From: Candidatus Omnitrophota bacterium
Lineage (GTDB): Bacteria; Omnitrophota; Gorgyraeia; Tantalellales; Tantalellaceae
Reading direction: 5' to 3'
Assembly: GCA_024277375.1 (NCBI GenBank)
Contig: JAJRVD010000053.1
Coordinates: 8,680-72,679 of the forward strand
DNA: 64,000 bases
Shown here: piece after piece, positions 1-64,000 of the stretch
How the letters are laid out: each line of letters starts with the position of its first letter
Position numbering within the stretch: position 1 is the first letter of the stretch
Notes under the pieces: model-generated
What the model was told of the DNA's origin: nothing
Databases searched by the model: none
Seen by the model: the letters and a program-made list of their open reading frames with translations, nothing else
Program-made: the position numbers and the translations under genes

Positions 1-1071
1 GGATTTACTATGACAAATGGAAAGTTCGGGAAATTGTTCGGCTCGCCTCGCCGCCGGCCTGAAAGCAAGCTTGAACAGAGGCATATGGATCTGGCCAGAT
101 CCGTTCAGGTCGTTACAGAGATGGCGATGCTTAATATAGCGAAATATGTCCACGCGCGAACGGGGAGTGACAATCTTTGTCTTGCCGGGGGAGTTGCTCT
201 TAATTGCGTAGCGAATGGTAAAATATTGACCGAAGGACTTTTTAAGAATGTCTGGATACAGCCGGCCGCGTCTGACGCGGGAGGAGCGTTGGGGGCCGCG
301 TTGGCAGGGTGGTATGAATATTTGGGGAATGACCGATCAGCCGATGGAAGCGGAGATCAACAGAAAGCGAGTCTCCTCGGGCCTTCTTTTTCGGATGATG
401 AGATAGAAAAATATTTGAATGAAAATAAGATACCATTCGAGAAACTTACAAGCGAAAGTGTTTCTGAGAGCGTTTCAGATCTTTTGGCCGATCAGAAGGT
501 CATAGGATGGTTTCAAGGGCGAATGGAGTTCGGCCCACGTGCTTTGGGTTCAAGAAGTATTCTCGGAGATCCAAGATCTAAGGAGATGCAGTCTATCCTT
601 AATAGAAAAATAAAGTTCAGAGAATCTTTCAGACCCTTCGCGCCAAGTGTTATTCTGGAAAAGACGAGTGAATGCTTTAACCTGAAAGGTGAAAGTCCCT
701 ATATGCTTATTGTGGCACCCATTAATGAGAAACAAAGAGAGTCTGTTCCAAAGGAAAGTGAGCTTGCGGGATTGACGAAACTAAGCGTAAAAAGATCCCG
801 GATCCCGGCGGTCACGCATGTAGATTATTCCGCGAGGGTTCAGACCGTAAAGCGCGAGGATAATCCTGTATTTTATGACATGATCAAGAAATTTAATGAT
901 GATCACGGTTGTCCGGTGGTTATAAACACTTCATTCAATGTAAGGGGTGAGCCCATAGTTTGCACTCAGGAGGAAGCGTACAAATGTTTTATGCGGACAA
1001 ATATGGACTTCTTAATAATGGGTTCGTATCTTGTTGATAAGGCAGAACAGCGTGCAGCGTACAGCGCATAG
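1..1071 (+). CDS. Carbamoyltransferase (NodU/CmcH family), C-terminal ~355 aa; N-terminus lies upstream of the window
   Basis: Open frame runs to position 1. Translation has the carbamoyltransferase C-domain signatures LCLAGGVALNCVANGKI and NTSFNVRGEPIVCTQEEA. Stop TAG at 1069..1071. Confidence 0.8.
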   Translation, partial: GFTMTNGKFGKLFGSPRRRPESKLEQRHMDLARSVQVVTEMAMLNIAKYVHARTGSDNLCLAGGVALNCVANGKILTEGLFKNVWIQPAASDAGGALGAALAGWYEYLGNDRSADGSGDQQKASLLGPSFSDDEIEKYLNENKIPFEKLTSESVSESVSDLLADQKVIGWFQGRMEFGPRALGSRSILGDPRSKEMQSILNRKIKFRESFRPFAPSVILEKTSECFNLKGESPYMLIVAPINEKQRESVPKESELAGLTKLSVKRSRIPAVTHVDYSARVQTVKREDNPVFYDMIKKFNDDHGCPVVINTSFNVRGEPIVCTQEEAYKCFMRTNMDFLIMGSYLVDKAEQRAAYSA

Positions 1072-1155
1072 AGCATGGCGTATGGGCAGTAAATAGAGAA
1101 GATCCCTCGGTTTCGCTCGGGATGACAAGCTTTTAAAGTTGCTAAGCAAAAAATT

Positions 1156-1236
1156 GCATACAACATGTTGTAGGGGTTCGATTTATCGAACCCGATATAA
1201 CGGGTTTGATGAATCAAGCCCCTACATTATGACATA
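1156..1236 (+). repeat. Structured intergenic repeat family A, copy 1 (core 1169..1226)
   Basis: catacaacatgTTGTAGGGGTTCGATTtATCGAACCCGATATAACGGGtTTGATGAATCAAGCCCCTACATTATGACA. Confidence 0.8.
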
Positions 1237-1250
1237 GCCTGGAAGCGGGG

Positions 1251-1664
1251 ATGACGGTTTTTATGAAGAAAGAAATTACTAAAAAAGATCTAAGACAATT
1301 TGGGGTGGTTTTTGCGGTTATACTTACCCTGATAGGGTTTCTCCAGATGGGAAAGGGGTATGACGTTGTCGCTTCGTTTTTCTGGATAAGCGCGATCCAT
1401 ATGGTCGCTTTCGGGTTGATAGCCCCGGTACTGCTAAAACCTATTTTTCACATTTTCACGAAGGTAGCGCATGCCATGGGTTGGGTTAACACCCGGGTTG
1501 TCCTGGTCCTCGTATATTATTTGATCTTAACTCCGATCGGTCTCATAATGCGGTTGTTTAGAAAGGATCTTTTAGGGAGCCATATTGACAGGTCAAAAGA
1601 GACTTATTGGATAAAAAGAAAAGTTGGCGCGGTCTCTAAAGAGAGCTTGGAGAAACAGTTCTAA
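1251..1664 (+). CDS. SxtJ-like small polytopic membrane protein
   Basis: 137 aa with three hydrophobic segments. Sits immediately after a carbamoyltransferase, as in the conserved carbamoyltransferase/SxtJ/SxtK arrangement. Family assignment is from memory of the family, not from a search. Confidence 0.5.
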   Translation: MTVFMKKEITKKDLRQFGVVFAVILTLIGFLQMGKGYDVVASFFWISAIHMVAFGLIAPVLLKPIFHIFTKVAHAMGWVNTRVVLVLVYYLILTPIGLIMRLFRKDLLGSHIDRSKETYWIKRKVGAVSKESLEKQF

Positions 1665-1699
1665 TTCAGTTATAAGCGTGGAAGTGGGTGTCGTTGCGA

Positions 1700-1745
1700 G
1701 GGCACGAAGTGCCCGAAGCAATCTTTTATTTGTTGAGATTGCTTC
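1700..1745 (+). terminator. Two consecutive hairpins after the SxtJ-like gene: GGGCAC-GAA-GTGCCC, then GAAGCAATC-(13 nt, T-rich)-GATTGCTTC
   Basis: Found by direct inspection. They lie immediately upstream of repeat A copy 2. Confidence 0.35.
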
Positions 1746-1746
1746 G

Positions 1747-1856
1747 TCGTAATTTGTTTTGCGGATGGTCGTATGTAATATGTTGTAGGGGTTCGATTCA
1801 TCGAACCCGATATGACGGGCTTGACAAATCAAGCTCCTACATTATGCCACAGTCTG
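1747..1856 (+). repeat. Structured intergenic repeat family A, copy 2
   Basis: tcgtaatttgttttgcggatggtcg ... TGTAGGGGTTCGATTCATCGAACCCGATATgACGGGCTTGAcaAATCAAGCtCCTACATTATGcCACagtctga. Near-identical to copy 3 over about 110 nt. Confidence 0.85.
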
Positions 1857-1881
1857 AAGGGCAAGGCTACGAGGAGAACAC

Positions 1882-2040
1882 ATGGGGAAGATATCTATTT
1901 TGAAAGAATTTTGGGAGTTTTTGAAGGAAAGAAAAAAATGGTGGCTCTTGCCGATAATTATAGTGTTGCTTCTTTTGGGGCTTTTGATAATTTTTACAGA
2001 ATCTGCGGCTGTAGCGCCATTTGTTTATACGTTGTTCTAA
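1882..2040 (+). CDS. DUF5989/SxtK-like 52-aa membrane peptide. It is absent from the ORF track because it is under 60 aa. It lies in frame +1 of the spurious track ORF 1812..2045.
   Basis: Hand translation gives [52 protein letters not shown]. This matches the DUF5989 pattern (EFWxFLKxRKKxWLLPIIxVLLLLGxLIxxTxxSAxAPFIYTLF) and the position after SxtJ. Confidence 0.55.
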
Positions 2041-2052
2041 TCTAAGGGGGAA

Positions 2053-2989
2053 TATGAGGATACTATTAACCGGTGGGTCCGGGTTTCTCGGGTCTCATTT
2101 GGCGGAGAGATTATTGGCGGATGGGCACCAGGTAGTGTGCATGGACAATCTTATAACTGGCCGGGTGGAAAACATCGATCATCTCGCGAGTGATAAGAAC
2201 TTTGAGTTCATAAAGCATGACGTGTCGAAGTATATCGTTGTAAAAGGGCAAATAGATTGTGTCCTGCATTTCGCGTCTCCGGCCAGTCCGATAGATTATC
2301 TGGAGCATCCGATCAAAACGTTAAAGGTGGGTTCTCTCGGCACACATAACGCGCTCGGAGTCGCTAAAGCACACGGGTCCAGATTTTTGCTCGCGTCCAC
2401 TTCAGAGGTTTATGGGGATCCTCTGGTGAACCCTCAGCCGGAAACATATTGGGGTAATGTAAACCCGGTAGGACCGCGAGGATGCTATGATGAGGCAAAA
2501 CGTTTCGGTGAGGCCATAACAATGGCGTATCACAGGACACATGGTATTGACGCGAAGATCGTGCGGATATTTAATACATACGGTGAGCGTATGCGCCATC
2601 ATGACGGGAGGGTCGTTCCGAACTTTATTGATCAGGCACTCAAGGGAGAGCCTATTACGGTTTATGGTGATGGGTCTCAAACAAGAAGCTTTTGTTATGT
2701 TTCGGACCTGGTTGACGGGATCGTGCGTCTTATGATGTCGGATCTGAATGAACCGGTCAATATAGGCAATCCGACTGAGATGAATGTTCTGGATTTTGCC
2801 AAAAAAATAATTGAGTTAACCGGTAGTAAAAGTGAGATAATTTTTGAGGATCTGCCGGTCAATGACCCAAAAGTGAGAAGACCGGATATAACAAAGGCTA
2901 AAGCGAAGTTTGGATGGGAGCCGAAAGTTGATCTGGCTGAAGGGCTCGCGAGAGTTATTAAATGGTTTAAGGCGAATTATAAGGAATAA
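2053..2989 (+). CDS. NAD-dependent epimerase/dehydratase, UDP-glucuronate decarboxylase (UXS/ArnA C-domain) type
   Basis: [16 protein letters not shown] Rossmann motif with a UXS-like YDEAKR catalytic dyad context. RBS aagggggaa lies upstream of ATG 2053. The track ORF starts earlier at TTG 2021. Confidence 0.7.
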
Positions 2990-3003
2990 ACAGGGAGCAT
3001 GAG

Positions 3004-4179
3004 GTGCATAAACCGCACGGTGGTAAATTAATAGATAGAACACTCGACGCCAAGAGCGCCGCTGAATGGAAAGATATGGAGGGGAAGCTTCCCGAAATAG
3101 TTCTTGTTCATGAGAAAGTGCAGGAAGTGACGAATATCGCTTTCGGTGTTTTTAGTCCCCTTGAAGGATTTATGGACGAAGCGGATTATAAGAGCGTTAT
3201 TGGAAGATCCCGTTTAGCCAACGATCTGGCTTGGACTATCCCTATTGTGCTTGATGTGGACATTAAAGTATCAAAAGACTATACGCGCGGTGACAATGTT
3301 TTGCTTAAAGATGTAACGGGAAAGATCTTTGCGGTGCTTACGGTAAGCGATATATACGATTATGATAAAGCGGAATACTCTAAGAATGTTTTTGGAACGG
3401 ACGATAAAACGCATCCAGGCGTCAGGAAAATATTTGATATGAAGGACGTTTTGGTAGGAGGGAAGATAGATCTTATAGAAGAAGCAGAAAACGATTTTTC
3501 ACGGTACACATTACATCCTAAGGAAACGCGAGTGCTTTTTAAAGAAAAGGGATGGAGGGACGTAGCGGGGTTTCAGACGCGTAATGTCCCACATTTGGGG
3601 CACGAGTTTGTTCAAAAGACCGCTTTATCGTTTGTGGACGCTGTTTTTATAAATCCCGTTATTGGAAGAAAGAAGTGCGGGGATTTTAAAGATGAAGTTA
3701 TTCTCGAGGCGTATGAAGAGCTGCTTAAGCATTACTTCTTAAAAGAAAGAGTGTTCATGTCCATTCTTTTAACTGAGATGAGGTATGCGGGGCCAAAGGA
3801 GGCGGTATTTCACGCGATAATCAGGAAGAATTTCGGGTGTACCCATTTTATTGTAGGCAGGGACCATGCCGGTGTAGGAGATTATTACGGTCAATTTGCG
3901 GCACATGATATTTTTGATCAATTCCCTGAGATTGAAATAACTCCCATATTTTTCAGGACCTTTTTTTATTGTCGCAAATGCGCCAGTATCGCAAATGATA
4001 AAACATGCCCGCATAACGAGGCAGACAAAGTTGTTTTTAAGGGCACTCATATTCGGAACCTTTTGCAGAAGGGGGATGTTCCCCCTGAGAGTATGATGCG
4101 ACCGGAAGTGACAAAAGTTATTCTTTCGCATAAGGATCTATTTGTCGGTTCTTCTCCCCCCGAGGCAGTAGTTGGGTAG
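3004..4179 (+). CDS. sat: Sulfate adenylyltransferase (ATP sulfurylase)
   Basis: GFQTRNVPHLGHEFV (QTRN/HxxH ATP-sulfurylase motifs) and GRDHAGV. GTG start with RBS cagggagca. Confidence 0.8.
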   Translation: MHKPHGGKLIDRTLDAKSAAEWKDMEGKLPEIVLVHEKVQEVTNIAFGVFSPLEGFMDEADYKSVIGRSRLANDLAWTIPIVLDVDIKVSKDYTRGDNVLLKDVTGKIFAVLTVSDIYDYDKAEYSKNVFGTDDKTHPGVRKIFDMKDVLVGGKIDLIEEAENDFSRYTLHPKETRVLFKEKGWRDVAGFQTRNVPHLGHEFVQKTALSFVDAVFINPVIGRKKCGDFKDEVILEAYEELLKHYFLKERVFMSILLTEMRYAGPKEAVFHAIIRKNFGCTHFIVGRDHAGVGDYYGQFAAHDIFDQFPEIEITPIFFRTFFYCRKCASIANDKTCPHNEADKVVFKGTHIRNLLQKGDVPPESMMRPEVTKVILSHKDLFVGSSPPEAVVG

Positions 4180-4198
4180 GAGGGCTAAAGGAGTGGTA

Positions 4199-4795
4199 AT
4201 GGACGGGTTTACGATATGGTTTACAGGGCTTTCCGGATCAGGAAAAACAACTTTAGCGCATATGCTGGTTGATGAATTAAAAGATATGGGCCGCAAAGTT
4301 GAGCTTCTTGATGGAGACGTTATAAGAACAAATTTGAGTAAAGGACTGGGGTTCAGTAAGGAAGATCGTGACGAGAATATCAGAAGGGTGGGGTTTGTTT
4401 GTGAGCTGTTGTCGCGTAATGGCATTATCGCGATAGCTGCCTGTATTTCACCGTATAAAGATATTAGAGATTCTCATAGAGGAAAAATAGACAGGTTTTT
4501 TGAGGTTTTCACTAAATGTTCTATAGAAGAATGTATCAAACGCGATCCTAAGGGGAATTATAAAAAAGTACTTTCCGGAGAGATCAAAAATTATACAGGT
4601 ATAGATGATCCTTATGAAGAGCCGTCTGACCATGAGATTACCGTTGAGACAGACAAAGAGTCTCCGGAAGAAAGTTTGAGAAAAATAATTAATAAACTGA
4701 AAGAATTAAAGTTTCTTCCAGATTGTCGATCACATTGCGATAAGGAAGAAGAGAAAATTATTAAGGATAGGTTGAAATCGTTAGGGTACCTGTAA
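4199..4795 (+). CDS. cysC: Adenylyl-sulfate kinase (APS kinase)
   Basis: P-loop FTGLSGSGKTTLA and the APS kinase DGDVIRTNLSKGLGFSKEDRDENIRR motif. ATG 4199 preceded by RBS aaaggag. Confidence 0.85.
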   Translation: MDGFTIWFTGLSGSGKTTLAHMLVDELKDMGRKVELLDGDVIRTNLSKGLGFSKEDRDENIRRVGFVCELLSRNGIIAIAACISPYKDIRDSHRGKIDRFFEVFTKCSIEECIKRDPKGNYKKVLSGEIKNYTGIDDPYEEPSDHEITVETDKESPEESLRKIINKLKELKFLPDCRSHCDKEEEKIIKDRLKSLGYL

Positions 4796-4811
4796 GAGGA
4801 AAGTGTTTGCG

Positions 4812-6242
4812 ATGAAAAAAGTATTGGTTATAGGATTGGATTGCGCTGCGTTGAAGATAGTTTTTGATCGACGTGATCAGTTGCCAAATATTGATAAGAT
4901 GTTGTCGGGTGGAATATCCGCGCCATTCAGAAGCGGACATCCTCCGATAACGATACCGGCATGGATGACGATGACCTCGGGAAAAGACGCGGGAGAACAT
5001 GGGGTTTATGGGTTCAGGCATAGAGTGACGGGAACGTATAACGATATTAAGTTAAGTTCCGCCAGTAGTTTTAAAAAAAGCGCTATTTGGGATATTATAG
5101 CGGAAAAGGGGCTTAAGTCCTGTCTGGTGGGTGTGCCGCCAAGTTATCCGATATCGGAAGTAAATGGCAGTAAGGTGTCTTGTTTTATGACTCCCGGTTC
5201 TGATAAGGAATATACGTACCCTTCTTCGCTGAAGGCGGAATTGGAAGAGAGGTTTGGACCTTTCAAATTTGATGTCGAATTTCGTACTTCTGATCGCGAT
5301 AAATTAAAAGAAGAGCTCTTTGAAATGACATTGCAACATTTTGAGGTGATAAAATATCTTCTCCTGAATAAACCATGGCAGTTTTTCATGTTTGTTGAGA
5401 TAGGTGTGGATCGCATCCAACACGCGTTTTGGAAATTCTTTGACAAAACACACCATGGTTATACCCAGGGCAATGAATATGAAGACGTGATCATGGAGTA
5501 TTACCGTATGTTGGATAAGGGGATAGGAGAGATACTTGATCTGGTAGATACTGATACCGTAATTTTTGTTGTTTCCGATCATGGCGCGAAAGCTATTAAA
5601 GGAGTGTTTTGTATAAATCAGTGGCTTGTTGATAAAGGGTATCTTGTGCTAAGAAATACGCCTGCCGAGGGAACTCCTATCGAGCTGGCTGAAGTGGATT
5701 GGGGGCGGACAAAGGTATGGGCATGGGGAGGCTATTATTCCCGTGTGTTCTTTAATGTGAAAAACAGGGAAAAAGAGGGTATTATAGATCAGGATGAATA
5801 TGATTTTTTGAGAGATAAGGTCAAAAATGAGCTTATTTCTGTCCGCGGACCCGAAGGTGAAGAATGGAAAACCCGCGCTTTTCGTCCGGAAGAGTTGTAT
5901 GATGAATTAAATGGAGATTATCCGGATCTTATGGTATATTTTGATGACCTTTCATGGCGAGCCGCTGGGACTTTAGGCCATAAGAGTATGTATTTAAACG
6001 AGAACGATACCGGTCCGGATGACGCTGTGCACGATTGGGAAGGTGTTTTTGTGATGTATGACCCCGAGAAGCAAAGTGGGGAGCGGCGTGATGTAGTGGA
6101 TATCCTAGATTTCGCGCCGACAGTTCTGGAGATAATGGGAGTAGAGCAGCCCGCGGATATGAAGGGAAAAAGTGTTTTGCAAAGAAACAATAATGATAGA
6201 ATCCTGCAAAATGGAACTTTCGTTATTCGGACTCTGTCGTAA
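4812..6242 (+). CDS. Alkaline-phosphatase-superfamily protein, type I phosphodiesterase/nucleotide pyrophosphatase-like
   Basis: VLVIGLDCAA followed by PPITIPAWMTMTSGKDAGEHGVYG (Thr-nucleophile NPP-type core) and a VVSDHG metal-ligand motif. Confidence 0.6.
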   Translation: MKKVLVIGLDCAALKIVFDRRDQLPNIDKMLSGGISAPFRSGHPPITIPAWMTMTSGKDAGEHGVYGFRHRVTGTYNDIKLSSASSFKKSAIWDIIAEKGLKSCLVGVPPSYPISEVNGSKVSCFMTPGSDKEYTYPSSLKAELEERFGPFKFDVEFRTSDRDKLKEELFEMTLQHFEVIKYLLLNKPWQFFMFVEIGVDRIQHAFWKFFDKTHHGYTQGNEYEDVIMEYYRMLDKGIGEILDLVDTDTVIFVVSDHGAKAIKGVFCINQWLVDKGYLVLRNTPAEGTPIELAEVDWGRTKVWAWGGYYSRVFFNVKNREKEGIIDQDEYDFLRDKVKNELISVRGPEGEEWKTRAFRPEELYDELNGDYPDLMVYFDDLSWRAAGTLGHKSMYLNENDTGPDDAVHDWEGVFVMYDPEKQSGERRDVVDILDFAPTVLEIMGVEQPADMKGKSVLQRNNNDRILQNGTFVIRTLS

Positions 6243-6346
6243 TTCGTTTTGCGGATGGTCGCATACAGTACATTGTAGGGGTTCGATTCATCGAACCCGA
6301 TATAACGGGCTTGATGAATCAAGCCCCTACATTATGACACGATCTG
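6237..6346 (+). repeat. Structured intergenic repeat family A, copy 3
   Basis: tcgtaattcgttttgcggatggtcg ... TGTAGGGGTTCGATTCATCGAACCCGATATAACGGGCTTGATGAATCAAGCCCCTACATTATGACACgatctga. Confidence 0.85.
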
Positions 6347-6403
6347 ATTGAAAAAACAGCGTTTTGCATGAGTCTAACAATAGTAATGTAAAGGAGATAG
6401 CCA

Positions 6404-7393
6404 ATGGCTAAGAAAAAGGCATTGATAACGGGTATAACGGGACAGGATGGTAGCTACCTGGCGGAGTATTTGTTTGAACTGGGTTATGAAGTGCATGGTA
6501 TTGTCAGGCGTGTAGCTTTGGAAGACCAGCGCCATCGTATGTGGCGTATACGACATATACAGGACCAGGTAACACTGCATTGCGGCTCTCTGGAGAGTTA
6601 TCCAAGCATTTTCAAGGTAGTAATGGATGTGCAGCCCGATGAATGTTACCATCTGGCGGCCCAAAGTTTTGTTACATATTCGTTCGAGGACGAATTTTCG
6701 ACGTTTAATATAAATATTAACGGTACGCATTATGTCATATCCGCGCTTAAGAACGCGTGTCCGGAATGTAAGTTTTATTTCGCGGCTTCCAGTGAAATGT
6801 TCGGTAAGGTGCAGGAAGTTCCGCAGTCGGAGACGACGCCATTCCACCCGCGGTCTGTGTATGGGATATCGAAAGTAGCGGGCTATGATCTGACGAGGAA
6901 TTATCGCGAGGCTTACAATATGTACGCCGCGAGCGGAATCCTGTTTAATCACGAGTCTCCTCGCAGAGGGTTTGAGTTTGTTACACGAAAGATCACGTCA
7001 GCCGCCGCGCGCATAAAACTCGGGCTATCAGATAAACTGTTGCTTGGTAATTTGGAAGCTAAAAGAGATTGGGGACACTCCCGGGAATATGTAAAAGTTA
7101 TGCACACGATGCTTCAACAGGATGTGCCGACGGATTATGTAATAGGTACGGGAGAGACACATTCGGTTCAGGAATTTGTTGACCTGACTTTTAAGTCTTT
7201 GGATCTTGATTATAAAAAGTATGTGGGGGTAGATGAGAACTTTTTCAGGCCCGCGGAAGTGGATCTCTTGATCGCCGATACCGATAAGGCAAAGAAAGAA
7301 CTGAACTGGGAATATGCTCTTACTTTTGAACAGTTGGTAAATGAAATGGTAAAAGAGGATTATGATCTTTTAAAAAAGAGACATAATTTGTAG
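6404..7393 (+). CDS. gmd: GDP-mannose 4,6-dehydratase
   Basis: ALITGITGQDGSYLAEYL, FYFAASSEMFG and YGISKVAGYDLTRNYREAY are classic Gmd blocks. Confidence 0.85.
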   Translation: MAKKKALITGITGQDGSYLAEYLFELGYEVHGIVRRVALEDQRHRMWRIRHIQDQVTLHCGSLESYPSIFKVVMDVQPDECYHLAAQSFVTYSFEDEFSTFNININGTHYVISALKNACPECKFYFAASSEMFGKVQEVPQSETTPFHPRSVYGISKVAGYDLTRNYREAYNMYAASGILFNHESPRRGFEFVTRKITSAAARIKLGLSDKLLLGNLEAKRDWGHSREYVKVMHTMLQQDVPTDYVIGTGETHSVQEFVDLTFKSLDLDYKKYVGVDENFFRPAEVDLLIADTDKAKKELNWEYALTFEQLVNEMVKEDYDLLKKRHNL

Positions 7394-7416
7394 CATCCGC
7401 TGGTATAAAAGGGTGA

Positions 7417-7476
7417 GTTGTGTATACTTCCTACCAGGCATAGCCTGTACGGAAGCATACACAACTTCCGTTTTCG
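7417..7476 (+). terminator. Strong hairpin (about 15-bp stem with an inner 5-bp hairpin in the loop) followed by a T-run, downstream of gmd
   Basis: gttgtgtatacttcc ... ggaagcatacacaac, then ttccgttttcg. Confidence 0.4.
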
Positions 7477-7523
7477 TGAAATATGTTTTTTAAAAAATCA
7501 AAAAGAGAGAGGAGTAGGACGAA

Positions 7524-8651
7524 ATGGAAGTGCCGTTACTCGATCTGAAAGCGCAGTATCAGACGATAAAAAAAGATATTGATGAAGCGGTAAAAAGGGT
7601 TATTGACAGTCAGTATTTTATTCTCTCGGGGGAGGTAAATGCTTTTGAAGAAGAAATTGCCGCTTATACGGGGGTGCCGTACGCGGCGGGTGTAGCGTCA
7701 GGGACGGACGCTTTGATCCTCGCCTTAAAAGCTTTTGGTATAGGTGAAGGAGACAGGGTTATTACCAGCCCCTTCACTTTTTTCGCGACCGCCGAGGCGG
7801 TTTCTCTGGTTGGCGCGAAACCTGTTTTTGTGGATATCGACCCCAAGACATACAATATTGATCCCGATAAGATCGAGAAGCTGTTACGGGAAACGAGTCA
7901 TGAGTTACGAGACACGATAAAGGCTATCATCCCGGTACATCTCTATGGACAGTGCGCGGATATGGACCGTATAATGAGGATCGCGGAGGAACATGGGCTT
8001 AAGATCATAGAAGATTGCGCTCAGGCGATAGGTGCTTCGAATAATGGGCGTCCTGCCGGTAGTTTTGGGGACGCGGGAGCTTTCAGTTTTTTCCCAAGTA
8101 AAAATCTTGGCGGGTTCGGTGACGGGGGAATGGTTATTTCTAACGATAAACAGGCAATAGAGCGTGTTAAGAAACTGCGTGTTCATGGGAGTGTCGAACA
8201 ATATATACATGAGGAATTGGGATATAATTCACGTCTTGACAGCCTTCAGGCCGCTATACTTCGCGTGAAATTAAAAAAACTTAATGAATGGCTTGATGCC
8301 AGAAGGGCTATAGCCGCCAAATATGATGAGGCGTTTTCGCCCTTGGGCATTATTACCCCTAAAGTGGCCGATGGAAACGCGCATGCGTATCATCAGTACA
8401 CAATGGCGGTTGAGGAAAGGGATAGATTCGTTCAGTATCTTAATGACAATGGTATTGCCGCGCGTGTTTATTATCCCGTTCCTTTGCATCTGCAGCCATG
8501 CTATAGAGATCTGGGTTATTCTATCGGTAGTTTTCCGATCTCTGAGGAACTGGCGGAGAAGGTGTTGTCTCTCCCTATTTATCCGGAATTGTCAGAAGAA
8601 AAGGTGAACTATATTATCCAAACAGTGAAAGATTTTATCGCTAAAGGATAG
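7524..8651 (+). CDS. DegT/DnrJ/EryC1/StrS PLP-dependent sugar aminotransferase (candidate GDP-perosamine synthase)
   Basis: Family N-terminal pattern and SGTDALILAL ... FSFFPSKNLG (PLP lysine region). Adjacent to gmd. Confidence 0.75.
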   Translation: MEVPLLDLKAQYQTIKKDIDEAVKRVIDSQYFILSGEVNAFEEEIAAYTGVPYAAGVASGTDALILALKAFGIGEGDRVITSPFTFFATAEAVSLVGAKPVFVDIDPKTYNIDPDKIEKLLRETSHELRDTIKAIIPVHLYGQCADMDRIMRIAEEHGLKIIEDCAQAIGASNNGRPAGSFGDAGAFSFFPSKNLGGFGDGGMVISNDKQAIERVKKLRVHGSVEQYIHEELGYNSRLDSLQAAILRVKLKKLNEWLDARRAIAAKYDEAFSPLGIITPKVADGNAHAYHQYTMAVEERDRFVQYLNDNGIAARVYYPVPLHLQPCYRDLGYSIGSFPISEELAEKVLSLPIYPELSEEKVNYIIQTVKDFIAKG

Positions 8652-8665
8652 GGATAGTGAATAGT

Positions 8666-8711
8666 CGTAGGAGTGGCCTCCCCTCGACTTCGCTCGGGAC
8701 AGGCTGGCCGC
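8666..8711. repeat. Composite repeat: family C hairpin arms (CGTAGGAGtGGCCTC ... TGGCCGC) with a family B motif (CCCTCGACTTCGCTCGGGACAGGC) nested in the loop
   Basis: Compared with 46604..46629 and with the B copy at 1105..1130 (CCTCGGTTTCGCTCGGGATGACAAGC). Confidence 0.55.
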
Positions 8712-8823
8712 AAACTGAAAAAGTGTCAAAGCGTCATAGTGGTACATAATCACAAACTGTCATCCTGAGAGAGGGAGGAACTAAGTGACGACCGAGCCGA
8801 AGGATCTCAAAAAGGTTAGGCTT

Positions 8824-9549
8824 ATGAATGAAAAAGTATTCTTATCGATAATTATTCCCGCTTATAATGAGGAAAGTAATATTTCAGGTACACTTTCTGA
8901 GGTAGCGGAATATCTGGAAAGCAGGAACTTTTCCTGTGAAGTGATCGTTATCGATGACGGGTCTAAAGACGCTACAGTCGAGATAGCCCGCCAATTCGGG
9001 GGGAAGATCCCGAACCTGAAAATTATCGAAAGTTCGCCGAACGGTGGAAAAGGGTATGTTCTTAAAAAAGCAATATTCCAGTCTAATGGCGAATATGTAA
9101 TGTTCATGGACGCCGATAGTTCCGTTTCCGTGAGTGAATTAGATAACTTTTTGCCGCTCTTGGAGGAGGAAACAGATGTTTATATAGCTTCAAGAAGGGT
9201 TCCAGGAGCAAAAGTGTCTATGCCTCAGAGTCGTGAAATATTGGGAAAGGTATATATCTTCTTTTCGAAGGTGTTGCTCGGCATAGAAGTAAACGACATA
9301 AACTGTGGATTTAAGTTGTTCAAGGGCAAGGTCGCGAAAGAAGTGTTTTCCAAGCAGATCATGGGAGACTGGAGTTTTGACGCGGAAGTTCTGTTTATAG
9401 TCGGAAAATACGGATATAAAATAAAAGAAATTCCTGTAGAATGGATCTATAAGGATACTTCGAAGGTGCGTCCGATCCGGGACGGGATAAATAGTTTTAT
9501 TAGTCTGGTCAAGATAAGGGTCAATAACCTAAGCGGTAAATATGAGTAA
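8824..9549 (+). CDS. GT2 polyprenyl-phosphate sugar synthase (GtrB/CsbB/DPM1-like)
   Basis: SIIIPAYNEE, VIVIDDGSKD and FMDADSS (DxD) motifs. Confidence 0.75.
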   Translation: MNEKVFLSIIIPAYNEESNISGTLSEVAEYLESRNFSCEVIVIDDGSKDATVEIARQFGGKIPNLKIIESSPNGGKGYVLKKAIFQSNGEYVMFMDADSSVSVSELDNFLPLLEEETDVYIASRRVPGAKVSMPQSREILGKVYIFFSKVLLGIEVNDINCGFKLFKGKVAKEVFSKQIMGDWSFDAEVLFIVGKYGYKIKEIPVEWIYKDTSKVRPIRDGINSFISLVKIRVNNLSGKYE

Positions 9550-10261
9550 TAACGTGTTCATATCTATAATAATTCCGGCATACAACGAGGAGTAAAGAAT
9601 AGGCGCTACACTGGCGCATATATACGACTATCTTAAGTCTAAAGACTTTAAATATGAAGTGATTGTCGTTGATGACGGTAGCGATGACGATACTGTGCGG
9701 AAGGCGAAAGAAAGCGATATATTCAAAACAGGTGCTCTTAGCGTTGTTAGGAACGAGACCAATAGCGGCAAAGGATTCGCGGTTAAGGCGGGTATCTTAA
9801 AAAGTGCCGGTAAATATGTGCTGTTCAGTGACGCGGATTCCTCGACCCCGATCGATGAGTTGGATAAGATGCTTGAGTATATCGGGGATGATGTCGATAT
9901 AGTTATAGGGTCACGTTCTGTTCCTGACTCGGATGTCAGAGTTCCGCAGCCATGGCATAGAGAGAAGATGGGTAAGATATTCAACTTTTGCGTTAGAGCG
10001 CTTCTCGTAGATAGTTTTAAGGATACACAGTGTGGCTTCAAACTTTTTAAGGGGGATATTGCCCGGGAAATAGCTCGTCTTTCAGAAATTAAGGGGTTTT
10101 GTTTTGACGTAGAGATGTTGTATATCGCTGGACAGAAGGGGTATAGGGTTAGGGAAGTCGGTGTGGTGTGGAATAATTCTATTCAGAGTAAAGTGAAGAT
10201 ACTAAACAGTTCTTTAAGCATGTTTCTTGACCTCTTGAGGATAAAAAAAATACACAAATGA
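9542..10261 (+). pseudogene. Second GtrB-like GT2 paralogue interrupted by an in-frame TAA at 9593..9595 (or a sequencing error)
   Basis: ATG 9542 gives MSNNVFISIIIPAYNEE, then TAA. The same frame continues RIGATLAHIYDYLKSKDFKYEVIVVDDGSDDD... to 10261. The track shows only the downstream GTG-initiated piece 9659..10261. Confidence 0.6.
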
Positions 10262-11973
10262 TCTCTTTTCGTAAAGAACATTACTTTCTTGCCGTGATAA
10301 TCGGTCTGGGTTTTATTGTCCGTATATGGGGTTTGGACTTCGGCCTTCCTTTTCAATTCCATCAGGATGAACCGATAGTTGTCAACCATGCTATTGCTTA
10401 TGGTACAGGTGACTTTAATCCTCACTTTTTCATTATCCCGCCGCTATGTTCATACATGCTTTTTACGTTTTATGGTGGGTATTTTGTTCTGGGAAAACTC
10501 TTTGGGGCGTTTATCGGCGCTGATCAGTTCGCTTTAAGTTTCTTTTCTGATCCAAGCATTTTTTATTTGATCGCAAGGACCGTTCTGGGGGTTTTACCCG
10601 GAACTCTGGTCATATGGTTGTGCTACGTTCTGTATAAGAAACTTTTCGGGGAAAAAGGAGCGTTATATGCGGCGATGGTAATTGCCTTTTCTTTTTTGTG
10701 TGTCGCGAATGCCCATTACGCGTATACCGACAGCATAATGCTCGTTCTTATACTCATGGTATATATTTCGCTGGTTAACTTGATAAAAAAACCGGTGATC
10801 AAGAATTATTTGATATCTGCTGTGCTATTAGGGCTTGCTGTAGGTACTAAATACAATGCGGCACTCTTGGCGGTAAGCTGTTATACCGCTCATGTAATTG
10901 CCGTGTATGAGCATGGCCTGGACAAGAAAAGGGTGATCATTGATAAAGCTCTTTGGCTGTCGTTTTTGGTGGTGATCGGAATATTTGTGTTTACAAATCC
11001 GTTCGCGATATTGGATTGGTCCGCTTTTTCGAGGACAATAACAGGCGGGATAAGACATCACCCGATGGGGTGGTTGTACCATCTTCGTTATTCAACTATT
11101 GAGGGTGTCGGATTGGCTGTTCTGGCGGGTGGTATTATGGGGGGAGTTATAATGTTCATAAAGGAAAAAAAGTGGAAGGCTTTTCTTCTTTTTTCCTTTC
11201 CAGCTGCTTTTTATGTACATCTTGTATTCGCGAGTCAGAGATTTTCGAGATATGCTTTGCCTCTCGTACCGTTCCTGGCGATATGCGTGTCTTTTTTGCT
11301 CTGGCAGGTGCTATTCCAAAAAGGAGGAACGGTTCTTAGGAAGTCTGGTGTAGTTGCGATATCGTTGTTACTGCTCATCCCTACAACCGCTAAATCGATC
11401 AAGGCGGACCTTCTTTTTTCTGGTGAAGATACCAGAACATTATCGACCGATTGGATACTGAAAAACATTCCTTCAAATACTAAAATAGTCGTTGATCACA
11501 CGTCATTCAGACCCCAGATCCTTCAGACGAAAGAACAAATGTATGAAAAGAATGAAATAGCCGGGTATCAAGAAGGCATGCGTGAAACGAAAAAAAAGAA
11601 AATAGGGTTTTTGCTGAAGACAATAGAAGGTATGAAGGCCTATAACGTTTATTTCTTATCGCATAAGCCGGAGAAGGGCGGACAGTTTCTTTCTACCATG
11701 CCTGCCATTGCTTATGATCTCGATGATATAAAAGCGAGGGGCATAGAATATGTCGTTATCAATAACAATACGTCCGGCGGGAAAAAGGATAAATTCATCG
11801 AACGCCTTAAGCGAGAGTCCGAGGTTGTCGCTCAATTCAGTCCATATTATGACGAGAAGATAAGGAAACGGTTCGATCCTATAGATGTTACATGTGTTTC
11901 GGTAGGGACCAGGGAGATCTTCTCCCGGCGTTTGTCAGGACCGTGTATCATTATTTACAAGCTGAGATACTGA
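10258..11973 (+). CDS. GT-C membrane glycosyltransferase, PMT/ArnT (GT39/GT83-like)
   Basis: Polytopic protein with an HQDEP loop motif near the N-terminus, as in ArnT/PMT family transferases. Confidence 0.6.
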   Translation: MISFRKEHYFLAVIIGLGFIVRIWGLDFGLPFQFHQDEPIVVNHAIAYGTGDFNPHFFIIPPLCSYMLFTFYGGYFVLGKLFGAFIGADQFALSFFSDPSIFYLIARTVLGVLPGTLVIWLCYVLYKKLFGEKGALYAAMVIAFSFLCVANAHYAYTDSIMLVLILMVYISLVNLIKKPVIKNYLISAVLLGLAVGTKYNAALLAVSCYTAHVIAVYEHGLDKKRVIIDKALWLSFLVVIGIFVFTNPFAILDWSAFSRTITGGIRHHPMGWLYHLRYSTIEGVGLAVLAGGIMGGVIMFIKEKKWKAFLLFSFPAAFYVHLVFASQRFSRYALPLVPFLAICVSFLLWQVLFQKGGTVLRKSGVVAISLLLLIPTTAKSIKADLLFSGEDTRTLSTDWILKNIPSNTKIVVDHTSFRPQILQTKEQMYEKNEIAGYQEGMRETKKKKIGFLLKTIEGMKAYNVYFLSHKPEKGGQFLSTMPAIAYDLDDIKARGIEYVVINNNTSGGKKDKFIERLKRESEVVAQFSPYYDEKIRKRFDPIDVTCVSVGTREIFSRRLSGPCIIIYKLRY

Positions 11974-11978
11974 AAACC

Positions 11979-14252
11979 ATGAAAAAAACTAAAGATGTAT
12001 TTTTTATCTTATTGCTCGCCTCCGCGGTATGCTTTATTTTTCGGGATATTCTTTTTTTAAAAGTAACATTCATAAGAGGTGATTACCTCCAGCAGTTCTT
12101 CCCCTGGCTGAATTTTTACTCCGAAAGTATAAAAAGTTTACAATTACCCTTATGGATAAGATCTGTGCAGTGTGGGTTTCCTCTGCTTGCGGAGGGGCAG
12201 ATAGGGGTTCTTTATCCCTTAAACTTGGGGTTTTTCTACTTTTTACCTTTCAGGGAAGCCTATAATTATTCTTTTCTGTTTCATTTTATATTATCCGGAG
12301 TATTCACCTATTTATATGCCAGAAAAATGAAAGCGGATTTTTGGGGAGGAGCGCTTGCCGCTATTTTGATATGTTTTGGGAGTGCTTACGCCGGGTGTTT
12401 TGTGCATATAGCTACATTGAAGTGCCTTGTGTGGTTTCCTCTTGTTTTATTGGTATCTGAAGTTCACCTCGAAAGGAAAGACAAGAAATTACTGCCGTTG
12501 ATAGGGGTTTTTGTGGGAATGCAGTATTTATCAGGCTCATTTCAAATGGCGTTCTATTCTACCGCTATGTACATAGTATATTTCTTTATTCGAAATCGGG
12601 CGGACGGTAAAAGTTTTTGGGGCTTCGCGAAAGACATACTTATCGTTTTGGCGGTCGCGGTCGCTATAGGATTACCTCAGATAATTCAGACCGCGCAGTT
12701 AGCGGAATATTCCAACAGGCCCTTAAAGACCCTGGATTTCGCGTTATGGAACTCTTTGTCTCCGGCGGCTTTTTTGGGCACCTTTTTGCCTTATATGGGG
12801 ATGATCTTCTCTAAAGGTAATGTTTTTTATATAGGGATGATAGGTCTCTTTTTCTGTTTATACGCTATGACATCTAAAAACACATCAAAGCGGTCAAAGG
12901 GGATCGTATTTGTGTTAGTACTGGCTGTATTTATCGCGCTTGGTAAATACAACCCTCTGTACGTATGGATGATAAAGGCATTCAATTTTTATACTTTCAG
13001 GGCTCCTTCAAGGGCGATATATTTTGCTGTTTTTGCCGCCTCTGTCCTTGCTGGTGTGGGTTTTACAAGTTTTTTTAATAATATTCGAAGCCGTCGGGAG
13101 TCTTCCTTATACAGGAAATTCACAGGGATATTGATCTTTGTTCTCAGCGCGTTTTCCGCAATAAAACTTACCTTGATGTATTATGGTCCGCAGATATTGG
13201 AGATAGCAAAAAAATATGTCGCTAAGAACATTTATGGCAAACCTTTTCATCGGTATAGTTTGGATGTTTATATGAGCAAAACGGAGAATTTTTATAATAC
13301 GATCATAAACCGTTTTTCGTTGGAGGACCGATATGTTCTTACTTCTGTCGTTATGATCGCGGGGGCTTTGGTCGTGTTGTACGCCGTAAATAATATCAAA
13401 CGGAAAACGTTAGCCCGATCTTTGTGTTTTGGATTTGTGGCCGCGGAACTTTTTTTCTTCAGTTTTTTTGCCAAGGGTATAAATACGGATCTGGCGGGTT
13501 TCGACTTCGCCGCTCCAAAAGAAAAAGAAATATTTAATATTCTAAAGGCGGATAAAGAGCTGTTCAGAATATGTCCGATAGGATACCAGGAGGGCTTGCC
13601 GTTATGGTTATGGCCGAGCATGAACCAGGTGTATGGGTTTGATAGTATAGCTTTATATTCACCTTTGGCTAACAGGGATTATTTTCTTGATACAAAAGGG
13701 CTTGGCCTTGTTGACGATTCGCTGGGAATACTTCCGTATAACATAGAGGCATTGCATGACAAAATGGGCCTCCTGAAGGCGATGAACGTTAAATATGTTA
13801 TCGCGCCAGAGAAGTTGTATCACCCCGCGCTACAACTACTTATCTCTGAAGGAGATATACAGCTATACCTTGTTAAAGGATTTGGCGAAAGGTTCTTTTT
13901 CTCGACCTCTATAGAAGATATTACCTCTGCCGAGGCGGATATATCCGTAGAAGAGTATCGATCAGGTTACGCGGAAGTAATTGTTGATTGTCGGGAGAAA
14001 GGGTTCCTTGTGTTTTCCGAGAAAAATTATTCCGGGTGGGAAGTATATGTTGACGGAAAGAAGGGTAAGTTAGAAAAGTATGGTTCTGTGCTCCAGTCTG
14101 TAAGGATCTCGGCCGGATCGCATAGGGTTGTTTTTAAATACGATCCCGCGTATTTAAAGATTATTTTGTATTTTTCATTGGCTATTTTTTTAATGGCATT
14201 GTTGATCAGTGCAATGGGATTATTTGTGCAACGTACGGTAAAAAACAAATAG
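11979..14252 (+). CDS. YfhO-family GT-C membrane glycosyltransferase
   Basis: About 758 aa with many TM segments, then an extracytoplasmic C-terminal domain and a terminal TM. Size and architecture are typical of YfhO. Follows a CsbB-like GT2. Confidence 0.6.
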   Translation: MKKTKDVFFILLLASAVCFIFRDILFLKVTFIRGDYLQQFFPWLNFYSESIKSLQLPLWIRSVQCGFPLLAEGQIGVLYPLNLGFFYFLPFREAYNYSFLFHFILSGVFTYLYARKMKADFWGGALAAILICFGSAYAGCFVHIATLKCLVWFPLVLLVSEVHLERKDKKLLPLIGVFVGMQYLSGSFQMAFYSTAMYIVYFFIRNRADGKSFWGFAKDILIVLAVAVAIGLPQIIQTAQLAEYSNRPLKTLDFALWNSLSPAAFLGTFLPYMGMIFSKGNVFYIGMIGLFFCLYAMTSKNTSKRSKGIVFVLVLAVFIALGKYNPLYVWMIKAFNFYTFRAPSRAIYFAVFAASVLAGVGFTSFFNNIRSRRESSLYRKFTGILIFVLSAFSAIKLTLMYYGPQILEIAKKYVAKNIYGKPFHRYSLDVYMSKTENFYNTIINRFSLEDRYVLTSVVMIAGALVVLYAVNNIKRKTLARSLCFGFVAAELFFFSFFAKGINTDLAGFDFAAPKEKEIFNILKADKELFRICPIGYQEGLPLWLWPSMNQVYGFDSIALYSPLANRDYFLDTKGLGLVDDSLGILPYNIEALHDKMGLLKAMNVKYVIAPEKLYHPALQLLISEGDIQLYLVKGFGERFFFSTSIEDITSAEADISVEEYRSGYAEVIVDCREKGFLVFSEKNYSGWEVYVDGKKGKLEKYGSVLQSVRISAGSHRVVFKYDPAYLKIILYFSLAIFLMALLISAMGLFVQRTVKNK

Positions 14253-14277
14253 GATCGAGCCACCATCAGAAAAACAT

Positions 14278-15960
14278 ATGTGTAGAAAGTATCAAATCAA
14301 TATAATAGTGGTAGTGCTACTAGCCGTTTTTGTGTTCCTTGCCGTTTCGAGCATATGGCCTGACAGGAAATCGCCTACCTGCGACGAGCTTTCGCATCAT
14401 ATCCCTGTCGGGTATGTATTTCTCATCAAAAGGGATTTTGCTTTCGCGACAGATTCCCCTCCTCTTGCCAGATGTTTCGCGGCTTTGCCTCTTCTGGGAT
14501 TGAATATAAATCTTCCGGATGAAAGGTCTTTTTGGGCAAGAGAGGATAGGGGCGAATTTTCCAAAGAGTTCATGTATAAGCTGAACAGGTCCATCGCCGA
14601 TAAGATAGTGCGCTATGCGCGTTTGCCAAATATTCTTTTGGCGTCTTTCGGAGGCATCTTTTTATTTTTCTGGATAAGAAAGAAATTTGATCTCATTGCA
14701 GCGGTTCTAGCGTCGTTTTTTTACTTTTTGTCACCGAATATTCTGGCGCACGCAAGGCTGGCTACTACAGATATAGCGGCAACGGTATTTATTATGTGTT
14801 CTGTCTTTACGTTCTGGGATCTTGTGAATAAACCTGGTCGCGTCAAAGCTTTGATAGCCGGAGTTTTTATGGGGCTGGCTATGATGTCGAAATATTCCGC
14901 ACTCTTACTTTTTCCGGTGTATGCCGTGCTTACAGTCTCCATCTATAGCAGGCAGTTGACGTCAGCCAAAAGGTTAAAAACCCCGATCCTGTCTTCTTTC
15001 TTTCTGTTCCTATGCATATCCTTTTTTGTTTTGTGGGCGGGATATGCTTTTGAATTTAAACCGTTCCTTAAAGATGTTTTGCGGCCCGAGGGTAAGATCG
15101 AAATTTTCGAGAATGTGATACGTCGGATATATCCTGCCGCAGGAGTCGAATTTCTCGATAGGGCAAAGAGTTGGCTTTATACGGTACCCGTACCGCTTAG
15201 TTCATTCTTTTTGGGTGTTCTCGGAGTTTTGAAGCATGCTTCTGGATCTATGGGAACTTTTTTTATGGGTTACCGATCGTCCGGTCATCCCATGTATTAT
15301 GTCTTGGTGTTTCTTATCAAAACTCCGATACCTGTTATTATATCGTTCTTTCTCGGAACGTTAATATTGTTCAGGAGAACGGAGAAGAGAGCTTTACACG
15401 TTTATCTGTTGTCGGTGATGTTGATATATTTTATTATGGCGTCACGTTCTGATCTGCAGCTTGGTCTCAGATATGTTTTGCCGGTCTATCCGATCATTTT
15501 TGTTATCGCGTCGATCGGTCTTACTGATCTATTTGCGAAAAGACGCGTTTTCAAAGCGGTAGGATTCGGACTCATTTTGTGGTCATGCGTAATACCGTTA
15601 TATGTTTGGCCCGACTATTTAAGTTATTTTAATGAGTCCATAGGAGGTCCCGGGAACGGGTACAAGTATTTAAGAGGAAGCAATTTAAGCTGGGGACAGG
15701 ATCTGCCGGCTTTACGGGAATATATGAAGGATAATAGTCTTGAAGATGTCGTATTAGTTTATCATGGGAGCGCGGACCCTTCGTATTATGGAATAGGATA
15801 TAGCAAAATAAGTGATGCGGAGGTCTTCTCTCCCGAGAAGAAAGTTTACGCGATAAGTGCTCATAGTTTTGATTCTGTCGAATGGACAAAAGATCATACG
15901 CCGGTGAAAAAAATCGGTTACTCGATCTTTATTTATGATTTCAGGGATTCCACTATGTAG
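14278..15960 (+). CDS. ArnT/PMT-like GT-C membrane glycosyltransferase
   Basis: Polytopic with an N-proximal CDELSHH loop and a C-terminal soluble domain. Confidence 0.55.
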   Translation: MCRKYQINIIVVVLLAVFVFLAVSSIWPDRKSPTCDELSHHIPVGYVFLIKRDFAFATDSPPLARCFAALPLLGLNINLPDERSFWAREDRGEFSKEFMYKLNRSIADKIVRYARLPNILLASFGGIFLFFWIRKKFDLIAAVLASFFYFLSPNILAHARLATTDIAATVFIMCSVFTFWDLVNKPGRVKALIAGVFMGLAMMSKYSALLLFPVYAVLTVSIYSRQLTSAKRLKTPILSSFFLFLCISFFVLWAGYAFEFKPFLKDVLRPEGKIEIFENVIRRIYPAAGVEFLDRAKSWLYTVPVPLSSFFLGVLGVLKHASGSMGTFFMGYRSSGHPMYYVLVFLIKTPIPVIISFFLGTLILFRRTEKRALHVYLLSVMLIYFIMASRSDLQLGLRYVLPVYPIIFVIASIGLTDLFAKRRVFKAVGFGLILWSCVIPLYVWPDYLSYFNESIGGPGNGYKYLRGSNLSWGQDLPALREYMKDNSLEDVVLVYHGSADPSYYGIGYSKISDAEVFSPEKKVYAISAHSFDSVEWTKDHTPVKKIGYSIFIYDFRDSTM

Positions 15961-16034
15961 GGGTTAGTTCATTATATGACGAAAGGCTTGTGATCCAGTA
16001 GTTACAAGTTTTAAATATGCAGAAGGAGGATCGG

Positions 16035-17039
16035 ATGGTTGGCCGTAAAAATAATTTCAATAAATTCCGTTTTAATGTATTTACTGTTCTGCTTGTTTTG
16101 GCTGTAGTATCGGCAGGTATTTTGGGGGTTTTTAAGATAAGCAAAAAAATTATCAATTTCACTGAAAGTTTCAGAGATATGCGTAGCCGCATGAAAGTTA
16201 TATATGATATGACCAGAGACAATAGATCTTTGCTGGTGCCTCTTGAAGAAGTTAAAAAATCGGATCATTCTTTTGTTTTTGTGGGACATATTTATCCTTT
16301 TAACGGTGTTAACGTAGACAAGGAGACTATTGCTTTTCTTCTAAATAAGATGAATAGTGTTGATCCTCAAAGGGTTATTTTTGGGGGAGATAGCGCTCTA
16401 AGGAGCACGGAGAACAGCCTCCGGTATCTAAAAGACAAAGTTATGGGGGCGCTCAATTCGGAAACTCGGTTCGTATTGGGCAACCATGATCGTTTAAAAG
16501 CTTCGGGCAAAAGAAAAAGAGATTATAACGATCTTTTTAGCAAGGTCTACTATAAGCCGTATTATTTCGAAGATGTCGATGGTGTGAGGTTGATCTATCT
16601 GAATAGTACTATTTCCTTCGGGAAATACGGGTTGGATGAGGCCCAACTGAAATTCTTGAAAAACGCTTTAGAGCGCGGAAAATATAAATTCGCGTTAGTT
16701 TTTCTGCATCATGCTCTTTGGTTGGGAAGATCACCACATGTGAATGAGCAGTATACCAATGCTCAAGAATTGAAAGAAACTTGGATGGAGAAGGTACTGC
16801 CTATTCTGAAGAGTGGGAAGGTTAAGGCTGTTTTTTCGGGAGACGGCGGTGTAAACAAAACTACTTTTCTTCAAGATATCGAGGGGATCCCTCATTATCT
16901 GACGGGTTGGTCATTCAATTTGGATGAAAGGCCGGCGGATTTTTTGAGGATAGATGTAGAGGGGACTGTGGTTAATGTTTACCGATACATTATGCTCAAC
17001 AAACGCCTTATACGTATGCCGATATATGATAAACCATGA
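16035..17039 (+). CDS. Membrane-anchored metallophosphoesterase (calcineurin-like)
   Basis: N-terminal TM. GGDS, GNHD and FLHHALW motifs. RBS agaaggagga before ATG 16035. Confidence 0.6.
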   Translation: MVGRKNNFNKFRFNVFTVLLVLAVVSAGILGVFKISKKIINFTESFRDMRSRMKVIYDMTRDNRSLLVPLEEVKKSDHSFVFVGHIYPFNGVNVDKETIAFLLNKMNSVDPQRVIFGGDSALRSTENSLRYLKDKVMGALNSETRFVLGNHDRLKASGKRKRDYNDLFSKVYYKPYYFEDVDGVRLIYLNSTISFGKYGLDEAQLKFLKNALERGKYKFALVFLHHALWLGRSPHVNEQYTNAQELKETWMEKVLPILKSGKVKAVFSGDGGVNKTTFLQDIEGIPHYLTGWSFNLDERPADFLRIDVEGTVVNVYRYIMLNKRLIRMPIYDKP

Positions 17040-17127
17040 CATTTTTCGGGTTAGCACTTATCTGGGGTGACATTGTATCCCCGTAGTGATATAATGCCTT
17101 GTTCATAACGGCAAAAAAGGAAATTAT

Positions 17128-19881
17128 ATGAAATTACCAAATAAATCCATATATGTGGTTGGGTTCGTCAATATAGTCATAACTTTTCTTTTGGTGCTTT
17201 TTGTTGTAAATCTCTTGTTCTCAGGGGTTCTGGGGGAAGATATGGCGAGACGGCTAAGGAATGAGTATATTGAGCCGATATTAAGGAAGATAGATGTATC
17301 TTACCTTCTTTTTAACCAGACAGTTTCAAAACTTCCTGTATATGAGATCACGATATCGGCTAAAAAATACAGAAAACTACTCGCTGCCAGGGACGAAAAA
17401 CTTAAGGACAGGTTTTATAAGTTCCCTTACGTTAAAGCAAAGTTCGCCTACGAGGGTAAGGAATATGATGTTAAGGTGAAACTGAGAGGCCTTTTCCCTA
17501 ACCACTGGATGGAGGACAAGAAGTCCTGGCGGGTTAAATTTCCCAAAGAAAATCTTTTCAATGGCAAAAGACGTATCAATCTGATAATCCCGGCCGATAG
17601 GGACTACATTAAGGAATATCTGGCCTACTACACCGCACGTAAATTCGGTATCATTGCACCTGAAAGCAGGTTCGTTATTTTGAGTATCAATGGTCGTTCG
17701 CAGGGCGTTTATTTTGAAGTGGAACAGATGGGAAAAGAGTTCTTGGCTCATAATTTTCAGTCTGAGGATACGGATCTATATTACGGTGAAGACAGCAGTT
17801 TTGAGACGAATATATTCCAAAATTTAGTCTCCTGGGAAAAAATACGATCAGGGAAAAATTCTGACTTTGAAAATTACGCGAATATTGATAAATTGCTGGA
17901 CATAATGAGCCAGAGTGATGAAGAGTTTTATAGGCAGATCCCACAACTAGTGAACGTAGAAAAGATATTAAAATGGAACGCGAACTCAATGCTTTATTTC
18001 GATTATCATCAGGATAACAGACATAATGTTCGATTGTTCTTTTCGGCGGTGACGGGTCTATTTGAGCCGCTCATATGGGATTGTTCTCATCCGCTCTTTG
18101 ACTCGAAGATAGATCGGCTTTATAATGATCTGGTTACGCGCATTTTGAAGGATCCGGCTTATTTGTACAGGCGCAATGAAATATTGTGGAACTATGTCGG
18201 CGATCCTGATAATCTTGCTGATGATCTTAAGTTCTTCGACCGTACGTACGGTGACATCAAAATGGCTTTTCTGGCGGATTCATTGAAAAACATATCCAAT
18301 ACGCGTTTTGTGTACGTAATGCGCCGGATCCGAGAGGACGTAGGAAAATATTACAGTGAGATAAAGAAACAATTGAATAAAAGTTGGGCACATGCCGTAA
18401 TTTACTACAATACTCCTGATCCCGCGGTGTTCGCTCGTCTCAAGATATCAAGCGGAGGGTTTAGCGCCTCAAGTCTTGACCGAATAGAGGTTGACGACAC
18501 CGGGGAGTATGAACTTTATTATGACGCGGATAGTGACGGAGTTTTTGATGGAACGGACACCTTTTTGGGGAAATTGGAATTGAAAGACAATAGTGTTGTC
18601 CTGGATGATATCGATTTTACGCTTTTTTCGGGTAAGATCGTAAATGAGGGGTTTCTTTTACCAAAATCGGAGGATTATATATTCTTTTTGATAAGTCGAG
18701 AAGGGATCTCGACGGGGTATCGTGGCATAAAATTAAAAGCAAGTAATGCCGTGACAGAGGAAGATATTAAACCCGGAATAAGGGCTGTGGATGATTCTAA
18801 TTTTAAATATTTCGACCTAATATCTTCTTCTTCCGGGGAGTTCGTGAAACGATATCCATTTGTGAAGGTGGATCAGGGGAAAGGCCATTTTGTGGTGACT
18901 CAAGGTGAATATTTTATTGATGATATCGTAATCGTTCCGAGGGGGATAACGCTTAAAATAGATCCCGGAGTTGTTCTTAATTTCGCGCCGAAAGTTTCGT
19001 TTATTTCTTATGGAAAAGTTTTGGCGCGCGGCATAAAAGAGCTTCCCGTAGTCTTTAAAGCGAAGGATCAGGGAGAAAACTGGGGCATTTTTTCTGTGAT
19101 AGGGGACGGAGCGAATGGGAGTGTGTTTTCTAATGTTCAGGTAAAAGGCGCTTCGGAAGAGTTTATGAATGGGGTTCGATTTAGCGGTGCTTTGGCGATA
19201 CACGGAGCGGAAGCTCTCGTTGCGGATTGCGTTTTTGAGGACAATAACGGCGATGATGCTCTTAATGTCAAAGGATCCAAGGCAGAGATCGTTTCTTCTG
19301 TTTTTAGAAATAACAAAGCAGACGCGATAGATCTTGATTTTGTTCCCGGCGGTGTCGTCGGTGAGTGCCTTTTTGAAGAGAATGGGAATGATTACATAGA
19401 TATGGGGTCGTCATCCGTGATCATCAGGAATAATACTATAATCGACAGCGGGGATAAGGGTATTAGTTGCGGGGAGAAGTCGAGTTCCGTTATTTTTAAT
19501 AATCGCGTTTCAGGGTGTAATATAGGGGTTGCCGCAAAAGATAATTCAGAGGTTATTGTGATCAATTGCGACATTGTAAATAACAAAAAGGGTATTTCTT
19601 CCTACATGAAGAAACCTTTATGGCAAAAAGCCGGTACCGTTCAGGTATACAATTCTATTTTAGACAATTATCAGGAGTTGGAAATACTTGATAGCTCGGG
19701 AACAATAACAGTAGAGAATTCTTTTATCTCAGACGAAAAGTATCAGGATAAAAAGAAAAAGGTCTGGTTCGGGAAAGGGCGGCAAACGGAGAGGATGAAA
19801 GATCTTCCGGCGGATACTGACATTGTTATGAAATATTTTCCTGATGTGGATAAGAGAAAATTACGCTTGGGAGTGTTTTGA
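17128..19881 (+). CDS. CotH kinase-family protein with N-terminal TM anchor and C-terminal right-handed parallel beta-helix
   Basis: CotH core: KKSWRVKF ... INLIIPADRDYIKEYLAYYTARKFGIIAPESRFVILSINGRSQGVYFEVEQMGKEFL ... DLYYGE ... WD. The C-terminal ~300 aa contain repeated beta-helix rungs (NNGDDALNV, NKADAIDLD, NGNDYIDMG, GDKGISCG, NIGVAAKDNS). Confidence 0.75.
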   Translation: MKLPNKSIYVVGFVNIVITFLLVLFVVNLLFSGVLGEDMARRLRNEYIEPILRKIDVSYLLFNQTVSKLPVYEITISAKKYRKLLAARDEKLKDRFYKFPYVKAKFAYEGKEYDVKVKLRGLFPNHWMEDKKSWRVKFPKENLFNGKRRINLIIPADRDYIKEYLAYYTARKFGIIAPESRFVILSINGRSQGVYFEVEQMGKEFLAHNFQSEDTDLYYGEDSSFETNIFQNLVSWEKIRSGKNSDFENYANIDKLLDIMSQSDEEFYRQIPQLVNVEKILKWNANSMLYFDYHQDNRHNVRLFFSAVTGLFEPLIWDCSHPLFDSKIDRLYNDLVTRILKDPAYLYRRNEILWNYVGDPDNLADDLKFFDRTYGDIKMAFLADSLKNISNTRFVYVMRRIREDVGKYYSEIKKQLNKSWAHAVIYYNTPDPAVFARLKISSGGFSASSLDRIEVDDTGEYELYYDADSDGVFDGTDTFLGKLELKDNSVVLDDIDFTLFSGKIVNEGFLLPKSEDYIFFLISREGISTGYRGIKLKASNAVTEEDIKPGIRAVDDSNFKYFDLISSSSGEFVKRYPFVKVDQGKGHFVVTQGEYFIDDIVIVPRGITLKIDPGVVLNFAPKVSFISYGKVLARGIKELPVVFKAKDQGENWGIFSVIGDGANGSVFSNVQVKGASEEFMNGVRFSGALAIHGAEALVADCVFEDNNGDDALNVKGSKAEIVSSVFRNNKADAIDLDFVPGGVVGECLFEENGNDYIDMGSSSVIIRNNTIIDSGDKGISCGEKSSSVIFNNRVSGCNIGVAAKDNSEVIVINCDIVNNKKGISSYMKKPLWQKAGTVQVYNSILDNYQELEILDSSGTITVENSFISDEKYQDKKKKVWFGKGRQTERMKDLPADTDIVMKYFPDVDKRKLRLGVF

Positions 19882-19882
19882 G

Positions 19883-20617
19883 ATGGTTGAGAAATTCCAC
19901 TTTCACAGGTTTGAGTTTAAGTATTTGGTAGATAGAAAGACGAAAGAAAATCTGTTGAAAGATCTCCTTGACTTTATGGATTTTGATATACCTGGTAGTT
20001 CAAATAATGCTTACTACGATGTTTTGAATTTGTATATGGATTCGCAGGATCTGAGATTCTACAGGGAAAAGATAGATGGCCTTATGTTCAGGAGAAAAAT
20101 GAGGTTTCGTTTTTACACTTCAAATCCAGAGGAGAACACGCACGTATTTGCCGAGATAAAAAGAAAAAGAAATATGACGATCATAAAGGACAGGATAAGA
20201 TTGTCTTATGAAGACGCGCTGAACATCGCTATGAGGTCTTTTTCTGGGATCGTGAGGAAGCTGGACAGTTTCGGGGCTCAGGAAAGAGATATTCTGTCGG
20301 AATTTTTGTTTGAGGTTATGAAATGCAGGTTGTCCAGCAGATTATGGGTGAATTATAAAAGAACAGCGCTTGCCGCTAAAAAATTTCCCAGATTACGTGT
20401 TACATTTGATGATGATATTTTCTCTACCATAGCGAGGGATGGATTTGGATTTAACCTTAAGAGAAACCCTCGCCGGATATTTTCGAATAGATCGATCTTT
20501 GAGGTTAAATACAATGGTACGCTCCCGTACTGGATCCATGGACTAATACGCAAATACCAGTTGTTCAGGGAACCGATATCGAAATATTGTAATGCCGTAG
20601 AAAATCTTTTGTATTGA
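19883..20617 (+). CDS. VTC-domain (CYTH-like, polyphosphate-polymerase-type) protein
   Basis: Size (~245 aa), basic-rich composition and an N-terminal FEFKY strand resemble bacterial VTC-domain proteins. Start/stop overlap with the CotH gene. Called from memory of the family. Confidence 0.5.
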   Translation: MVEKFHFHRFEFKYLVDRKTKENLLKDLLDFMDFDIPGSSNNAYYDVLNLYMDSQDLRFYREKIDGLMFRRKMRFRFYTSNPEENTHVFAEIKRKRNMTIIKDRIRLSYEDALNIAMRSFSGIVRKLDSFGAQERDILSEFLFEVMKCRLSSRLWVNYKRTALAAKKFPRLRVTFDDDIFSTIARDGFGFNLKRNPRRIFSNRSIFEVKYNGTLPYWIHGLIRKYQLFREPISKYCNAVENLLY

Positions 20618-20707
20618 TGAATTCGCGGAGGAAATTGTCCTCCGGTGTACTGACAACAACTAAAAGTTCTTTGTGATCTCTGTGGTTGAAAAAAAAGGAG
20701 AAGGAAG

Positions 20708-21391
20708 ATGTTTGATGATTTAGGCAACTTGTTCACTAGTAAGACGGACTATGCTCCGGCGGCAATATTTGTAAATCTGTTAATAGCTTTTTTGTTAAGT
20801 GTTGTAGTGGCACTTTCGTATAAAAAGAATCATAAAGGATTATCATATTCCCAGTCTTTGATATTTTCTTTTATTCTGTTAAGCGTTACGACCTCATGCG
20901 TTATAATGGTTATCGGCAATAGTTTGGCCAGGGCGTTCGGACTGGTCGGGGCGCTGTCCATTATAAGGTTCAGGACCGTTGTTAAGGATACGAAGGATAC
21001 GGCATATGTGTTTTTCGCCCTTGCCATAGGAATGGCATCAGGGACAGGAGCCTATACTATCGCTGTATTGTCTACGCTAATGTTCGTCGCGGTCGATACT
21101 ATACTTACCATGACCAATTTTGGGTCTATACGAAAACATGAGTATATAGTCAGGTTCACATTTAATCCCCAGACCCAGACAGATGATGCCTACAAAGACG
21201 TATTCGATAGGTTTTTGAATTATTCACATCTGGTGGACATGACTGTTATGAGTAACGATGCGATAGAGTACAGTTACAATATCCAGCTTAAAAAAGAGAT
21301 GCAGCTTAATGTGTTTGTAGATGAGTTGAAACGGGTCGAAGGGTTGACCGCCATTAATGTTGTTACCGCTAAAATGGATGTAGAATACTGA
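20708..21391 (+). CDS. Polytopic membrane protein, DUF4956-like
   Basis: 227 aa with 4-5 TM segments and a conserved-looking ARAFGLVGALSIIRFRT...KDT..Y.FFALAIGMASGTGAY core. Position is after CotH and VTC. Confidence 0.45.
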   Translation: MFDDLGNLFTSKTDYAPAAIFVNLLIAFLLSVVVALSYKKNHKGLSYSQSLIFSFILLSVTTSCVIMVIGNSLARAFGLVGALSIIRFRTVVKDTKDTAYVFFALAIGMASGTGAYTIAVLSTLMFVAVDTILTMTNFGSIRKHEYIVRFTFNPQTQTDDAYKDVFDRFLNYSHLVDMTVMSNDAIEYSYNIQLKKEMQLNVFVDELKRVEGLTAINVVTAKMDVEY

Positions 21392-21483
21392 TCCTCGGGT
21401 AGTTAATAAAGGCCTAACAAAATCTAGTTCAAAAAACTCAATAAAGGGTTGTTTCCGCAGCCACTTTAGGGGGTATATTTTTT

Positions 21484-22928
21484 ATGTTATTTAATTCCTT
21501 GGGGTTTTTGGTATTTTTTCCAATAACGGTGATCGCTTATTTCATGATAGCTCAGCGTTATCGGTGGATTTTCTTGCTTGCGGCAAGTTATTATTTCTAT
21601 ATGTGCTGGAAGCCGGAATACATTGTATTGATCATAGCGTCGACATTGATCGATTATTTCGCCGGGATAAAAATGGGGGAGATACAGGTCAAGGCGAAGC
21701 GTAAGAAGTTTATGGCGCTAAGCTTGGTCACGAATTTAGGGTTGTTATTCGCGTTTAAATATTTTAATTTTTTTAACGATTCCGCCAGGACTATTTTTGA
21801 CCATTTCAATATATTCTATGGTGTCCCGGCGTTCAAAGTACTCCTTCCCGTAGGTATATCTTTTTATACTTTTCAGACCTTGAGTTACTCTTTTGATGTT
21901 TACAGAGGAAAAAAGGATCCGGAGAAGCATCTGGGTATCTTTGCCCTGTATGTCTCCTTTTCCCGCAGCTGGTGGCCGGGCCTATCGAAAGATCAACGCA
22001 TCTTCTGCCACAATTCCGTCAAACGCATAAATTCGAATATCGAAGAGTTACAGACGGAATAAAACTGATGATGTGGGGGTTTTTTAAAAAGATCGTGATC
22101 GCCGATAGGTTGGCTGTAATGGTCAATCATGTGTATAACTCTCCGTCTGATTATAACGGCATATCTCTTATAGTAGCTACTTATTTTTTTGCTTTTCAAA
22201 TATATTGCGATTTTTCAGGATATTCTGATATCGCTATAGGAGCCGCCCAGGTTTTCGGTTTTGACCTGATGAATAATTTTAACCGCCCATATTTCTCGAA
22301 AAACATAGTTGAGTTCTGGAAACGATGGCACATATCGCTTTCGACCTGGTTCAGGGATTATTTCTATATACCGTTAGGCGGTAACAGGGTATCTAAATAC
22401 AGGTGGGCGGTGAATATACTGGTAGTGTTTATCGTAAGCGGCCTGTGGCACGGGGCCAATTGGACTTTTGTGCTATGGGGAATGTTGCACGGGCTGTATT
22501 TTTTGGTATCCTCTAAGACCAAGGCGGCACGGGCTAAAATATCTAGTTTTTTTCGTTTAAACAGATACCCTCTGATCCGGAAATATTTGCAAGTCTTTAT
22601 AACTTTTCATCTAGTCCTGTTTGCCTGGATATTTTTCAGGGCTAACTCTTTACCTGATGCTCTATATATAGTTGGGCATTTGTTCTCAAGCGATCCTTCT
22701 AAGATAAATAGCCTATGGGTGGGGTTGGATAGAACTGAATTCATTATCGCGATATCTTCTATACTTTTTATGGAATTTGTTCATATAATACAGCGGCACA
22801 GCGGGATCAGGCACCTTTTGGCCGAAAGACCCGCATGGCTCAGGTGGACGGTTTATTTTCTTTTGCTGATAAGTATCTTTTTGTTTGGAGAATTCGGTAA
22901 AAACGAATTTATTTATTTTCAGTTTTAA
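21484..22928 (+). pseudogene. MBOAT-family O-acyltransferase (AlgI/DltB-like) with a -1 frameshift in a T-run near 21958..21961 (or a sequencing error)
   Basis: ORF 21484..22062 carries the MBOAT N-terminal half (ISFYTFQTLSYSFDVYRG ... FALYVSF). ORF 21972..22928 continues in another frame with the expected FPQLVAGPIER ... LMMWGFFKKIVIADRLA. Five T's would restore VSFFPQLVAGP. Confidence 0.7.
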
Positions 22929-22937
22929 TGAATGGTT

Positions 22938-24998
22938 TTATGCGTGAACTACCTGGCGAAAAAGATCTCGTTCGTTCATGTATTCAACCATTTTTCTGAG
23001 TGTTTGATTGATGTCTTCCGCTTTGTACTGTGCGTAAAGCTTTGCCAGTTTTGATTTTTGCTCTTCGGGAAAAAGAAAATCAATTTCGGTTCCGGATGTG
23101 AGGTATTCGGACAAGGTCTTCTGGTAAGAGTCTTCCTTCCATTTTAAAATATCGTATTCGAAGGCTTTCTTTTTTGATACGGCTAGATTTTCGAATCCTT
23201 TTGAAAAATCCACGAATCTGTTCTTTGTGTATTTAATTATCTCATTGAGCTGTGTTTTGCGGGCATTGTCATATTTATCATGTTCTTTCAATAAGATAGA
23301 AGTTGTTTCAAAAAGATATTGATCGAAAACTTCCCTGCATTCTAAGAGTATTTTGTAGGTGTACTTGTAATTTAGCTTTCCGAACCCGCCCTTGCAGATC
23401 AATTTGAAATTTTCAGGTTTTGAATAGTGGTCAACAAGATCTTTTTCAGAGTCAAACCATTCGTCGTGCGCGTCGGTCATGAAATTGTCAAAAAGTTCTT
23501 TTATCAGAGGAGGGGCCGACGAAGTATTATCAATGACGGATAAGATCAGATCCATTGGATTTATATGTTCGTTTTTTAAAAAGTGAAGCAATTCTTCGTA
23601 GTATTTATAGTTCCAGAGGAACTGTATGAGAAAATGAATAGGGCGAAAATAAAGGATATCATCTGTTGTCATCGAGTCGGTCTCGAGAACCATTTCTTCA
23701 TGTTCGATCGAAACGATATCATCATATTTTCCGAATCCACCGTCGATAAGTCTGTATTTTGTTTTAATACCAAATTTTTTACGGTTTTCCCGGGTGTTTA
23801 ACGTGCTCCCGCCTATCATCCTGAGGTTGTAACAGAAAATAGCCGGAGCGTTAAAATCGAATAGATCTTTGAGTCCGTCACGGTGGGATGCTTTAGTTTC
23901 TCCAGGTAGCGCAAGGATGAGTTCCGACGATGTTGAGATGTTCTTGCTTCTGAAGTAATCTTGTAGGTCCCTGAATTCGTCAAGGCTAAGATTAGTTCTT
24001 TTAATGTTTTTTGTGACCAGAGGATCTAATGATTGGAAAGATCCGAAAGTACTTGTTACACCGAAGATATCTTTCAGTATCTCCACCATTTTCATCATAC
24101 GTTTGGTACCGCTTTTTGCCCAGGCTACGAATATGTTGCGGGGGTAGCCATGTTTGTTCATTGTGGTCCTGATGAATTTTGCGATTTCGACATCTCTTTC
24201 CAGTATTCCGAAATTCGCGTCACCCATCATAAGCATATCTGTGTTTTTGATCCTTTTTGCTATATATTCAATTTCCCGTGTTATCCTTTCCAGGGAAAAT
24301 TGGTAGATCTTTTTTTGTGTGGATCTTCCCCAGGCGCAATATGTGCAGAGATAAGGGCATCCTCTATTCGTCTCGATCAGCGGATTCAGGTTGTCATCAA
24401 AGAACTCATCCATAATACCCTCAAGGTAGGGGGAGGGTATCTCGTTGATGTTTTCTATGAAGTCATTTTTGTCTGAGGTGACGGAGATGTTGTTGTTCCT
24501 GTCGTAAAATACACAATTTTGTACAGGCGAACTTTTCATATCTTTGATCGAGCCTGAGTCGAAAAATCTTTCCAGTATGTTTGTGAAACCTTTTTCACCC
24601 TGATCTATAACATGGAAGTCCAAGTCAGGACGGGTTTTTAAGTAAGAACTGTATTCATCGGGGGCGGATGGAAGGTCCGGCCCTCCAAAGACGGTAACAA
24701 TGTCCTTGGATAATGATTTGACCCAGGAGGTTATCTTGCGGTTTATATCCAGATTCCATGTATAGTTACTCATGCCGATAATGTGGGGGGTTTGCTCTTT
24801 GATGGCATCAAGGAGGTCCTGTGGATACTTGAATAACTTTATATGAAGTTTTTCGCCGTATATCTTTTTGGCGTAAGCGGTTATATAGCCTATGTTGATG
24901 GGAAAAGTATGGGGTCCCTTGGCAGTATAGTTATGGACCAGGTCCGCAAGGTATATAACGCATTTCTTATTGTTCTTGGGAATTAACATAACCTTCAC
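22938..24998 (-). CDS. Cobalamin (B12)-binding radical SAM protein (class B)
   Basis: N-terminal B12-binding-like domain. CPYLCTYC (Cx3Cx2C). 686 aa with a long C-terminal extension. It is the only large minus-strand gene. Confidence 0.75.
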   Translation of the reverse strand: MKVMLIPKNNKKCVIYLADLVHNYTAKGPHTFPINIGYITAYAKKIYGEKLHIKLFKYPQDLLDAIKEQTPHIIGMSNYTWNLDINRKITSWVKSLSKDIVTVFGGPDLPSAPDEYSSYLKTRPDLDFHVIDQGEKGFTNILERFFDSGSIKDMKSSPVQNCVFYDRNNNISVTSDKNDFIENINEIPSPYLEGIMDEFFDDNLNPLIETNRGCPYLCTYCAWGRSTQKKIYQFSLERITREIEYIAKRIKNTDMLMMGDANFGILERDVEIAKFIRTTMNKHGYPRNIFVAWAKSGTKRMMKMVEILKDIFGVTSTFGSFQSLDPLVTKNIKRTNLSLDEFRDLQDYFRSKNISTSSELILALPGETKASHRDGLKDLFDFNAPAIFCYNLRMIGGSTLNTRENRKKFGIKTKYRLIDGGFGKYDDIVSIEHEEMVLETDSMTTDDILYFRPIHFLIQFLWNYKYYEELLHFLKNEHINPMDLILSVIDNTSSAPPLIKELFDNFMTDAHDEWFDSEKDLVDHYSKPENFKLICKGGFGKLNYKYTYKILLECREVFDQYLFETTSILLKEHDKYDNARKTQLNEIIKYTKNRFVDFSKGFENLAVSKKKAFEYDILKWKEDSYQKTLSEYLTSGTEIDFLFPEEQKSKLAKLYAQYKAEDINQTLRKMVEYMNERDLFRQVVHA

Positions 24999-25093
24999 TC
25001 TAACAGAAAAACTCTATTTTATCAAGGAAAAATATAGCCGCATTTGGCATCTAGTGACCACTGATGACATCTAATGACCGAGGGAGAAACCTG

Positions 25094-25121
25094 TTGATAA
25101 TATGCACTATCTTGATATAAT
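25094..25121 (+). promoter_or_regulatory. Sigma70-like promoter (TTGATA, 16-nt spacer, TATAAT) in the divergent intergenic region
   Basis: -35 TTGATA at 25094..25099 and -10 TATAAT at 25116..25121, about 50 nt upstream of ATG 25171 with RBS aaggggga. Confidence 0.35.
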
Positions 25122-25170
25122 ATCACTGATGTACTATGAGTTATGTGTTGTTTAATCTATAAGGGGGAAC

Positions 25171-25446
25171 ATGGAGATCAAATCTAACGAGGTATACACT
25201 ACTCAGGAAGTTCAGGAACTGCTGAAGGTAAGCTCCAGCACAACTATGCGCCTTATAAAGAAGGGCATTATCCGTACCGCGAAAGTGGGCAAACAGTACC
25301 GGGTATTGGGGAAGGAACTACTCAGGCTTGTTTCTCCTGAATTGGAGGACAAGGTCGGAAAAGTGTATAACAAGGGCCGTCATTGGCTCCATGAAGGTGT
25401 AGTCGAGGAAGATTCGGACTCAAACACACAAAACAGGAAGAGGTAG
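25171..25446 (+). CDS. Small helix-turn-helix DNA-binding protein (excisionase/MerR-like HTH)
   Basis: YTTQEVQELLKVSSSTTMRLIKKGIIRTAKVGKQYRV is a typical HTH_17-like DNA-binding segment. It is the first gene of the long + operon. Confidence 0.55.
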   Translation: MEIKSNEVYTTQEVQELLKVSSSTTMRLIKKGIIRTAKVGKQYRVLGKELLRLVSPELEDKVGKVYNKGRHWLHEGVVEEDSDSNTQNRKR

Positions 25447-25448
25447 AC

Positions 25449-26447
25449 ATGGCAAAAATTCTTATTACCGGTGGTGCGGGATATATTGGAAATGTCATTA
25501 GCAGTGTGGCGTTGCAAAATGGTCATAATGTGAGGGCTATTGACCTTTTATGGTTTGAAAAAGACATTCCGATGGTTCACATGTCCAATCCGTCATATGA
25601 ATTCACAAGGGGTGACATATGTGATGAAGATCTTGTAAATAAAATGTTGGAAGGCGTAGATTTTGTTATTCATACAGCCGCGATCGTTGGAGAACCTGCC
25701 ACAAAAAAATTTCCGGACCTAACAAAAAAAATAAATCAGGATGCTTCTCTGAGTCTTATCAAAAAGGCCGGAGGAGCCGGGGTGAAGGGTCTTATCTTTT
25801 TATCTACCTGTTCCAATTACGGGATAGCAGATGGTATCGCGACCGAAGATACGACTTTGCAGCCGCTTTCACCTTATTCGGAAACAAAAGTAAATGTTGA
25901 GAAGTATTTGATGAATGAGGTTAAAGGTCTTGATTGGGTTATATGCAGGCTTTCTACCGTATACGGAGTTTCGCCAAGAATGAGATTTGATCTGACAGTA
26001 AACGATTTCACGATGAATGCCTATGTTAACAAGTATCTGGACGTTTTTATGCCTCGTTCATATCGTCCATATGTACACGTTTTTGATGTTGCCAGGGTAT
26101 TGATGAATGTTATCGGAAGTTTTGAGCAAGTTAAAAACAATGTATTTAATGTTGGATTTGAGGGCGAAAATTATCAAAAAATACAGATAGCCGATATGGT
26201 TAAGAAATATATACCGGATATTAAGATAGATATTGTTGAAAAAGGTACGGACCTCAGGGATTATCAAGTAGATTTTTCAAAGCTGAAGAAGTATTTTGAT
26301 CTGGAAAAGACCCATATCGTGGAAGATGGGGTCAAAGAAGTTGTGAATTTATTGGAGATGGGGCTTGTGGCCGATCCCCTGGATAGCAGTTATTATAATA
26401 CTACCCCTGATATCGGAGACGGAGAACAAAATGCGACTAGAACTTGA
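25449..26447 (+). CDS. NAD-dependent epimerase/dehydratase (SDR). Candidate nucleotide-sugar 4,6-dehydratase of the nonulosonate pathway.
   Basis: ILITGGAGYIGN Rossmann motif and SPYSETK (YxxxK). Confidence 0.65.
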   Translation: MAKILITGGAGYIGNVISSVALQNGHNVRAIDLLWFEKDIPMVHMSNPSYEFTRGDICDEDLVNKMLEGVDFVIHTAAIVGEPATKKFPDLTKKINQDASLSLIKKAGGAGVKGLIFLSTCSNYGIADGIATEDTTLQPLSPYSETKVNVEKYLMNEVKGLDWVICRLSTVYGVSPRMRFDLTVNDFTMNAYVNKYLDVFMPRSYRPYVHVFDVARVLMNVIGSFEQVKNNVFNVGFEGENYQKIQIADMVKKYIPDIKIDIVEKGTDLRDYQVDFSKLKKYFDLEKTHIVEDGVKEVVNLLEMGLVADPLDSSYYNTTPDIGDGEQNATRT

Positions 26448-27530
26448 TGCTCCGAATGTCGGAGAATTGGAAAAGAAATGTGTATGCGGTACGATAGATT
26501 CCGGTTTTGTCTCCACATTTGGGCCGAATGTAACGAAATTCGAGGAAAAATTTGCCGAATATCTCGGTTCACAAAAGCTGTCTCCACCCAAAGTGGAACA
26601 GCGGCACTCCATGCGGCGCTTTATGAGCTAGGAATAGGTGAGGGGGACGAAGTGATCGTTCCCGCTCTGACTTTTGTGGCAACAGTAAATCCCGTTATGT
26701 ATGTAGGCGCGCGTCCCGTTTTTGCGGATGTGAATATCAATACATGGAATATAGATCCCTCGGCGATAGAGAAAAATATCACTCCAAAGACAAGGGCGAT
26801 AATTCCTGTTCATCTTTATGGGAATCCTTGTGAAATGGATAAGATAATGGAGATAGCAAAAAAGCATGGTCTTTTTGTTATAGAAGATGCTACAGAAAGC
26901 CTGGGCGCTCAGTACGCCGGAAGGTATACGGGGACTTATGGTGATTATGGTTGTTTTAGTTTTAACGGCAATAAGACTATTACGACAGGTGGAGGTGGGA
27001 TGATAGTTGGAAACGATCCGGAAGGCATGGATCATCTGAAGTTTTTAGTAAATCAAGCGAGAGATGAGACCAGAGGGTACTTCCATCCGGAAGTGGGGTT
27101 TAACTACAGAATGACAAATTTGGAAGCCTCCATGGGTCTGGCACAGATGGAGCGTTTGGAAGAGTTGTCTAACAAAAAAGAACGTATACACGCGATATAT
27201 CAAGAAGAACTTGCAGGCGAGAGCTGTATAGATCTGCAGCTGGAATATGAAGGGGGTGTAAGTTCCTGGTGGTTTAATTGTATTTATTTCACCGATGGAA
27301 TGGATCTGGCGGATGTTATGAGACGCTTAAAAAATGAAGGTATTCCGACGCGACGGGTATTTATGCCTATAAACCAGTTTCCTCCGTATGAACGATGTGG
27401 ATCCGGGGATCTCGAAAATTCTCAGAAAATTTACGAAAGAGGCTTGTGTCTGCCGAGTTCTACGTTGAACCGGGAGGAAGACATAGGGTTCGCGTGTAGG
27501 AAAATTAAAGAGCTAATAGCTATTGGCTGA
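26431..27530 (+). pseudogene. DegT/DnrJ/EryC1 aminotransferase (LegC/PseC-like position) with a frameshift in an A-run near 26573..26576 (or a sequencing error)
   Basis: ATG 26431 gives MRLELDAPNVGELEKK ... FAEYLGSQK, then falls out of frame. ORF 26478..27530 continues KAVSTQSGTAALHAALYELGIGEGDEVIVP. One extra A would fuse them. Confidence 0.7.
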
Positions 27531-27542
27531 TGAGAGGTTGAT

Positions 27543-28199
27543 ATGTCTGAGAAAATAATATTAGTTGGCGGCGGTGGACATTGTAAAGTGGTGATAGACG
27601 CTATAAAAAAAGCCGGTATTTTTGAGGTAGAAGGGGTGCTTGATCCAGCGCAGACAGATGATATCCTCGGAGTGAAAATTTGTGGGAACGACAATAAGAT
27701 GAAAGAATTATTTGAAAAAGGCATAAAGAACGCGTTTATCACTGTGGGTTCCACCGGTGATTGTTCCTTGAGAAAAAAGTTATACAAAAAAGCTAAAGAT
27801 ATTGGATTCGAGTTCCCTGTGATAATTCATCCTCGCGCGGAAATAGCGGACGATGTCGGGGGCGAGATTGGTTGCGGAACGTTTATCGCCGCGTCAGCAA
27901 CAGTAAATCCGGGAACGAAAATAGGTGAGAATGTTATTGTCAATACTTCTGCTTCGGTTGATCATGATTGCGTTATAGGCGATTTTGCTCATATTGCTCC
28001 GGGTGCGGTGCTAAGCGGAGGAGTTGAAGTTGGTGAAGAAGCGCATATTGGAACAGGGGCCAACATTACCCAGTACGCGCGGATAGAGAAGGGCGAACTT
28101 GTTAAAGCCGGGAGTCTGGTTTTTAAGAGTAATACGCGAAAAAAAACGTATGTGTGGCCTATGCCTGCAAACGAAGAAAGTGAAAATAATGTCTTATGA
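27543..28199 (+). CDS. NeuD/PglD-family hexapeptide-repeat N-acetyltransferase
   Basis: KIILVGGGGHCKVVIDAI N-terminal Rossmann-like domain plus left-handed beta-helix hexapeptide repeats. Confidence 0.7.
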   Translation: MSEKIILVGGGGHCKVVIDAIKKAGIFEVEGVLDPAQTDDILGVKICGNDNKMKELFEKGIKNAFITVGSTGDCSLRKKLYKKAKDIGFEFPVIIHPRAEIADDVGGEIGCGTFIAASATVNPGTKIGENVIVNTSASVDHDCVIGDFAHIAPGAVLSGGVEVGEEAHIGTGANITQYARIEKGELVKAGSLVFKSNTRKKTYVWPMPANEESENNVL

Positions 28200-29199
28200 A
28201 AAAGTTTTTATAATAGCCGAGGCCGGAGTTAATCATAACGGTAGTTTGGAGACCGCTAGAAAGATGATAGACGCGGCTTCTGAGGCCGGTGTGGACGCGG
28301 TGAAATTCCAAACGTTTCGTGCTGAGAACATAGCGAGCGCTAACGCTCCTAAAGCGTATTATCAGAAAAATACTACTTGCGAGGATGAATCACAGCTTGA
28401 AATGTTAAAAAAACTGGAATTGGACGAAGACGCACATAAAGACCTTAAGGTATATTGTGAGAAAAAAGATGTTATGTTCCTTTCAACTCCGTTCGATCTC
28501 GAAAGTGTGGATATGCTTGAAGATATGGGTCTAGCCCTGTTTAAAGTGCCTTCGGGCGAGATCACGAATCTGCCATACCTGAGAAAGATAGGGGCGTTAA
28601 GGAAGAAGATAATATTGTCCAGTGGGATGTCGAACCTTGATGAAATAGAAGACGCTATTATGGTGCTTGTTGCCGCGGGAACGCGGAAGGAAGACATTAC
28701 GGTGTTGCAATGTAATACCGAGTATCCGACGCCGTATGAAGATGTGAATTTACGCGCGATGTCCACGATAAGAGAATCCTTTGGTGTTGATGTCGGATAT
28801 TCCGACCATACTCTTGGAATAGATATCGTCTCTGCCGCGGTAGGCTTGGGCGCCAGCGTGATCGAGAAACATTTCACACTTGATCGTCAAATGGAAGGCC
28901 CTGATCACGCGGCTTCATTGGAACCTGAGCAGCTTAGGAGGATGGTAGAAGTAATAAGGAACACGGAACTAGCTATGGGTGATGGAATTAAAAAACCGTC
29001 ATCTTCGGAATTTAAAAACATAACGGCAGTTCGGAAAAGTATAGTCGCGGCATGTCCGATCGCTGTCGATGAGGTTTTCACCGAAGATAATCTTACGGTT
29101 AAAAGACCGGCAACGGGTATAAGTCCCGTGGAGTGGGATAATGTTCTTGGAAAGTCCGCAAAGCGGGATTTTGGTCGAGATGAGGCGATTGAGCTATGA
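28189..29199 (+). CDS. NeuB-family nonulosonic acid synthase (PEP-condensing; LegI/PseI/NeuB-like)
   Basis: FIIAEAGVNHNGSLETARKMIDAASEAGVDAVKFQTF is the NeuB signature, with a C-terminal SAF/antifreeze-like domain. Confidence 0.8.
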   Translation: MSYEKVFIIAEAGVNHNGSLETARKMIDAASEAGVDAVKFQTFRAENIASANAPKAYYQKNTTCEDESQLEMLKKLELDEDAHKDLKVYCEKKDVMFLSTPFDLESVDMLEDMGLALFKVPSGEITNLPYLRKIGALRKKIILSSGMSNLDEIEDAIMVLVAAGTRKEDITVLQCNTEYPTPYEDVNLRAMSTIRESFGVDVGYSDHTLGIDIVSAAVGLGASVIEKHFTLDRQMEGPDHAASLEPEQLRRMVEVIRNTELAMGDGIKKPSSSEFKNITAVRKSIVAACPIAVDEVFTEDNLTVKRPATGISPVEWDNVLGKSAKRDFGRDEAIEL

Positions 29200-30080
29200 G
29201 AATAGTATTTGTCGGTACTGTTGAGTTCAGCCGTAGAATGTTAGAAAAATTGATATCCATGGAAGCTTTAATAGTGGGTGTCATAACAAAGAAGACGTCA
29301 GAGGCTAACGCTGATTTTTCGGATCTTTCCGGATTATGTGAAGACAAGGATATACCGTACAAGTATGTTACGGATATAAATTCACCGGATAGTGAGGAGT
29401 GGATAAAGGATAGAGAGCCCGATATTATTTTATGCTTAGGTTTTTCTCAAATATTGGAAGAAAAGATATTGAAAATCGCTCCTATGGGGGTGGTGGGGTA
29501 TCACCCGGCAAAATTACCGCAAAATCGTGGCAGACATCCGATAATTTGGGCGCTGGTCCTGGGGCTTAAGAAGACGGCATCTACTTTCTTTTTTATGGAT
29601 AAAGGTGCTGATAGCGGGGATATATTAAGCCAGGAGGAGATCGAGATCGATACCGAGGACGACGCGGGTACGCTCTACGAAAAGGTCGTGCAGACAGCCT
29701 TGAGTCAACTCAATGATATTTTGCCGCAATTGGAAGGGAAGACGTTTGATCTGATATCACAGAATGGCGTGGAAACGAATTATTGGAGAAAACGTAATAT
29801 GGAAGACGGACGCGTTGATTTTAGGATGACCGCGAGGGCGGTTTGCAACCTGATTAGAGGACTGACCCGGCCATATGTGGGCGCTCATATCAGATATAAT
29901 AACGCGGACATTAAGGTCTGGAAGGCAAAAGAAATAATAACAGACTTCGAGAATTGTGAATATGGCAAGGTTTTGGATGTAAGCGGCGGGCAAATACTAG
30001 TGAAGTGTATGGAGAACGCTGTTCTTTTTATGAAACATGAGTTTAACAAGTTACCCGAAACGGGGGATTATTTGATATGA
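29196..30080 (+). CDS. Formyltransferase (Fmt/ArnA-N-like); candidate amino-sugar N-formyltransferase
   Basis: Formyl_trans_N pattern: VVGYHPAKLPQNRGRHPIIWAL ... DKGADSGDIL. Confidence 0.65.
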   Translation: MRIVFVGTVEFSRRMLEKLISMEALIVGVITKKTSEANADFSDLSGLCEDKDIPYKYVTDINSPDSEEWIKDREPDIILCLGFSQILEEKILKIAPMGVVGYHPAKLPQNRGRHPIIWALVLGLKKTASTFFFMDKGADSGDILSQEEIEIDTEDDAGTLYEKVVQTALSQLNDILPQLEGKTFDLISQNGVETNYWRKRNMEDGRVDFRMTARAVCNLIRGLTRPYVGAHIRYNNADIKVWKAKEIITDFENCEYGKVLDVSGGQILVKCMENAVLFMKHEFNKLPETGDYLI

Positions 30081-30745
30081 AAAATGTTCTGGTATTGGCC
30101 GCTCATCCTGATGATGAGACTTTGGGGTGTGGAGGAACGTTGCTAAGGCACAAGGCGAATGGAGACCGTATCCACTGGCTTATCGCTACGGGTATGTCGA
30201 AAGAGGAGGGGTTCGCGTCGGCGGATATATCTCGAAGAGATAAAGAGATCGAGAAAGTAAGGGGACTGTATGCTTTTGATGGGGTCAGCAAACTAGATAT
30301 TCCTACGACAAAAGTGGATGATGTCCCCATTAATGAGTTGGTGGAAAAGATCTCAAAGGTGTTTCGGGAAGTTGAACCGGAGATATTGTATTTGCCTTTC
30401 AGGGGAGATGTTCATAGTGATCATCGTATGCTTTTTGACGCGGCGTATAGTTGTACGAAAACATTCCGATATCCGTTCATAAAAAAGATCCTTATGATGG
30501 AAATAATAAGTGAAACGGAATTCGTTCCGGGATTCAAGGATGCGGTATTTATCCCGAATTATTTCGTGAACATAGGTAGTTTTCTTGAAAAAAAGATCGA
30601 GATAATGAAGACCTTTGAAAGTGAGCTGGGGGAACAACCTTTTCCGAGAAGTCTTGAGAACATTAGAGCGCTGGCGACGTTCAGAGGAGCAATGTCGGGT
30701 TGTGATCACGCGGAAAGTTTTATGATCTTGAAGGAGATATCGTGA
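30077..30745 (+). CDS. PIG-L/LmbE-family N-deacetylase
   Basis: VLAAHPDDETLGCGGT motif. Confidence 0.75.
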   Translation: MKNVLVLAAHPDDETLGCGGTLLRHKANGDRIHWLIATGMSKEEGFASADISRRDKEIEKVRGLYAFDGVSKLDIPTTKVDDVPINELVEKISKVFREVEPEILYLPFRGDVHSDHRMLFDAAYSCTKTFRYPFIKKILMMEIISETEFVPGFKDAVFIPNYFVNIGSFLEKKIEIMKTFESELGEQPFPRSLENIRALATFRGAMSGCDHAESFMILKEIS

Positions 30746-31917
30746 GAAGGAAGATCTGTGTTTTTACGGGCACACGGGCTGAATACGGTCTTTTGAAGCC
30801 TTTAATGTCGGAAATAAAAGAGGATGAGGGGCTGGATCTGTTTGTAATAGTTTCCGCGATGCATTTGTCGGGAGAATTTGGTCTGACGTATCGAGACATA
30901 GTGGAGGATGGGTTCGAAATAAACGAGAAAGTGGATACAGGGCTTGATTCTGATACATCGATCGGGTTAAGCGCTTCAATGGGAAGAGGAATAGCGGGTA
31001 TTAGTGAAGCTTATTCCAGGTTGGCTCCGGATGTTGTTGTAGTGTTGGGCGACAGGGTCGAGGCTTTTGCGGCCGCCGCGGCGGCAATGATGTCGAGGAT
31101 CCCGATCGCTCATCTGCATGGAGGAGAATCAACTCGGGGGTTGATAGATGAGGCTATAAGACATTCCATTACAAAAATGAGTCATCTTCATTTTACTTCT
31201 GTAGAAGAATATCGAGGCAGAGTGATACAGATGGGAGAACAGCCCGATAAAGTATTCAACGTGGGTGCGATAGGCTTAGATAATATACGGGATATAAATC
31301 TGTTGTCAAAAGAAGAATTGGAAAAAGATCTGGGGATAAAGTTCGGGAAATATAATTTTCTGGTTACATTCCATCCTGTCACACTGGAAGAGGGCGAGTC
31401 CGGAAAACATTTTCGGGAATTATTGGATGCATTAGACCGGAATGCTCATATAAACGCTATCTTTACAAAAGCGAACGCTGACCATGAGGGCAGTGTTATC
31501 AACCGTATGATAGATGAGTATGTTTCTGAGAATAGCGATAGGTCCGTGGTATTTACTTCAATGGGACAGTTACGCTATTTGTCCGCAATGCGTGTGGTAG
31601 ACGCCGTTGTTGGTAATTCTTCAAGCGGGATAATTGAGGCTCCCAGTTTTGGTGTAGGGACAATAAATATCGGGGATAGGCAGGGTGGACGGGTTAGTGC
31701 CGATAGTGTAATAGATTGCGCACCTCGTAAAAGTGACATTATTGCCGCCATTGAAAAACTTTACTCTGAAGATTTTCAGGCAAGTTTATCCGATGTTTTT
31801 AATCCATACGGTGATGGTGGTGTCGCTAAACGCGTGAAAGATGTTTTAAAGAGTTGTGATCTGGCAAATATATTGAAAAAAGTTTTCTATGACATATCAG
31901 GGCAGGTGAAAATATGA
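30742..31917 (+). CDS. UDP-N-acetylglucosamine 2-epimerase, hydrolysing (NeuC/LegG-like)
   Basis: VFTGTRAEYGLLKPL, HLHGGE and GNSSSG blocks of the NeuC/WecB family. Confidence 0.75.
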   Translation: MRRKICVFTGTRAEYGLLKPLMSEIKEDEGLDLFVIVSAMHLSGEFGLTYRDIVEDGFEINEKVDTGLDSDTSIGLSASMGRGIAGISEAYSRLAPDVVVVLGDRVEAFAAAAAAMMSRIPIAHLHGGESTRGLIDEAIRHSITKMSHLHFTSVEEYRGRVIQMGEQPDKVFNVGAIGLDNIRDINLLSKEELEKDLGIKFGKYNFLVTFHPVTLEEGESGKHFRELLDALDRNAHINAIFTKANADHEGSVINRMIDEYVSENSDRSVVFTSMGQLRYLSAMRVVDAVVGNSSSGIIEAPSFGVGTINIGDRQGGRVSADSVIDCAPRKSDIIAAIEKLYSEDFQASLSDVFNPYGDGGVAKRVKDVLKSCDLANILKKVFYDISGQVKI

Positions 31918-32669
31918 AAAATGTGAGGGTAGTGGCGAGATTGGATGTTAAGCCTCCTTATGTGATAAAAGGGGTCCATTTTGAAGGGTTGCGAAAAGTG
32001 GGCACCCCCGAAGGTCTTGCCGGTAAATATTATGAGCAGGGAGTGGATGAGGTCTTTTACATCGATTGTGTGGCAAGTCTTTATCAAAGAGAGATATTGT
32101 ATGATTTTGTGGAAAAGACGGCTAAGAATATATTTGTTCCTTTTTGTGTAGGCGGAGGGGTTAAGAATGTCGATGATGTCGCCAGGCTTCTTCACAGTGG
32201 CGCGGATAAGGTTCTTATGAATACATATGCTATACAGACTCCGGGTCTTATTAAGGAGGCCGCTGAGATATTTGGAAGTCAATGCGTAGTGGTCTCGATA
32301 GAAGCCAAAAAGTGGGATGGATGGTGGGAATGTTATACCGATTGCGGCAGGATCAGAACCGGTAAAAATGCCGTGGAATGGGCAAAAGAAGCGGAAGACC
32401 TGGGGGCGGGTGAAATACTTGTTACTTCGGTTGACACAGAGGGAAGAAGGAAAGGGTTTGACGTTGAACTTACCCGGAAGATATCGGAAAATACAACGGT
32501 TCCTGTAGTCGCTTCAGGTGGAGCAGGTGATCTTTCTCATATTAAAAATGTTATCGAAGATGGTTACGCGGACGCGGTAAGTATCGCATCTCTTTTGCAT
32601 TACGATGAATTTTCTGTAGGTCAAATTAAGGAATTTCTCGCTTCACAAGGAATAGGGGTTGTCATATGA
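31914..32669 (+). CDS. HisF-like cyclase subunit (WbuZ-type, glycan amidine synthesis)
   Basis: (beta/alpha)8 HisF blocks: VPFCVGGGV ... VASGGAGDLSH. Located inside the glycan cluster and paired with a HisH-like gene. Confidence 0.8.
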   Translation: MKNVRVVARLDVKPPYVIKGVHFEGLRKVGTPEGLAGKYYEQGVDEVFYIDCVASLYQREILYDFVEKTAKNIFVPFCVGGGVKNVDDVARLLHSGADKVLMNTYAIQTPGLIKEAAEIFGSQCVVVSIEAKKWDGWWECYTDCGRIRTGKNAVEWAKEAEDLGAGEILVTSVDTEGRRKGFDVELTRKISENTTVPVVASGGAGDLSHIKNVIEDGYADAVSIASLLHYDEFSVGQIKEFLASQGIGVVI

Positions 32670-33271
32670 GTCAGAAAATAGGTGTTGTCGACTATGGGTA
32701 TGCCGGGAATGTTTTTAATATTAGAAAAACCATTGAGAATACCGATAAGACTGTAAGTACTATGATCATAAAAACACAGCAAGATGTTAAAAAAGCGGAT
32801 AAGATCGTTTTGCCGGGCGTTGGATCCTATAAAGACGTGATGGAAAAGATCACCGATCTTAGTGCTATGCTCGAAGAGCAAATACAAAATAAACCTACAC
32901 TTGGAATATGTTTGGGAATGCAGATACTTTCAGAAAAAGGATATGAATTCGGAGAGACTAAAGGGTTCAGTGTGATAGAAGTAGAGGTAAGAAAAATGCC
33001 GGTAAAAGGAAGAGTTCCTCATATAGGATGGGCGCGTATTGAGCCGATAAAGAATTCAAGGATATTAGCCGGTGTGACCTCTGATGATAGTTTTTATTTT
33101 ATGCATTCGTATGAGCTGATAAACTACAAAGATGTTATCGCTTTGTCGGATTATTGTGAACACAAGTTCGTATGCGCGATTGAAAGAGATAATGTTTTCG
33201 GAGTGCAATTCCATCCCGAAAAGAGCAGGGATAGCGGGTTCAGGGTATTCAAGAATTTTATAAACGTATGA
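32666..33271 (+). CDS. HisH-like glutamine amidotransferase subunit (WbuY-type)
   Basis: Class I GATase: GICLGMQIL (catalytic Cys) ... FGVQFHPEKS. Confidence 0.8.
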   Translation: MSQKIGVVDYGYAGNVFNIRKTIENTDKTVSTMIIKTQQDVKKADKIVLPGVGSYKDVMEKITDLSAMLEEQIQNKPTLGICLGMQILSEKGYEFGETKGFSVIEVEVRKMPVKGRVPHIGWARIEPIKNSRILAGVTSDDSFYFMHSYELINYKDVIALSDYCEHKFVCAIERDNVFGVQFHPEKSRDSGFRVFKNFINV

Positions 33272-33288
33272 TAAAGGAGTGGGGCATC

Positions 33289-34524
33289 ATGGAGCGATGT
33301 AATGCTGTAAATAAAAAAGAAGAACAAAGTACAGGGATGTATGGACTCCCCACTGAGGTTAAATTCTGTAAAAAGTGTGTTATGTCCAATCAAAGGCCCT
33401 CTTCCTGTATTGAGTTTAAAAATAAACCGGGCGATAAGAAAAAAACCATTGCTTTTGATGAAGATGGTGTTTGTGACGCGTGCAGGTTCGCGGAAAAGAA
33501 AAAAAATATTAACTGGGAAGAAAGGGAGCAGCAGTTAAAAGAGGTTTTAGATCGGTTCCGCAGTAAGGACGGTAGTTACGATGTTGTGGTCCCGGGTAGC
33601 GGAGGTAAGGACAGTGTAGTTGCCTCATACGTTTTGAAATATAAATATGGCATGCATCCGTTGCTTGTTACCTGGCCTCCGCATAGTTATACTCATATGG
33701 GGAGAGTTAATTTTCAGGCATGGGTGAACGCGGGTTTTGATAATATCAGCTATATGCCGAACCAGAAAGCTCACAGGTTGGTTACGCGTTTGGCTTTTGA
33801 GAACCTTGTCCATCCTTTTCAGCCTTTTATTATCGGGCAAAAAAATCTAGCTCCAAAGATATCGGCTATGTATAACATTCCGTTCGTGGTTTACGGGGAG
33901 AATGAAGCTGAATATGGAAACCCTGTGGATGATAACGATAGCGCTACCAGAGACAGTTCTTTTTATACGCATGATGAGAATTTGGAAAATGTACGTCTTG
34001 GAGGTGTAAGTGCCGTAAAGCTAATGAAAGATCATGGTTTGACCAGAGCGGACTTGGATCCTTATCTTCCGGTTGCCTCCGATCTTCTCAGGAAGGTCGG
34101 CACTGAAGTCCATTATCTTGGATATTATATGAAGTGGGATCCGCAGGAAAGTTATTATTTTTCAGTTGAGAATACTGATTTTTATCCTAACTGCGAACGT
34201 ACGGAAGGCAGCTACAGTAAATATAACAGTCTTGATGACAAAATAGATTGGTTCCATTTCTATACTTACTATATAAAATTCGGGATAGGAAGAGCTACTT
34301 ATGACGCATCGCAGGAAGTCAGGAACGGTCATTTGACCAGAGACGAAGGAGTGCGTTTAGTGAAACGGTTCGACGGGGAATTCCCGCGCAAATACTTTAA
34401 AGACAATCTTGACTATATGGGCATAACAGAAGAAAAGTTTTACGAAATAATTGAAAAAGCACGACCGCCTCATTTGTGGGAGAAAATCAAAGGTGAGTGG
34501 CGGCTTAAACACCAGGTGGGGTGA
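33289..34524 (+). CDS. N-acetyl sugar amidotransferase, PP-loop ATP pyrophosphatase (WbuX/PseA-like). Alternative upstream start 33268.
   Basis: VVPGSGGKDS PP-loop motif. RBS aaggagtgggg before ATG 33289. Confidence 0.7.
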   Translation: MERCNAVNKKEEQSTGMYGLPTEVKFCKKCVMSNQRPSSCIEFKNKPGDKKKTIAFDEDGVCDACRFAEKKKNINWEEREQQLKEVLDRFRSKDGSYDVVVPGSGGKDSVVASYVLKYKYGMHPLLVTWPPHSYTHMGRVNFQAWVNAGFDNISYMPNQKAHRLVTRLAFENLVHPFQPFIIGQKNLAPKISAMYNIPFVVYGENEAEYGNPVDDNDSATRDSSFYTHDENLENVRLGGVSAVKLMKDHGLTRADLDPYLPVASDLLRKVGTEVHYLGYYMKWDPQESYYFSVENTDFYPNCERTEGSYSKYNSLDDKIDWFHFYTYYIKFGIGRATYDASQEVRNGHLTRDEGVRLVKRFDGEFPRKYFKDNLDYMGITEEKFYEIIEKARPPHLWEKIKGEWRLKHQVG

Positions 34525-34526
34525 GT

Positions 34527-35585
34527 ATGAATTGGAAGAAACTTCTTGTAAAAGATGAACTGTCGGTGAAGGATATTCTTAAAAGAATGGATGCCGGCGG
34601 CGAAAAGATACTGTTTATAGTCGGAGAGCATGATAGGCTTAAGGGAGTTATTACTGACGGGGATATAAGACGTCATTTTCTGTCTCATGGAAGTTTGGAC
34701 GAACAAGTCGGGAAGATCTATAATCCCGAACCTTTGTACGTTTTTAAGGGGTACGACAGGCAGGATGTAAAACAGCTAATGGCAAACGAAAAGATCGAAG
34801 TAGTGCCGGTAGTGGATCAGGATAAACATGTTATAGGTGCTTTGTCCTGGACGGATATTTTCGGCAAAGAGAATATTATGCTTGCCGGAACAGTTAACGT
34901 GCCTGTAGTAATAATGGCGGGAGGCAAAGGGAAAAGGTTGGATCCTTTTACAAAGATATTGCCGAAGCCGCTTATCCCTGTGGGAGAAAAGCCAATTATC
35001 GAAATAATAATGGATGAGTTTAATCAATATGGTGTAGAGGACTTTTATGTCACTCTGAACTACAAGGGCGAAATGATAAAGATCTATTTCGCTAACGCGG
35101 AGAAAGAGTATAACGTAAGGTATGTCAGAGAAGAAGAGTTTCTGGGAACGGCGGGAAGTCTTAAACTCTTGCCCGAGAATATAGGGGATACGTTTATAGT
35201 GTCTAACTGCGATATAATAGTGAATATTGACTATGGGGACCTGATAAAGTTCCATAAAGATAATGGCAATTGTCTGACGATAGTTGGATCAATACAACAC
35301 CACAGGATCCCGTATGGTGTTATTGACTTTGAGAAGGAAGGAAAGCTTAAAAAAATAGAAGAAAAACCGGAACTTGATTTTACCGTAAATACGGGGGTTT
35401 ATGTGCTGTCAAAGAAGGTTGTAGACGCTATCCCGGAAAATAAACATTTTGATATGACAGATCTTATTCAAGCTCTTATGGATGATAAGGAAAATATAGG
35501 AGTTTACCCGGTGTCACAAAAATCATACATCGATATAGGGCAGTGGGAGGAATATAAGAAACATATTGAAAATTTGGTGATCTAA
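34527..35585 (+). CDS. CBS-pair + sugar-phosphate nucleotidyltransferase (PtmE-like)
   Basis: Two CBS motifs at the N-terminus, then the NTP-transferase GGKGKRLDPFTKILPKPLIPVGEKPII. Confidence 0.65.
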   Translation: MNWKKLLVKDELSVKDILKRMDAGGEKILFIVGEHDRLKGVITDGDIRRHFLSHGSLDEQVGKIYNPEPLYVFKGYDRQDVKQLMANEKIEVVPVVDQDKHVIGALSWTDIFGKENIMLAGTVNVPVVIMAGGKGKRLDPFTKILPKPLIPVGEKPIIEIIMDEFNQYGVEDFYVTLNYKGEMIKIYFANAEKEYNVRYVREEEFLGTAGSLKLLPENIGDTFIVSNCDIIVNIDYGDLIKFHKDNGNCLTIVGSIQHHRIPYGVIDFEKEGKLKKIEEKPELDFTVNTGVYVLSKKVVDAIPENKHFDMTDLIQALMDDKENIGVYPVSQKSYIDIGQWEEYKKHIENLVI

Positions 35586-35588
35586 ACT

Positions 35589-36320
35589 ATGCGAAAAGAT
35601 AAAAAGATACTGGGAATAGTACCCGCAAGGGGTGGTAGCAAAGGTATTCCAGGTAAAAACATCAAGAATATCGCCGATAAGCCATTAATCTGGTGGACGA
35701 TACAGGAAGCTAAAAAGTGTGGTCTATTGGATAGAACTATTGTGAGTACTGATGACGAGGAAATTTCCAACGTGGCGGTTAATTGTGGTGCCGAAGTTCC
35801 TTTTACGCGTCCCGCCGAAATTTCCGGGGATAACGCGACGTCAGTAGATCTGGTGCTTCATGCTGTTGAATACTTTCGTCAAAAAGGGGAAGAATTCGAT
35901 CTGTTTGTTTTGTTACAACCGACTTCGCCGCTAAGAACAAGTGAGGATATAAGATGTGCTATAGATGTTCTCTTTGATAGGGAGGCTGAGATGGTAGTCT
36001 CGGTTACGCGGTCTTCATCTCATGCGTTATGGACAAATGAGCTGCCTGAAAACGGATGTATGAAAGATTTTTTACCAAAGCGGGTCGTTAATAAACCGCG
36101 GCAGGAAATGCCGGTGGTTTTTCATCCGAACGGAGCGATTTTCGCGGGGGTTATCGATCGATTGGAAAATAACAGACAATTTTATGGAGACAGAACATTT
36201 GCCTACATAATGCCTAAGGAAAGATCCGTTGATATCGATGATATGCTGGACTTTGAGTTGGCGGAAGTTCTGCTTAATAGATCTATCAGGAAAGATCATA
36301 AGATTAGCGAGGAGCGTTAA
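35589..36320 (+). CDS. Acylneuraminate cytidylyltransferase family (CMP-nonulosonate synthetase, NeuA/LegF-like)
   Basis: ILGIVPARGGSKGIPGKNIK ... LLQPTSPLR motifs. Confidence 0.8.
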   Translation: MRKDKKILGIVPARGGSKGIPGKNIKNIADKPLIWWTIQEAKKCGLLDRTIVSTDDEEISNVAVNCGAEVPFTRPAEISGDNATSVDLVLHAVEYFRQKGEEFDLFVLLQPTSPLRTSEDIRCAIDVLFDREAEMVVSVTRSSSHALWTNELPENGCMKDFLPKRVVNKPRQEMPVVFHPNGAIFAGVIDRLENNRQFYGDRTFAYIMPKERSVDIDDMLDFELAEVLLNRSIRKDHKISEER

Positions 36321-36324
36321 CACA

Positions 36325-38214
36325 ATGATCATTGTGGATGATATAAGTTTTGTTAAGCGGAATATCGACGAGATCAAAAAGATCGTGGCTTATGAGGGTG
36401 GTCCGGTAGTTCCACTGTCGGACCCGGTGCTTCTGTTGTTAAGGTCGAAAGGTATAGAGTGTATGGATTATCATGATCTTGAGTCTGCCGGGATGTATGA
36501 AGACGTCTATGCTACCGCGCGGGATTGGGGTTTGCGGTGGTATAAGCCCGAAGGGACAGATCTATCCGAGTTCGGGACATATTCTCCGGGAGCTCTTCTT
36601 GAATGGTCCATGATATTTTTCTTTTCTCATGTCCTTAAGGTGTATCTTGTTCTATCTGAATTGATCAAAAGAGGTGACGCGAGAAAAATAGTATGTATAG
36701 CCGCCAACGATTTTGATCTAAAAAAGTGTTCGATCAAATTGCAGAACATTGACGCGGGACTTCTAGGGCATATTGTACGTGAGGTTAGCGGAGAGGCGCA
36801 ACAACCGGTCGAGTTTAAGCTTGTAAAATTACCGTATCCTAATGAACTTGAAGAACGGAAATTTCATTTTGTTAGATCGGCGGGAAACTATGTAAATCTT
36901 CTCGTATCGGGAGTTTGTTCGTTTTTTGAAAGGTTTTTTCGTGAAAACAGAAAAATACTCTTCTTAGAAGGAGCGCATCATTTTTTTGAGATAATGAAGT
37001 CCCCTTCGTTGAAAAAGATCAAAAAAGTTCATTTTGAAAAGAACGTTGGATTATCGTTGTTCCCGAAGATGTACTCAAATGGAATAAGGATAGTTACACA
37101 CGATAACAGAAAACCAAAAACACCTGAAAAAGGAAACTGTTTTAGCCCGGATAAAATTGACAACGTGCTTTCCGGGTTTTTTATGTACAGGGGCAAAGAT
37201 ATCTTTTCTTTGGTATCGCCCCGGCTAAAGTTTATGTTCGAGGATTATTTTCCCAATGTTGTTTTTTCGGATATTATCGCTGTTGAAAAGATGTTAAAGG
37301 CCGAGTCTCCCGACTTGATCGTGACGGAGAATGATACAACATATTTTGAGAAGATGCTGACAGTTATAGCGAAGAGGTTGTCTATCCGAACTGCCGTTGT
37401 TCAGCATGGCGCGACGTTATGCGAGGATGCCTGTGATAATAAGGGGATCATGGTCCATGACTTTTATCCTTTGACCGCGGACATGTTTTTCGCTTTTGGT
37501 AAGACTACCAAAGATTGGTTTACGAAGATGAAAGTCGATCCCGGAAGGGTAATAGTGACGGGAGGCGCGAGGTTCGACGAATATTACAGGGATAAAGTTT
37601 TAGTAAAGGATAAGCGTAATAAGGCCAGGAAGGTAGCGTTGATATTGCTTAGTGATATGTGGCTGAAAGAAGGAGTCGTTACTCATTATGCCGGGATGAC
37701 CATATTTCATAAGCATATACAGGAGTTCATGAAACTGGCAGAGAAAAATCCGGATATAGATTTTATAATAAGACCGCATGACAATACTCATTTGTGGAGT
37801 GAAGTGTTCAGAAAAGAACTTGGCGTGCTTAATAACATTACGATCTCGCGTGAGAGTGGGCTTAAAGATCTTTTTTCGCGGGTGGATATTGTGATCGGAT
37901 ATTGGTCAACCGCGCTTTTTGAGGCGTTGATCTATGATATTCCGGTCATAAGTCTGGATACGGGAGAATACTATAATCTGTTACCTTTATGGCGGTACGA
38001 GCTTTCTGAAAGGGTCGGGTCTTTCGAGGAATTGGAAAGCGCGCTACGGAAATTTATCCATAACAGAGTTGAAAGAGAGCTGTTTATAAAGGAAACATCC
38101 GAAAAATTGCACCTATTCAATTATGACAATGATGGCAGAGCGGCACAGAGGATAGCGGATGGACTTGGAGAAGTTATCTCGAAACCGAAACCATTGAAGA
38201 GGTGCGCGTTATGA
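36325..38214 (+). CDS. Hypothetical 629-aa protein; candidate nonulosonate/capsule glycosyltransferase (GT-B-like C-terminal half)
   Basis: No firm motif. C-terminal FIIRPHDNTH ... RVDIVIGYWSTALFEALIYDIPVISLD resembles GT-B / glycerophosphotransferase-like folds. Its position directly after the CMP-sugar synthetase is the main argument. Confidence 0.3.
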   Translation: MIIVDDISFVKRNIDEIKKIVAYEGGPVVPLSDPVLLLLRSKGIECMDYHDLESAGMYEDVYATARDWGLRWYKPEGTDLSEFGTYSPGALLEWSMIFFFSHVLKVYLVLSELIKRGDARKIVCIAANDFDLKKCSIKLQNIDAGLLGHIVREVSGEAQQPVEFKLVKLPYPNELEERKFHFVRSAGNYVNLLVSGVCSFFERFFRENRKILFLEGAHHFFEIMKSPSLKKIKKVHFEKNVGLSLFPKMYSNGIRIVTHDNRKPKTPEKGNCFSPDKIDNVLSGFFMYRGKDIFSLVSPRLKFMFEDYFPNVVFSDIIAVEKMLKAESPDLIVTENDTTYFEKMLTVIAKRLSIRTAVVQHGATLCEDACDNKGIMVHDFYPLTADMFFAFGKTTKDWFTKMKVDPGRVIVTGGARFDEYYRDKVLVKDKRNKARKVALILLSDMWLKEGVVTHYAGMTIFHKHIQEFMKLAEKNPDIDFIIRPHDNTHLWSEVFRKELGVLNNITISRESGLKDLFSRVDIVIGYWSTALFEALIYDIPVISLDTGEYYNLLPLWRYELSERVGSFEELESALRKFIHNRVERELFIKETSEKLHLFNYDNDGRAAQRIADGLGEVISKPKPLKRCAL

Positions 38215-39677
38215 GCGAACGTAAGAAAAATATAATTAAGGATGTGACTGCCTATGGAGTGGGTAGGTACATTGCTCAGTTCGTCGGTTTTTTTATAGCT
38301 GTTTTAATGAGAAATTTTCTCGGCCCGCTGCAAATGGGTATGTGGAGTTTGGTTAAGGTGGTTTTGAGTTATGCCATCTATAGCGAGGTAGGAATAACGC
38401 AGGCGGTATATTATAAGATCCCGCTTCATAACGGAAAAGGTGAACGCGACGAAGCGGAAAACATACAGAACGTGGTTTTTGCTTTTATGATACTCGCGAG
38501 TGTGCTTGCCAGTATTTTGATACTCGCGGCAGCTATCATTTTGAAGGACAAAATGCCGAGGGAGCTGTTTGTGGGGTTTCTGGTCTTTCCGGCGTTCTTT
38601 CTCGCGCAAAGGGTATATTCTTACCATGTAATGCTGTTGCGAGCGAACAAAAAGTTTTTTGTCTTAAGTAAAACGTATATATTCGATAGCCTGTTCAACG
38701 TTTTGCTCGTCCTTGTGGTAGTAGGCAAGTTCAGGTTGTATGGTCTGTACGCCGTAAGTGTTTTATTGCCGGTGCTTGATATCTGTTACATAAGGCGTAA
38801 CGTGAAATATAAGATCAAATGGAAGATCATGTGGGACAAGATCGGCGAGTACATAAAATTCGGGTTTCCCGTATTCGTGTCGGGCATATCAATGTTGATG
38901 CTGTATAGCGTCGACAGGATCATGATAGCGAAAATGATAGGGTTGGTTCCGTTAGGTTATTATTCTATCGCTGTCATGACCAGAACGTATACCGCGGAAC
39001 TTTCTGGAAGTTTCGCGGCGGTTCTGTCTCCTTATTTTATCGAAGACTATGGAAAAACGGGGGACATTTCAAAGACAGGAAAGGCGATAACGACGTATAC
39101 GGAGATCATCTCATGTGCTATGGCTATTATCCTCGGGCTTACATATTTGTCATTCCCCGTTTTTGTGCATTACGCTATGCCTAAGTTCTATCCCGGTGTT
39201 CCAGCTATGAAATTAATGCTTGTATGTACGTTTTTTGTGGTTATCGCGATGCAATTGAGGAATCTGTTGATAATGAAGGATAAGCAGACTACGTTGATGA
39301 AAATATCACTTTTTGCCATTGTGTTGAATGTTTGTGTTAACTATGCCGCTATAAGGTCCGGTTTCGGGATCGCGGGGGTCGCTGGAGCCAGTGTCATATC
39401 GGCATTTTCACTGTTTATACTTGTTGCCGCGAGCGCGATACATCATATCAAAGATGTAAAGCTCATGCCGTTTTTAACATATATAGCTATGCTGTTTATG
39501 TATTTTGTGTTGAGCATTTACGCTATTGAGAACATAGTATCTTTGGAAAATCTTATTTATGGGGCTCTGGCTAAGATATTATTGTTTTTGACGGTAGCGA
39601 TCGGTGCTGTTTATTATGTGAACAAGAGGACAGGTGTTATTAATATTGTGCTGGAAGCCATAAGGAAGAAAAAATGA
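38211..39677 (+). CDS. Wzx-like MOP-superfamily oligosaccharide flippase
   Basis: About 12 TM segments in the size range of polysaccharide biosynthesis proteins. ATGA overlap with the upstream gene. Confidence 0.6.
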   Translation: MSERKKNIIKDVTAYGVGRYIAQFVGFFIAVLMRNFLGPLQMGMWSLVKVVLSYAIYSEVGITQAVYYKIPLHNGKGERDEAENIQNVVFAFMILASVLASILILAAAIILKDKMPRELFVGFLVFPAFFLAQRVYSYHVMLLRANKKFFVLSKTYIFDSLFNVLLVLVVVGKFRLYGLYAVSVLLPVLDICYIRRNVKYKIKWKIMWDKIGEYIKFGFPVFVSGISMLMLYSVDRIMIAKMIGLVPLGYYSIAVMTRTYTAELSGSFAAVLSPYFIEDYGKTGDISKTGKAITTYTEIISCAMAIILGLTYLSFPVFVHYAMPKFYPGVPAMKLMLVCTFFVVIAMQLRNLLIMKDKQTTLMKISLFAIVLNVCVNYAAIRSGFGIAGVAGASVISAFSLFILVAASAIHHIKDVKLMPFLTYIAMLFMYFVLSIYAIENIVSLENLIYGALAKILLFLTVAIGAVYYVNKRTGVINIVLEAIRKKK

Positions 39678-41899
39678 CGGATGATCTACATTTTTTTAAA
39701 GATATACATATATCGAGGACTCAAAAAGGCGCGAGGTTCCTGAATATATTCGCAGACTTTCGTCGGGCGGCAAAAAATAACAGGGTACTGTTCTTTTTGT
39801 TTTTAAGCGCGACTGTTTTTACGTCAATAAGTACAGCGAAATTTCTGGGGGCTCTTTTGGGGACGGTGTTCTCTTTTTCTGATCAGATCATGATCTTTGA
39901 AGTTGTTTTGATGCTATTTTGCCTGGCCTGTTTAAAGGGGGCTGTAAAGATATCATCCAGGTTCAGGTGCAGGATGGATGTGAGCATAAGGGACAGTTGG
40001 TTTTTTCTGTTCGCGTTTAACGTGTATTTTGTTACTTTTTTGCCATTTTTTACGAATGCTCCTGTTCTAGGGTTTCTTGTTTCAAGCTTAGCTGTTGCTG
40101 GTACGTTTTCTGTGCTTTATGTCTTTTACGTTAAGAAAATAGCCGTCAAAAAACAACCGGATCTCGAAATACCCGGTACTGTCAAAGCGGATGATCCGGT
40201 GGACTTTATGGTTTCGGGATCGCATACGCGTGAAAAGGTACAGATAAACGGAGATACTCGAGACGCGTTCCTGATGGATATAGACGGAAAAATTAAAATG
40301 GAACTCCCCCCTGATGCAAAAAAAATAAAATTCGCGATTGGCGTAAGAGAATCGATAAAAAAACCAGCGTATAATGCTGTTATCATAAAGGTGTCAGAGC
40401 TGAACGTGGATGGTGAGGAAAATCTTATATATTCGAAATATTTGGAGACGTCACCCGATAATAATACGCGTTCATGGTCAGAAGTGTCTGCCGATCTTGT
40501 TGGGCAGGATCCGTCGAGATCGCGACATATCGTGGTGAAAGTGGAAGCTTCCGGCAATGGGGCTCCTCTGGACGGGGATGAGCGAAGATATTGTTTTTCC
40601 GGACCGCGTCTTTCGGGGAAAAGTAAACCCAGAAAGGTAATTCTTATTGTGGCTGACGCGGTGAGGTCGGATCATGTCGGGTGCTACGGATATGGTCGTC
40701 CGATAACACCGAATATCGATAGTTTGGCGAAGGACGGTGTCAGTTTTGATACGGCTTTTACTCAAGGGCAATTGACGCTTCCTTCATTCATGTCGATGTT
40801 GACGGGAATGTATCCGACATCGCACCACGTGTATCATAGTCAGCACTACAGTATGCTGGGTGAGGCCACCGCGACATTGCCGGAAATATTGCGCAAAAAC
40901 GGATTTGTGACCAGAAGCTATTTTACTCATAGAAGGTTGATGTCTCATTTTGGTTTCGCGAAAGGATTCGATTCGCATCTTTTCAGGCAGTATGATAAAG
41001 AGTGGAATATCGCTACCGCGGATGATGTAACAAATAAAGCTCTTGATATGTTGGAATTCCACAAAGATGATGATCTTTTCCAGATGATACACTTCTTTGA
41101 TACGCATCAGCCTTGTGACCCGCCGGCACCTTTTTCTGAGGTTTTCGACAAAACATATGGCAGGAAGATCATTAAAGACGTTCGGCATGAGTTGATGAAG
41201 GGTAAGAAAACAGGATTTGATGAAGCGGACCTTAATAACTTGATCGCGAGATATGATACTGAGATATCCCGCGTGGATATGAAAATAGGTATATTAATGG
41301 ATCGCTTGAAGAGGGAAGGGCATTATGAGGACGCGATGATCATAGTTACAGCCGATCATGGTATGTTGTTGAACGATCAAGGGAGTTTGACGGATATGAC
41401 CCTGTTCGACGAGATCGTGAAGGTACCTTTCATTGTTAAATTTCCTGAATCTGCCGAGGTGTCCAAAGGTGTCCCTGTTGAGGACAGTGTTATCGAGGCG
41501 AACATAGATATAATGCCTACGGTACTTGATGTATGTGGCATAGATGTGCCCCCAACCGTTCAGGGTAAAAGTGTTTTTCCTTTAGCGAAGGGGGAGGGAT
41601 CAATGAAGGAGTATGCTATTTCGGAATCATTATTTGATGATATTTATTCGGTATCGCTGAGGGATCAGCGATACCGGTACACTTTTAAGACAGAATTCGA
41701 CATATTGAAGTTCAATAACTATAGGGAGTCGCGTACGGAGGAACATGTTTTTAAAGCAGACGCGAGGATGCCAGAGTCGGATGTGGACCAAAACGAAAAA
41801 GCTACTTTTGTAAATAAGTACAAAACTGTGGTAGAACAGCATATAAAACAGAGTTTGGATATGAACAACAATAGTAAATGGAGGAAAGATGGATTTTAA
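39674..41899 (+). CDS. LtaS/phosphoglycerol- or phosphoethanolamine-transferase-like membrane enzyme (sulfatase fold, Thr nucleophile)
   Basis: Five N-terminal TM segments plus an extracytoplasmic sulfatase-fold domain: VILIVADAVRSDHVGCYGYG ... LTLPSFMSMLTG ... TADHG. Thr replaces the Cys/Ser formylglycine site. Confidence 0.6.
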   Translation: MTDDLHFFKDIHISRTQKGARFLNIFADFRRAAKNNRVLFFLFLSATVFTSISTAKFLGALLGTVFSFSDQIMIFEVVLMLFCLACLKGAVKISSRFRCRMDVSIRDSWFFLFAFNVYFVTFLPFFTNAPVLGFLVSSLAVAGTFSVLYVFYVKKIAVKKQPDLEIPGTVKADDPVDFMVSGSHTREKVQINGDTRDAFLMDIDGKIKMELPPDAKKIKFAIGVRESIKKPAYNAVIIKVSELNVDGEENLIYSKYLETSPDNNTRSWSEVSADLVGQDPSRSRHIVVKVEASGNGAPLDGDERRYCFSGPRLSGKSKPRKVILIVADAVRSDHVGCYGYGRPITPNIDSLAKDGVSFDTAFTQGQLTLPSFMSMLTGMYPTSHHVYHSQHYSMLGEATATLPEILRKNGFVTRSYFTHRRLMSHFGFAKGFDSHLFRQYDKEWNIATADDVTNKALDMLEFHKDDDLFQMIHFFDTHQPCDPPAPFSEVFDKTYGRKIIKDVRHELMKGKKTGFDEADLNNLIARYDTEISRVDMKIGILMDRLKREGHYEDAMIIVTADHGMLLNDQGSLTDMTLFDEIVKVPFIVKFPESAEVSKGVPVEDSVIEANIDIMPTVLDVCGIDVPPTVQGKSVFPLAKGEGSMKEYAISESLFDDIYSVSLRDQRYRYTFKTEFDILKFNNYRESRTEEHVFKADARMPESDVDQNEKATFVNKYKTVVEQHIKQSLDMNNNSKWRKDGF

Positions 41900-42878
41900 G
41901 ATCATAGTGACATTGGGACCCGCTATATTGAATGAAGAAAAACTCGCGGAGATAGCGCAGCATGGTTCTTGTCTGTTTAGGCTCAACGGAGCTCATACGG
42001 ACCCGGAAAATGTAGATAAAGTAGTCGAACTTGTCAGGGGAGTTCTGCCTGAAGCGAAATTCATGCTTGATCTGCCAGGTAATAAGGTCAGACTGAGTGG
42101 TTTGAGTGAGCCGTTGAGATTGGTCAAGGATGAGTATATCGATATCCATGAGTATCAGCTAAACTTTCCGGAATTCTATCGCTATATTAAACCGGGCGAG
42201 ATCGTTCTTGCTCATGATTCTATTTATCGACTGGAAGTCGTGGAAGTAAAAGGTAAGACCATCAGATTTCTTTCGCATTCTGACGGCATACTTTTAAGTC
42301 GAAAGGGTTTACATGTAAAAGGTGTGAGTGATAGTCTGCCGTTTTTGTTCGATAGGGACCTGGCATTGATCAAGAGCGCATGTGAATGTAAGCTGGACTA
42401 TTTAGCGCTTTCTTTTGTTCGGAACGCCGATGATATTCGTTTTGCCAAGGAGATGGTGAGCAAATATAACGCGGACGAGTGTGAACTCATCTCTAAAGTT
42501 GAAACATCCGCCGCTGTTGAAAATCTTGACGAAATTTTAACGGAGATAAACGCAATTTTGATAGATCGAGGCGATCTATCAGCTGACATAGGGATACATA
42601 ATCTTGCGTGTCATCAGGAAAATATAATAAGCGCTGCCAAAAAAGCGGGAAAAAAGATATATCTGGCGACACAATTCCTTAAAAATATGGAAAAACATCC
42701 GCTGCCGTTGATCGCTGAAACGTTGGACTTGCATAAGACACTGAAAGCGGGGATTAGCGGAATACAACTGTCCGAAGAAACAGCTGTGGGAGCGTATCCC
42801 GTCCAATGTGTCGAATATGTGTTTAAAACCCTTGAAGGGATCCGTAACGAGGTTATTCCGGCCGGAGATAAGATATGA
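41889..42878 (+). CDS. Pyruvate-kinase-like barrel-domain protein (A+B domains only; no C-terminal regulatory domain)
   Basis: KIIVTLGPA ... MLDLPGNKVRL ... LISKVETSAAVENLDEILTEINAILIDRGDLSADIG ... IQLSEETAVGAYP parallels PK motifs (TIGPAS / MLDTKGPEIR / ISKIEN ... ARGDLG ... LSGETAKG). Confidence 0.6.
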   Translation: MDFKIIVTLGPAILNEEKLAEIAQHGSCLFRLNGAHTDPENVDKVVELVRGVLPEAKFMLDLPGNKVRLSGLSEPLRLVKDEYIDIHEYQLNFPEFYRYIKPGEIVLAHDSIYRLEVVEVKGKTIRFLSHSDGILLSRKGLHVKGVSDSLPFLFDRDLALIKSACECKLDYLALSFVRNADDIRFAKEMVSKYNADECELISKVETSAAVENLDEILTEINAILIDRGDLSADIGIHNLACHQENIISAAKKAGKKIYLATQFLKNMEKHPLPLIAETLDLHKTLKAGISGIQLSEETAVGAYPVQCVEYVFKTLEGIRNEVIPAGDKI

Positions 42879-43627
42879 GATCCGTTAAAGAGCTGAGAGC
42901 TAAATGTCAGGCGGGCAAGGAAGGATCAGATACGTGGTACGGCCGTTGTTTTGCCAGAAAAATATCGATCTATTTTACGATCGCTTTTATCAAGCTGGGT
43001 ATAAGAGCTAATGTTGTAACCGGGATGTTCCTGCTAAGTGGTATTGTTGCCGCGTGTCTTTTTGCCATTGGCACAAAAGAGAGTATTTTAGCAGGCGCTC
43101 TGATGCTACAATTATGGTATATACTGGATCATTCTGACGGCGAGGTAGCCAGAAATAATAATGAAACATCTTTAACCGGGATTTACTATGATTATATTAT
43201 TCATTACATTGTTCATCCCATGGTATTTTTTGGAATCGGATTTGGTGTTTCTAGAGCAATAGGGAATGTGAACTATTTATTCCTTGGAGTTGCCGGAGCT
43301 TTCGCGATAATGCTTTTAAGTCTCGTTTCAGATCTTAAGGATATGGTTTTGTTTAGAGCTCACATAGCTTATTCCGGAGACGAGGGGGTCAAGGGCAGTG
43401 GTAAGGGCGAAAGGTCCTTTGGCAGAAAGATCTTTTCGGGTGGTCATCTGTTGTGTACCTTTCCGGTAATTATGAATCTGATAACTATTGCCGCTATTGT
43501 TGATTTTGTTTTCAATAAATACGTGATGTTGTATGTTTTAGCGTCTTACGCTGTTTTGATAAATATTGTTTGGATAATGAAGGTTATAGTTTTTATACTG
43601 GGAAAAAAAATGGATCACGAAGGATGA
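42875..43627 (+). CDS. CDP-alcohol phosphatidyltransferase family protein
   Basis: DHSDGEVAR ... G ... D ... D matches D-x2-DG-x2-AR-x8-G-x3-D-x3-D. Polytopic. Confidence 0.7.
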   Translation: MRSVKELRAKCQAGKEGSDTWYGRCFARKISIYFTIAFIKLGIRANVVTGMFLLSGIVAACLFAIGTKESILAGALMLQLWYILDHSDGEVARNNNETSLTGIYYDYIIHYIVHPMVFFGIGFGVSRAIGNVNYLFLGVAGAFAIMLLSLVSDLKDMVLFRAHIAYSGDEGVKGSGKGERSFGRKIFSGGHLLCTFPVIMNLITIAAIVDFVFNKYVMLYVLASYAVLINIVWIMKVIVFILGKKMDHEG

Positions 43628-44424
43628 TCCTTAGAAAAGGAGTTGATGTGAAGGCCATAATTATAGCGGCAGGTAGAGGCAAAAGGATGAAGCGTTTGAC
43701 GGATGATATCCCGAAATGTCTTCTGGATTTTAATGGCAGGAAGTTGTTGGATATTCAACTTGCCGCGTTGAGGCATAACGGGATAGAGGACATATCCATA
43801 GTAGTGGGGTATAAGAAAGAAAAGATCAAATATCCGGAATTGAAATATTATGTAAATGACAGGTATGAACACAATAATATTCTACATTCGTTATTATACG
43901 CGGAAAATGAGATGAATGACGGGTTTATAGCGAGTTATTCGGATATTATCTACGATAAAACCGTTATTAGAAAGCTATGTGAAAGTAAAGCTGATATATC
44001 GATCGTAGTTGATACCGATTGGAGGGGGTATTACGATGGAAGGGTTGGCCACCCTGTAGAAGAGGCCGAAAACGTTGTTTTTGATCCTGAAGGCCGGGTT
44101 CTTAACATAGGTAAGATATTGCCTGACAAGGATGCCGCGCATGGTGAATTTTTAGGCATATTTAAATGCACAAAAAAAGGTGCCCTTATATTTAAGGAGC
44201 ATTTTAACAGCTTAAAGGAAAAATTTGCTGGTAAAACTTTTCAAAGGGCAAAGGTGTTCGAAGAAGCGTATGTGACGGATATGGTACAGGATCTGGTCGA
44301 TTCCGGGATACCTGTACATTGTGTTAAGATCGAAGGCGGCTGGAAGGAAATTGATACCATCGATGATTATGAAAAAGCGGTAATTGATCTTTCAAAGGAA
44401 GAACAAAAGGCGCAGTTCGCATGA
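43624..44424 (+). CDS. LicC/PntC-like nucleotidyltransferase (phospho-alcohol or phosphonate cytidylyltransferase). Alternative GTG start 43648.
   Basis: KAIIIAAGRGKRM NTP-transferase G-loop. Size (~260 aa) and architecture resemble LicC. Confidence 0.6.
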   Translation: MILRKGVDVKAIIIAAGRGKRMKRLTDDIPKCLLDFNGRKLLDIQLAALRHNGIEDISIVVGYKKEKIKYPELKYYVNDRYEHNNILHSLLYAENEMNDGFIASYSDIIYDKTVIRKLCESKADISIVVDTDWRGYYDGRVGHPVEEAENVVFDPEGRVLNIGKILPDKDAAHGEFLGIFKCTKKGALIFKEHFNSLKEKFAGKTFQRAKVFEEAYVTDMVQDLVDSGIPVHCVKIEGGWKEIDTIDDYEKAVIDLSKEEQKAQFA

Positions 44425-45296
44425 TAACGAAGTTAAGCTTCATACTGATTATTGTCTCGGGCCTGATCCATCCTTTATGGAATATGCTTTTAAAAAGAAG
44501 CCGGGATAAGGTGATATTTTATTTGAATATACACCTCATTTTTACGGTACTGTTCAGCTTTGTTCTGTTCAAGTACCCGGTAAAGGATATAACGCTTTTA
44601 GGTTGGGGGTTTGTGCTTTTGTCGGCTTTTGCGCACTTTTTTTATCAGATGTTCTTGTGCCGTACGTATGAACTGGGGGATATGTCCTTGACGTATCCTA
44701 TTGTGAGATCTTCTCCGGTATTTGTTCTTTTAATGGGGGTAATGTTTTTAAGAGAAATGCCTTCGAAGACGGCTCTTTTAGGAGTTTGTATTGTTGTTCT
44801 CGGGGTTCATGTTATAAATCAGAAACAGTTATCCCTAGTTGGGCTTTTGTCGAGATGGGGCCATATGGATAAAAAGGTAATAGCGGTCGCGTGCCTGACA
44901 GCTATCGCGTCCGCGTGTTATTCGATAATTGATAAGAGGGGTGTTTTATTGATAGATCCCGTACTGTTCTTTTATCTCTTTTTTTCTGTTAGCGGTTTTA
45001 TGTTTTTGGGATATTTATTGACTCTTAAGGATCGAAGGAAAAAGTATTTTGAGATACTGCGAAAGGATAAGTTTAAGATCGTTCTGGCGGCTATTTTAGA
45101 GTTTTCGTCATATGTTTTAATACTGTACGCGTTCCGCATTTCAAAAGTCGCGTATGTAGTCGCGCTTCGGCAGATAAGTGTAGTGTTCGGGGTTTTATAT
45201 GGCAGTTTGTTCTTAAAGGAGAACTATGGTAGGGTAAGATTTGCGGGTGCGGTAACAATATTTATCGGAATATTTTTAATAACCGCGTTTGGATGA
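44421..45296 (+). CDS. EamA/DMT-family transporter (LicB-like)
   Basis: Ten predicted TM segments and two EamA-like halves. Confidence 0.6.
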   Translation: MITKLSFILIIVSGLIHPLWNMLLKRSRDKVIFYLNIHLIFTVLFSFVLFKYPVKDITLLGWGFVLLSAFAHFFYQMFLCRTYELGDMSLTYPIVRSSPVFVLLMGVMFLREMPSKTALLGVCIVVLGVHVINQKQLSLVGLLSRWGHMDKKVIAVACLTAIASACYSIIDKRGVLLIDPVLFFYLFFSVSGFMFLGYLLTLKDRRKKYFEILRKDKFKIVLAAILEFSSYVLILYAFRISKVAYVVALRQISVVFGVLYGSLFLKENYGRVRFAGAVTIFIGIFLITAFG

Positions 45297-45325
45297 TTGG
45301 ATAAAATAAAAGGGAGGAACTATCG

Positions 45326-46528
45326 ATGAGTAAGAAAAATGAAGAAAATTTGGTTTTATATCCGGGGATGGCAGGGCTTACGAGGGATATGATAGATCGC
45401 ATGAAAGCGGATGGGTCGGAGCTGCTCTCAGTTGATATTATGTTGACCCAAAAATGCAATTTTAAGTGTATTTATTGTTATGCCGAAGCCGGTCCGCAAA
45501 GGGTTCATCAACTTACCATGACCGAGGCAAAGAGTATAGTTAACGATGCTGTGGATATGGGCGTGAAGATACTGAACATGCAGGGAGGTGAACCCTTGAT
45601 ATGGCATCCCGACGATTGGGAAGGAAAGGGTGGCGAAGCTTTTTTTCATATAGTTGAGTATATAAGAGATCTGTACGCGGAAAGAAAACTTCCGCTTGAC
45701 CTGGTTAGCTTTACTGATGTCGCGATCATCACCGAAGAGAAAGCCAAACGGCTCGTTAAATTGGGTGTGGCTTTGTGTTGCAAACTCGATTCGATCGAGG
45801 AGGAAGTACAGGATAAATTGTTGGGGGTTCCTGGTGGCGCTAAAAAAATGAGGGATGGGTATCAACATTTGATAAACGCGGGGTATGGCCGGGACGATAT
45901 GCCGGCGATCTCAACGAATACGGTCGTTACTACTTTGAATTATGATGGAGTTCCCGAGGTTTTCAGATGGTCCAGAAATCATAATTTTCGACCGTTCATA
46001 ATTCCGGTACATGTTCACGGAACGGCCCAGGAGAACGCTTCTATGATGTTGTGTGGTAAACCGTCAGGTGGTACTCTGGATGCCGGGGACATTAAAAAAC
46101 TATTTGAAAATCTTGCCGAGATAGACGGAAAAGAATTTGATATTCATTGGAAGGCGGAAACCCCGTGGGTAGAGAACAAGGCATGTTCCAGGCATTTAGG
46201 AGGTGTTCACGTAAGGGCGGACGGGAAAGTAATACCATGTTCGGAAGCTCCGGACCAGTGGGCGCTTGGAGATATCAGAAAGGAATCTTTCAAGGATATA
46301 GTGATGTCGGAGAAGGTGAAAAAATTCAGAAATATTTATTCGGAATTACATGATCATTCGAAATGTTCTCCTGTAAATTGTCCGGCAGCAAAAGAAGGAA
46401 GATGTTATGGTTGTCGAACTCGGGCGTATGATGATTCAGGATTTGATGCTGATGGTAATTTTGACGTTGCACGGTTAGATCCGGAAGCGTTTTTCGCCGG
46501 AGATCCGGCATGTTGGAGGGAAGCCTAA
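45326..46528 (+). CDS. Radical SAM protein with C-terminal SPASM/twitch-like Cys-rich domain
   Basis: CNFKCIYC (Cx3Cx2C) near the N-terminus. C-terminal CSPVNCPAAKEGRCYGCRTRAY cysteine cluster. Confidence 0.7.
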   Translation: MSKKNEENLVLYPGMAGLTRDMIDRMKADGSELLSVDIMLTQKCNFKCIYCYAEAGPQRVHQLTMTEAKSIVNDAVDMGVKILNMQGGEPLIWHPDDWEGKGGEAFFHIVEYIRDLYAERKLPLDLVSFTDVAIITEEKAKRLVKLGVALCCKLDSIEEEVQDKLLGVPGGAKKMRDGYQHLINAGYGRDDMPAISTNTVVTTLNYDGVPEVFRWSRNHNFRPFIIPVHVHGTAQENASMMLCGKPSGGTLDAGDIKKLFENLAEIDGKEFDIHWKAETPWVENKACSRHLGGVHVRADGKVIPCSEAPDQWALGDIRKESFKDIVMSEKVKKFRNIYSELHDHSKCSPVNCPAAKEGRCYGCRTRAYDDSGFDADGNFDVARLDPEAFFAGDPACWREA

Positions 46529-46603
46529 CGGGTAGCAGGTTTTAGGTGAAAGGTTTATGGGGCGCGGAATAAAGAACCCGGAGTACTCTCCGGCTTCTTC
46601 TAA

Positions 46604-46640
46604 CGTAGGAGCGGCCTCTGGCCGCGAAGGATTTTGTTCA
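46604..46640 (+). terminator. GC hairpin (GCGGCC-TCT-GGCCGC) followed by GGATTTTGTT; a copy of short repeat family C
   Basis: A second hairpin, CCGGAG-TACT-CTCCGG, sits at 46577..46594. Both lie downstream of the radical SAM-SPASM gene. Confidence 0.4.
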
Positions 46641-46714
46641 TATCAATTATTCATAGATGCAGGGATGACATAGGTTGCGGAATATGATATCACACAAAAA
46701 AAATGAGGTAAAAA

Positions 46715-48337
46715 ATGAAAAAAAGAGCAAAATTACGAAGTTTTATAGAAAAAGGTGAACTCTTCAAGATAGTGGGAGCTCATAACGGTTTAACGGCCAA
46801 GTTGGTGGCCGAAGCCGGGTTTGACGGGGTTTGGGCATCAGGTTTTGAGATATCAAGCTCACATGCGGTTCCGGACGCTAATATTCTCACTATGACGGAT
46901 TATTTGAACGCCTCCGCTGAAATGGCATCGACGGTATCGATCCCCGTGATCTCGGATTGTGATACCGGTTACGGGAACTCGAATAATGTCATACATATGG
47001 TCCAGAAATATGAGGCTGCCGGTATCGCGGCTGTCTGTATTGAGGATAAAAAATTCCCGAAAGTAAATAGTTTTATCCCCGGACGCCAGGAACTGGCGCC
47101 AATAGCGGAATTTGTCGGGAAAATAATGGCGGCTAAGAACGCGCGGGTTACAAAAGATTTTATGGTTTTTGCCAGGGTGGAAGCTTTGATCGCCGGATGG
47201 GGGATGGATGAGGCTTTAAGGAGAGCGGAAGCGTATGTGGATGCCGGTGCCGACGGGATATTTATCCATTCGAAGTCGAAAACTTCGGATGAAATAACCG
47301 CTTTTTGTGAGGTATGGAACAAAAGAGCGCCGATCCTGATCTGTCCTACGACGTATCCGATCAGTGAGGATGAGATGAAAAATCTGGGCGTAAGTATTGT
47401 CATTTACGCGAATCATGGGCTCCGGGCGGCGATAAAACATATGGGTGAAATTTTACGACACATTAAGGAGAACGGTCTTAGCGGCGTCGATTCCAAAATT
47501 GTTTCTATGGCGGAAGTCTTCCGCCTTCAGGGCATGCATGTCATGAAACAACAGGAAAAGAAATACCTGAAGACGGAGGGAGGATCCGTTAAGGCAATAA
47601 TACCCGCTGCCGGGGCTAAGATGGACAGCTCTTTTAAAGAGATACTGGAGGATAGGCCTGTAGGAATGCTTGATATAAACGGAAAATTATTATTTCAGAG
47701 GAATATTGAAACGTTAAATTCCGCGGGGGTGCAGGATATCAATATAATTGTCGGGTATGGCGGGGATAAGGTCTCTCTTGAAGGTGTTAATATTATTAAA
47801 AATGAGGATTTTCAGAAAAAAGGAATTATGCAGTCCATCATCAAAGGTATGGATTCCATATCCGATAAAAATGTGATACTATACTCCGATATTATTCTGG
47901 ACCAGGGTCTTTTAGAAAGACTCCTTAAAAAGGAAGGAGATATAATTCTTGTTGTGGATAGCACTTACAGAAAGACGCAATCCCGGAACAAAGAACTTGA
48001 ACTGGTCATGGCTGAGTATTCTTCACATGACAACCGTCGTACTATTGATGTGAACAGAAAGAACTTAGTGCGGAAAACCGGGAAAAACCTTTCTGAAGAA
48101 GACGCAAATTTTGAGTTTATCGGCACGGCTCTTTTATCAAAAAAGGGCATGGAACTTTTGGTTAAAGAATATGAAAACGCGAAATTTCCCGAGCCGCTTT
48201 CTTTTACGGATCTTATCCAGCACTTAGTAGGTGCCGGACATGAAGTTCTTGCTTATGAAGTGACTAGCGGATGGATGGAGATACATAATTTTTCTGACTA
48301 TAAAAAAGCATGTTCAATATTTTGCGGGGGGAAATGA
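46715..48337 (+). CDS. Phosphoenolpyruvate mutase fused to a C-terminal nucleotidyltransferase domain
   Basis: The N-terminal ~290 aa match PEP mutase blocks (LRSFIEKGELFKIVGAHNGLTAKL ... VISDCDTGYGN ... AAVCIEDKKFPKVNSF). The C-terminal ~250 aa have the AIIPAAGAKMDSSFKEILEDRPVGMLDING NTP-transferase fold. Confidence 0.8.
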   Translation: MKKRAKLRSFIEKGELFKIVGAHNGLTAKLVAEAGFDGVWASGFEISSSHAVPDANILTMTDYLNASAEMASTVSIPVISDCDTGYGNSNNVIHMVQKYEAAGIAAVCIEDKKFPKVNSFIPGRQELAPIAEFVGKIMAAKNARVTKDFMVFARVEALIAGWGMDEALRRAEAYVDAGADGIFIHSKSKTSDEITAFCEVWNKRAPILICPTTYPISEDEMKNLGVSIVIYANHGLRAAIKHMGEILRHIKENGLSGVDSKIVSMAEVFRLQGMHVMKQQEKKYLKTEGGSVKAIIPAAGAKMDSSFKEILEDRPVGMLDINGKLLFQRNIETLNSAGVQDINIIVGYGGDKVSLEGVNIIKNEDFQKKGIMQSIIKGMDSISDKNVILYSDIILDQGLLERLLKKEGDIILVVDSTYRKTQSRNKELELVMAEYSSHDNRRTIDVNRKNLVRKTGKNLSEEDANFEFIGTALLSKKGMELLVKEYENAKFPEPLSFTDLIQHLVGAGHEVLAYEVTSGWMEIHNFSDYKKACSIFCGGK

Positions 48338-49452
48338 TACAGGCAGGAAATCTAATAAGTGAGTTTGATAAATACGGATTTGGGCCATATATCGAGGTTC
48401 CTTGCAGTATCCTGGGACCGATAATCGCGAATCTTATTAATAAAAGACCCGAAGAGCTGATAAATCCGACTAATGAAGCGATCGCGATGGGTATAGCCAG
48501 TGGATCTTTTATGGCTACGGGTAAAATTCCGGTTGTACTTATGCAAAATTCAGGTTTGTGTAACGCGTTGAACTCTATCACTTCTTTGAATCAAATATAC
48601 GATATTCCCATTCTGATGATGATCTCGTGGAGGGGAGAACCCGGAGCGAAAGACGCGCCTGAACATCTTGTTGTCGGAGAGCGGATGAAACAACTGCTCG
48701 AAGTGTTTGATATCCCATATGTTGTTTTGTCTGAAGACCGATTGAAGGAAGACATTGTTCGGTTAGCTGAAATAGTTGAGGAACAAAAGCGTCCAGTGGC
48801 GTTGATCATACGGCACGGGCTTTTTGAAAAAGAAGACATAGTTCTTCCGGATAGCCCGCATACCATGTATAGGGATGAGGCCATCAATATTATTATTGAC
48901 GCCGGGATCGGAAAATCCTTTTTTGTTACGACCAACGGGTTTATAAGTAGAGAGGCTTTTAATGACCTTACCGGTAAGGGAGAGGAAGATAAAAACCCCC
49001 TTTTTTATATGTTAGGATCAATGGGGCACGCTCTGCCCGTGGGGATGGGATTAGCCAGAGGTATAAACGCGGATAAAAAGATCATCGTTTTAGACGGAGA
49101 CGGGGGATGTCTTATGCATTCGGGAGCTATGGCTTCGGTTAATGATGGGAACTGCAAAAATCTCGTTCATATTGTTTTAGATAATTCCGTTTACGGGTCT
49201 ACGGGGGGGCAACCCACCATTTCGGGGAAAATAGATTTTAAAAAGATCGCTTCAGGGTGTGGATATAAGAACGTATTTCGATTTAATGATCCTGAGAAAA
49301 TGAAAGGCGAACTTCCGAGGATACTTGACGAAGATGGCCCGACATTCGTACACGTACGTGTAAATAGTGTTTCACGTGAAGCCGGACCGAGGATATCCAC
49401 AAAATATTCGTGTAAAGACATCAAAGAAAGATTTATGGAAAAATTAAAGTAA
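48334..49452 (+). CDS. Phosphonopyruvate decarboxylase (ThDP-dependent)
   Basis: ThDP-binding GSMGHALPVGMGLA ... LDGDGGCLMH motif. ATGA overlap with the PEP mutase gene. Confidence 0.75.
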   Translation: MIQAGNLISEFDKYGFGPYIEVPCSILGPIIANLINKRPEELINPTNEAIAMGIASGSFMATGKIPVVLMQNSGLCNALNSITSLNQIYDIPILMMISWRGEPGAKDAPEHLVVGERMKQLLEVFDIPYVVLSEDRLKEDIVRLAEIVEEQKRPVALIIRHGLFEKEDIVLPDSPHTMYRDEAINIIIDAGIGKSFFVTTNGFISREAFNDLTGKGEEDKNPLFYMLGSMGHALPVGMGLARGINADKKIIVLDGDGGCLMHSGAMASVNDGNCKNLVHIVLDNSVYGSTGGQPTISGKIDFKKIASGCGYKNVFRFNDPEKMKGELPRILDEDGPTFVHVRVNSVSREAGPRISTKYSCKDIKERFMEKLK

Positions 49453-49453
49453 T

Positions 49454-50566
49454 ATGAAGTACCGTCATAAACTGGTATCCATAGTTATTGCGTTGGTAAT
49501 ATCGGTATCCGTTACCGAAGTCGGGCTGAGGATGCTTCGGTTAGTTCCGCATGAAGGATATCCTGACGGTATGTATCAAAAAGACGAGCTGCTGGGATAT
49601 AGCTTGACGCCTAATTTTGAGGGGAAGTTGATAAAACATGAATTCGCAACGAAGTTCCGGACAAATTCGATCGGGATGAACGATGTAGAATACGGGCAAA
49701 AAAATGAAGATGATTATAGGGTATTAGCTTTGGGAGCGTCTTTTGCCTGGGGAGCATACGGGGCCGGGTTGAACGAGACATTTTTAAAAAAACTGGAGCA
49801 GAAACTTAATACGGAACATAACAATACGAATTATCAGGTCATGAACGCGGGTGTGCCGGGGTACGCGCTCGATAGGCAGTTGTTATGGTTAAAGAACAGG
49901 GGTCTGGCATTCAAACCGGATATGCTTTTGGTCACGGTTTACGCGGGAAATGTTTTTCACGAGGCGGCTATTAAACGTGCGGTAACGGTTGACGAAAGGG
50001 GACAACTGGTTTCACAAAAACATATCATCAAAGGTGGTTTTGCCTTTTTTGTAAAGATAAGAGATTTTTTCATTAAACATTCTCATTTCTACAGAATGGC
50101 AGAAAATAAATGCGCTAATCTTTTGAGTAGATTTGTTGAGAGAGAGTTTCTTGGGAAAATGCAGAATTGGGATAAAGGTAAGAATAACGTATTTATGATC
50201 CGTTCCTCGGATATGGTGACGGGAGAGATAAATACGGCATTAGATATGCTGGGAGAGATAAATGACATCGCTAAAGAAAATAAGTTACCGATCTTTGTAG
50301 TGATAATACCATCTAAATATCAGGTGGATGATTACTTTAAAGAGCTTTTCATTAAAGACAACGGCATGTTTGCGGGAACTTACGACATGGAAAAACCGCA
50401 AAAAATACTAGCGAAATGGGGTAAAGAGAACGGAGTTGAGATAATCGATCCGATCAGGGAATTCAGAGACAAAAATCAGGGAGGGGGGCTTTATTGGAGA
50501 ATAAATCCCCATTTGAATAAAAGGGGAAATGAGATCCTTTCCGGAACGATCTTTGGGTCGATATAA
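49454..50566 (+). CDS. SGNH/GDSL-like hydrolase-fold protein with N-terminal TM (AlgX/AlgJ/DltD-like)
   Basis: N-terminal TM. LALGASFAWG (block I Ser) and a C-terminal NPHLN (D/H-like block). Weak call. Confidence 0.4.
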   Translation: MKYRHKLVSIVIALVISVSVTEVGLRMLRLVPHEGYPDGMYQKDELLGYSLTPNFEGKLIKHEFATKFRTNSIGMNDVEYGQKNEDDYRVLALGASFAWGAYGAGLNETFLKKLEQKLNTEHNNTNYQVMNAGVPGYALDRQLLWLKNRGLAFKPDMLLVTVYAGNVFHEAAIKRAVTVDERGQLVSQKHIIKGGFAFFVKIRDFFIKHSHFYRMAENKCANLLSRFVEREFLGKMQNWDKGKNNVFMIRSSDMVTGEINTALDMLGEINDIAKENKLPIFVVIIPSKYQVDDYFKELFIKDNGMFAGTYDMEKPQKILAKWGKENGVEIIDPIREFRDKNQGGGLYWRINPHLNKRGNEILSGTIFGSI

Positions 50567-50616
50567 AAAACAATATTGTAAAACGTTTGTAGTAATGCCG
50601 ATCATAGGAGGGAAAA

Positions 50617-51576
50617 GTGAAACTGATCATTCAGATTCCATGTTATAACGAGGAAGAAACGCTATCGGTAACATTAAAGGATCTGCCTAAGCACATAGAG
50701 GGGATCGATGTTATAGAAACATTGATCATCGATGATGGCAGTTCTGACGGTACGGTGAAGAAAGCAGGGGACTTGGGAGTTGATCATATTCTCAAATTGC
50801 CGGGGCATAGAGGATTGGCGGAGGCTTTTAGACGCGGGCTTGAAAGATGCCTGGAATTGCAGTCAGATATTATCGTCAATACTGACGGTGACAATCAGTA
50901 CAATGGTGGGGATATTAAGAAACTGGTGGAGCCCATACTATCAAAAAAAGCGGATATTGTAATTGGTTGCCGGGAAATGTCAGCTATCAAACATTTTTCT
51001 GTGATAAAAAAAATACTTCAGAAAGTAGGTAGCTATATCGTGCGCAAGATATCCAATACCAATATTCCCGATACTACCAGCGGGTTCAGAGCATATTCGC
51101 GGGAAGCAGCTTTGCGGATAAATGTTTTTTCAAATTATACATACACCCTTGAAACACTAATTCAGGCCGGAAGAAAAGAGATCCCCGTAACTCATGTTGA
51201 TATTTCGACTAATGAAAAACTAAGGGAATCCAGATTGATGAAAAGCATGTTCGGTTATGTTACCAGATCCGTATCGACGATATCGCGTATATATTTAATG
51301 TACGAACCAATGAAAAGTTTTTTCTGGTTGGGGATGGTTCCCATATCGTTAAGCATTATACTGATAGTGAGGTTCGCGATAAGCTATTTTACCCGTGTTC
51401 ATGGCGGGCATGTTCAGTCCCTTATTATTGCCGCGATGTTGTTTATCGTCGGCGGGATGATAGTTCTTATAGGTCTTTTGGGGGACGTTATATCGGCTAA
51501 CAGAAAACTTAATGAAGAAACATTGTATAGGCTTAAAAAAAACGCAATGTCCAGGTCGTTGGAAAGCAAAGAGTAA
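50617..51576 (+). CDS. GT2 polyprenyl-phosphate glycosyltransferase (DPM1/ArnC-like) with C-terminal TM helices
   Basis: IIQIPCYNEEE, LIIDDGSSDGT and NTDGDNQY (DxD). Two C-terminal TM segments. GTG start with RBS ggagggaaaag. Confidence 0.75.
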   Translation: MKLIIQIPCYNEEETLSVTLKDLPKHIEGIDVIETLIIDDGSSDGTVKKAGDLGVDHILKLPGHRGLAEAFRRGLERCLELQSDIIVNTDGDNQYNGGDIKKLVEPILSKKADIVIGCREMSAIKHFSVIKKILQKVGSYIVRKISNTNIPDTTSGFRAYSREAALRINVFSNYTYTLETLIQAGRKEIPVTHVDISTNEKLRESRLMKSMFGYVTRSVSTISRIYLMYEPMKSFFWLGMVPISLSIILIVRFAISYFTRVHGGHVQSLIIAAMLFIVGGMIVLIGLLGDVISANRKLNEETLYRLKKNAMSRSLESKE

Positions 51577-51597
51577 TGATCGTTCGGGGAGAATGTA

Positions 51598-52287
51598 ATG
51601 GCGAATACAAAAGATTTTATGTACAAAGGACGAGACGCGGGGCATAAAGAGTTTTTTAGTATGTTGATCTATCGACCCATAGCTAATTTTGTGCTGAATA
51701 AGCTGGTTAGGCACATGAAAGTTACACCTAACCAGATAAGTCTCTTTTCTCTCCTGATGGTGTTCGTAGGATGTGTTGTATTTGTTAAAAATCCGTATCC
51801 ATATTCACTCGTTTTTGTGATATTCCTACATCTTGGTTATCTTTTTGATGTTTTAGACGGACAATACGCGAGATATAAAGGACTTGAGTCAAAGTATGGA
51901 CAATGGTTTGACGCTTTTCTTGATACTATCAAAGGAGCTTTGATCTTTGTGTCTTTGTCTTATAAAGCGTACCTCATCGACCATGAACCGATGGTATTGT
52001 TATGGGGCATGGTAGCTCTTATTCAAAGTTTTCTGGCGTTTTATGCTTTGAATTCCAAAGAGCAGGTTATTGAGGGGAGTTTTTCCATAAAACTGAAAAG
52101 GAAAGTATATGTAGGATATGAGGCTTCGCTCTACTGGGCAATATCATTGGTCGTGATATCCAACAGGTTATATTATGGGCTCTTGTTTCTCGGCGCGGTT
52201 TGCGCTGTAACATGGCTAAGAGTGTGTGTTGTGCTTAGCAGAAATTGTAGGGTAAATAAAAAAATGATCAAGGATGAAAATGGATAG
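51598..52287 (+). CDS. CDP-alcohol phosphatidyltransferase family protein (second copy)
   Basis: FDVLDGQYARYKGLESKYGQWFDAFLD is a perfect D-x2-DG-x2-AR-x8-G-x3-D-x3-D motif. Confidence 0.7.
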   Translation: MANTKDFMYKGRDAGHKEFFSMLIYRPIANFVLNKLVRHMKVTPNQISLFSLLMVFVGCVVFVKNPYPYSLVFVIFLHLGYLFDVLDGQYARYKGLESKYGQWFDAFLDTIKGALIFVSLSYKAYLIDHEPMVLLWGMVALIQSFLAFYALNSKEQVIEGSFSIKLKRKVYVGYEASLYWAISLVVISNRLYYGLLFLGAVCAVTWLRVCVVLSRNCRVNKKMIKDENG

Positions 52288-53824
52288 AAAATTATTATTT
52301 TATACCGCGATTTTTGGATTATTTTTTTCAATTTTTGTCTTTTTGGGGAACGGACATTACGGTGGTGACGGTCTGGAAAATTATCTGACTGCGGAGAGTA
52401 TTGTTTTGGATGGTGACCTGAAGATCTACGACAGGCCATTTGAAGTGAAAGAGATGAGGGCTAAAAAAACGAAAACGAGAGAGCAAGACGGAGCGAGATA
52501 CTCAAAGTATGGTATCGGAATGCCGTTATTGCTCGTCCCGTTGTATGGTTTGGGGCAGGCGATCGCGAGTTTTATACCAGGCATATCGTATAGCTATGTG
52601 ACGCAATTTTGCGTCGCGTTAACTAACCCCTTAATTACGGCACTGACAGTGTTGATGCTTTTTGTTTTTTTGGAAAATTTAGGATATGAGCCGCGTACAT
52701 GTTTTTTTACTGTTCTTTGCTATGCTTTTAGCACAATGGTACCGGCGTACGCGCGTTCGGGGTTTTCCGAACCTGCAGTAACTTTTTTTGTATTGTCAGC
52801 CGTCTTTTTCCTCCATAAACATGAAAAGAGTTCTTTGACGCGCTATCTAGTGCTGGCAGCGGTCCTGGTCGGGTATACACTGCTTATAAAGATCAACTCG
52901 CTGATATATCTGCCTATGATGTTTGGTTATGCCGTATATCGGTCCAAAAAAGAATGGCCGGGATGGGGGAGGTCCTTCAGATTATGGATGGCGGTTATTT
53001 TACCTCTGGCATTTGCTGTCGGGGTGGCCCTGTATGTCAGGACATTGGGAGGGGCAGGTGTGGCTGACGCTACCGTTGGCAGTTTTAACAGAATGTTCAG
53101 GGGGAGCATCGGATCGATGCAGTCACTTGTTAAGGGGCTTTATTATAATTTGTTTTCCTCCGGGAAAGGATATTTTTTCTATAATGTACCTCTGGTATTA
53201 GCGCTGTTTGCCGTAAAAGATTTCCTAAGAAAAAATAGAACTATTGCCATGGTTTGCTTGATCTTTATCGTGACAAATTTCTTCGTATACTCATTCATTT
53301 TCAAAAGGGGGTCACTTTTTTCCTGGGGGCCTAGATACCTTTATCCGACCATTCCTTTTATGTGTGTATTTTTGGCGCAATTTATTGATAATGCGAGATC
53401 TGTCGCTAAAAAGATAGCTGTGGCGGCGGCGGGGCTGATAGGATGTTTTATACAGCTGCCGGTTATGTTCATTAATGTGTCCAAATATTTATTTTTCGTA
53501 AAAGAAAAACTTATGCAGGAAGAGTATTTTATAAACTATGTGCCGCATTTAAGTCCCTTGTATGGGAATTGGAGACTCTTTCTCTCGGCAATAACAAGAT
53601 CAGTATCAGGCGTTTCGTTGAGCTTTACCTATGATCCTGACTATTGGTTCCTGAAGCCGATTATCGTTTCATTAAAAGGTTATGATGTATGGGACATATG
53701 GTGGGTAAACGCCGTGAAAGTGTCGCCGCGTTTTTCGATAATGGTCTTAATGACGGCTTTTTTGCTGGTATTTGTCATGATACTATGTTTGGTAAAGATA
53801 AAACGAACGATCTTTGTGAAATAG
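52274..53824 (+). CDS. Large polytopic membrane protein, GT-C-like (lipid-carrier-dependent glycosyltransferase candidate)
   Basis: About 516 aa and at least 10 TM segments, following a DPM1-like GT2. No diagnostic motif. Confidence 0.4.
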   Translation: MKMDRKLLFYTAIFGLFFSIFVFLGNGHYGGDGLENYLTAESIVLDGDLKIYDRPFEVKEMRAKKTKTREQDGARYSKYGIGMPLLLVPLYGLGQAIASFIPGISYSYVTQFCVALTNPLITALTVLMLFVFLENLGYEPRTCFFTVLCYAFSTMVPAYARSGFSEPAVTFFVLSAVFFLHKHEKSSLTRYLVLAAVLVGYTLLIKINSLIYLPMMFGYAVYRSKKEWPGWGRSFRLWMAVILPLAFAVGVALYVRTLGGAGVADATVGSFNRMFRGSIGSMQSLVKGLYYNLFSSGKGYFFYNVPLVLALFAVKDFLRKNRTIAMVCLIFIVTNFFVYSFIFKRGSLFSWGPRYLYPTIPFMCVFLAQFIDNARSVAKKIAVAAAGLIGCFIQLPVMFINVSKYLFFVKEKLMQEEYFINYVPHLSPLYGNWRLFLSAITRSVSGVSLSFTYDPDYWFLKPIIVSLKGYDVWDIWWVNAVKVSPRFSIMVLMTAFLLVFVMILCLVKIKRTIFVK

Positions 53825-53843
53825 CGACGTTAAAGGTAAAACG

Positions 53844-54791
53844 ATGTTCAAAAAAATATTCAAATGTATTGTACCGTATGTCATATTGATCGTTCTGATG
53901 GTGATGTTTACCGGTTTTTTGCTTGAGAATAAAGATACTCTGGCAAAACTTTCGGAAGTATCGCCGCTTCACATATTGGGTGTAGCGATCTTTATTGTTT
54001 TATTCATCGTTGTTAATGCGTACTCGACAAAAGAATTGACGAAAGCTTTTGGTGTGGATCTATCCGTTAAGGAATGGTTGGGTTTGTCCTGTATTACCGT
54101 AATGCTTAATTACTTAATGCCGGCAAGGTCAGGCGCTGTGCCGAGAGCATTGTATATGAAACGAAAATATAATTTTTCACGTACTTTATTCCTCTCATCA
54201 TATCTCGGCTTGTATGTTTTTGCGCTTGCTGTTAACGCGTTTTTCGGGATGATATTGTGTGTTGCCTATTACGCGAGATTTGGAGTGCTGCAAAAGGGAT
54301 TGATGGTGTTTTTTATTATCTTTATCTTCCTGGCCGGAGGTTGTATCGCGATAAGCAGATGGTTTGGAAAAAGGAACACGGGGTCCGGGATTTTTCATAA
54401 AGTTATAGAAGGCCTGGAGTATTTCCGGAAACAGAAAAAACTTTTGATTAAATTGCTTTTTTTGAACCTGCTTAGTATGCTTTTTCTGGCAGGCAGGTTC
54501 TGGGTGGCATATAGTGCTATCAATGTTTCACCTAGCCCGATCGCTGTGCTTATCGTGGCAAATGTTGTCGTTTTTTCTTTTGTTGTAAGCATTACGCCGG
54601 CTAATCTCGGGATCAAAGAGACGTTCATAACGCTTGTTTCCGGGATTATCGGGTTGTCAACCATTAATGGCGCGTTAATGGCCGTAATAGACAGGGGTGT
54701 TAGTTTTCTCGTCGTTTTTGTCCTTGGAATAGTTTTTAGCGTGATCTTGTTTCGCGAGATATATCCAAGGCAGGCCGAAAGGACAGGATAA
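53844..54791 (+). CDS. YbhN/UPF0104-like (lysylphosphatidylglycerol-synthase TM-domain-like) membrane protein
   Basis: About 8 TM segments. It has the size and architecture of the flippase-like domain family that often accompanies DPM1-like GT2s. Weak call. Confidence 0.45.
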   Translation: MFKKIFKCIVPYVILIVLMVMFTGFLLENKDTLAKLSEVSPLHILGVAIFIVLFIVVNAYSTKELTKAFGVDLSVKEWLGLSCITVMLNYLMPARSGAVPRALYMKRKYNFSRTLFLSSYLGLYVFALAVNAFFGMILCVAYYARFGVLQKGLMVFFIIFIFLAGGCIAISRWFGKRNTGSGIFHKVIEGLEYFRKQKKLLIKLLFLNLLSMLFLAGRFWVAYSAINVSPSPIAVLIVANVVVFSFVVSITPANLGIKETFITLVSGIIGLSTINGALMAVIDRGVSFLVVFVLGIVFSVILFREIYPRQAERTG

Positions 54792-54801
54792 TACCGATAT
54801 T

Positions 54802-56292
54802 ATGAACAAAGGCACAATGCAAATATTATTGATCTATCCCGGTGAGCGTGTTATGAAGCCGAGATTGCCCATGGCAGTGCTTACGATAGCTACCCATTGC
54901 ATCGCGGAAGGATTCAAGTGTCGGATAGTAGATGAGCGGGTGGAAGAGCTAAGTGACGAGGATATCATATCAGCGGATGTGATAGGGATAAGTACGATGT
55001 CGGGGGCGCAGTTGAAAGCATCCATAAAAACGGCAAAAAGGATAAGGGAGATAAGAACGGATGTGCCGCTAGTATGGGGAGGGGCGCACCCTTCGGCGTA
55101 TTCTGTGCAGTCGGCTGAAAGCGATCTTGTGGATTATGTGATCAAGGCTGAGGGGGAACAAGCTTTTATTGATCTTTGTCTCAGACTGCTTAAAGGTGGA
55201 GATCATGAAGATATTCCGGCACTTACTTTCAAACGGGAAGATGGCCGCATGGTAAACAATCCGGTAAGTAATTCATGGATGAATATGGATGACTTACATT
55301 TTCCCGAGTACAGATTGCTGGATATTAAGAAATACGCTGATCATGATGATGGATTGAGTTATGAGACTTCCCGCGGGTGTCCTTTTAGATGCACTTTTTG
55401 TTACGTAGAATATTTTCATAACAGGCAGTGGCGAGGGAAGAGCGCAAAAAAAGTAGTTGGTGACCTCAAAAGGATAAAAAAAGAAATAGGCGTGAAGAAA
55501 ATGTTTTTTATTGACGATAATTTCTTCGGCAGTAAAAAAAGAAGCATGGAGATATGCTCCGAAATGATAGAAGCGGGTCTCTCGATGAAATGGAGCGCGA
55601 CAATAAGAGCTGATCTTCTTTCCAAGTATACCGATGAAGAGATGAGGTTGATCAAAGAAAGCGGGTGCGAGATCCTGGCGATCGGCGCCGAATCAGGATC
55701 GGAGAGAGTGCTTAAAAAGATAAAAAAGGATATTACTCCCGGGCAGGTAAAAAGATCGGTGGCTAAATGCGCGGAAAACGGGATCATGCCTCAGGTGAGT
55801 TTTGTGATAGGGTTTCCATTCGAAGAGGAAGAGGATCTGGAGAAAACAATAAGATTTTATGATGAGTTGATGGGTTGCGGGAAGAACATTGAGATTAACG
55901 GATTGTTTATTTACATGCCGTACGTCGGAACGCAGATGTTTGATATAGCCGTTGAACATGGGTACAAGCCATGTAAGACTTTGGAGGAATGGGGGGATTG
56001 GAATTTTAGTACCGCGGATAATAACCCCTGGATCTCGGGTAAAAAAAGAAAAAGGATGGAAACTATTTCTAGTATAGCCAGATTTAAATATTTGTACCAT
56101 AGGTTTGAATATTATTCTGAGGAGTATCGAAAACAGAAATTAAGATCTCCATTGGTTAAATTAGGGTACCATGTGGGCGTTAAGTTGTTCGCGAAAATCG
56201 CGGACATACGTTGGAAATATATGTATTTTGATTTTGCCGTTGAATGGAAACTATGGCGCTTTTTGGCTTTTAAAATTTTTAAAGTTAATTGA
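54802..56292 (+). CDS. Cobalamin (B12)-binding radical SAM protein (class B), second copy
   Basis: N-terminal B12-binding-like domain and CPFRCTFC (Cx3Cx2C). Confidence 0.75.
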   Translation: MNKGTMQILLIYPGERVMKPRLPMAVLTIATHCIAEGFKCRIVDERVEELSDEDIISADVIGISTMSGAQLKASIKTAKRIREIRTDVPLVWGGAHPSAYSVQSAESDLVDYVIKAEGEQAFIDLCLRLLKGGDHEDIPALTFKREDGRMVNNPVSNSWMNMDDLHFPEYRLLDIKKYADHDDGLSYETSRGCPFRCTFCYVEYFHNRQWRGKSAKKVVGDLKRIKKEIGVKKMFFIDDNFFGSKKRSMEICSEMIEAGLSMKWSATIRADLLSKYTDEEMRLIKESGCEILAIGAESGSERVLKKIKKDITPGQVKRSVAKCAENGIMPQVSFVIGFPFEEEEDLEKTIRFYDELMGCGKNIEINGLFIYMPYVGTQMFDIAVEHGYKPCKTLEEWGDWNFSTADNNPWISGKKRKRMETISSIARFKYLYHRFEYYSEEYRKQKLRSPLVKLGYHVGVKLFAKIADIRWKYMYFDFAVEWKLWRFLAFKIFKVN

Positions 56293-56306
56293 GGGAGAGA
56301 GGAACG

Positions 56307-57005
56307 ATGAAAAAGAGTCCCACAGAACAGGACATAAAAGCATGGTATGACGATAGATATATCGTGGAAAAAGAAAAGAATAACAGGCCCTTTGAAGCGT
56401 ACCCGATCTTTCTTGATCATCTGGAGGCTGAAAAGGGGAAGAAGCTGCTTGACATTGCATGTGGATCGGGGTTTTTGCTATGTGCGGCTTCTCTGAAGGG
56501 CATAACTACGTTCGGTATTGATATCTCCCCGGAGGCGATAAAGATCGCGAAAGAGATATCTCCCTACTCGACTCTTTCTGTCGGGAAAGGTGAGGAATTG
56601 GAATATAGTGACAGGAAATTTGACTATATAACATGTCTTGGGGCATTAGAACATTTTCTTGATATTGATAAAGGTCTTCAGGAGATGAAAAGGGTAGCGA
56701 AAGATGACGCGACATTTTGCATAATGGTGCCTAATTCTGATTTTGCTTTATGGAAATTAATGGGTAGGATCGGTACGGAGCAGCAGGATATTAATGAAAA
56801 TTTAATGCCGCTTGACCAATGGAGAAGTATTTTTAAAAAGAATGGATTTGAAGAAGTGCATATTTACCGGGATAGATGGTATGAGAAATTTTCTTCTTCA
56901 AGCTTATCGGGGGCGATAAAGAGGAATGTAGGCCGTTTCATATGGATGTTTATTCCGGTGAAAAAAGCGTATCAATTTATTTTCATACTAAAAAAATGTA
57001 GATAA
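56307..57005 (+). CDS. Class I SAM-dependent methyltransferase
   Basis: LLDIACGSGFL motif I. RBS gagggagagagg. Confidence 0.7.
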   Translation: MKKSPTEQDIKAWYDDRYIVEKEKNNRPFEAYPIFLDHLEAEKGKKLLDIACGSGFLLCAASLKGITTFGIDISPEAIKIAKEISPYSTLSVGKGEELEYSDRKFDYITCLGALEHFLDIDKGLQEMKRVAKDDATFCIMVPNSDFALWKLMGRIGTEQQDINENLMPLDQWRSIFKKNGFEEVHIYRDRWYEKFSSSSLSGAIKRNVGRFIWMFIPVKKAYQFIFILKKCR

Positions 57006-57035
57006 GAATACGATCATGCAAAATATTGGACTTTT

Positions 57036-58100
57036 ATGAGGATATTAGCGGTTTCCAGGAAATATCCACCCTCTATCGGGGGGATGCAGACATATAGCAG
57101 GCATTTGATGAAACACCTGCTAAGGGATTTTAACCTGGATCAAATATTGCTTAAAAGAAGTCAGTACAATCTTATATGGTTTTTGCCGTATGCTTTTGTT
57201 ATGTCTTTTCTGCGTCTTTGTACCCGGAAGTATGATGTTATATACATATTCGACGCTTTTCTTGCCCCTCTTGGTGTTTTTTTGAAACGCGTATTTAATA
57301 TTCCGGTTATTGTAACCGTGCACGGACTTGATGTTGCATACAATAGGTTTTTTTATCAGAAGATCATACCCGGATCAGTGGGGAAGCTAGACAAGGTTAT
57401 TTGTGTAAGTAACAACACTATCGAAGAATGTGTAAAAAGGGGTATAGCTCGTAGTAAGTGTATATTTATCCCGAATGGAATGGATCCTGAAGAACATTAT
57501 ATGGATCTTTCGTTTTCCGAGGCTGTTGAGAAAACAGAGAAGTTAGCGGGTTGCGATCTGAAAGAAAAAAAGATCCTTATTACGGTCGGAAGGCTTGTAA
57601 AAAGGAAGGGGGTCGCGTGGTTCATTGAAAACGTGTTCTCTCAGTTGAACGGCGAGTATGTATATCTGATCATTGGCGAAGGACCCGAGAGTGGTGAAAT
57701 AAAAGATATTATCGCTAAGACGGGATTAGAAGAGAAGGTACGTATGTTAGGGTACGTAGACATGAAAGATCTTAGCGTATTGTACCGTGCCGCATATCTT
57801 TTTATTATGCCCAATCAGAAAGTTGTTGATGATCCGGAAGGGTTCGGTATCGTAGCGGTTGAAGCGGCGGGTTGCGGGCTACCGACGATAGCGAACAGCA
57901 TAGAGGGCATAACCGACGCGGTAATTGAAAACCAGACGGGACATTTGGTCGAATACAATAATGCCGAGTTGTTTATTAGAAAAATAAGGAATGCTGAATT
58001 TGACAGAGAAAAGGTCATGGCAAGCGCTATGAAATTTTCGTGGCAGAATATAATAGAAAAATATAACAGTGAGATAAAACAAACCGCGGAGTTTGGATAG
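57036..58100 (+). CDS. GT4-family (GT-B) glycosyltransferase
   Basis: C-terminal EGFGIVAVEAAGCGLP (E-x7-E region) typical of GT4. Confidence 0.75.
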   Translation: MRILAVSRKYPPSIGGMQTYSRHLMKHLLRDFNLDQILLKRSQYNLIWFLPYAFVMSFLRLCTRKYDVIYIFDAFLAPLGVFLKRVFNIPVIVTVHGLDVAYNRFFYQKIIPGSVGKLDKVICVSNNTIEECVKRGIARSKCIFIPNGMDPEEHYMDLSFSEAVEKTEKLAGCDLKEKKILITVGRLVKRKGVAWFIENVFSQLNGEYVYLIIGEGPESGEIKDIIAKTGLEEKVRMLGYVDMKDLSVLYRAAYLFIMPNQKVVDDPEGFGIVAVEAAGCGLPTIANSIEGITDAVIENQTGHLVEYNNAELFIRKIRNAEFDREKVMASAMKFSWQNIIEKYNSEIKQTAEFG

Positions 58101-58137
58101 TACGGCAGGATCAAAAAACTGAAAACTTAAGGAAGAT

Positions 58138-59049
58138 GTGAAAATAGATATTCTTATACTCAATTACAATTGAAAGGCGCTTTTAGAAGATAATCTGCCG
58201 TCAGTATGTGAAGCTGCCGGGAGGTCTTCGCACACCTGTAAAGTTATTGTCGTAGACAATTGCAGTAATGATGGTAGTGTAGAGTTCTTAAAAAGAGAGT
58301 TCCCTGAAGTCATCACCGTAGTCGCGAAAGAGAATCGTGTGCTTTGCTCATATAATGATATTGTAAGGGGGCTCGACAGTGAAATAGTTATATTTCTGAA
58401 TAATGATATGAAGGCTGATGAGTGTTTTGTCGATCCGTTGTCTGAACTTTTTGAGCAAAAGGATCTAATGTTCGCTGCTCCTCGTATTATGAATCCCGAT
58501 AATACGTTTAATGGTGGTAAGTCTTCCTTGAAATTCAGATTCGGAGCGGTAAGAGTAGAGGTTGATCATGCCGGATATATGGAGAGGGGTCGTACACAAG
58601 CCATTTCAACGGGAGCGTTCAGGCGAAAAATGTTTCTCGAACTCGGGGGCTTTGATGATCTCTATTTACCCGGGATATGGGAAGATGTGGACATTTGCTA
58701 TAGGGGACAGTTGCGTGGTTGGGGTGGCATATATGAGCCTAAGAGCTTGATATGGCATGAGGAATCAACGACCTTTCATCGCGAATTCGGTCGAAAAAGG
58801 AAAATGAGACTGGCACATCGGAATATGTTCCTGTTTATATGGAAGAACATAAAAGACCCTCAAATGTTGGCACAGCATGTTATTCTGGCAGTGCCTCGGG
58901 CTTTGGCTCTTTTTGTTAAGGGGCAGACCGAAGTTATAGAAGGTCTTATCCTTGCCCTCGGGAAAATAAAAACTGTACTAAAAAAACGAGCAATATTAAA
59001 AAAGGAAGCTTGCGAAGTTCTTTTTAAGGACCGAGAATTTTTTAAATGA
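58138..59049 (+). pseudogene. GT2 glycosyltransferase with in-frame TGA at 58171..58173 (or a sequencing error)
   Basis: GTG 58138 gives KIDILILNYN, then TGA. The same frame continues KALLEDNLPSV ... KVIVVDNCSNDGS ... DMKADE ... EDVDICYRG (GT2 motifs) to 59049. Only the 58339..59049 piece is in the track. Confidence 0.55.
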
Positions 59050-59726
59050 AAATATCTATTTTGACAAGTAATATTTTTGATGGCCTGGTAGTGAGCCAAA
59101 GGCTTATGGACAGCGGTAAAGATATTGTTTCAATAATATACGAGAAAAAACTTTTGTCGTATAAGGCCGTTCTTAAAAGAGTGTTATATCGGATCAAAGG
59201 GGTTTTAAAAGGTATTAGCTACGAAACGATCGCCAAGCGAAATGGTAAACTCTTTGTAGCGGGAGTAGAAAACATTGTTTGTGATCGTACACGTGAAATA
59301 ATAAATAATTCAAGTCCTGATCTTATTGTGGTTGTCGGAACACGTAAATTGCCTCCGGATATATTTGATAAAGCGCGACTAGGCGCTATAAATATGCATT
59401 CGGGTATACTTCCGTACTATAGGGGCGCTGATTCGGAGTTTTGGGCTCTTCATAACGGGGAAAAAGACAAAATTGGTGTTACGATACATTTTGTAGATGA
59501 AAAATTAGACACCGGTGATATTGTTCTGCAGGCCCGGCAGAAAGTAACGGATGCGGATGATCATAAAAGTTTAAGGATGAAGAATATATTTTTAGGTGCG
59601 GATAAAATAGTTGAGGCTATAACCCTTATAGAGAAAGGAAGCTATAGCAGGTTAAAACAAGACGAAAATTTTGCTAAATCATATAAGTCGGCTACCAGAG
59701 AAGATATCAGGAAATATCGAGGGTAA
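59046..59726 (+). CDS. Formyltransferase-family protein (second copy)
   Basis: HSGILPYYRGADSEFWAL ... IHFVDEKLDTGDIV matches the Formyl_trans_N core. Confidence 0.6.
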   Translation: MKISILTSNIFDGLVVSQRLMDSGKDIVSIIYEKKLLSYKAVLKRVLYRIKGVLKGISYETIAKRNGKLFVAGVENIVCDRTREIINNSSPDLIVVVGTRKLPPDIFDKARLGAINMHSGILPYYRGADSEFWALHNGEKDKIGVTIHFVDEKLDTGDIVLQARQKVTDADDHKSLRMKNIFLGADKIVEAITLIEKGSYSRLKQDENFAKSYKSATREDIRKYRG

Positions 59727-59735
59727 GCTGGATAT

Positions 59736-60581
59736 GTGACCCATAGCGTGAAAAACAAAGAAAACGTGATAAACAGTATAAACTACATGAGAGATAATTT
59801 ACGAAAAAAGAGTATGCTAAAAGAGTTTGGTCCTGAGGATCTTAAAGTGAAAGAAGTAGTCGCTTTGAAATCGTCACTTTGTGAATACGCTTCCGATAAA
59901 TGGCGGGAACCTGACATATTCTGTATAAGGATCGATGCCGATGAGTTCTAGGAGAGGTCTTTCAGCGCGTACTATCCTGTCTTTGAGAAGTATAAGAACG
60001 CTATAACTATATTTTTTAACGCCCGGTCATTTGGAGCGGGGAAGAAACATATCCTAAAATGTAAGGAGATGGGGTTGGATATTCAATCCCACGCGTTTTA
60101 TCACTATACATACAATGATTATGCCAGTAACAGGTTCAATATTCGCAAAGCAAAAGAGTTTTTTCTGGATCTGGGAATAGAAACGACCGGATTTGTGGCG
60201 CCGTATGGAAAGTGGAACGAACAATTGGCAGAGGCTTTAGAGGATGAAGGTTACAGGTATTCCTCGGAGTTCTCATACGATTATATGGGGTTCCCCAGTT
60301 ATCCGGTGGTGAAAGGCAAGGTCTCGAAGGTGTTAGAGATCCCGGTTTTCCCTGTGGCACCGGAATTGTTCGTTAATGAGGATATGACGTGTAATCCCGA
60401 AAAGATTCTCGAATTTTATAAAACGGCTATTGATGAACTTATTGATCATGGAATACCGGTTATAGTGTACGCGCACACGCATCCGTTGATGTCGATGATA
60501 CCTTCACTGCTTGAGAATATTATGGATTACGCAATAAATGAAAAGGGTCTAAAGCCTGTCAATATGACTAGGATTCATTAA
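59736..60581 (+). pseudogene. Polysaccharide deacetylase (NodB-like) with in-frame TAG at 59949..59951 (or a sequencing error)
   Basis: ORFs 59736..59951 (...IFCIRIDADEF) and 60069..60581 are in the same frame. The read-through text ERSFSAYYPVFEKYKNAITIFFNARSFGAGKKHILKCKEMGLDIQSHAFYH fits a NodB-type deacetylase. Confidence 0.5.
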
Positions 60582-60823
60582 ATATGGTCGCAACTTTCGG
60601 AAGGTGTGTCCGAGCGTGAAAGGTCAGATGTATTCCGGTCGCCGGCCGATAATTTTTTGGGAAGGCCCTTATCAAGGGGAATATTGACTGAATTTAAAAA
60701 TATCATAAAACAAGCGCTTGATTTTGAAAGAATTACTCCTGTAGAAGACCTAAAGTGTGGGGAAATACGGAAAATCTTAAAATTGATCGCCAGAAAAGTG
60801 ATCAGTGATAAAAACTGATCGCT

Positions 60824-61825
60824 ATGAAGGATAAAATGGAATACAAAAATGTAACAGGATTTGAGGGCAGTAAAAAGGCAGTGAATTGCATGGACAAGGC
60901 TATGCTGAACGAGAGGTTCAAAATGTGCGATGAGGAAGGAATATATTCTTCCTGTCAGCCTATATACGGATTTAGAAGGGGAGACCGTCATGCGGGTGAC
61001 ATTCAATGGTATATCATTACCAATCATATCTTGAAAATTCTCTCGAGTCTTGAATTTGATTCTCTTTTGGACGTGGGGGCCGCGGAAGGGTTTACAGCTT
61101 ACCTGGCAGGGAAACTGTTCGGGGGCGAAGTTGCTACGAGTGATTTTTGTGAAGAAGTATGTCTTCGATCTAAAGAAATTTTCGGAATGGACGCAACGGC
61201 GGCTGATTGTTGTGATCTTCCGTTCGGGGATAATGAATTCGATGTGGTTTTAAGCAGTGAATCATTAGAACATATTCCGGATCTTCCGAAAGCTGTTGAT
61301 GAGCTTTTAAGGGTTGCCAGGAAAGCCGTGGTAATAACTGTTCCGCGTGAGTCGCCGGAACTAATTGAGAAGAATATTGCCGGGCGCGGAACCGGGTCGA
61401 GTCATATACATAGTTTTGACCTGGACAGTTTTAACCATCTGGATTATCCGGTGATCGCTACGGGGTTTTACAGCCCTTCAAAGATATTGAGGGTTCTTGC
61501 CGCGGTGGTGGAAGCCGCGCCGAGGAAACATCACGAAAACATGAAGTATCCTAAGGCTCTGGTTGATATCTATAACGCAGCTATAATGCCAATCTTAAGA
61601 AAGTTGTTTGGTAAGAGAGCTGCTTCATTGTTGATAAAGTTAGATGAGCTTTTTAGCAAATTTACGAGTTCTTATAACGCGTGTTCATTTGTGATCTTAA
61701 AAGATGGTGATATAACAAAAGAACAAACCGTGAAAATTTCTCCGTATTGGATAATGGACGTATCTATGCCATATCATTATCCTGATGGAGAAAAGGATGA
61801 AGGAAAAGGGATAAAGTTAGCGTAG
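60824..61825 (+). CDS. Class I SAM-dependent methyltransferase
   Basis: LLDVGAAEGF motif I and FDVVLSSESLEHIPD. Confidence 0.65.
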   Translation: MKDKMEYKNVTGFEGSKKAVNCMDKAMLNERFKMCDEEGIYSSCQPIYGFRRGDRHAGDIQWYIITNHILKILSSLEFDSLLDVGAAEGFTAYLAGKLFGGEVATSDFCEEVCLRSKEIFGMDATAADCCDLPFGDNEFDVVLSSESLEHIPDLPKAVDELLRVARKAVVITVPRESPELIEKNIAGRGTGSSHIHSFDLDSFNHLDYPVIATGFYSPSKILRVLAAVVEAAPRKHHENMKYPKALVDIYNAAIMPILRKLFGKRAASLLIKLDELFSKFTSSYNACSFVILKDGDITKEQTVKISPYWIMDVSMPYHYPDGEKDEGKGIKLA

Positions 61826-61868
61826 GCGCCGTATCGCCTTCGGCGATGGGCGGCGAAGTATAAATATG

Positions 61869-61894
61869 TTCGCGGCCGGAGGCCGCTCCTACGT
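61869..61894. repeat. Short hairpin repeat family C (TTCGCGGCCgGAGGCCGCTCCTACGT), copy in opposite orientation to 46604..46629
   Basis: It is the reverse complement of ACGTAGGAGCGGCCTCTGGCCGCGAA at 46604..46629, differing by 1 nt. A UUCG-loop hairpin lies just upstream at 61826..61855. Confidence 0.7.
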
Positions 61895-61944
61895 GATGTT
61901 TAACGAATTGTTGTTAATGTGGTGTTAAGAAGGAGCAGTATAAG

Positions 61945-62913
61945 ATGAAGAGTTATTATAAGGGTAAAAGAGTGTTGGTTACGGGCGCGGACGGGTTTAT
62001 GGGGTCCCATCTTACCGAAAGGCTGCTTGCCGCGGGAGCGAAAGTTTCTGTCTTTGTGAGAGGGAATTCCACTACGGGGACTACCCAGTACGCGCTTAAG
62101 AACATAAAACATCTTGAGGGAGATATTGAAGATATCCTCACGGGAAATATCGCCAGTCTGGACGCGAAAGACCTGGTCATTAAGAATAGACCGGAAATAA
62201 TTTTTCATCTCGCCGCGGATGCGTATGTGCCTAATTCTTTCGATCACCCCATAGAGGTAATGGAGACGAACCTTATCGGAACCTTGAACATGCTGCATGC
62301 AGTCAAGGAAGATAAACGTATAAAACGCATTGTGTGTACATCTTCCAGCGAGATATATGGTATGACGATAGGTGGATCGATAGATGAAGACCATCTTTTG
62401 TATCCGTCATCACCTTACGCGGCCAGTAAAGTCGCGGCAGACAAATATTGCTATTCGTATTGGAATACGTATAAGTTGCCGGTAGCCGTGATAAGGCCGT
62501 TCAATACTTATGGGCCCAGGCATACTTATGACGTGATACCGAAGTTCATTGAGCTTGCCCTTAAGAACAAGCCGCTTACCGTGCATGGTACGGGCAGGCA
62601 GTCGAGAGATTTCACGTATGTTGATGACATGGTGGACGCGTTCATGATAATGGGAAAAGACAAGAAAGCTATAGGGTGCTCGGTAAATTTCGGTACCGGT
62701 GAAGCTATAACGGTAAATTATGTAGCCAAAGCGATAAAAAAGATCTCCGGGTCAAAATCTGAAATAATTCATACAAAGGACCGTACGGCACAGGTGCCGA
62801 AGTTATTGTGCAACTATTCGTTGGCAAAAAAACTTTTTGGATGGGAACCGAAGGTGTTTATAGACGAGGGGATAAGGAGGAACATAGAATGGGTGAAGAA
62901 CGAAAAGGCGTAA
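61945..62913 (+). CDS. NAD-dependent epimerase/dehydratase (SDR; dTDP-glucose/GDP-mannose 4,6-dehydratase-like)
   Basis: [14 protein letters not shown] and [11 protein letters not shown] (YxxxK). Confidence 0.75.
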
Positions 62914-63374
62914 AGATCCATTCCACGGCACTTGTTGCGGACAGCGCCAAGATAGGTGAAGGGACCGTTATATGGGCATATGTCCAGGTAGGAGAGAATG
63001 CCGAAGTGGGTAAAAGCTGCATATTGGGTAACGGCGTGTATGTGGACAGGAACGTCAAGATAGGAAATAACGTTAAGATGCATAACAAAGCTTCTGTGTA
63101 TGACGGAACTATTGTGGAAGATGATGTTTTTATCGGTCCACACGCTTGTTTTACTAACGATAAGTATCCTAAATTTGATTCGACGCGGGATCTTGAAGAT
63201 GTTTCATGGCGTGTAAAAAAGGGAGCTTCTATCGGGGCGAATGTAACGGTACTTCCCGATGTTACTATAGGCGTGGGGGCAGTGGTAGGGGCCGGATCGG
63301 TTGTTACCAAGGATGTTCCCGATGGCGCGCTTTGTTACGGAAATCCCGCGGTAGTTGTGAAGGAAGGAAAGTAA
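62889..63374 (+). CDS. Hexapeptide-repeat (left-handed beta-helix) acyltransferase
   Basis: Repeated [LIV]-G-x-x-x-x hexads along the length. RBS aaggagga before ATG 62889. Confidence 0.7.
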
Positions 63375-64000
63375 TGAATAATGAAATATTGCTTGCGAAA
63401 GATTGGTTGTTGAATTCAGGAATACAGAATACCGCGGGAGAAGTTCTTGGCGGGTTTAATTCCTGGTTTGATCTTGATACCGGGCGGTATCCTTATGTGT
63501 ATTCTGAGATCACAGGTTACGGGATAACAACTCTTTTGTTTTTGGATGATCTTTTTGAAGGTGACTTTATTGCAAGAGCAAAGCTTGCCGCTGATTGGCT
63601 CGAGAAAAACGCTTTGCATGAGTGCGGTGGAGTGAGAACCAGGGATTATAGAGAGAAAATGACAGAATCGGATGTGTATTCTTTTCAGAGCGATAATCTT
63701 TACGCGTTTGATAACGGCATGGTGCTATACGGGTTGATCAACTTATATAAGAAATGCAAAGATAAAAAGTATCTTGATTTTTCAAAGAAAATTGCCGGTC
63801 TTATGCTGAAAGAGATGAGGAAAGAAGACGGTCTGTTCTATGCTGTTTATAATCCCTCGACAGGAAAAAAGGAAGATTCTCCACGGAAATGGTCAAGCCA
63901 GAGCGGGAGTTATCACGCTAAACTGGCTATGGGGTTTGTTGATCTTTTTGAGGTTACAAAAGAAGAGAAATATAAGGACGCGGCTTTGACGCTTTGCCGG
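63374..64000 (+). CDS. Hypothetical protein, 3' end outside the window
   Basis: Open frame from ATG 63374 to the window end (209 codons). No diagnostic motif. Confidence 0.3.
   Translation, partial: MNNEILLAKDWLLNSGIQNTAGEVLGGFNSWFDLDTGRYPYVYSEITGYGITTLLFLDDLFEGDFIARAKLAADWLEKNALHECGGVRTRDYREKMTESDVYSFQSDNLYAFDNGMVLYGLINLYKKCKDKKYLDFSKKIAGLMLKEMRKEDGLFYAVYNPSTGKKEDSPRKWSSQSGSYHAKLAMGFVDLFEVTKEEKYKDAALTLCR

Follow-up and report, generated by a model that had tools for sequence, protein, structure and literature searches.

The 64,000-nucleotide stretch of Candidatus Omnitrophota DNA analyzed here (the window) contains at 25449-36320 twelve biosynthetic genes which the original prediction read as a complete nonulosonic acid pathway of legionaminic/pseudaminic (Leg/Pse) type with acetamidino and N-formyl tailoring, raising the question of which sugar these genes make and how its first step is achieved. 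In the reading we favor, to which we give a probability of about 0.6, these genes belong to one operon (about 25171-39677) for the synthesis and activation, and probably also the transfer, of a CMP-linked 5,7-diamino nonulosonate of legionaminic (NeuB/LegI, LegG, LegC) type.

Organization of the operon

All twelve open reading frames were present on the + strand between 25449 and 36320 in the order first described, and each matched a family profile far above chance (Table 1), so the proposed nonulosonate gene set stands. Its completeness needs correction: all twelve genes are there, but no canonical 4,6-dehydratase was found among the genes of the operon, and in the assembly the aminotransferase gene carries a frameshift. 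When junctions were counted with the corrected starts of LegC (26431) and NeuB (ATG 28189, not TTG 28099), 9 of the 11 between these codirectional genes were overlaps of 4 to 17 nt, most commonly of 4 nt, and the remaining two were gaps of 12 and 3 nt.

Beyond these twelve genes, the operon encodes a candidate regulator upstream and a candidate transferase and a flippase downstream. The HTH_17 gene, the first of the operon, stops 2 nt short of the SDR gene; its product is the candidate regulator and the best-conserved protein of the block, sharing 83% identity with its counterpart in the syntenic relative L008 (related loci in other genomes carry such L numbers). The 172-nt gap separating it from a divergent radical-SAM gene contains the top-scoring + strand promoter-like site within 24800-39800, with 11 of 12 matches. 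At the other end, the 629-aa protein, besides its resemblance to the BFO_1060 family, named for a T. forsythia homologue of the transferase for a Leg derivative (PMC5420450), scored 54 bits (cut-off 125) on a 'surface carbohydrate biosynthesis protein' model; a motif scan of it found neither HP nor D/E-D/E-G motifs, and we regard it as a weak candidate for the nonulosonate transferase.

Table 1. Features of the operon and the second SDR gene of the window
Feature	Coordinates	Strand	Evidence
Promoter-like site TTGATA-16 nt-TATAAT, TG before -10 hexamer	25094..25121	+	consensus match only
Small HTH_17 (excisionase/MerR-like) DNA-binding protein	25171..25446	+	PF12728, 47.5 bits
Extended SDR, STCSNYG subfamily, Cj1427-like	25449..26447	+	PF01370, 2.4e-35
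LegC-family PLP aminotransferase (DegT), 1-nt frameshift	26431..27530	+	PF01041, 1.7e-102
NeuD/PglD-type hexapeptide N-acetyltransferase (LegH role)	27543..28199	+	TIGR03570 190 bits (cut-off 161); PglD_N + Hexapep
NeuB/LegI-type nonulosonate synthase	28189..29199	+	PF03102 1.5e-100; TIGR03569 504 bits (cut-off 400)
Fmt/ArnA-like two-domain formyltransferase homologue	29196..30080	+	PF00551 79 bits, PF02911 60 bits
PIG-L/LmbE-family N-deacetylase	30077..30745	+	PF02585, 81.5 bits
LegG-type hydrolysing NDP-sugar 2-epimerase (NeuC)	30742..31917	+	TIGR03568 483 bits (cut-off 236)
WbuZ, HisF-like barrel subunit	31914..32669	+	PF00977 7e-63; assigned by context
WbuY, HisH-like glutaminase subunit	32666..33271	+	TIGR01855 206 bits (cut-off 105)
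WbuX/PseA-type PP-loop N-acetyl sugar amidotransferase	33268..34524	+	TIGR03573 345 bits (cut-off 203)
PtmE-like CBS-pair + sugar-1-phosphate nucleotidyltransferase	34521..35585	+	CBS 50.6 bits, NTP_transferase 128 bits
CMP-nonulosonate synthetase (LegF/NeuA-type, CTP_transf_3)	35589..36320	+	PF02348, 94.7 bits
629-aa protein, candidate transferase (weak)	36325..38214	+	C-terminal ~160 aa: BFO_1060 glycosyltransferase family, 70 bits (cut-off 200)
Wzx-type polysaccharide flippase	38202..39677	+	PF13440 45 bits, PF01943 36.5 bits; overlaps 629-aa gene
LegB-related SDR, dehydratase motif TSSSEIYG	61945..62913	+	TIGR04180 best family, 242 bits (cut-off 475)

The aminotransferase frameshift

Translation of the aminotransferase from its true start, ATG 26431, runs into a broken frame; after ...EYLGSQK a shift is needed at the A-run 26573-26576, where four A residues are present and five expected, to reach the long open reading frame 26478-27530. 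Against TIGR04181 (cut-off 420), the repaired protein (366 aa) aligned with profile positions 2-359 of 359 and reached 404.7 bits, compared with 356 bits for the unrepaired one; LegC was its best-scoring model, its top solved match was 7b0m (487 bits), and it was colinear with intact genes of L008 (64% identity), L016 (67%) and L001 (59%).

Because one missing A disrupts this gene, the pathway would be functional only if the lesion is an assembly error. The window holds two further disrupted genes: one of MBOAT type has T4 at 21958-21961, and a T5 there would restore YVSFFPQLVAGPIER; one of GT2 type contains an in-frame TAA at 9593-9595. Three such genes in 64 kb make real gene decay possible, in which case the LegC frameshift would be genuine and the pathway inactive, within a variable glycan island undergoing ongoing decay. 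We consider this somewhat unlikely, since two of the three lesions each lack one base in a short homopolymer, a hallmark of errors in sequencing or assembly, the out-of-frame N-terminal part of the aminotransferase is still well conserved, and the remaining operon genes are full length with catalytic motifs intact.

The first enzyme and the fate of C6

The SDR encoded by the first of the twelve genes had been called a dehydratase candidate, but it is no recognizable 4,6-dehydratase. It scored 68 bits on the LegB model TIGR04180 (cut-off 475) and 38 bits on PseB (cut-off 408), and its STCSNYG motif, invariant in 120 of 120 homologues, places Cys and Ser at the positions of the Asp/Glu acid-base pair in RmlB, Gmd and LegB; we therefore rejected its identification as a LegB, PseB or PglF dehydratase. 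Its top solved match was 6vo6/6vo8 (204 bits), the sequence of a C. jejuni capsule-heptose-locus protein orthologous to Cj1427, and its identity was 38% (196 bits) to the Cj1427-type C. jejuni protein and 23% to true LegB. The nearest characterized relative is thus the GDP-heptose C4-dehydrogenase Cj1427, which acts on a GDP-sugar by oxidizing C4 with no dehydration, using alpha-ketoglutarate (PMC10680097).

We propose that this SDR forms the 4-keto sugar for the aminotransferase. Its subfamily recurrently takes LegB's place within Leg-like operons of other genomes; the order SDR-DegT-NeuD(-NeuB-NeuC-PtmE) recurs in L008, L014 and L016, and the SDR and aminotransferase genes, overlapping in this operon, are directly adjacent or overlapping in 8 of 8 related loci examined. 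L012 and L015 have no enzymes other than the SDR and DegT that could make an amino sugar, so at these loci the keto substrate must come from the SDR.

If the SDR is a pure C4-dehydrogenase like Cj1427, C6 is never deoxygenated, and the product would be a 5,7-diamino-3,5,7-trideoxy-nonulosonate, that is, a 7-amino-7-deoxy sialic acid keeping its 9-OH, not legionaminic acid. SDR and aminotransferase would then be coupled, the alpha-ketoglutarate derived from transamination re-oxidizing SDR-bound NADH as reported for Cj1427, an arrangement consistent with the adjacency of the two genes; the relationship to Cj1427, the substituted motif, and the fact that none of L008, L012, L014, L015 and L016 has a canonical dehydratase within 10 kb also point this way. 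The other core enzymes argue for deoxygenation: LegC, NeuB and NeuC are 58-61% identical to their counterparts in L001 and L005, which bear a true LegB, suggesting the same 6-deoxy substrates, and the best match of NeuC is an enzyme acting on a 6-deoxy sugar. Moreover, the strictly conserved Cys could be an alternative acid/base for dehydration, and in the literature searched the only 7-N-acyl sialic acid found was the synthetic Neu5Ac7NAc, with no natural example. We consider a pathway without deoxygenation unlikely; C6 (the future C9) may be deoxygenated, giving a 9-deoxy product.

Deoxygenation could also be performed in trans by a 4,6-dehydratase encoded elsewhere, either by the second SDR gene, the sole such candidate within the window and 25 kb downstream, or outside the window; the operon SDR would then have another role, for example in oxidation or epimerization, and the product would be a stereoisomer of Leg. 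That the second SDR has LegB as its best family and the canonical motif fits this arrangement, as do the location of the B. subtilis Leg dehydratase gene spsM apart from the other sps genes (PMC7439481) and the pairing in L009 and L010 of the SDR-DegT-NeuD module with a true PseB 4-6 kb upstream. However, the second SDR falls far short of the LegB cut-off, and its neighbors, a methyltransferase, a different acetyltransferase and a second formyltransferase-like gene, look like a separate amino-sugar pathway. The compact operon of L014, flanked by housekeeping genes, has no second SDR within 10 kb, and the aminotransferases of L012 and L015 are fed by this SDR type only. We judge a dehydratase acting in trans to be improbable.

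Core enzymes of the legionaminic type

Judged by their sequences, the core enzymes are legionaminic-type, not pseudaminic-type. NeuD, NeuB/LegI, NeuC/LegG and WbuX exceeded curated cut-offs, and the catalytic motifs of WbuX, WbuY and PIG-L were intact; counted against the assignment, the LegC, WbuZ and PseF-type models fell just under theirs. NeuB shared 59-67% identity with its counterparts in Leg-like loci and 35-36% with those in PseB/PseG-containing loci, and the top solved matches of NeuC were 5zlr and 5xvs, 'GDP/UDP-N,N'-diacetylbacillosamine 2-epimerase (hydrolyzing)', at 334 bits, against 162 bits for human GNE and 47 bits for the UDP-GlcNAc 2-epimerase 6vlb. Thus the Leg half of the original Leg/Pse label held and the Pse half did not, the PseB, PseC (269 bits, cut-off 423.5) and PseI (288 bits, cut-off 340) models all remaining below cut-off. 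A pseudaminic acid pathway, or the plain Neu5Ac pathway that the names NeuB, NeuC, NeuD and NeuA alone would fit, is very improbable even though the solved matches of NeuB (SpsE 191, PseI 179, N. meningitidis NeuB 177 bits) fail to separate the types, since the operon has a hydrolysing 2-epimerase in the stead of PseG and PseH, NeuC sides with LegG over the UDP-GlcNAc enzyme, and the C4 aminotransferase, N-acetyltransferase and PtmE belong to the conserved gene unit. SpsE, the top solved match of NeuB, is needed for Leg synthesis in B. subtilis (PMC7439481).

Membership of NeuB in the NeuB/LegI synthase family and a cytidylyltransferase of CMP-sialate type support the predicted nonulosonate pathway; neither of the observations named beforehand as refuting it, a NeuB grouping with KDO8P/DAHP synthases or a CMP-synthetase homologue of KdsB type, was made. 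The cytidylyltransferase scored 165 bits on PseF (cut-off 206) and at most 71 bits on KdsB models; among solved structures it matched CMP-Neu5Ac synthetases at 148 bits and KdsB at no more than 38 bits, and we rejected a KdsB (CMP-Kdo) identity. The predicted PtmE-like fusion of CBS and nucleotidyltransferase domains was also found, and its gene is kept in the Leg-like loci L001-L005, L010 and L014-L016.

Predicted tailoring of the amino groups

The HisH/HisF/amidotransferase trio was correctly recognized as WbuX/Y/Z machinery, and all three genes are intact. WbuX carries the PP-loop SGGKDS at residue 111 and matched the solved 'N-acetyl sugar amidotransferase' 8wex at 524 bits; WbuY has the motifs GICLGMQ and HPE, with the glutaminase Cys kept; WbuZ scored 267 bits on TIGR03572 (cut-off 300) and 290 bits on the HisF model (cut-off 295).

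The Fmt-like and PIG-L genes form a conserved pair adjoining NeuB/NeuC in at least 5 phyla. The gene set recurs elsewhere as a unit: L001 has LegB, LegC, NeuD, NeuB, Fmt, PIG-L, NeuC, PtmE, WbuZ, WbuY, WbuX and NeuA; L002-L006 have NeuC and the Fmt/PIG-L pair, joined by PtmE and NeuA in L002-L005 and by NeuB in L003-L005. PIG-L has both metal-site motifs, HPDD at residue 10 and HSDH at residue 113. Of the Asn-His-Asp formyltransferase triad, the Fmt-like protein retains conserved His103 and Asp139 but has Gly101 in place of Asn, a Gly invariant across the family, which leaves its ability to transfer formyl uncertain. The suggested acyl swap by deacetylase and formyltransferase nevertheless fits both the conserved pair and mass spectrometry of Kuenenia, whose Leg-like cluster includes a deacetylase and a formyltransferase and whose CMP-nonulosonates have one formylated and one free amine (2026 preprint, bioRxiv 10.64898/2026.04.20.719630); in Halorubrum, 5-N-formyl-legionaminic acid has been described and the Leg cluster encodes a putative formyltransferase (PMC6137143).

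Proposed pathway

We propose the following route, in which we infer the GDP carrier, the order of tailoring and the group on each nitrogen. The PtmE-like enzyme would nucleotidylate a hexosamine-1-phosphate, probably with GTP; the Cj1427-like SDR would introduce the C4 keto group, the LegC-type aminotransferase would aminate C4, and NeuD would acetylate the newly introduced amine (the future N7). PIG-L would remove the original 2-N-acetyl group (on the future N5), and the freed amine would be formylated by the Fmt-like enzyme or left free. The LegG-type enzyme would then release the nucleotide and epimerize C2, and NeuB would condense the hexose with PEP; WbuY/WbuZ/WbuX would use ATP and ammonia from glutamine to turn a remaining N-acetyl into an acetimidoyl group. 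Finally, the cytidylyltransferase would make the CMP-sugar, which the downstream 629-aa protein and the flippase may deliver into a surface glycan.

Organization of the operon

Twelve co-directional ORFs were found on the + strand from 25449 to 36320, in an order identical to that of the original prediction, and Pfam and NCBIfam scans upheld every family assignment with E-values of 1e-14 to 1e-151. From 5' to 3' they encode an extended SDR, a DegT-family aminotransferase, a NeuD/PglD acetyltransferase, a NeuB-family synthase, a two-domain Fmt/ArnA-like protein, a PIG-L protein, a NeuC-type hydrolysing 2-epimerase, HisF-like and HisH-like proteins, a WbuX amidotransferase, a protein with CBS and nucleotidyltransferase domains, and a CTP_transf_3 cytidylyltransferase. 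As 9 of the 11 junctions overlap by 4–17 nt, we concluded that these genes form one translationally coupled operon. The unit extends beyond the twelve genes at both ends (Table). The closest relatives of the window were MAGs: the one holding the related locus L008 (GCA_964580895.1), and also Omnitrophota and Planctomycetota matches.

Table. Features of the operon and its surroundings, and gene arrangement at related loci in other genomes that carry close homologues of the SDR
Source	Feature	Position	Strand	Remarks
Window	80-nt repeat, two copies	1162-1241; 1777-1856		88% identical; internal palindrome GGGTTCGATTYATCGAACCC in each; copies bracket a small membrane-protein ORF (1251-1664)
Window	UDP-glucuronate decarboxylase by appearance	2021-2989		motif ...CYDEAKR
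Window	PAPS supply genes	3004-6242		ATP sulfurylase, APS kinase, phosphodiesterase/sulfatase-fold protein, consecutive
Window	GDP-perosamine-like pair	6404-8651		GDP-mannose 4,6-dehydratase (391 bits, cut-off 415), then second DegT aminotransferase
Window	CotH kinase/beta-helix protein, VTC-domain protein, DUF4956 protein	17128-21391		trio kept in L008 (262-4602); CotH one 917-aa ORF here, two genes in L008
Window	Radical-SAM gene	22938-24998	-	
Window	Promoter-like site	25094-25121		best-scoring of the region; 5' of HTH_17 gene
Window	HTH_17 gene	25171-25446	+	abuts SDR gene
Window	Candidate transferase, 629 aa	36325-38214		3' of CMP-synthetase gene, no break
Window	Wzx-type flippase	38202-39677		continues the run without break
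Window	CDP-alcohol phosphatidyltransferase-like genes	42875-43627; 51598-52287		close to phosphonate module
Window	Radical-SAM genes	45326-46528; 54802-56292		
Window	Phosphonate module	46715-50566		PEP mutase/nucleotidyltransferase fusion; phosphonopyruvate decarboxylase (328 bits, cut-off 312.5); 370-aa protein without family match
Window	Second amino-sugar module	58339-63374		GT2-like gene, methyltransferase and the three genes below
Window	Short formyltransferase homologue	59046-59726		Formyl_trans_N only
Window	LegB-related SDR	61945-62913		25 kb from operon; 242 bits on LegB (cut-off 475); motif TSSSEIYG
Window	Hexapeptide acetyltransferase	62808-63374		
L008	CotH/VTC/DUF4956 genes through HTH-SDR-DegT-NeuD-NeuB-NeuC-WbuZ			syntenic with window
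L009	True PseB (487 bits), RmlD-like reductase, STCSNYG SDR-DegT-NeuD-PIG-L	4261-16889		
L010	True PseB (479 bits), RmlD-like reductase, STCSNYG SDR-DegT-NeuD-PIG-L	6055-16119		
L011	SDR-DegT-NeuD-PIG-L			3.7-kb fragment; module as in L010
L012	SDR + DegT only			among glycosyltransferases
L014	Compact SDR-DegT-NeuB-NeuC-NeuD-PtmE-NeuA operon			4.8-Mb contig; housekeeping genes upstream
L015	SDR-DegT-NeuD-PtmE + glycosyltransferase			without NeuB
L016	MarR-SDR-DegT-NeuD-NeuB-NeuC-PtmE			

The core is of the legionaminic type

The product class had been proposed to be Leg/Pse-type; the scores of curated models, with no PseG or PseH, sustained the first half of this proposal and removed the second. 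NeuB scored 504 bits on TIGR03569 (cut-off 400), although the models do not separate LegI from NeuB, and fell below the PseI model (288 bits, cut-off 340). The aminotransferase fitted LegC (TIGR04181) best, with 269 bits on PseC (cut-off 423.5), and the SDR gave 38 bits on PseB (cut-off 408). No PseG or PseH homologue was found among the scanned ORFs; a NeuC-type epimerase was present instead. This NeuC scored 483 bits on TIGR03568 (cut-off 236), and its best solved match was a 'GDP/UDP-N,N'-diacetylbacillosamine 2-epimerase (hydrolyzing)' at 334 bits, against 162 bits for human GNE and 47 bits for the UDP-GlcNAc 2-epimerase 6vlb. NeuD scored 190 bits on the NeuD/PglB/VioB family (TIGR03570, cut-off 161), which places it with the 4-amino N-acetyltransferases. 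The PtmE-like protein has a CBS + NTP_transferase architecture that is kept in related loci, and its solved matches were guanylyl- and uridylyltransferases alike. Among solved structures the cytidylyltransferase matched CMP-Neu5Ac synthetases at 148 bits and KdsB at ≤38 bits, and it gave ≤71 bits on the KdsB models (cut-offs 155–281). In keeping with the original prediction, NeuB is not KDO8P/DAHP-like and the CMP-synthetase is not of the KdsB type. The top solved match of NeuB was SpsE of B. subtilis, which is needed there for legionaminic acid synthesis (PMC7439481), but solved matches alone cannot tell synthases for Leg, Pse and Neu apart. In view of the model scores and context we rejected pseudaminic acid and plain sialic acid, and the core belongs among the legionaminic-type pathways already known.

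Families and predicted roles are like those of the C. jejuni GDP-Leg pathway (PtmE, LegB, LegC, LegH, LegG, LegI, LegF) for the PtmE-like protein, LegC, the N-acetyltransferase, LegG, LegI and LegF. In contrast to that pathway, the window has no LegB, the GDP-GlcNAc 4,6-dehydratase (PMC7439481), but a Cj1427-like SDR in its position; its acetyltransferase is NeuD/PglD-type; and PIG-L, Fmt-like and WbuXYZ modules are added inside the operon.

Disrupted reading frames

The first ~30 residues of the long aminotransferase ORF (26478-27530) matched nothing, and the LegC profile aligned only from position 37. The lost N-terminus, MRLELDAPNVGELEKK...EYLGSQK, lies in another frame, from an ATG at 26431 that has GGAG upstream and gives an overlap of 17 nt with the SDR stop. 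The frames merge once a fifth A is added to the AAAA at 26573-26576; the protein so restored (366 aa) scored 404.7 bits on LegC (cut-off 420) over profile positions 2–359 of 359 and was colinear with intact relatives from L008, L016 and L001 (64%, 67% and 59% identity). A 1-nt frameshift at a T4 run (21958-21961) breaks an MBOAT/DltB-like gene (21484-22928) into two ORFs that overlap, and T5 at this run would restore the conserved YVSFFPQLVAGPIER. A GT2 glycosyltransferase gene (9542-10261) has an in-frame TAA (9593-9595) at codon 18 (PAYNEE*RIGATL), owing to which the ORF finder called it only from a GTG at 9659. Loss of one base from a short homopolymer has the look of an assembly error, though from the sequence alone it could also be real decay. 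Phase-variable tracts are longer than the A-run of 4–5 nt, which is too short for phase variation to be a likely cause of the frameshift.

The first enzyme in the place of LegB

The first enzyme had been put forward as an SDR dehydratase candidate, but it is not the LegB-type enzyme expected: it scored 68 bits on LegB (TIGR04180) against a cut-off of 475, and the T-S-E motif is replaced by STCSNYG. This places Cys and Ser at the positions of the Asp/Glu pair that provides the acid-base residues of RmlB, Gmd and LegB-type dehydratases. The motif was kept in 120 of the 120 closest homologues. L001 and L005, related loci that otherwise share the gene set of the operon, have true LegBs beside LegC, which score 501 and 530 bits on TIGR04180 and bear the T-S-E motif TSTSEVYG.

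The best solved match of the SDR was 6vo6/6vo8 (204 bits), the sequence of a C. jejuni protein, which we identified indirectly through its sequence, a C. jejuni homologue and the context of a heptose locus. In the orthologue used for gene context (96% identity), one flank holds a dTDP_sugar_isom epimerase and an Epimerase-family (SDR) gene, and the other a GHMP kinase, a SIS isomerase, a nucleotidyltransferase and capsule-export genes. As these are the genes of a capsular heptose locus, we concluded that the 6vo6 protein is Cj1427. Cj1427 carries out no dehydration, and its published reactions were run with alpha-ketoglutarate as the co-substrate (PMC10680097). The SDR of the window shares 38% identity with the Cj1427 orthologue and 23% with a true LegB, and is Cj1427-like both by this kinship and by the absence of the dehydratase acid/base pair; Thr, Tyr and Lys are kept in the two proteins, and Ser stands for Glu. 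They differ in their motifs (NTNSGYG in the Cj1427 subfamily, STCSNYG here) and in their gene partners, which are heptose epimerases/reductases for Cj1427 and a C4 aminotransferase in a nonulosonate operon for the SDR; the substrate of Cj1427 is a heptose, whereas that of the SDR is presumably a HexNAc.

Eight loci with close SDR homologues (59–68% identity) were examined, and in every one a DegT aminotransferase gene directly adjoins the SDR gene or overlaps it. By motif scan, a canonical dehydratase was absent within 10 kb in L008, L012, L014, L015 and L016. On the simplest reading, the SDR itself furnishes the 4-keto substrate to the aminotransferase. We give a probability of roughly one in five to the joint reading that the conserved STCSNYG SDR, which stands in for LegB here and in many further operons of the Leg-like kind, is a GDP-HexNAc C4-dehydrogenase, coupled to the aminotransferase via alpha-ketoglutarate/glutamate, and that the product class is a so far undescribed one of natural 7-amino-7-deoxy sialic acids that keep the 9-hydroxyl; as part of the same reading, the product of the window would be such a 7-amino-7-deoxy sialic acid, N-formylated and N-acetimidoylated. 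A search of the literature for natural 7-amino/9-hydroxy nonulosonates returned only synthetic Neu5Ac7NAc, and no description of an SDR subfamily replacing LegB was found in the searchable literature.

As an alternative, the SDR may be a 4,6-dehydratase with a new mechanism that works without the Asp/Glu pair. It is also possible that a dehydratase acts in trans for the operon, as in B. subtilis, since a true PseB is found in the L009 and L010 clusters and the window has a LegB-related SDR 25 kb away. The B. subtilis sps pathway is a precedent in that its Leg dehydratase gene lies apart from the others; unlike the window, its route is UDP-linked, its dehydratase SpsM is of the PglF/CapE type, and N-tailoring enzymes are absent (PMC7439481). 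The L009 and L010 clusters have a divergent NeuB (308 bits, under both the NeuB and PseI cut-offs), with a PseG-like gene present in L009, and may represent a route to another nonulosonate isomer. A 4-epimerase role for the SDR was rejected, as it would leave the aminotransferase in L012 and L015 without a keto substrate; a heptose-derived ten-carbon product, raised by the homology to Cj1427, was put aside in view of an operon without GmhA/HddA-type genes.

Tailoring modules

The acetamidino trio proposed from the sequence was borne out. WbuX scored 345 bits on TIGR03573 (cut-off 203) and 524 bits against the solved 'N-acetyl sugar amidotransferase' 8wex, SGGKDS is present, and HisH- and HisF-like genes adjoin. 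WbuY scored 206 bits on the HisH model (cut-off 105) and has the glutaminase Cys and HPE motifs; the HisF-like protein lies just under both relevant cut-offs (WbuZ 267 vs 300, HisF 290 vs 295). The WbuZ, WbuY and WbuX genes overlap successively by 4 nt. Known trios of this kind are WbuX/WbuY/WbuZ (FucNAm, E. coli O145) and, in C. jejuni, PseA together with HisH/HisF homologues. Like the window, both combine a PP-loop amidotransferase with HisH-like and HisF-like subunits; the difference lies in the substrate, in the window presumably a nonulosonate or hexose precursor.

The Fmt-like protein scored 79 bits on PF00551, 60 bits on PF02911 and 113 bits on the ArnA N-terminal domain. In the Asn-His-Asp triad, His103 and Asp139 are invariant, whereas Gly101 stands in place of the Asn in 7 of 7 aligned members. 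The enzyme likely transfers formyl, though this is not assured because of the Gly in place of the triad Asn. PIG-L scored 81.5 bits on PF02585 and has the metal-site motifs HPDD (residue 10) and HSDH (residue 113).

Homologues of the Fmt-like protein number >5,700 at E ≤ 1e-30. A scan of the genome collection with this protein gave six full-length loci, L001-L006, all in MAGs (Planctomycetales, Hyphomicrobiales, Bacteroidota, Flavobacteriaceae, Campylobacterota and Gammaproteobacteria). The Fmt-like gene was followed by a PIG-L gene (47–60% identity), with NeuC neighbouring, in 6/6; PtmE and NeuA were present in L002-L005 and NeuB in L003-L005, and L001 held the whole gene set, WbuX, WbuY and WbuZ included. 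The window NeuB was closest to that of the syntenic L008 (67% identity); in contrast, its NeuC was only 49% identical to that of L008 and 58–60% to the NeuCs beside Fmt/PIG-L in other phyla. In L008 (12764-14952) NeuB and NeuC are adjacent, with Fmt and PIG-L absent between them. Because the affinities of NeuB and NeuC differ and L008 is without Fmt and PIG-L, the window seems to be a mosaic in which a Fmt-PIG-L-NeuC block (29196-31917) was exchanged as a unit.

The Leg-like cluster of Ca. Kuenenia stuttgartiensis resembles the window in having a deacetylase and a formyltransferase among leg/neu genes. Mass spectrometry of its CMP-nonulosonates showed one amine formylated and one free (bioRxiv 10.64898/2026.04.20.719630), and since these CMP-sugars already carry the N-formyl group and the free amine, tailoring precedes transfer there. 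Unlike the window, that cluster has a described legB homologue and another gene order, and WbuXYZ was not reported. Halorubrum sp. PV6 makes 5-N-formyl-legionaminic acid and, like the window, groups a putative formyltransferase and a NeuD homologue with Leg genes in one cluster (PMC6137143); in contrast, it is archaeal, its sugar is N-glycan-linked and LegB is present, and neither a deacetylase nor an amidotransferase was reported.

Proposed pathway

The pathway that we infer comes from family chemistry and gene order rather than from data on this locus. The PtmE-like enzyme would activate a hexosamine-1-phosphate, with GDP the likely nucleotide given PtmE itself and the GDP-sugar relative of the SDR. 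By family and strict synteny, the SDR would then give a 4-keto sugar, the LegC-type enzyme would aminate it and NeuD would acetylate it. PIG-L would strip the 2-N-acetyl group, as is typical of its family, and the Fmt-like enzyme would formylate the amine thus freed. LegG would free the nucleotide and epimerise C2, after which NeuB would add PEP; WbuXYZ would convert the remaining N-acetyl to acetimidoyl, and the cytidylyltransferase would yield the CMP-sugar. The most economical guess at the product is a 5-formyl, 7-acetimidoyl nonulosonate.

The candidate 629-aa protein and the flippase would hand the sugar to the glycan, a weak assignment. Among the T. forsythia transferases for Leg/Pse derivatives (TFUB4_00887, BFO_1060, Tanf_01245; PMC5420450), the BFO_1060 model matches the C-terminal ~160 residues of the protein at 70 bits, far short of its cut-off of 200; neither the HP nor the D/E-D/E-G motif of these transferases was found in it.

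The surrounding glycan island

The window is a near-unbroken run of + strand genes with only one large gene on the other strand; each 2-kb bin has a strongly positive GC skew, from +0.1 to +0.3, and GC content is ~42%. It holds several GT-C and GT2 enzymes, and the entire window is a surface-glycan island. The phosphonate module and its neighbours suggest phosphonate-decorated glycans, and the PAPS supply genes suggest sulfated ones. Two of the three radical-SAM genes are B12-binding methyltransferase-like and one is radical-SAM/SPASM; a B12-rSAM of 41% identity also lies 3' of the Leg-like operon of L016. These genes suggest C-methylation of the glycan or of a sugar.

Significance

Nonulosonic acids govern the recognition of bacterial surfaces by phages, immune systems and other cells, and their N-substituents fix charge and antigenicity. 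Here a single operon unites three tailoring chemistries, deacetylation, formyl-type re-acylation and amidination. Each of these is already known or proposed elsewhere, and public MAGs contain the gene set as a whole, L001 being one example. Pairs of Fmt-like and PIG-L proteins are common; they have no curated family, and their biochemistry is that of one preprint only. More can be gained from the first enzyme, whose well-conserved SDR subfamily stands at the place of LegB in Leg-like operons of several phyla and lacks the dehydratase catalytic residues. The function of this enzyme would point to a new mechanism of dehydration or else to 9-hydroxy diamino sialic acids as a new family, and settling it would mend automatic annotation in many genomes.

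Follow-up and report, generated by a model that had tools for sequence, protein, structure and literature searches.

Does the 629-residue protein encoded between a CMP-nonulosonate synthetase and a flippase in this Candidatus Omnitrophota contig transfer the sugar that the genes upstream of it are predicted to make? The original prediction proposed that it does, as a novel CMP-nonulosonate-dependent transferase. Analysis of the 64,000-nucleotide stretch of DNA that contains the gene (the window, to which all coordinates refer; all features mapped by coordinates lie on the + strand) leads us to regard the protein as a likely CMP-legionaminic-acid-type glycosyltransferase acting before flipping. 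Matches to the curated families BFO_1060 and TIGR04396, a GT-B structural model and synteny with NeuB and CMP-synthetase genes all point to a candidate transferase of this kind. The term ‘novel’ was overstated, since curated relatives are already present in NCBIfam: the protein diverges from, but belongs to, a kind of enzyme that is already known although biochemically uncharacterised.

The gene and its genomic setting

The open reading frame (36325..38214) comprises 629 codons and a stop, and its product is annotated as a probable CMP-nonulosonate (legionaminic-acid-type) glycosyltransferase from its translation, its homologues, the NF046086 and TIGR04396 matches and the GT-B model. Translation and HMM matches bear out its placement between the CMP-nonulosonate synthetase (35589..36320) and a Polysacc_synt flippase, and both peptides cited in the original prediction are present (IIRPHDNTH at residues 481-489, GYWSTALFEALIYDIPVISLD at residues 525-545). 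The list of reading frames also contains a longer, TTG-initiated version from 36229. We prefer the ATG at 36325 as the start codon because it lies 4 nt past the TAA of the upstream gene (end 36320), follows a ribosome-binding site read from the sequence (AGGAG, 36310..36314, 10 nt 5’ of the ATG) and encodes the Met at which the alignments of all homologues begin. At the other end of the gene, the flippase ATG at 38211 overlaps the TGA of the target (38212-38214) in an ATGA junction, suggesting translational coupling. Of the ATGA-type overlaps originally described, this downstream junction is the only one; on the upstream side, 4 nt separate the target from the synthetase gene. The reading frame does not arise by chance, as its close homologues match at E values of 1e-113 to 1e-169. 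Horizontal acquisition of the gene was considered and rejected, its GC content (0.417) being the same as that of the window (0.420).

NCBIfam scans place a set of legionaminic-acid-type nonulosonate biosynthesis genes at 25449..35585. These encode an SDR dehydratase, a LegC-type aminotransferase, a NeuD/PglD-type acetyltransferase, a NeuB synthase, a formyltransferase, a PIG-L-type deacetylase, a bona fide NeuC hydrolysing 2-epimerase (483 bits), a WbuZ/HisH/WbuX amidotransferase set and a CBS-domain nucleotidyltransferase. The synthetase that follows is KdsB-like, matches the PseF-type model TIGR03584 at 1.4e-48 (below cut-off), and would make the presumed donor. Downstream of the target, the Wzx-type flippase (38211..39677; Pfam PF13440 and PF01943, nine hydrophobic segments) precedes a membrane-anchored, 741-residue sulfatase-family protein (39674..41899; Pfam Sulfatase, 1.7e-43) with an LtaS/EptA-like architecture and at least four N-terminal hydrophobic segments. 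The latter probably works in the periplasm, transferring phospho groups to the glycan once it has been flipped, and has an orthologue (4e-173) at the equivalent position in one close homologue locus (L008). Also downstream of the target, the window contains a phosphonate module (PEP-mutase/cytidylyltransferase) together with two nucleotidyltransferases, and the GT-C enzymes of the island comprise three PMT_2 proteins and one YfhO protein. Among the other scanned open reading frames of the window (all except a few short ones), GT2, GT4 and GT-C were the only glycosyltransferase families found, with no sialyltransferase or Maf family. No initiating phosphoglycosyltransferase was found in the window, which hence defines no acceptor.

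Eight distinct close homologues, from Omnitrophota and Planctomycetia, share 37-43% identity with the target where measured. All eight sit in clusters with NeuB and/or a CMP-sugar synthetase, and a Wzx-type flippase gene lies directly 3’ of the homologue in four of these loci (L001, L003 and L008 among them). Proximity to a CMP-Pse/Leg biosynthesis locus, a trait of the NF046086 family, is shared by the target and all close homologue loci. The conserved locus core contains neither an initiating phosphoglycosyltransferase nor a second cytoplasmic glycosyltransferase. The wider superfamily is very large: an exhaustive search returned 1,604 representatives of 50%-identity clusters at E<1e-10, most of them of about 620 residues and with the same two-part layout. 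Two extra word-index searches (alignments A1 and A2) added a few weak, short and partial matches. For a distant clade with about 20% identity to the target, whose loci were gathered with the narrower alignment A5, 29 loci spanning 10 kb or more were compared with 12 controls, and a NeuB or CMP-synthetase homologue lies within 10 kb in 22 and 1 of them respectively (Fisher p about 1e-4); the controls are a small, taxon-unmatched set of weak-match loci, and some loci in the sample are near-duplicates (L022 and L024).

Fold, conserved motifs and family matches

The AlphaFold model of the target (pLDDT 77.8, pTM 0.78) has a GT-B fold: two Rossmann-like lobes are separated by an interdomain cleft, and conserved residues lie where strands reach their C-terminal ends. 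Foldseek analysis of this model, as advised in the original prediction, matched GT-B epimerases and MshA in the PDB at E values of 1e-12 to 1e-10. Together with the TagF-like character of the C-lobe, the model upholds the earlier suggestion that the C-terminal part of the protein resembles GT-B/glycerophosphotransferase-like folds.

The protein has three parts, an alpha/beta domain (residues 1-205) followed by the two Rossmann-type lobes of the GT-B fold (residues ~206-629). The N-terminal accessory domain (36325..36939) is family-specific, as judged from model secondary structure, conservation and hydropathy, and contains the nearly invariant residues W72 and G89. When modelled alone, it retrieved only generic Rossmann-like noise in a Foldseek search of the PDB (best E 0.012, TM <= 0.38), and any specific assignment was rejected because its PDB matches occur only at E >= 0.012. 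Residues 96-114 of this domain form the sole hydrophobic segment of the target, a borderline one (Kyte-Doolittle 1.77) that is modelled as a helix within the folded domain. A membrane-protein reading was rejected on these grounds, and we read the protein as peripheral to the membrane at most. The first GT-B lobe (residues ~206-430; 36940..37614), identified by Foldseek, hhalign and HMM alignments and by conservation, is basic (pI 9.3) and presumably forms the acceptor side. The second, TagF-like lobe (residues ~431-629; 37615..38211), identified by NF046086, TIGR04396 and TarL/TagF alignments and by motif statistics, presumably forms the cytidine-nucleotide side.

The initial statement that the protein has no recognisable catalytic motif proved too strong, as a collinear, conserved set of GT-B/TagF-like motifs is present. 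In the first lobe these are D337 (nt 37333-37335), Q360-H361-G362 (nt 37402-37410) and T412-G413-x-x-R416-x-D418 (T-G-G-A-R-F-D in the target); in the second they are R483-P-H485 (nt 37771-37779), in which the K-x-H-P motif is permuted, S528-T529...E533 (nt 37906-37923) and D603-G604...R609. Conserved residues follow strands 331-335, 355-359, 478-483 and 522-525 of the model, and D337, H361, H485 and S528 each come directly after a beta strand, the usual place of residues lining the GT-B cleft. Distant superfamily members carry K-L-H-P at the second-lobe motif (His in 30/40, Pro in 29/40). In the target clade the motif reads R-P-H-[SDEH]; 13/17 members keep the His, and 4/17 have R or Q in place of H485. 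Relative to the HP motif of CMP-dependent GT-B transferases, the target retains the His and has its Pro moved. In addition, H361 is Asn in 7 of the 17 clade members. Because of this permutation and these replacements, the roles of individual residues are uncertain. A ‘D/E-D/E-G’ sialyltransferase motif was also considered; the corresponding K/R-E-G at residues 448-450 is conserved in the close clade only, and we place no weight on it.

The best curated family for the target is NF046086 (BFO_1060; E 1.6e-19), with the best stretch (model positions 205-364 of 365) falling on the C-terminal, nucleotide-side lobe. The score of 70.3 bits is below the 200-bit cut-off, which is reached by 0/57 superfamily members and 0/10 shorter relatives, and BFO_1060 is the top family for 56 of the 57 members. 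The particular models named for checking in the original prediction gave a divided result. TIGR04396 (E 1.5e-14; residues 458-624 on model positions 204-369 of 427) and PF04464 (E 0.0076) both matched below cut-off, at 54 bits against 125 and 15.7 bits against a gathering score of 22.1 respectively, and PF05159 and PF01973 returned nothing. The expectation that the protein would not resemble classical sialyltransferases or Maf was correct: PF05159 (Capsule_synth), PF01973 (Maf) and the sialyltransferases GT38/42/52/80 gave no Pfam match at E<=10, in a search whose HMMER filters may drop very weak matches. TIGR04331 (LIC12162; 16.8 bits, E 0.0022, cut-off 225) and TIGR04326 (LIC13510; 17.1 bits, E 0.0014, cut-off 250) scored below their cut-offs, and two close homologues have a weak precomputed match to PF27859 (LIC12162).

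Proposed function and its alternatives

We propose that the target is a cytoplasmic GT-B glycosyltransferase, probably membrane-associated, whose donor would be the CMP-activated legionaminic-acid-type nonulosonate produced by the twelve upstream genes and whose acceptor would most likely be a polyprenyl-linked glycan at the inner membrane face. The C-terminal, TagF-like lobe would bind the cytidine nucleotide, with R483 and H485 contacting phosphate, S528-T529 (where a helix begins) and E533 contacting phosphate and ribose, and R609 contacting phosphate or carboxylate. In favour of such a donor side, the superfamily profile matches the CDP/CMP-using GT-B enzymes TarL (2.2e-10), TagF (2.1e-7), KpsC (3e-4) and Cps3D (6.5e-7, a sequence-profile match only), and its C-lobe motifs are collinear with those of TarL and TagF, in the shared order G-x-P-R-x-D, K/R-x-H-(P), Y-S-S/W-S-T...E and D-G-x-A-S. 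The middle lobe may provide both the general base (D337, possibly aided by Q360/H361) and the acceptor site, with the N-terminal 205-residue domain serving in acceptor or membrane recognition. The Wzx protein, whose translation is probably coupled to that of the target, would then flip the nonulosonylated product, which would be decorated further outside the cytoplasm.

A special case of this transferase activity is one in which the acceptor is the same sugar, so that the target would act as a polymerase of an oligo- or poly-nonulosonate, comparable to polysialyltransferases or to the homopolymer of Legionella. Processive polymerases are common among TagF-like GT-B enzymes (TarL, TagF, Cps3D), and the conserved core of the locus lacks other cytoplasmic glycosyltransferases. 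Furthermore, Legionella makes a legionaminic-acid homopolymer with acetamidino chemistry, which the acetamidino-forming WbuX/Y/Z set of the operon would fit. However, export here is by a Wzx flippase where an ABC transporter is usual for long homopolymers built in the cytoplasm, the target sequence carries no sign of processivity, and we consider polymerisation unlikely.

The target might instead be a TagF/TagB-type phosphotransferase, adding an alcohol-phosphate or phosphonate rather than a nonulosonate to a glycan (e.g. glycerol-phosphate from CDP-glycerol, or 2-aminoethylphosphonate from a CMP conjugate). The collinearity of the C-lobe motifs with those of TarL and TagF would fit this reading. 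The weak PF04464 match and the phosphonate module and two nucleotidyltransferases of the window point in the same direction, as does the recurrence of the module at homologue locus L005/L006. Like TagF, TarL and Cps3D, which are CDP-alditol phosphotransferases, the target presumably uses a cytidine-nucleotide donor. These enzymes, however, move an alditol-phosphate and not a sugar, and the match of the target to PF04464 is below the gathering score. Their loci hold TagD/TarIJ-type genes, whereas the target family accompanies NeuB and CMP-ulosonate synthetases, one or both of which are present in 8/8 close and 22/29 distant loci; phosphonate genes occur with family members only in the window and L005/L006. 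In addition, CDP-alcohol phosphatidyltransferases and the sulfatase-family transferase already account for phospho-group transfer in those loci, and the top curated family consists of Pse/Leg transferases, with TarF, TarL and TagB matched by 1/57 members each. A phosphotransferase function is therefore improbable.

Another scheme, to which we assign a very low probability, has the target loading nonulosonate straight onto a carrier lipid (polyprenyl phosphate or some other lipid of the membrane) in place of extending a conventional undecaprenyl-diphosphate oligosaccharide, Wzx flipping the single sugar, and the GT-C enzymes (three PMT_2, YfhO) transferring it to extracytoplasmic proteins or polymers. 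The locus core, with neither an initiating phosphoglycosyltransferase nor a second cytoplasmic glycosyltransferase, is compatible with such a scheme. So too are the PMT/PMT_2 genes, several of which are found in the window and others upstream of the L001 and L007 clusters, and the basic middle lobe and N-terminal hydrophobic helix of the protein. If true, this would constitute a three-component extracytoplasmic ‘nonulosonylation’ route, undescribed for any sialic-acid-like sugar.

It is similarly very unlikely that the target is a non-transferase, 2-epimerase- or hydrolase-like relative of NeuC, WecB or PseG that acts on nucleotide sugars in an extra tailoring step of nonulosonate synthesis. 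Epimerase_2 (PF02350; residues 317-550, E 7.3e-8) is the sole Pfam match of the target above gathering score, marginally so at 32.1 bits against 30.6. The top 46 Foldseek PDB matches are 2-epimerases, every match of the close-family profile to PDB sequences is an epimerase, and hhalign relates the target family to the NeuC of the window at 95.7% probability. Among solved structures, UDP-GlcNAc 2-epimerases (WecB/NeuC) come nearest in fold (Foldseek E 1e-12, target-normalised TM 0.6-0.7), and equivalents of their Asp (D337) and His (H485) are retained. Nonetheless, a match at the level of the fold cannot by itself tell epimerases from GT-B transferases, since both have the same fold. The catalytic carboxylates of WecB and NeuC are the Asp of H-G-D, the Glu of E-A-G / G-G-E, and a second Glu/Asp about 14 residues on. 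Compared by alignment rather than structure superposition, the target lacks equivalents of both catalytic Glu residues: a conserved Gln (Q360, 50/57; HMM alignment, 6vlb) takes the place of the one in the (E/G)-A/G-G motif, and the second acidic site aligns to a non-conserved, low-confidence loop (residues 363-377). Moreover, a genuine NeuC is already present in the operon, the 205-residue N-terminal domain is absent from epimerases, and BFO_1060 and TIGR04396 outscore the wecB/NeuC models by far across the family. Homology to an unrelated enzyme class had been named as the outcome that would count against a transferase. The Epimerase_2 match approaches this, and we read it as fold-level kinship because the two epimerase catalytic Glu residues are not conserved.

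Significance and relation to known nonulosonate transferases

Enzymes that attach legionaminic (Leg) or pseudaminic (Pse) acid to glycans are scarce, with only Maf and FlmG (flagellin), KpsS1 (GT118) and a Tannerella pair appearing in the literature we retrieved. This scarcity holds back our grasp of surface mimicry by bacteria, as well as efforts to synthesise these sugars chemoenzymatically. The target gene marks a compact clade in a very large, biochemically untouched superfamily that accompanies nonulosonate synthase genes in environmental phyla. If its assignment as a CMP-legionaminic-acid-type glycosyltransferase is true, the family would be a rich source of new nonulosonate transferases, and the structurally unmatched N-terminal domain may prove to be a new module for acceptor recognition. 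The protein is predicted to belong to a class of enzyme that was suspected before, and is useful rather than surprising to the specialist.

The closest comparison is with the BFO_1060 members Tanf_01245 and TFUB4_00887 of Tannerella forsythia, Pse/Leg-derivative transferases that are validated genetically only: the O-glycan loses its terminal Pse/Leg derivative when they are deleted and regains it upon reconstitution (PMC5420450). They are described as TagB-like, GT-B-type enzymes with an HP motif (PMC5420450), and, like the target, are encoded directly downstream of a CMP-nonulosonate biosynthesis locus. The target differs in its length (629 residues against 442-445), in the permutation of His-Pro to R-P-H-x and in its host phyla (Omnitrophota/Planctomycetia rather than Bacteroidota); given this difference in length, the Tannerella proteins presumably lack the additional N-terminal domain of 205 residues. 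A homologous C-lobe is also shared with TIGR04396 (‘surface carbohydrate biosynthesis protein’) and with the Leptospira-type families TIGR04331 and TIGR04326; all three are without biochemically defined function, and their cut-offs all lie far above the target scores. The coordinates of the ~600-residue TIGR04326 and TIGR04331 models are nearly collinear with the target, suggesting the same long architecture. A literature search on the TIGR/LIC identifiers yielded one incidental mention, of a LIC12162-family gene downstream of neuABC in Herbaspirillum (PMC6679464).

More generally, the presumed donor of the target, a CMP-activated 2-keto-3-deoxy acid sugar, is of the type used by KpsS1 (GT118), KpsC/KpsS (GT107), WbbB (GT99), KrkA (GT140), Maf, FlmG and the GT38/42/52/80 enzymes. 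Weak C-lobe matches link the family to KpsC (3e-4) and to the KpsS model (2/57 members), although in GT99/107/118/140 enzymes, unlike the target, the GT-B fold is reduced and modified and includes a helical subdomain (PMC12887879), and Maf is GT-A-like. Finally, while FlmG has TPR repeats that the target lacks, both proteins appear to follow the same logic, in which an N-terminal acceptor-recognition domain is joined to a GT-B donor domain.

The target gene and its operon

The open reading frame under study, at window positions 36325-38214 on the forward strand, translates to 629 residues followed by a stop codon, matches the window in GC content, and lies within a long series of tightly packed genes on the same strand. 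A longer version, starting at a TTG at 36229, also appears in a mechanical ORF list. We favour the ATG at 36325 as the start codon, since the TAA of the upstream gene ends at 36320, leaving a 4-nt spacer, an AGGAG sequence lies 10 nt ahead at 36310-36314, and the alignment of every homologue begins at this methionine. The original prediction had described ATGA-type overlaps around the gene. Downstream this is correct, with the ATG of the flippase gene at 38211 overlapping the target TGA (38212-38214), and the two genes are probably translationally coupled; upstream the junction is the 4-nt spacer instead. Both peptides that had been quoted from the protein are present, at residues 481-489 and 525-545.

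Scans of the neighbouring ORFs confirmed that the target is placed between a CMP-nonulosonate synthetase and a flippase. Upstream, in order towards the target, lie genes for an SDR dehydratase, a LegC-family aminotransferase, a NeuD/PglD-type acetyltransferase, a NeuB synthase (504 bits), a formyltransferase, a PIG-L-type deacetylase, a NeuC-type hydrolysing 2-epimerase (483 bits), a WbuZ/HisH/WbuX amidotransferase trio, a CBS-domain nucleotidyltransferase and, immediately before the target, the CMP-nonulosonate synthetase. Given what is known of legionaminic acid (Leg) pathways, this set presumably represents a GDP-GlcNAc-dependent route to a Leg-type candidate sugar with acetamidino and/or formyl tailoring. 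Downstream follow the Wzx-type flippase, a 741-residue LtaS/EptA-like sulfatase-family protein (39674-41899) whose N-terminal part has at least four hydrophobic segments, a barrel-only pyruvate-kinase-like protein, a CDP-alcohol phosphatidyltransferase, a nucleotidyltransferase, an EamA transporter, a radical-SAM/SPASM protein and a PEP-mutase-based phosphonate module. Among the other scanned ORFs of the window (all but a few short ones), glycosyltransferase matches were confined to GT2, GT4 and GT-C (PMT_2, YfhO) types, with no Maf or classical sialyltransferase families.

Fold, conserved residues and family assignment

The target has a GT-B fold whose nucleotide-side lobe resembles TagF, in line with the original prediction of GT-B/glycerophosphotransferase-like folds for its C-terminal third. 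An AlphaFold model built on a seven-sequence alignment (mean pLDDT 77.8, pTM 0.78) matched GT-B proteins of the PDB in Foldseek (E 1e-12 to 1e-10, target-normalised TM 0.6-0.7). Secondary structure in the model places the beginning of the GT-B part near residue 206 (strand 209-214). A distinct alpha/beta domain precedes it (residues 1-205; pLDDT 76.5 when modelled alone), and a Foldseek search of the PDB with this domain gave nothing significant (best E 0.012, TM at most 0.38). By sequence, the superfamily profile matched solved structures of 2-epimerases (E 6e-11), TarL (E 2.2e-10), a GT28 diacylglycerol glucosyltransferase (E 6e-9), TagF (E 2.1e-7) and KpsC (E 3e-4), and a distant-clade profile (A5) matched the TagF-like capsule polymerase Cps3D (E 6.5e-7).

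Alignments with TarL and TagF show four motifs in the same order as in the target: T-G-x-P-R-x-D corresponds to T412-G-G-A-R-F-D418, K-x-H-P to R483-P-H485, D-Y-S-S...E/D to G-Y-W-S528-T529...E533, and the C-terminal D-G-x-A-S to D603-G604...R609. Judged by this collinearity, the nucleotide-side lobe belongs to the type with which TagF, TarL and KpsC bind cytidine nucleotides. In a 57-member superfamily sample, D337, Q360, H361, G362, P382, G392, T412, G413, R416, D418, S528, T529, E533, P540, D603, G604 and R609 are each 79-100% conserved, and in the N-terminal domain W72 is kept in 96% and G89 in 88%. Distant clades carry K-L-H-P, whereas the target clade has a permuted R-P-H-[SDEH], with the histidine present in 13/17 members; H361 is replaced by Asn in 7/17 close members. 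Cleft residues of GT-B enzymes are usually located after beta strands, and D337, H361, H485 and S528 each directly follow one in the model. By analogy with other GT-B enzymes, D337 would act as the general base, and R483/H485, S528-T529, E533 and R609 may serve to bind the CMP phosphate, the ribose or the carboxylate.

Could the target instead be a nucleotide-sugar 2-epimerase-like enzyme? The Foldseek ranking consists exclusively of UDP-GlcNAc 2-epimerases until MshA at rank 47, Pfam gives a marginal Epimerase_2 match (32.1 bits; gathering score 30.6), and HMM and profile alignments with the N. meningitidis 2-epimerase and the window NeuC place D337 on the aspartate of the epimerase H-G-D motif and H485 on the nucleotide-binding histidine. 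However, the catalytic Glu of the E-A-G / G-G-E motif is not conserved (Q360 occupies this position in the 6vlb alignment and is Gln in 50/57 members), and the second acidic catalytic site aligns with a non-conserved, low-confidence loop (residues 363-377). Because these acids are not kept, a genuine NeuC is already encoded in the operon, and the N-terminal domain lacks a counterpart in epimerases, we treat the similarity as fold-level kinship and consider an epimerase role improbable.

The target matches curated families at a distance. In NCBIfam it matched NF046086 at E 1.6e-19 ('BFO_1060 family glycosyltransferase') and TIGR04396 at E 1.5e-14 ('surface carbohydrate biosynthesis protein'), in each case over the last ~170 residues and well under cut-off; the Leptospira-type, ~600-residue models TIGR04326 and TIGR04331 gave weak, nearly collinear matches that also fell short of their cut-offs. 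Pfam matches to Glyphos_transf and GT4 were sub-threshold. Four families had been proposed for comparison, of which TIGR04396 and PF04464 did match, the latter weakly, both below cut-off, and PF05159 (Capsule_synth, KpsS/KpsC) and PF01973 (Maf) found no Pfam match in the target; the same holds for sialyltransferase families, upholding the view that the protein lies outside the sialyltransferase and Maf groups. A word-indexed search recovered only seven relatives (37-43% identity), and family size was taken from an exhaustive HMMER search with a profile of these seven, which yielded ~23 representatives at E<1e-100, 66 at E<1e-30, 1,604 at E<1e-10 and 6,260 at E<1e-3. The majority have 600-650 residues and align over their full length, so the two-part architecture of N-terminal domain plus GT-B is widespread in the superfamily. 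The top families in the 57-member sample were BFO_1060 (56/57) and TIGR04396 (55/57), with the cut-offs of these two reached by 0/57.

Homologue loci and the surrounding glycan island

Association with nonulosonate synthases extends across the family. We distinguish eight close homologues: that of the window, P0002 (loci L001/L002), P0003 (L003/L004), P0006 (L005/L006), P0005 (L007, on the same contig as L010), and those of L008, L009 and L011. NeuB and/or a CTP_transf_3 cytidylyltransferase occurs in the cluster of 8/8. The cytidylyltransferase directly precedes the target homologue in the window, L007 and L011, and a Polysacc_synt flippase directly follows it in the window, L001, L003 and L008, with a sulfatase-family membrane protein next in the window and L008. 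To probe the wider superfamily, metagenome loci of at least 10 kb from a distant clade (~20% identity to the target) were searched by tblastn with the window NeuB and CMP-synthetase. One or other homologue was found in 22 of 29 loci with a solid family match (both in 11) against 1 of 12 control loci in which the GT-B match was just short and weak, a large contrast (Fisher's exact p about 1e-4) drawn with a crude control set that is small and not taxon-matched, and with a few near-duplicate loci.

Several further features of these loci were recorded. Phosphonate genes accompany the target family in the window (41889-46528, 46715-49452 and 51598-52287) and L005/L006 only. In the window, this module consists of a PEP mutase with a fused NTP_transf_3 cytidylyltransferase-like domain, a phosphonopyruvate-decarboxylase-like TPP enzyme, the barrel-only protein (329 aa), two CDP-alcohol phosphatidyltransferases, and the nucleotidyltransferase, EamA and radical-SAM/SPASM genes. 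Homologues of the phosphatidyltransferase at 42875 adjoin family members in L003, L005/L006 and L009, and together these genes suggest a nonulosonate glycan decorated with phosphonate or phospho-alcohol. The sulfatase-family protein has counterparts at L008 13341-15518 and L003 16366-18450, and the trio of target, Wzx and sulfatase-family genes recurs in an Omnitrophota genome (tblastn 4e-173). Radical-SAM proteins of B12-binding and SPASM types recur within nonulosonate loci (L001 7200-9957 and 15486-19781; L003 715-4963; L008 7959-9995; L009 8852-9955; window 22938-24998 on the reverse strand, 45326-46528 and 54802-56292), immediately upstream of the target homologue in L008 and L009, and may perform unusual sugar tailoring such as C-methylation. 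Three CTP_transf_3 genes in L001 (6456-7184, 17727-17948 and 18043-18795), one a 73-aa fragment, hint that a cluster may serve two or more CMP-activated acid sugars.

Elsewhere in the island, carbamoyltransferase, ATP sulfurylase, APS kinase and phosphodiesterase/sulfatase-like genes at its start (10-6242) suggest that a surface glycan is sulfated and carbamoylated. At 17128-21391, the gene for a 917-aa protein with CotH kinase and beta-helix domains precedes those for VTC-domain and DUF4956 membrane proteins, in what looks like a conserved trio embedded in the island. A DltB-like MBOAT gene is apparently split (21484-22928): ORF 21972-22928 matches DltB model positions 152-376 only, ORF 21484-22062 overlaps it in another frame with no Pfam match, and the split may reflect a frameshift, pseudogene or assembly error. 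GT-C enzymes are unusually dense, with three of PMT_2 type and one of YfhO type (10258-15960 and 52274-53824), and in L001 and L007 the nonulosonate cluster likewise has PMT/PMT_2 genes upstream of it. This points to glycosylation outside the cytoplasm from lipid-linked sugars.

Proposed function and known relatives

We propose that the CMP-nonulosonate made by the operon would be the donor for the target, which would act at the cytoplasmic face, its lipid-linked acceptor then being flipped by Wzx. Peripheral membrane association fits the middle lobe (pI 9.3) and the single hydrophobic helix (residues 96-114). The N-terminal domain may recognise the acceptor, for which the TPR plus GT-B layout of FlmG offers a model. 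We saw no initiating phosphoglycosyltransferase in the window. That the nonulosonate is loaded directly onto a lipid carrier, for extracytoplasmic transfer by the neighbouring GT-C enzymes, seems to us a long shot.

The target is akin to the only genetically validated glycan transferases for pseudaminic acid (Pse) or Leg. In Tannerella forsythia strain 92A2, BFO_1060 is homologous to Tanf_01245 and TFUB4_00887, whose deletion removes the terminal Pse/Leg derivative from the S-layer O-glycan; the latter two proteins were described as TagB-like and GT-B-type with a His-Pro (HP) motif, their genes coming directly after the CMP-sugar locus (PMC5420450). The 'surface carbohydrate biosynthesis' families have likewise been placed beside nonulosonate genes by curators (see also PMC6679464). 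In architecture the target differs from the reduced GT-B enzymes GT99/107/118/140 (PMC12887879), yet it clearly belongs with the Tannerella and 'surface carbohydrate biosynthesis' proteins. This kind of enzyme is already known, if biochemically uncharacterised, and what is new is the divergence of the clade, its permuted HP motif and an N-terminal domain with no structural match.

What the first reader, a model, noticed from the sequence alone, without database searches (positions are those of the whole stretch)
41889..49452. Phosphonate / phospho-headgroup module with a radical SAM-SPASM enzyme where an AEP transaminase would be expected
The set is: PK-like protein, CDP-alcohol phosphotransferase, LicC/PntC-like nucleotidyltransferase, DMT (LicB-like) transporter, radical SAM-SPASM, PEP mutase-nucleotidyltransferase fusion and phosphonopyruvate decarboxylase. 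The PEP mutase, decarboxylase and cytidylyltransferase give phosphonoacetaldehyde and a CMP-activated phosphonate. The two CDP-alcohol phosphotransferases (42875 and 51598) could then transfer it to a lipid or glycan. No PhnW-type AEP transaminase or HEP dehydrogenase is present. The only extra redox enzyme is the radical SAM-SPASM protein. That raises the possibility of a non-standard phosphonate head group (modified beyond 2-AEP or 2-HEP) on a cell-surface glycan.
Basis: partly seen in the sequence, partly recalled or inferred. Interest (0 to 1): 0.7.

Follow-up and report, generated by a model that had tools for sequence, protein, structure and literature searches.

The report
Phosphonate cassette with orphan radical SAM
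This cell-surface sugar locus holds a carbon-phosphorus (phosphonate) pathway in which the usual third enzyme is missing and an uncharacterised radical SAM enzyme, found only beside such pathways in several mostly anaerobic phyla, sits in its place, which suggests a still unknown phosphonate head group.

Summary
PEP mutase has the EDKKFPKVNS motif and is fused to a PF12804 nucleotidyltransferase. Phosphonopyruvate decarboxylase scores above its curated cut-off. There is also a LicC-like nucleotidyltransferase, an EamA/DMT membrane protein, two CDP-alcohol phosphotransferases and a 400-aa radical SAM-SPASM protein.

No AEP transaminase or Fe-alcohol dehydrogenase lies anywhere in the 64 kb.

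The radical SAM belongs to a tight, unnamed family (57-76% identity) found in MAGs labelled Omnitrophota, Planctomycetes, Chloroflexi, Deltaproteobacteria and Thermoplasmatota. All 10 distinct loci with at least 5 kb on both sides carry Ppm and Ppd within 8 kb, usually in the order NTP-EamA-rSAM-Ppm::NTP-Ppd. Only one element also has a transaminase. Three sister Ppm::NTP cassettes (53-54% identical) have Aminotran_5 or Fe-ADH directly after Ppd and no gene of this radical SAM family.

The radical SAM therefore looks like an uncharacterised pathway-specific enzyme. Its reaction is unknown.

- The PK-like gene belongs with a neighbouring PAPS/sulfation module.
- The 'sulfatase' has a Thr nucleophile, so the radical SAM is not a sulfatase maturase.
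- The module extends downstream to about 57005.

Verdict: a new variant of a known kind, of moderately high interest.

The parts
42875..43627 (+). CDP-alcohol phosphotransferase, variant subfamily. The motif is D..DG..AR-x8-G-xxx-D-xxx-H, with His in place of the last Asp. Candidate transferase of the CMP-activated phosphonate to a lipid or glycan alcohol.
   Evidence: PF01066 1.6e-6. The His variant is shared by orthologues in L001 and L014, and the gene is syntenic in L001 and L014.
43570..44424 (+). Free-standing LicC/PntC-like nucleotidyltransferase (PF12804). The probable true start is ATG 43624.
   Evidence: Pfam and NCBIfam. Best solved relatives are LicC 1jyk (6.5e-17) and PntC 6pd1 (2.9e-8). 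ATGA overlap at 43624-43627. Immediately upstream of EamA-rSAM in most related loci.
44421..45296 (+). EamA/DMT 10-TM membrane protein, the conserved partner of the radical SAM. Its cargo is unknown.
   Evidence: PF00892 2.4e-25. TIGR03340 phn_DUF6 gives 138 bits over the full length, below its cut-off. Directly upstream of the radical SAM in 27 of 47 loci; the rest are short contigs or a subclade with a DUF2061 membrane protein instead.
45326..46528 (+). Radical SAM-SPASM enzyme of an uncharacterised family associated with Ppm-Ppd. It is the pathway-specific step.
46715..48337 (+). PEP mutase (residues 1 to about 290) fused to a PF12804 nucleotidyltransferase (about 291-540).
   Evidence: PF13714 2e-59 plus PF12804. 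Solved Ppm 5unc 1e-96, against CPEP mutase 2e-32 and methylisocitrate lyase 8e-32. Motif EDKKFPKVNS, against EDKTFPKDTS in phosphonopyruvate hydrolase. This fusion type makes up about 33% of all Ppm (PMC6697681).
48310..49452 (+). Phosphonopyruvate decarboxylase (TPP-dependent). The probable start is ATG 48334, translationally coupled to Ppm.
   Evidence: TIGR03297 328 bits, above the cut-off of 312.5. ATGA overlap. Adjacent to Ppm in related loci.
49454..50566 (+). Membrane-anchored 370-aa protein with a weak SGNH/GDSL-like match. It is specific to this window, is probably a glycan acyl-esterase or acyltransferase, and is not a transaminase or dehydrogenase.
   Evidence: Only PF13472 at 8e-4, below its cut-off, and no NCBIfam hit. 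No orthologue in the related loci.
50617..51576 (+). GT2 polyprenyl-phosphate glycosyltransferase (ArnC/AglJ-like).
   Evidence: PF00535 1e-21; AglJ, PgfS and ArnC-type NCBIfam hits below their cut-offs. Syntenic in L001 and L014.
51598..52287 (+). Second CDP-alcohol phosphotransferase, with the canonical D..DG..AR-x8-G-xxx-D-xxx-D motif.
   Evidence: PF01066 2.9e-14. Motif check. Syntenic in L001 and L014.
52274..53824 (+). GT-C (PMT_2/ArnT-like) membrane glycosyltransferase.
   Evidence: PF13231 and PF02366. Syntenic in L001 and L014.
53844..54791 (+). Flippase-like membrane protein (LPG_synthase_TM / TIGR00374).
   Evidence: PF03706 2.7e-25. TIGR00374 40.5 bits, just below its cut-off. Syntenic in L001 and L014.
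54802..56292 (+). B12-binding (class B) radical SAM of unassigned function. It could be a methyltransferase acting on the head group or on the glycan.
   Evidence: PF02310 plus PF04055. HpnJ 160 bits and PhpK family 134 bits, all far below their cut-offs. The same protein cluster occurs in 12 of 47 related loci.
56289..57005 (+). Class I SAM-dependent methyltransferase.
   Evidence: Several Methyltransf_* Pfam families. 59% identical orthologue at the same position in L001.
39674..41899 (+). Membrane protein with an alkaline-phosphatase-superfamily ('sulfatase') domain and a Thr nucleophile (TLPSF). It is probably a phospho-, phosphono- or sulfo-ester transferase or hydrolase acting outside the cytoplasm. 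It may belong to the neighbouring sulfation module rather than to the phosphonate cassette.
   Evidence: PF00884 1.7e-43. Thr sits in place of the Cys/Ser-x-P-x-R motif in this and all related copies. Homologous to the sulfatase-family gene of PK/PAPS modules. It also lies directly after the radical SAM in L015, L030 and L042.
41889..42878 (+). Short pyruvate-kinase-like protein (A and B domains only). It lies next to the phosphonate cassette but is not part of it, and belongs with PAPS/sulfation modules.
   Evidence: PF00224 1e-52, with NCBIfam PK models below their cut-offs. The K/E/D/T catalytic motifs align with solved PK. The family occurs as APS kinase - ATP sulfurylase - PK - sulfatase - Wzx, and as APS kinase::PK fusions. 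Absent from all 47 radical SAM loci.

Best explanation
Window 42875-49452, with accessory genes to about 57005, encodes a phosphonate 'tailoring' pathway for a cell-surface glycoconjugate.

Shown by homology: PEP mutase converts PEP to phosphonopyruvate. The translationally coupled decarboxylase makes phosphonoacetaldehyde (PnAA). LicC/PntC-type nucleotidyltransferases, one fused to Ppm and one free, make a CMP-phosphonate.

Inferred from gene context: the step that normally fixes the head group is PnAA to 2-AEP by a class V transaminase, or PnAA to 2-HEP by an Fe-alcohol dehydrogenase. Here it is replaced by a two-gene unit, an EamA membrane protein plus a radical SAM-SPASM enzyme. This enzyme family is dedicated to Ppm-Ppd cassettes. 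I propose it is a new early branch-point enzyme. It would abstract a hydrogen atom from PnAA, its hydrate or its CMP conjugate through the 5'-deoxyadenosyl radical, and would use the SPASM auxiliary clusters to complete the reaction. The product would be a head group other than AEP or HEP. An anSME/BtrN-like two-electron oxidation towards a phosphonoacetyl-type group is the simplest case. C-C cleavage to a C1 phosphonate is an alternative.

Inferred from conserved synteny: the CMP-activated product is passed by the CDP-alcohol phosphotransferases to a lipid or lipid-linked sugar. In other lineages LicD does this step. The GT2 / flippase-like / GT-C trio then delivers it to an extracytoplasmic glycan.

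The reaction and the product have not been determined.
For: Identity of the pathway enzymes:
- Ppm carries EDKKFPKVNS and matches solved Ppm 5unc at 1e-96.
- Ppd scores above the curated TIGR03297 cut-off.
- The free NTP's closest solved relatives are LicC and PntC.

Radical SAM family:
- 81 homologues at 57-76% identity carry no functional name.
- It forms a single full-length 50%-identity cluster, with a gap from 769 to 283 bits to the next relative.
- No NCBIfam model comes near its cut-off, for it or for its nearest outgroups.

Linkage to Ppm-Ppd:
- The order NTP-EamA-rSAM-Ppm::NTP-Ppd recurs in MAGs labelled Omnitrophota, Deltaproteobacteria, Chloroflexi/Dehalococcoidia and Planctomycetes. 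A variant order occurs in a Thermoplasmatota MAG.
- 10 of 10 distinct loci with at least 5 kb on both sides have Ppm and Ppd within 8 kb. So do 24 of 27 with at least 3 kb on one side, and the 3 exceptions are cut short on the relevant side.
- In L002 the cassette is only EamA-rSAM-Ppm::NTP-Ppd among unrelated genes.
- Every full-length partner Ppm has EDKxxxxxNS: 26 of 27, and the exception is cut by a contig end.
- Pairwise identities of the radical SAM and its partner Ppm correlate (r = 0.84, Mantel 0 of 2000). The radical SAM stays at least 54% identical where the Ppm falls to 36% and the cytidylyltransferase fold changes from PF12804 to PF01467.

Absence of the known branch enzymes:
- None appears in Pfam scans of the window.
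- tblastn with 3 AEP transaminases and 1 Fe-ADH against the window and 539 kb of radical SAM loci hits only L003/L039, two copies of the same element.

Control:
- Sister Ppm::NTP fusions, 53-54% identical, sit in Ppm::NTP-Ppd-Fe-ADH (L058) or Ppm::NTP-Ppd-Aminotran_5 (L059, L060), with no SPASM radical SAM.

Downstream logic:
- CDP-OH, GT2, GT-C and flippase-like genes are syntenic in the window, L001 and L014. Other loci use LicD. NUDIX and cytidylate kinase genes occur in L012 and L013.

Fold:

Literature:
- Li & Horsman 2022 list Ppm-Ppd neighbourhoods without any of the seven known branch enzymes as unexplored. One is a Campylobacter family flanked by a radical SAM and adenylsulfate kinase (PMC8942020).
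- No paper describing this enzyme was found.
Against: - No biochemical or structural evidence bears on the substrate. The fold match is generic to SPASM enzymes: RiPP maturases score nearly as high as anSME.
- The transaminase or reductase could be encoded elsewhere in these genomes. All are MAGs, and whole genomes could not be searched.
- One element (L003/L039) has both the radical SAM and an AEP transaminase. The two are therefore not strictly exclusive, and the radical SAM could act after AEP or HEP formation.
- NAD-dependent enzymes already perform PnAA oxidation in other organisms, so a costly radical SAM for the same reaction is not obviously needed.
- The model has pLDDT of only 76, with low confidence around the cluster-binding loops.
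- Residue-level arguments about head-group specificity of the nucleotidyltransferases turned out to be uninformative.
Confidence: 0.55

Rival explanations
1. This is an ordinary AEP or HEP pathway plus late tailoring. PnAA is converted to AEP or HEP by an unlinked housekeeping transaminase or alcohol dehydrogenase. The fused nucleotidyltransferase makes CMP-AEP or CMP-HEP. The SPASM radical SAM then modifies the CMP-bound head group, as Fom3 acts on CMP-HEP in fosfomycin biosynthesis.
For: A radical SAM acting on a cytidylylated phosphonate has a precedent, and so do CyTase::Ppm fusions (Fom1; PMC6697681). One element (L003/L039) carries both an AEP transaminase and the radical SAM. A nucleotidyltransferase accompanies Ppm, Ppd and the radical SAM in every locus with enough flank.
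Against: In three sampled sister cassettes with 53-54% identical Ppm::NTP, the transaminase or dehydrogenase is encoded directly after Ppd. Its systematic absence from about 35 distinct radical SAM loci, including all but one of the ten 20-kb loci, is therefore notable. The sister elements L038 and L041 have the same architecture as L003 but no transaminase. The enzyme lacks the B12 domain of Fom3-type methylases.
Confidence: 0.27
2. The radical SAM-SPASM protein is a protein or peptide maturase that only travels with the cassette. It might be an anaerobic sulfatase-maturing enzyme for the neighbouring sulfatase-family protein, or a RiPP maturase.
For: The top structural match is anSME, and the next matches are RiPP maturases. 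A sulfatase-family gene lies 3.4 kb upstream, and similar genes occur in several related loci.
Against: The sulfatase-family proteins here and in related modules have Thr where the Cys/Ser-x-Pro-x-Arg formylglycine motif should be. Most radical SAM loci, including the minimal L002, have no sulfatase gene. The anSME model TIGR03942 is not among the 25 best of 52 NCBIfam matches, and those 25 score at most 71 bits. No conserved small ORF accompanies the gene: it abuts Ppm by 3 nt in L001, and the 187-nt gap in the window is not conserved. Linkage is to Ppm-Ppd in 10 of 10 fully flanked loci.
Confidence: 0.08
3. The cassette is for salvage or catabolism rather than biosynthesis. EamA imports an environmental phosphonate, the mutase homologue works as a phosphonopyruvate hydrolase or in reverse, and the radical SAM takes part in breakdown.
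For: The EamA protein resembles TIGR03340, a family annotated as associated with phosphonate utilisation. The mutase scores almost equally on the Ppm and phosphonopyruvate hydrolase NCBIfam models, both below their cut-offs.
Against: The mutase has the Ppm-specific Asn (EDKKFPKVNS), whereas the solved hydrolase has EDKTFPKDTS. It is fused to a nucleotidyltransferase and coupled to Ppd, as in biosynthetic clusters (PMC6697681). The surroundings are glycan-assembly genes: CDP-OH, LicD, GT2, GT-C and Wzx. No PhnX, PhnA, PhnZ or C-P lyase gene was seen.
Confidence: 0.03

Closest known systems
Phosphonyl tailoring (Pnt) pathway for 2-AEP: Ppm(::PntC) - Ppd - AEP transaminase - CMP-AEP (Rice et al. 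2019, PMC6697681)
   Same: Ppm with EDKxxxxxNS is fused to a PF12804 nucleotidyltransferase. Ppd is adjacent, a second LicC/PntC-like nucleotidyltransferase is present, and transferases for a cell-surface target lie downstream. Sister cassettes 53-54% identical in Ppm::NTP are of exactly this type (L059, L060).
   Different: There is no class V aminotransferase in the window or in nearly all related loci. An EamA plus radical SAM-SPASM pair is present instead.
Fosfomycin pathway of Streptomyces: Fom1 (CyTase::Ppm), Fom2, FomC, Fom3 (radical SAM acting on CMP-HEP)
   Same: A cytidylyltransferase is fused to Ppm, and a radical SAM enzyme lies inside a Ppm-Ppd cluster. This is a precedent for radical chemistry on a CMP-bound phosphonate. 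The L003-type relatives even use the Fom1-type PF01467 domain.
   Different: Fom3 is a B12-dependent class B methylase that needs FomC (Fe-ADH) upstream. The enzyme here has a SPASM domain and no B12 domain, there is no Fe-ADH, and the context is glycan decoration rather than an antibiotic cluster.
SPASM/Twitch radical SAM dehydrogenases anSME and BtrN
   Different: Identity is only 19%. No formylglycine-type target exists here, and the family is linked to Ppm-Ppd. Membership of the anSME family was tested and not met.
Unclassified 'post-Ppd other' ppm neighbourhoods, including Campylobacter GCF 385 with radical SAM and adenylsulfate kinase (Li & Horsman 2022, PMC8942020)
   Same: A Ppm-Ppd core lacks all seven known branch-point enzymes and has a radical SAM nearby. 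APS kinase genes also recur next to the cassette in the related loci L008, L028, L029 and L032.
   Different: That report gives only Pfam-level labels from complete RefSeq genomes. Whether its radical SAM is the same family could not be tested here. The present family comes from uncultivated lineages.
lic operon for phosphocholine decoration (LicA kinase, LicB DMT permease, LicC cytidylyltransferase, LicD transferase)
   Same: A LicC-like nucleotidyltransferase sits next to a DMT-superfamily membrane protein. LicD transferases occur in the archaeal or mobile-element versions of the cassette.
   Different: There is no LicA kinase. The head group is made de novo from PEP. The EamA protein has no detectable sequence match to any solved transporter, LicB included.

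Membership tests
PEP mutase (Ppm) within the isocitrate lyase/PEP mutase superfamily | Catalytic motif EDKxxxxxNS | tested here: met
   The window has EDKKFPKVNS. Solved Ppm 5unc has EDKRFPKVNS and 1m1b has EDKLFPKTNS. Phosphonopyruvate hydrolase 2dua has EDKTFPKDTS. 26 of 27 partner Ppm in related loci have the motif.
PEP mutase (Ppm) within the isocitrate lyase/PEP mutase superfamily | Groups with Ppm rather than methylisocitrate lyase or carboxyPEP mutase | tested here: met
   Ppm 5unc gives 328 bits, against CPEP mutase at 116 and methylisocitrate lyase at 114 bits. NCBIfam TIGR02320 gives 310 bits, just under its cut-off of 319.6.
Phosphonopyruvate decarboxylase (Ppd) | Score above the curated equivalog cut-off, and adjacency to Ppm | tested here: met
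   TIGR03297 gives 328.1 bits against a cut-off of 312.5. The start codon overlaps the Ppm stop.
2-AEP biosynthetic pathway | Class V AEP transaminase (PhnW/AEPT) in the cluster | tested here: not met
   No Aminotran_5 protein appears in the window. tblastn with three AEPT queries finds nothing in the window. The rest of the genome could not be tested.
2-HEP-derived pathways (HEP, methylphosphonate, fosfomycin, phosphinothricin) | Group III Fe-dependent alcohol dehydrogenase acting on PnAA | tested here: not met
   No Fe-ADH domain appears in the window. tblastn with the L058 Fe-ADH finds nothing in the window or in any radical SAM locus.
Radical SAM superfamily, SPASM subgroup | CX3CX2C cluster motif plus a C-terminal SPASM domain with cysteines for auxiliary clusters | tested here: met
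   C44-x3-C48-x2-C51. PF04055 3e-13 and PF13186 5.9e-11. Invariant C287, C305, C347, C352, C360, C363 and C396. The fold matches SPASM enzymes. Cluster content was not measured.
Anaerobic sulfatase-maturing enzyme (anSME) | A partner sulfatase with a Cys/Ser-x-Pro/Ala-x-Arg motif, and a score on the anSME model | tested here: not met
   The neighbouring sulfatase-family protein has TLPSF, and all related copies have Thr. Most loci have no sulfatase gene. TIGR03942 is not among the 25 best NCBIfam matches, which score at most 71 bits.
Class B (cobalamin-dependent) radical SAM methyltransferases of phosphonate pathways (Fom3, PhpK) | N-terminal B12-binding domain | tested here: not met
   45326-46528 has no PF02310 match. 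The separate gene 54802-56292 has the domain but scores 134 bits on the PhpK-family model, against a cut-off of 600.
PntC/LicC cytidylyltransferases | PF12804 fold with closest similarity to LicC or PntC | tested here: met
   The free NTP matches LicC at 6.5e-17 and PntC at 2.9e-8. The fused domain matches LicC at 1.9e-4 and PntC at 7e-4.
PntC/LicC cytidylyltransferases | Substrate specificity for AEP or phosphocholine | tested here: inconclusive
   The position of PntC Glu104 is Tyr in all cassette NTPs. It is also Tyr or Phe in sister fusions from AEPT and Fe-ADH clusters, so the residue says nothing about the head group.
CDP-alcohol phosphotransferases | Motif D-x2-D-G-x2-A-R-x8-G-x3-D-x3-D | tested here: met
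   51598-52287 has the complete motif. 42875-43627 has His in place of the last Asp, a variant conserved in the L001 and L014 orthologues.
Pyruvate kinase | Full-length enzyme with the C-terminal domain, and a score above the curated cut-offs | tested here: not met
   The protein has 329 aa covering the barrel and B domains only. TIGR01064 gives 234 bits against 306. The catalytic K/E/D/T motifs align. Its context is PAPS modules.

The most novel reading that the evidence does not exclude
The radical SAM-SPASM enzyme is an oxygen-independent branch-point enzyme. It would turn phosphonoacetaldehyde into a head group that known anaerobic chemistry does not provide. One possibility is a C1 phosphonate, such as methylphosphonate or hydroxymethylphosphonate, formed by radical C-C cleavage. 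That would be the anaerobic counterpart of MpnS or HEPD. Another possibility is a phosphonoacetyl-type group. Either way, the product would then be displayed on the cell surface of widespread anaerobes (MAGs labelled Omnitrophota, Dehalococcoidia, Deltaproteobacteria, Planctomycetes and Thermoplasmatota).
Probability: 0.12. Interest if true: 0.9.

Novelty: new variant of a known kind. Interest (0 to 1): 0.68.

Why it matters
Seven enzymes are recognised as early branch points of phosphonate biosynthesis, and all are hydride-transfer, aminotransfer or C-C bond-forming enzymes (PMC8942020). A radical SAM enzyme that is strictly tied to Ppm-Ppd and takes the place of the transaminase or dehydrogenase would be an eighth kind, with different chemistry. 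It would also point to an undescribed C-P head group on the surfaces of abundant uncultivated anaerobes.

That bears on how phosphonates are produced in anoxic sediments and groundwater. It also adds an enzyme family to radical SAM chemistry.

The cassette is small, four genes in L002, so the question can be tested directly by heterologous expression. The analysis also separates a neighbouring and probably unrelated module (short pyruvate kinase, Thr-type 'sulfatase', PAPS synthesis), which deserves its own look.

Tried and rejected
- **anSME hypothesis.** I considered that the radical SAM matures the neighbouring sulfatase. Rejected: the nucleophile is Thr, not Cys/Ser-x-P-x-R, in this and seven related sulfatase-family proteins, and most loci lack a sulfatase gene.
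- **Head-group inference from the nucleotidyltransferases.** The residue at the PntC Glu104 position is invariably Tyr. Sister fusions in AEPT and Fe-ADH clusters also have Tyr or Phe there, so the argument was dropped.
- **PK-like protein as part of the phosphonate pathway** (PEP supply). Rejected on context.
- **The 183-aa L014 protein as a PK remnant.** Not supported (E = 0.48).
- **Looking up the window's own contig.** The protein is not on record and the cluster look-up gave no names, so the organism is unidentified. The nearest relatives are MAGs labelled Planctomycetia and Omnitrophota.
- **Rfam scan of the window.** No match.
- **Promoter and terminator scan.** Counts were no higher than in shuffled sequence. 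The 187-nt gap before Ppm holds only a weak hairpin.
- **IMG/VR scan for the radical SAM.** No relatives.
- **AlphaFold-database fold library.** Not available.
- **Sequence search of solved structures with EamA.** No hit.
- **NCBIfam scan of the ten nearest outgroup radical SAMs.** None reached a cut-off, so no function could be borrowed.
- **Seven literature searches.** None found a description of a SPASM radical SAM in phosphonate biosynthesis. Subscription journals are not covered.

Full report
**Observation.** Almost every sizeable ORF of the window lies on the + strand.

Pfam and NCBIfam confirm the assignments.
- 41889-42878 is a pyruvate-kinase barrel without the C-terminal domain.
- 42875-43627 and 51598-52287 are CDP-alcohol phosphotransferases.
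- 43570-44424 is a PF12804 nucleotidyltransferase. Its best solved relatives are LicC (6.5e-17) and PntC (2.9e-8).
- 44421-45296 is an EamA/DMT protein. It aligns over its full length to TIGR03340, a 'phosphonate utilization associated' family, but scores below the cut-off.
- 45326-46528 is a radical SAM with a SPASM domain.
- 46715-48337 is a PEP mutase fused to a second PF12804 domain.
- 48310-49452 is phosphonopyruvate decarboxylase, above the curated cut-off (328 against 312.5 bits).

Two starts are probably later than the mechanical ORF calls. These are ATG 43624 and ATG 48334. Each overlaps the preceding stop codon as ATGA, which indicates translational coupling.

**The mutase is a true Ppm.** Its motif is EDKKFPKVNS. 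The alignment to solved structures shows EDKRFPKVNS and EDKLFPKTNS in two PEP mutases but EDKTFPKDTS in phosphonopyruvate hydrolase. Carboxy-PEP mutase and methylisocitrate lyase score about 115 bits against 328 for Ppm. Rice et al. 2019 use this motif to define Ppm. They report that about 33% of all Ppm are fused to PF12804 (PMC6697681), so the fusion itself is ordinary.

**No known branch enzyme in the window.** I scanned 58 of the window's 60 ORFs of at least 150 aa against Pfam; the two left out are nested minus-strand ORFs. The only aminotransferases are two DegT-type sugar aminotransferases, at 7524 and 26478. There is no class V aminotransferase and no Fe-alcohol dehydrogenase. tblastn with three AEP transaminases and one Fe-ADH taken from related clusters found nothing in the window. 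The gene directly after Ppd (49454-50566) is a membrane-anchored protein with a weak SGNH-like match, not a redox or PLP enzyme.

**The radical SAM family.** A search of 5.8 billion proteins gave 81 relatives at 57-76% identity, and none carries a functional name. In an exhaustive profile search of 1.84 billion 50%-identity representatives, the family collapses to one full-length representative (769 bits). The next protein scores 283 bits. Neither the family nor its ten nearest outgroups reach any NCBIfam cut-off.

The alignment shows the invariant CX3CX2C motif, a CC pair at 151-152, seven further invariant cysteines after residue 280, and family-specific motifs (LFPGMAG, PVHVHG, CYGCRTRAYD).

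**Gene context elsewhere.** I collected 47 loci that encode the family. Their MAGs are labelled Omnitrophota, Deltaproteobacteria, Chloroflexi/Dehalococcoidia, Planctomycetes and Thermoplasmatota.
- The recurrent order is NTP-EamA-rSAM-Ppm::NTP-Ppd.
- In one MAG labelled Deltaproteobacteria the cassette is only EamA-rSAM-Ppm::NTP-Ppd, among housekeeping genes.
- All 10 distinct loci with at least 5 kb on both sides carry Ppm and Ppd within 8 kb. So do 24 of 27 with at least 3 kb on one side, and the three exceptions are cut short on the relevant side.
- Every full-length partner Ppm has the EDKxxxxxNS motif.
- A second version of the cassette uses Fom1-type PF01467 cytidylyltransferases, LicD transferases and a split Ppd. 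It often has a DUF2061 membrane protein in place of EamA. Its radical SAM is still 57% identical or more.
- Pairwise identities of the radical SAM and its partner Ppm correlate (r = 0.84; Mantel 0 of 2000). The radical SAM is the more conserved of the two, at 54% or more against 36% or more.
- Only one element, L003/L039, has an AEP transaminase. Its sister elements L038 and L041 have the same architecture without one. No locus has an Fe-ADH.

**Control.** Ppm::NTP fusions 53-54% identical to the window's were looked up in their own contigs.
- L058 reads sulfatase-family / Ppm::NTP / Ppd / Fe-ADH / NTP.
- L059 reads Ppm::NTP / Ppd / Aminotran_5 / two B12-radical SAMs / NTP / CDP-OH.
- L060 reads sulfatase-family / NTP / Ppm::NTP / Ppd / Aminotran_5.

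In this clade, then, the branch-point enzyme is normally encoded directly after Ppd. In the radical SAM cassettes that gene is missing, and EamA plus the SPASM enzyme are present. This is the strongest argument that the radical SAM supplies the pathway-specific step.

**What it probably does.** PEP to phosphonopyruvate to phosphonoacetaldehyde, followed by CMP activation, follows from homology to characterised enzymes. The radical SAM step is inferred. The simplest chemistry for a SPASM enzyme of this fold is hydrogen abstraction followed by electron transfer to the auxiliary clusters, as in anSME and BtrN. On the aldehyde hydrate this would give a phosphonoacetyl-type group. An acyl radical could instead lose CO and give a C1 phosphonate. 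Action on a CMP-bound AEP or HEP made with the help of an unlinked enzyme, as Fom3 does, is the main rival. I cannot discriminate among these computationally.

Downstream, the two CDP-alcohol phosphotransferases, the GT2 (ArnC/AglJ-like), the GT-C and the flippase-like protein are syntenic in the window, L001 and L014. One phosphotransferase is canonical. The other has the last Asp replaced by His, a variant conserved in its orthologues. This fits transfer of the head group to a lipid or lipid-linked sugar, followed by delivery outside the membrane. Other lineages use LicD. NUDIX and cytidylate kinase genes in L012 and L013 fit CMP turnover.

The PK-like protein is unique to this window among the 47 loci. 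Its own family is large, about 320 aa per member. In three independent contexts it sits in APS kinase - ATP sulfurylase - PK - sulfatase-family - Wzx modules without Ppm. Two members are fused to APS kinase.

The window has ATP sulfurylase and APS kinase at 3004-4795. It has Wzx, a sulfatase-family protein and PK at 38202-42878, and that sulfatase-family protein is homologous to the one in L055. The PK-like gene therefore belongs with a PAPS/sulfation module that happens to abut the phosphonate cassette.

The 'sulfatase' proteins of both module types have Thr at the nucleophile position. They cannot need formylglycine, which rules out the anSME reading of the radical SAM. APS kinase genes next to the radical SAM in L008, L028, L029 and L032 may simply reflect the same pairing of two anionic decorations. 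Li & Horsman also noted a radical SAM and adenylsulfate kinase beside ppm-ppd in Campylobacter (PMC8942020).

**Comparison with what is known.** The cassette works like the Pnt/AEP and HEP tailoring pathways up to PnAA, and in CMP activation. It fails their defining feature, the transaminase or dehydrogenase. It resembles fosfomycin biosynthesis in having a radical SAM within a CyTase-Ppm cluster. However, the enzyme is of a different class: SPASM, with no B12 domain. Ppm-Ppd neighbourhoods without any known branch enzyme are acknowledged in the literature as unexplored (PMC8942020). I found no description of this enzyme family in seven full-text searches. That absence is weak evidence, because subscription journals are not covered.

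**Verdict.** This is a new variant of a known kind of system. The product and the reaction remain unknown, and all carriers found so far are uncultivated. Interest is 0.68.

Noticed in passing
window 38202-42878 and 3004-4795; L054, L055, L057: A recurrent module: APS kinase, ATP sulfurylase, a short (about 320 aa) pyruvate-kinase-like protein, a sulfatase-family membrane protein with a Thr nucleophile, and a Wzx flippase. In two proteins (P0088, P0089) the PK is fused to APS kinase. This suggests a dedicated ATP-regenerating partner for PAPS synthesis in glycan sulfation.
   Followed up: partly
window 39674-41899, 4803-6242; L014, L015, L055, L057, L058, L060: All 'sulfatase'-family proteins next to these phosphonate or sulfation modules have Thr instead of the Cys/Ser-x-Pro-x-Arg formylglycine motif. 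They are probably phospho- or sulfo-ester transferases or hydrolases of the alkaline phosphatase superfamily rather than classical sulfatases.
   Followed up: partly
window 25449-36320: A complete-looking nonulosonic acid (legionaminic or pseudaminic-type) pathway. It has NeuB, a DegT aminotransferase, a PglD-like acetyltransferase, a formyltransferase, a PIG-L deacetylase, a hydrolysing 2-epimerase, a HisH/HisF-like amidotransferase pair, a CBS-nucleotidyltransferase and a CMP-sugar synthetase.
   Followed up: no
window 17128-21391: A CotH-kinase/beta-helix protein (917 aa) is followed by a VTC-domain protein and a DUF4956 membrane protein, a trio suggestive of polyphosphate-related surface chemistry. 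An MBOAT lies at 21972-22928, and a B12-radical SAM lies on the minus strand at 22938-24998.
   Followed up: no
L003, L038, L041 (metagenome contigs of 44-135 kb): A version of the radical SAM cassette with PF01467 cytidylyltransferases, a split Ppd, LicD and B12-radical SAMs lies next to RFC-like AAA+ and PD-(D/E)XK/Cas4-like genes and many unannotated ORFs. This suggests a mobile element or virus. No relative was found in IMG/VR.
   Followed up: partly
L025 15750-17318; L055 4479-5396: A second, different radical SAM-SPASM type is linked to sulfate activation. In L025 it is fused to an APS kinase domain. In L055 it is a 305-aa protein beside GFO_IDH, APS kinase, ATP sulfurylase and the short PK.
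   Followed up: no
window 42875-43627; L001 13922-14731; L014 11696-12532: A conserved CDP-alcohol phosphotransferase subfamily in which the last Asp of the catalytic motif is His (D..DG..AR-x8-G-xxx-D-xxx-H).
   Followed up: partly
L016, L033, L036, L037, L040, L041, L046: In cassettes without EamA, a 142-aa DUF2061 membrane protein follows the radical SAM directly. This suggests that some small membrane partner is a regular part of the unit.
   Followed up: partly
window 46529-46714: A 187-nt gap between the radical SAM and Ppm is the only sizeable gap inside the cassette. It holds a short GC hairpin at 46578-46593. The gap is absent in L001, where the genes are 3 nt apart. No Rfam match.
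   Followed up: partly
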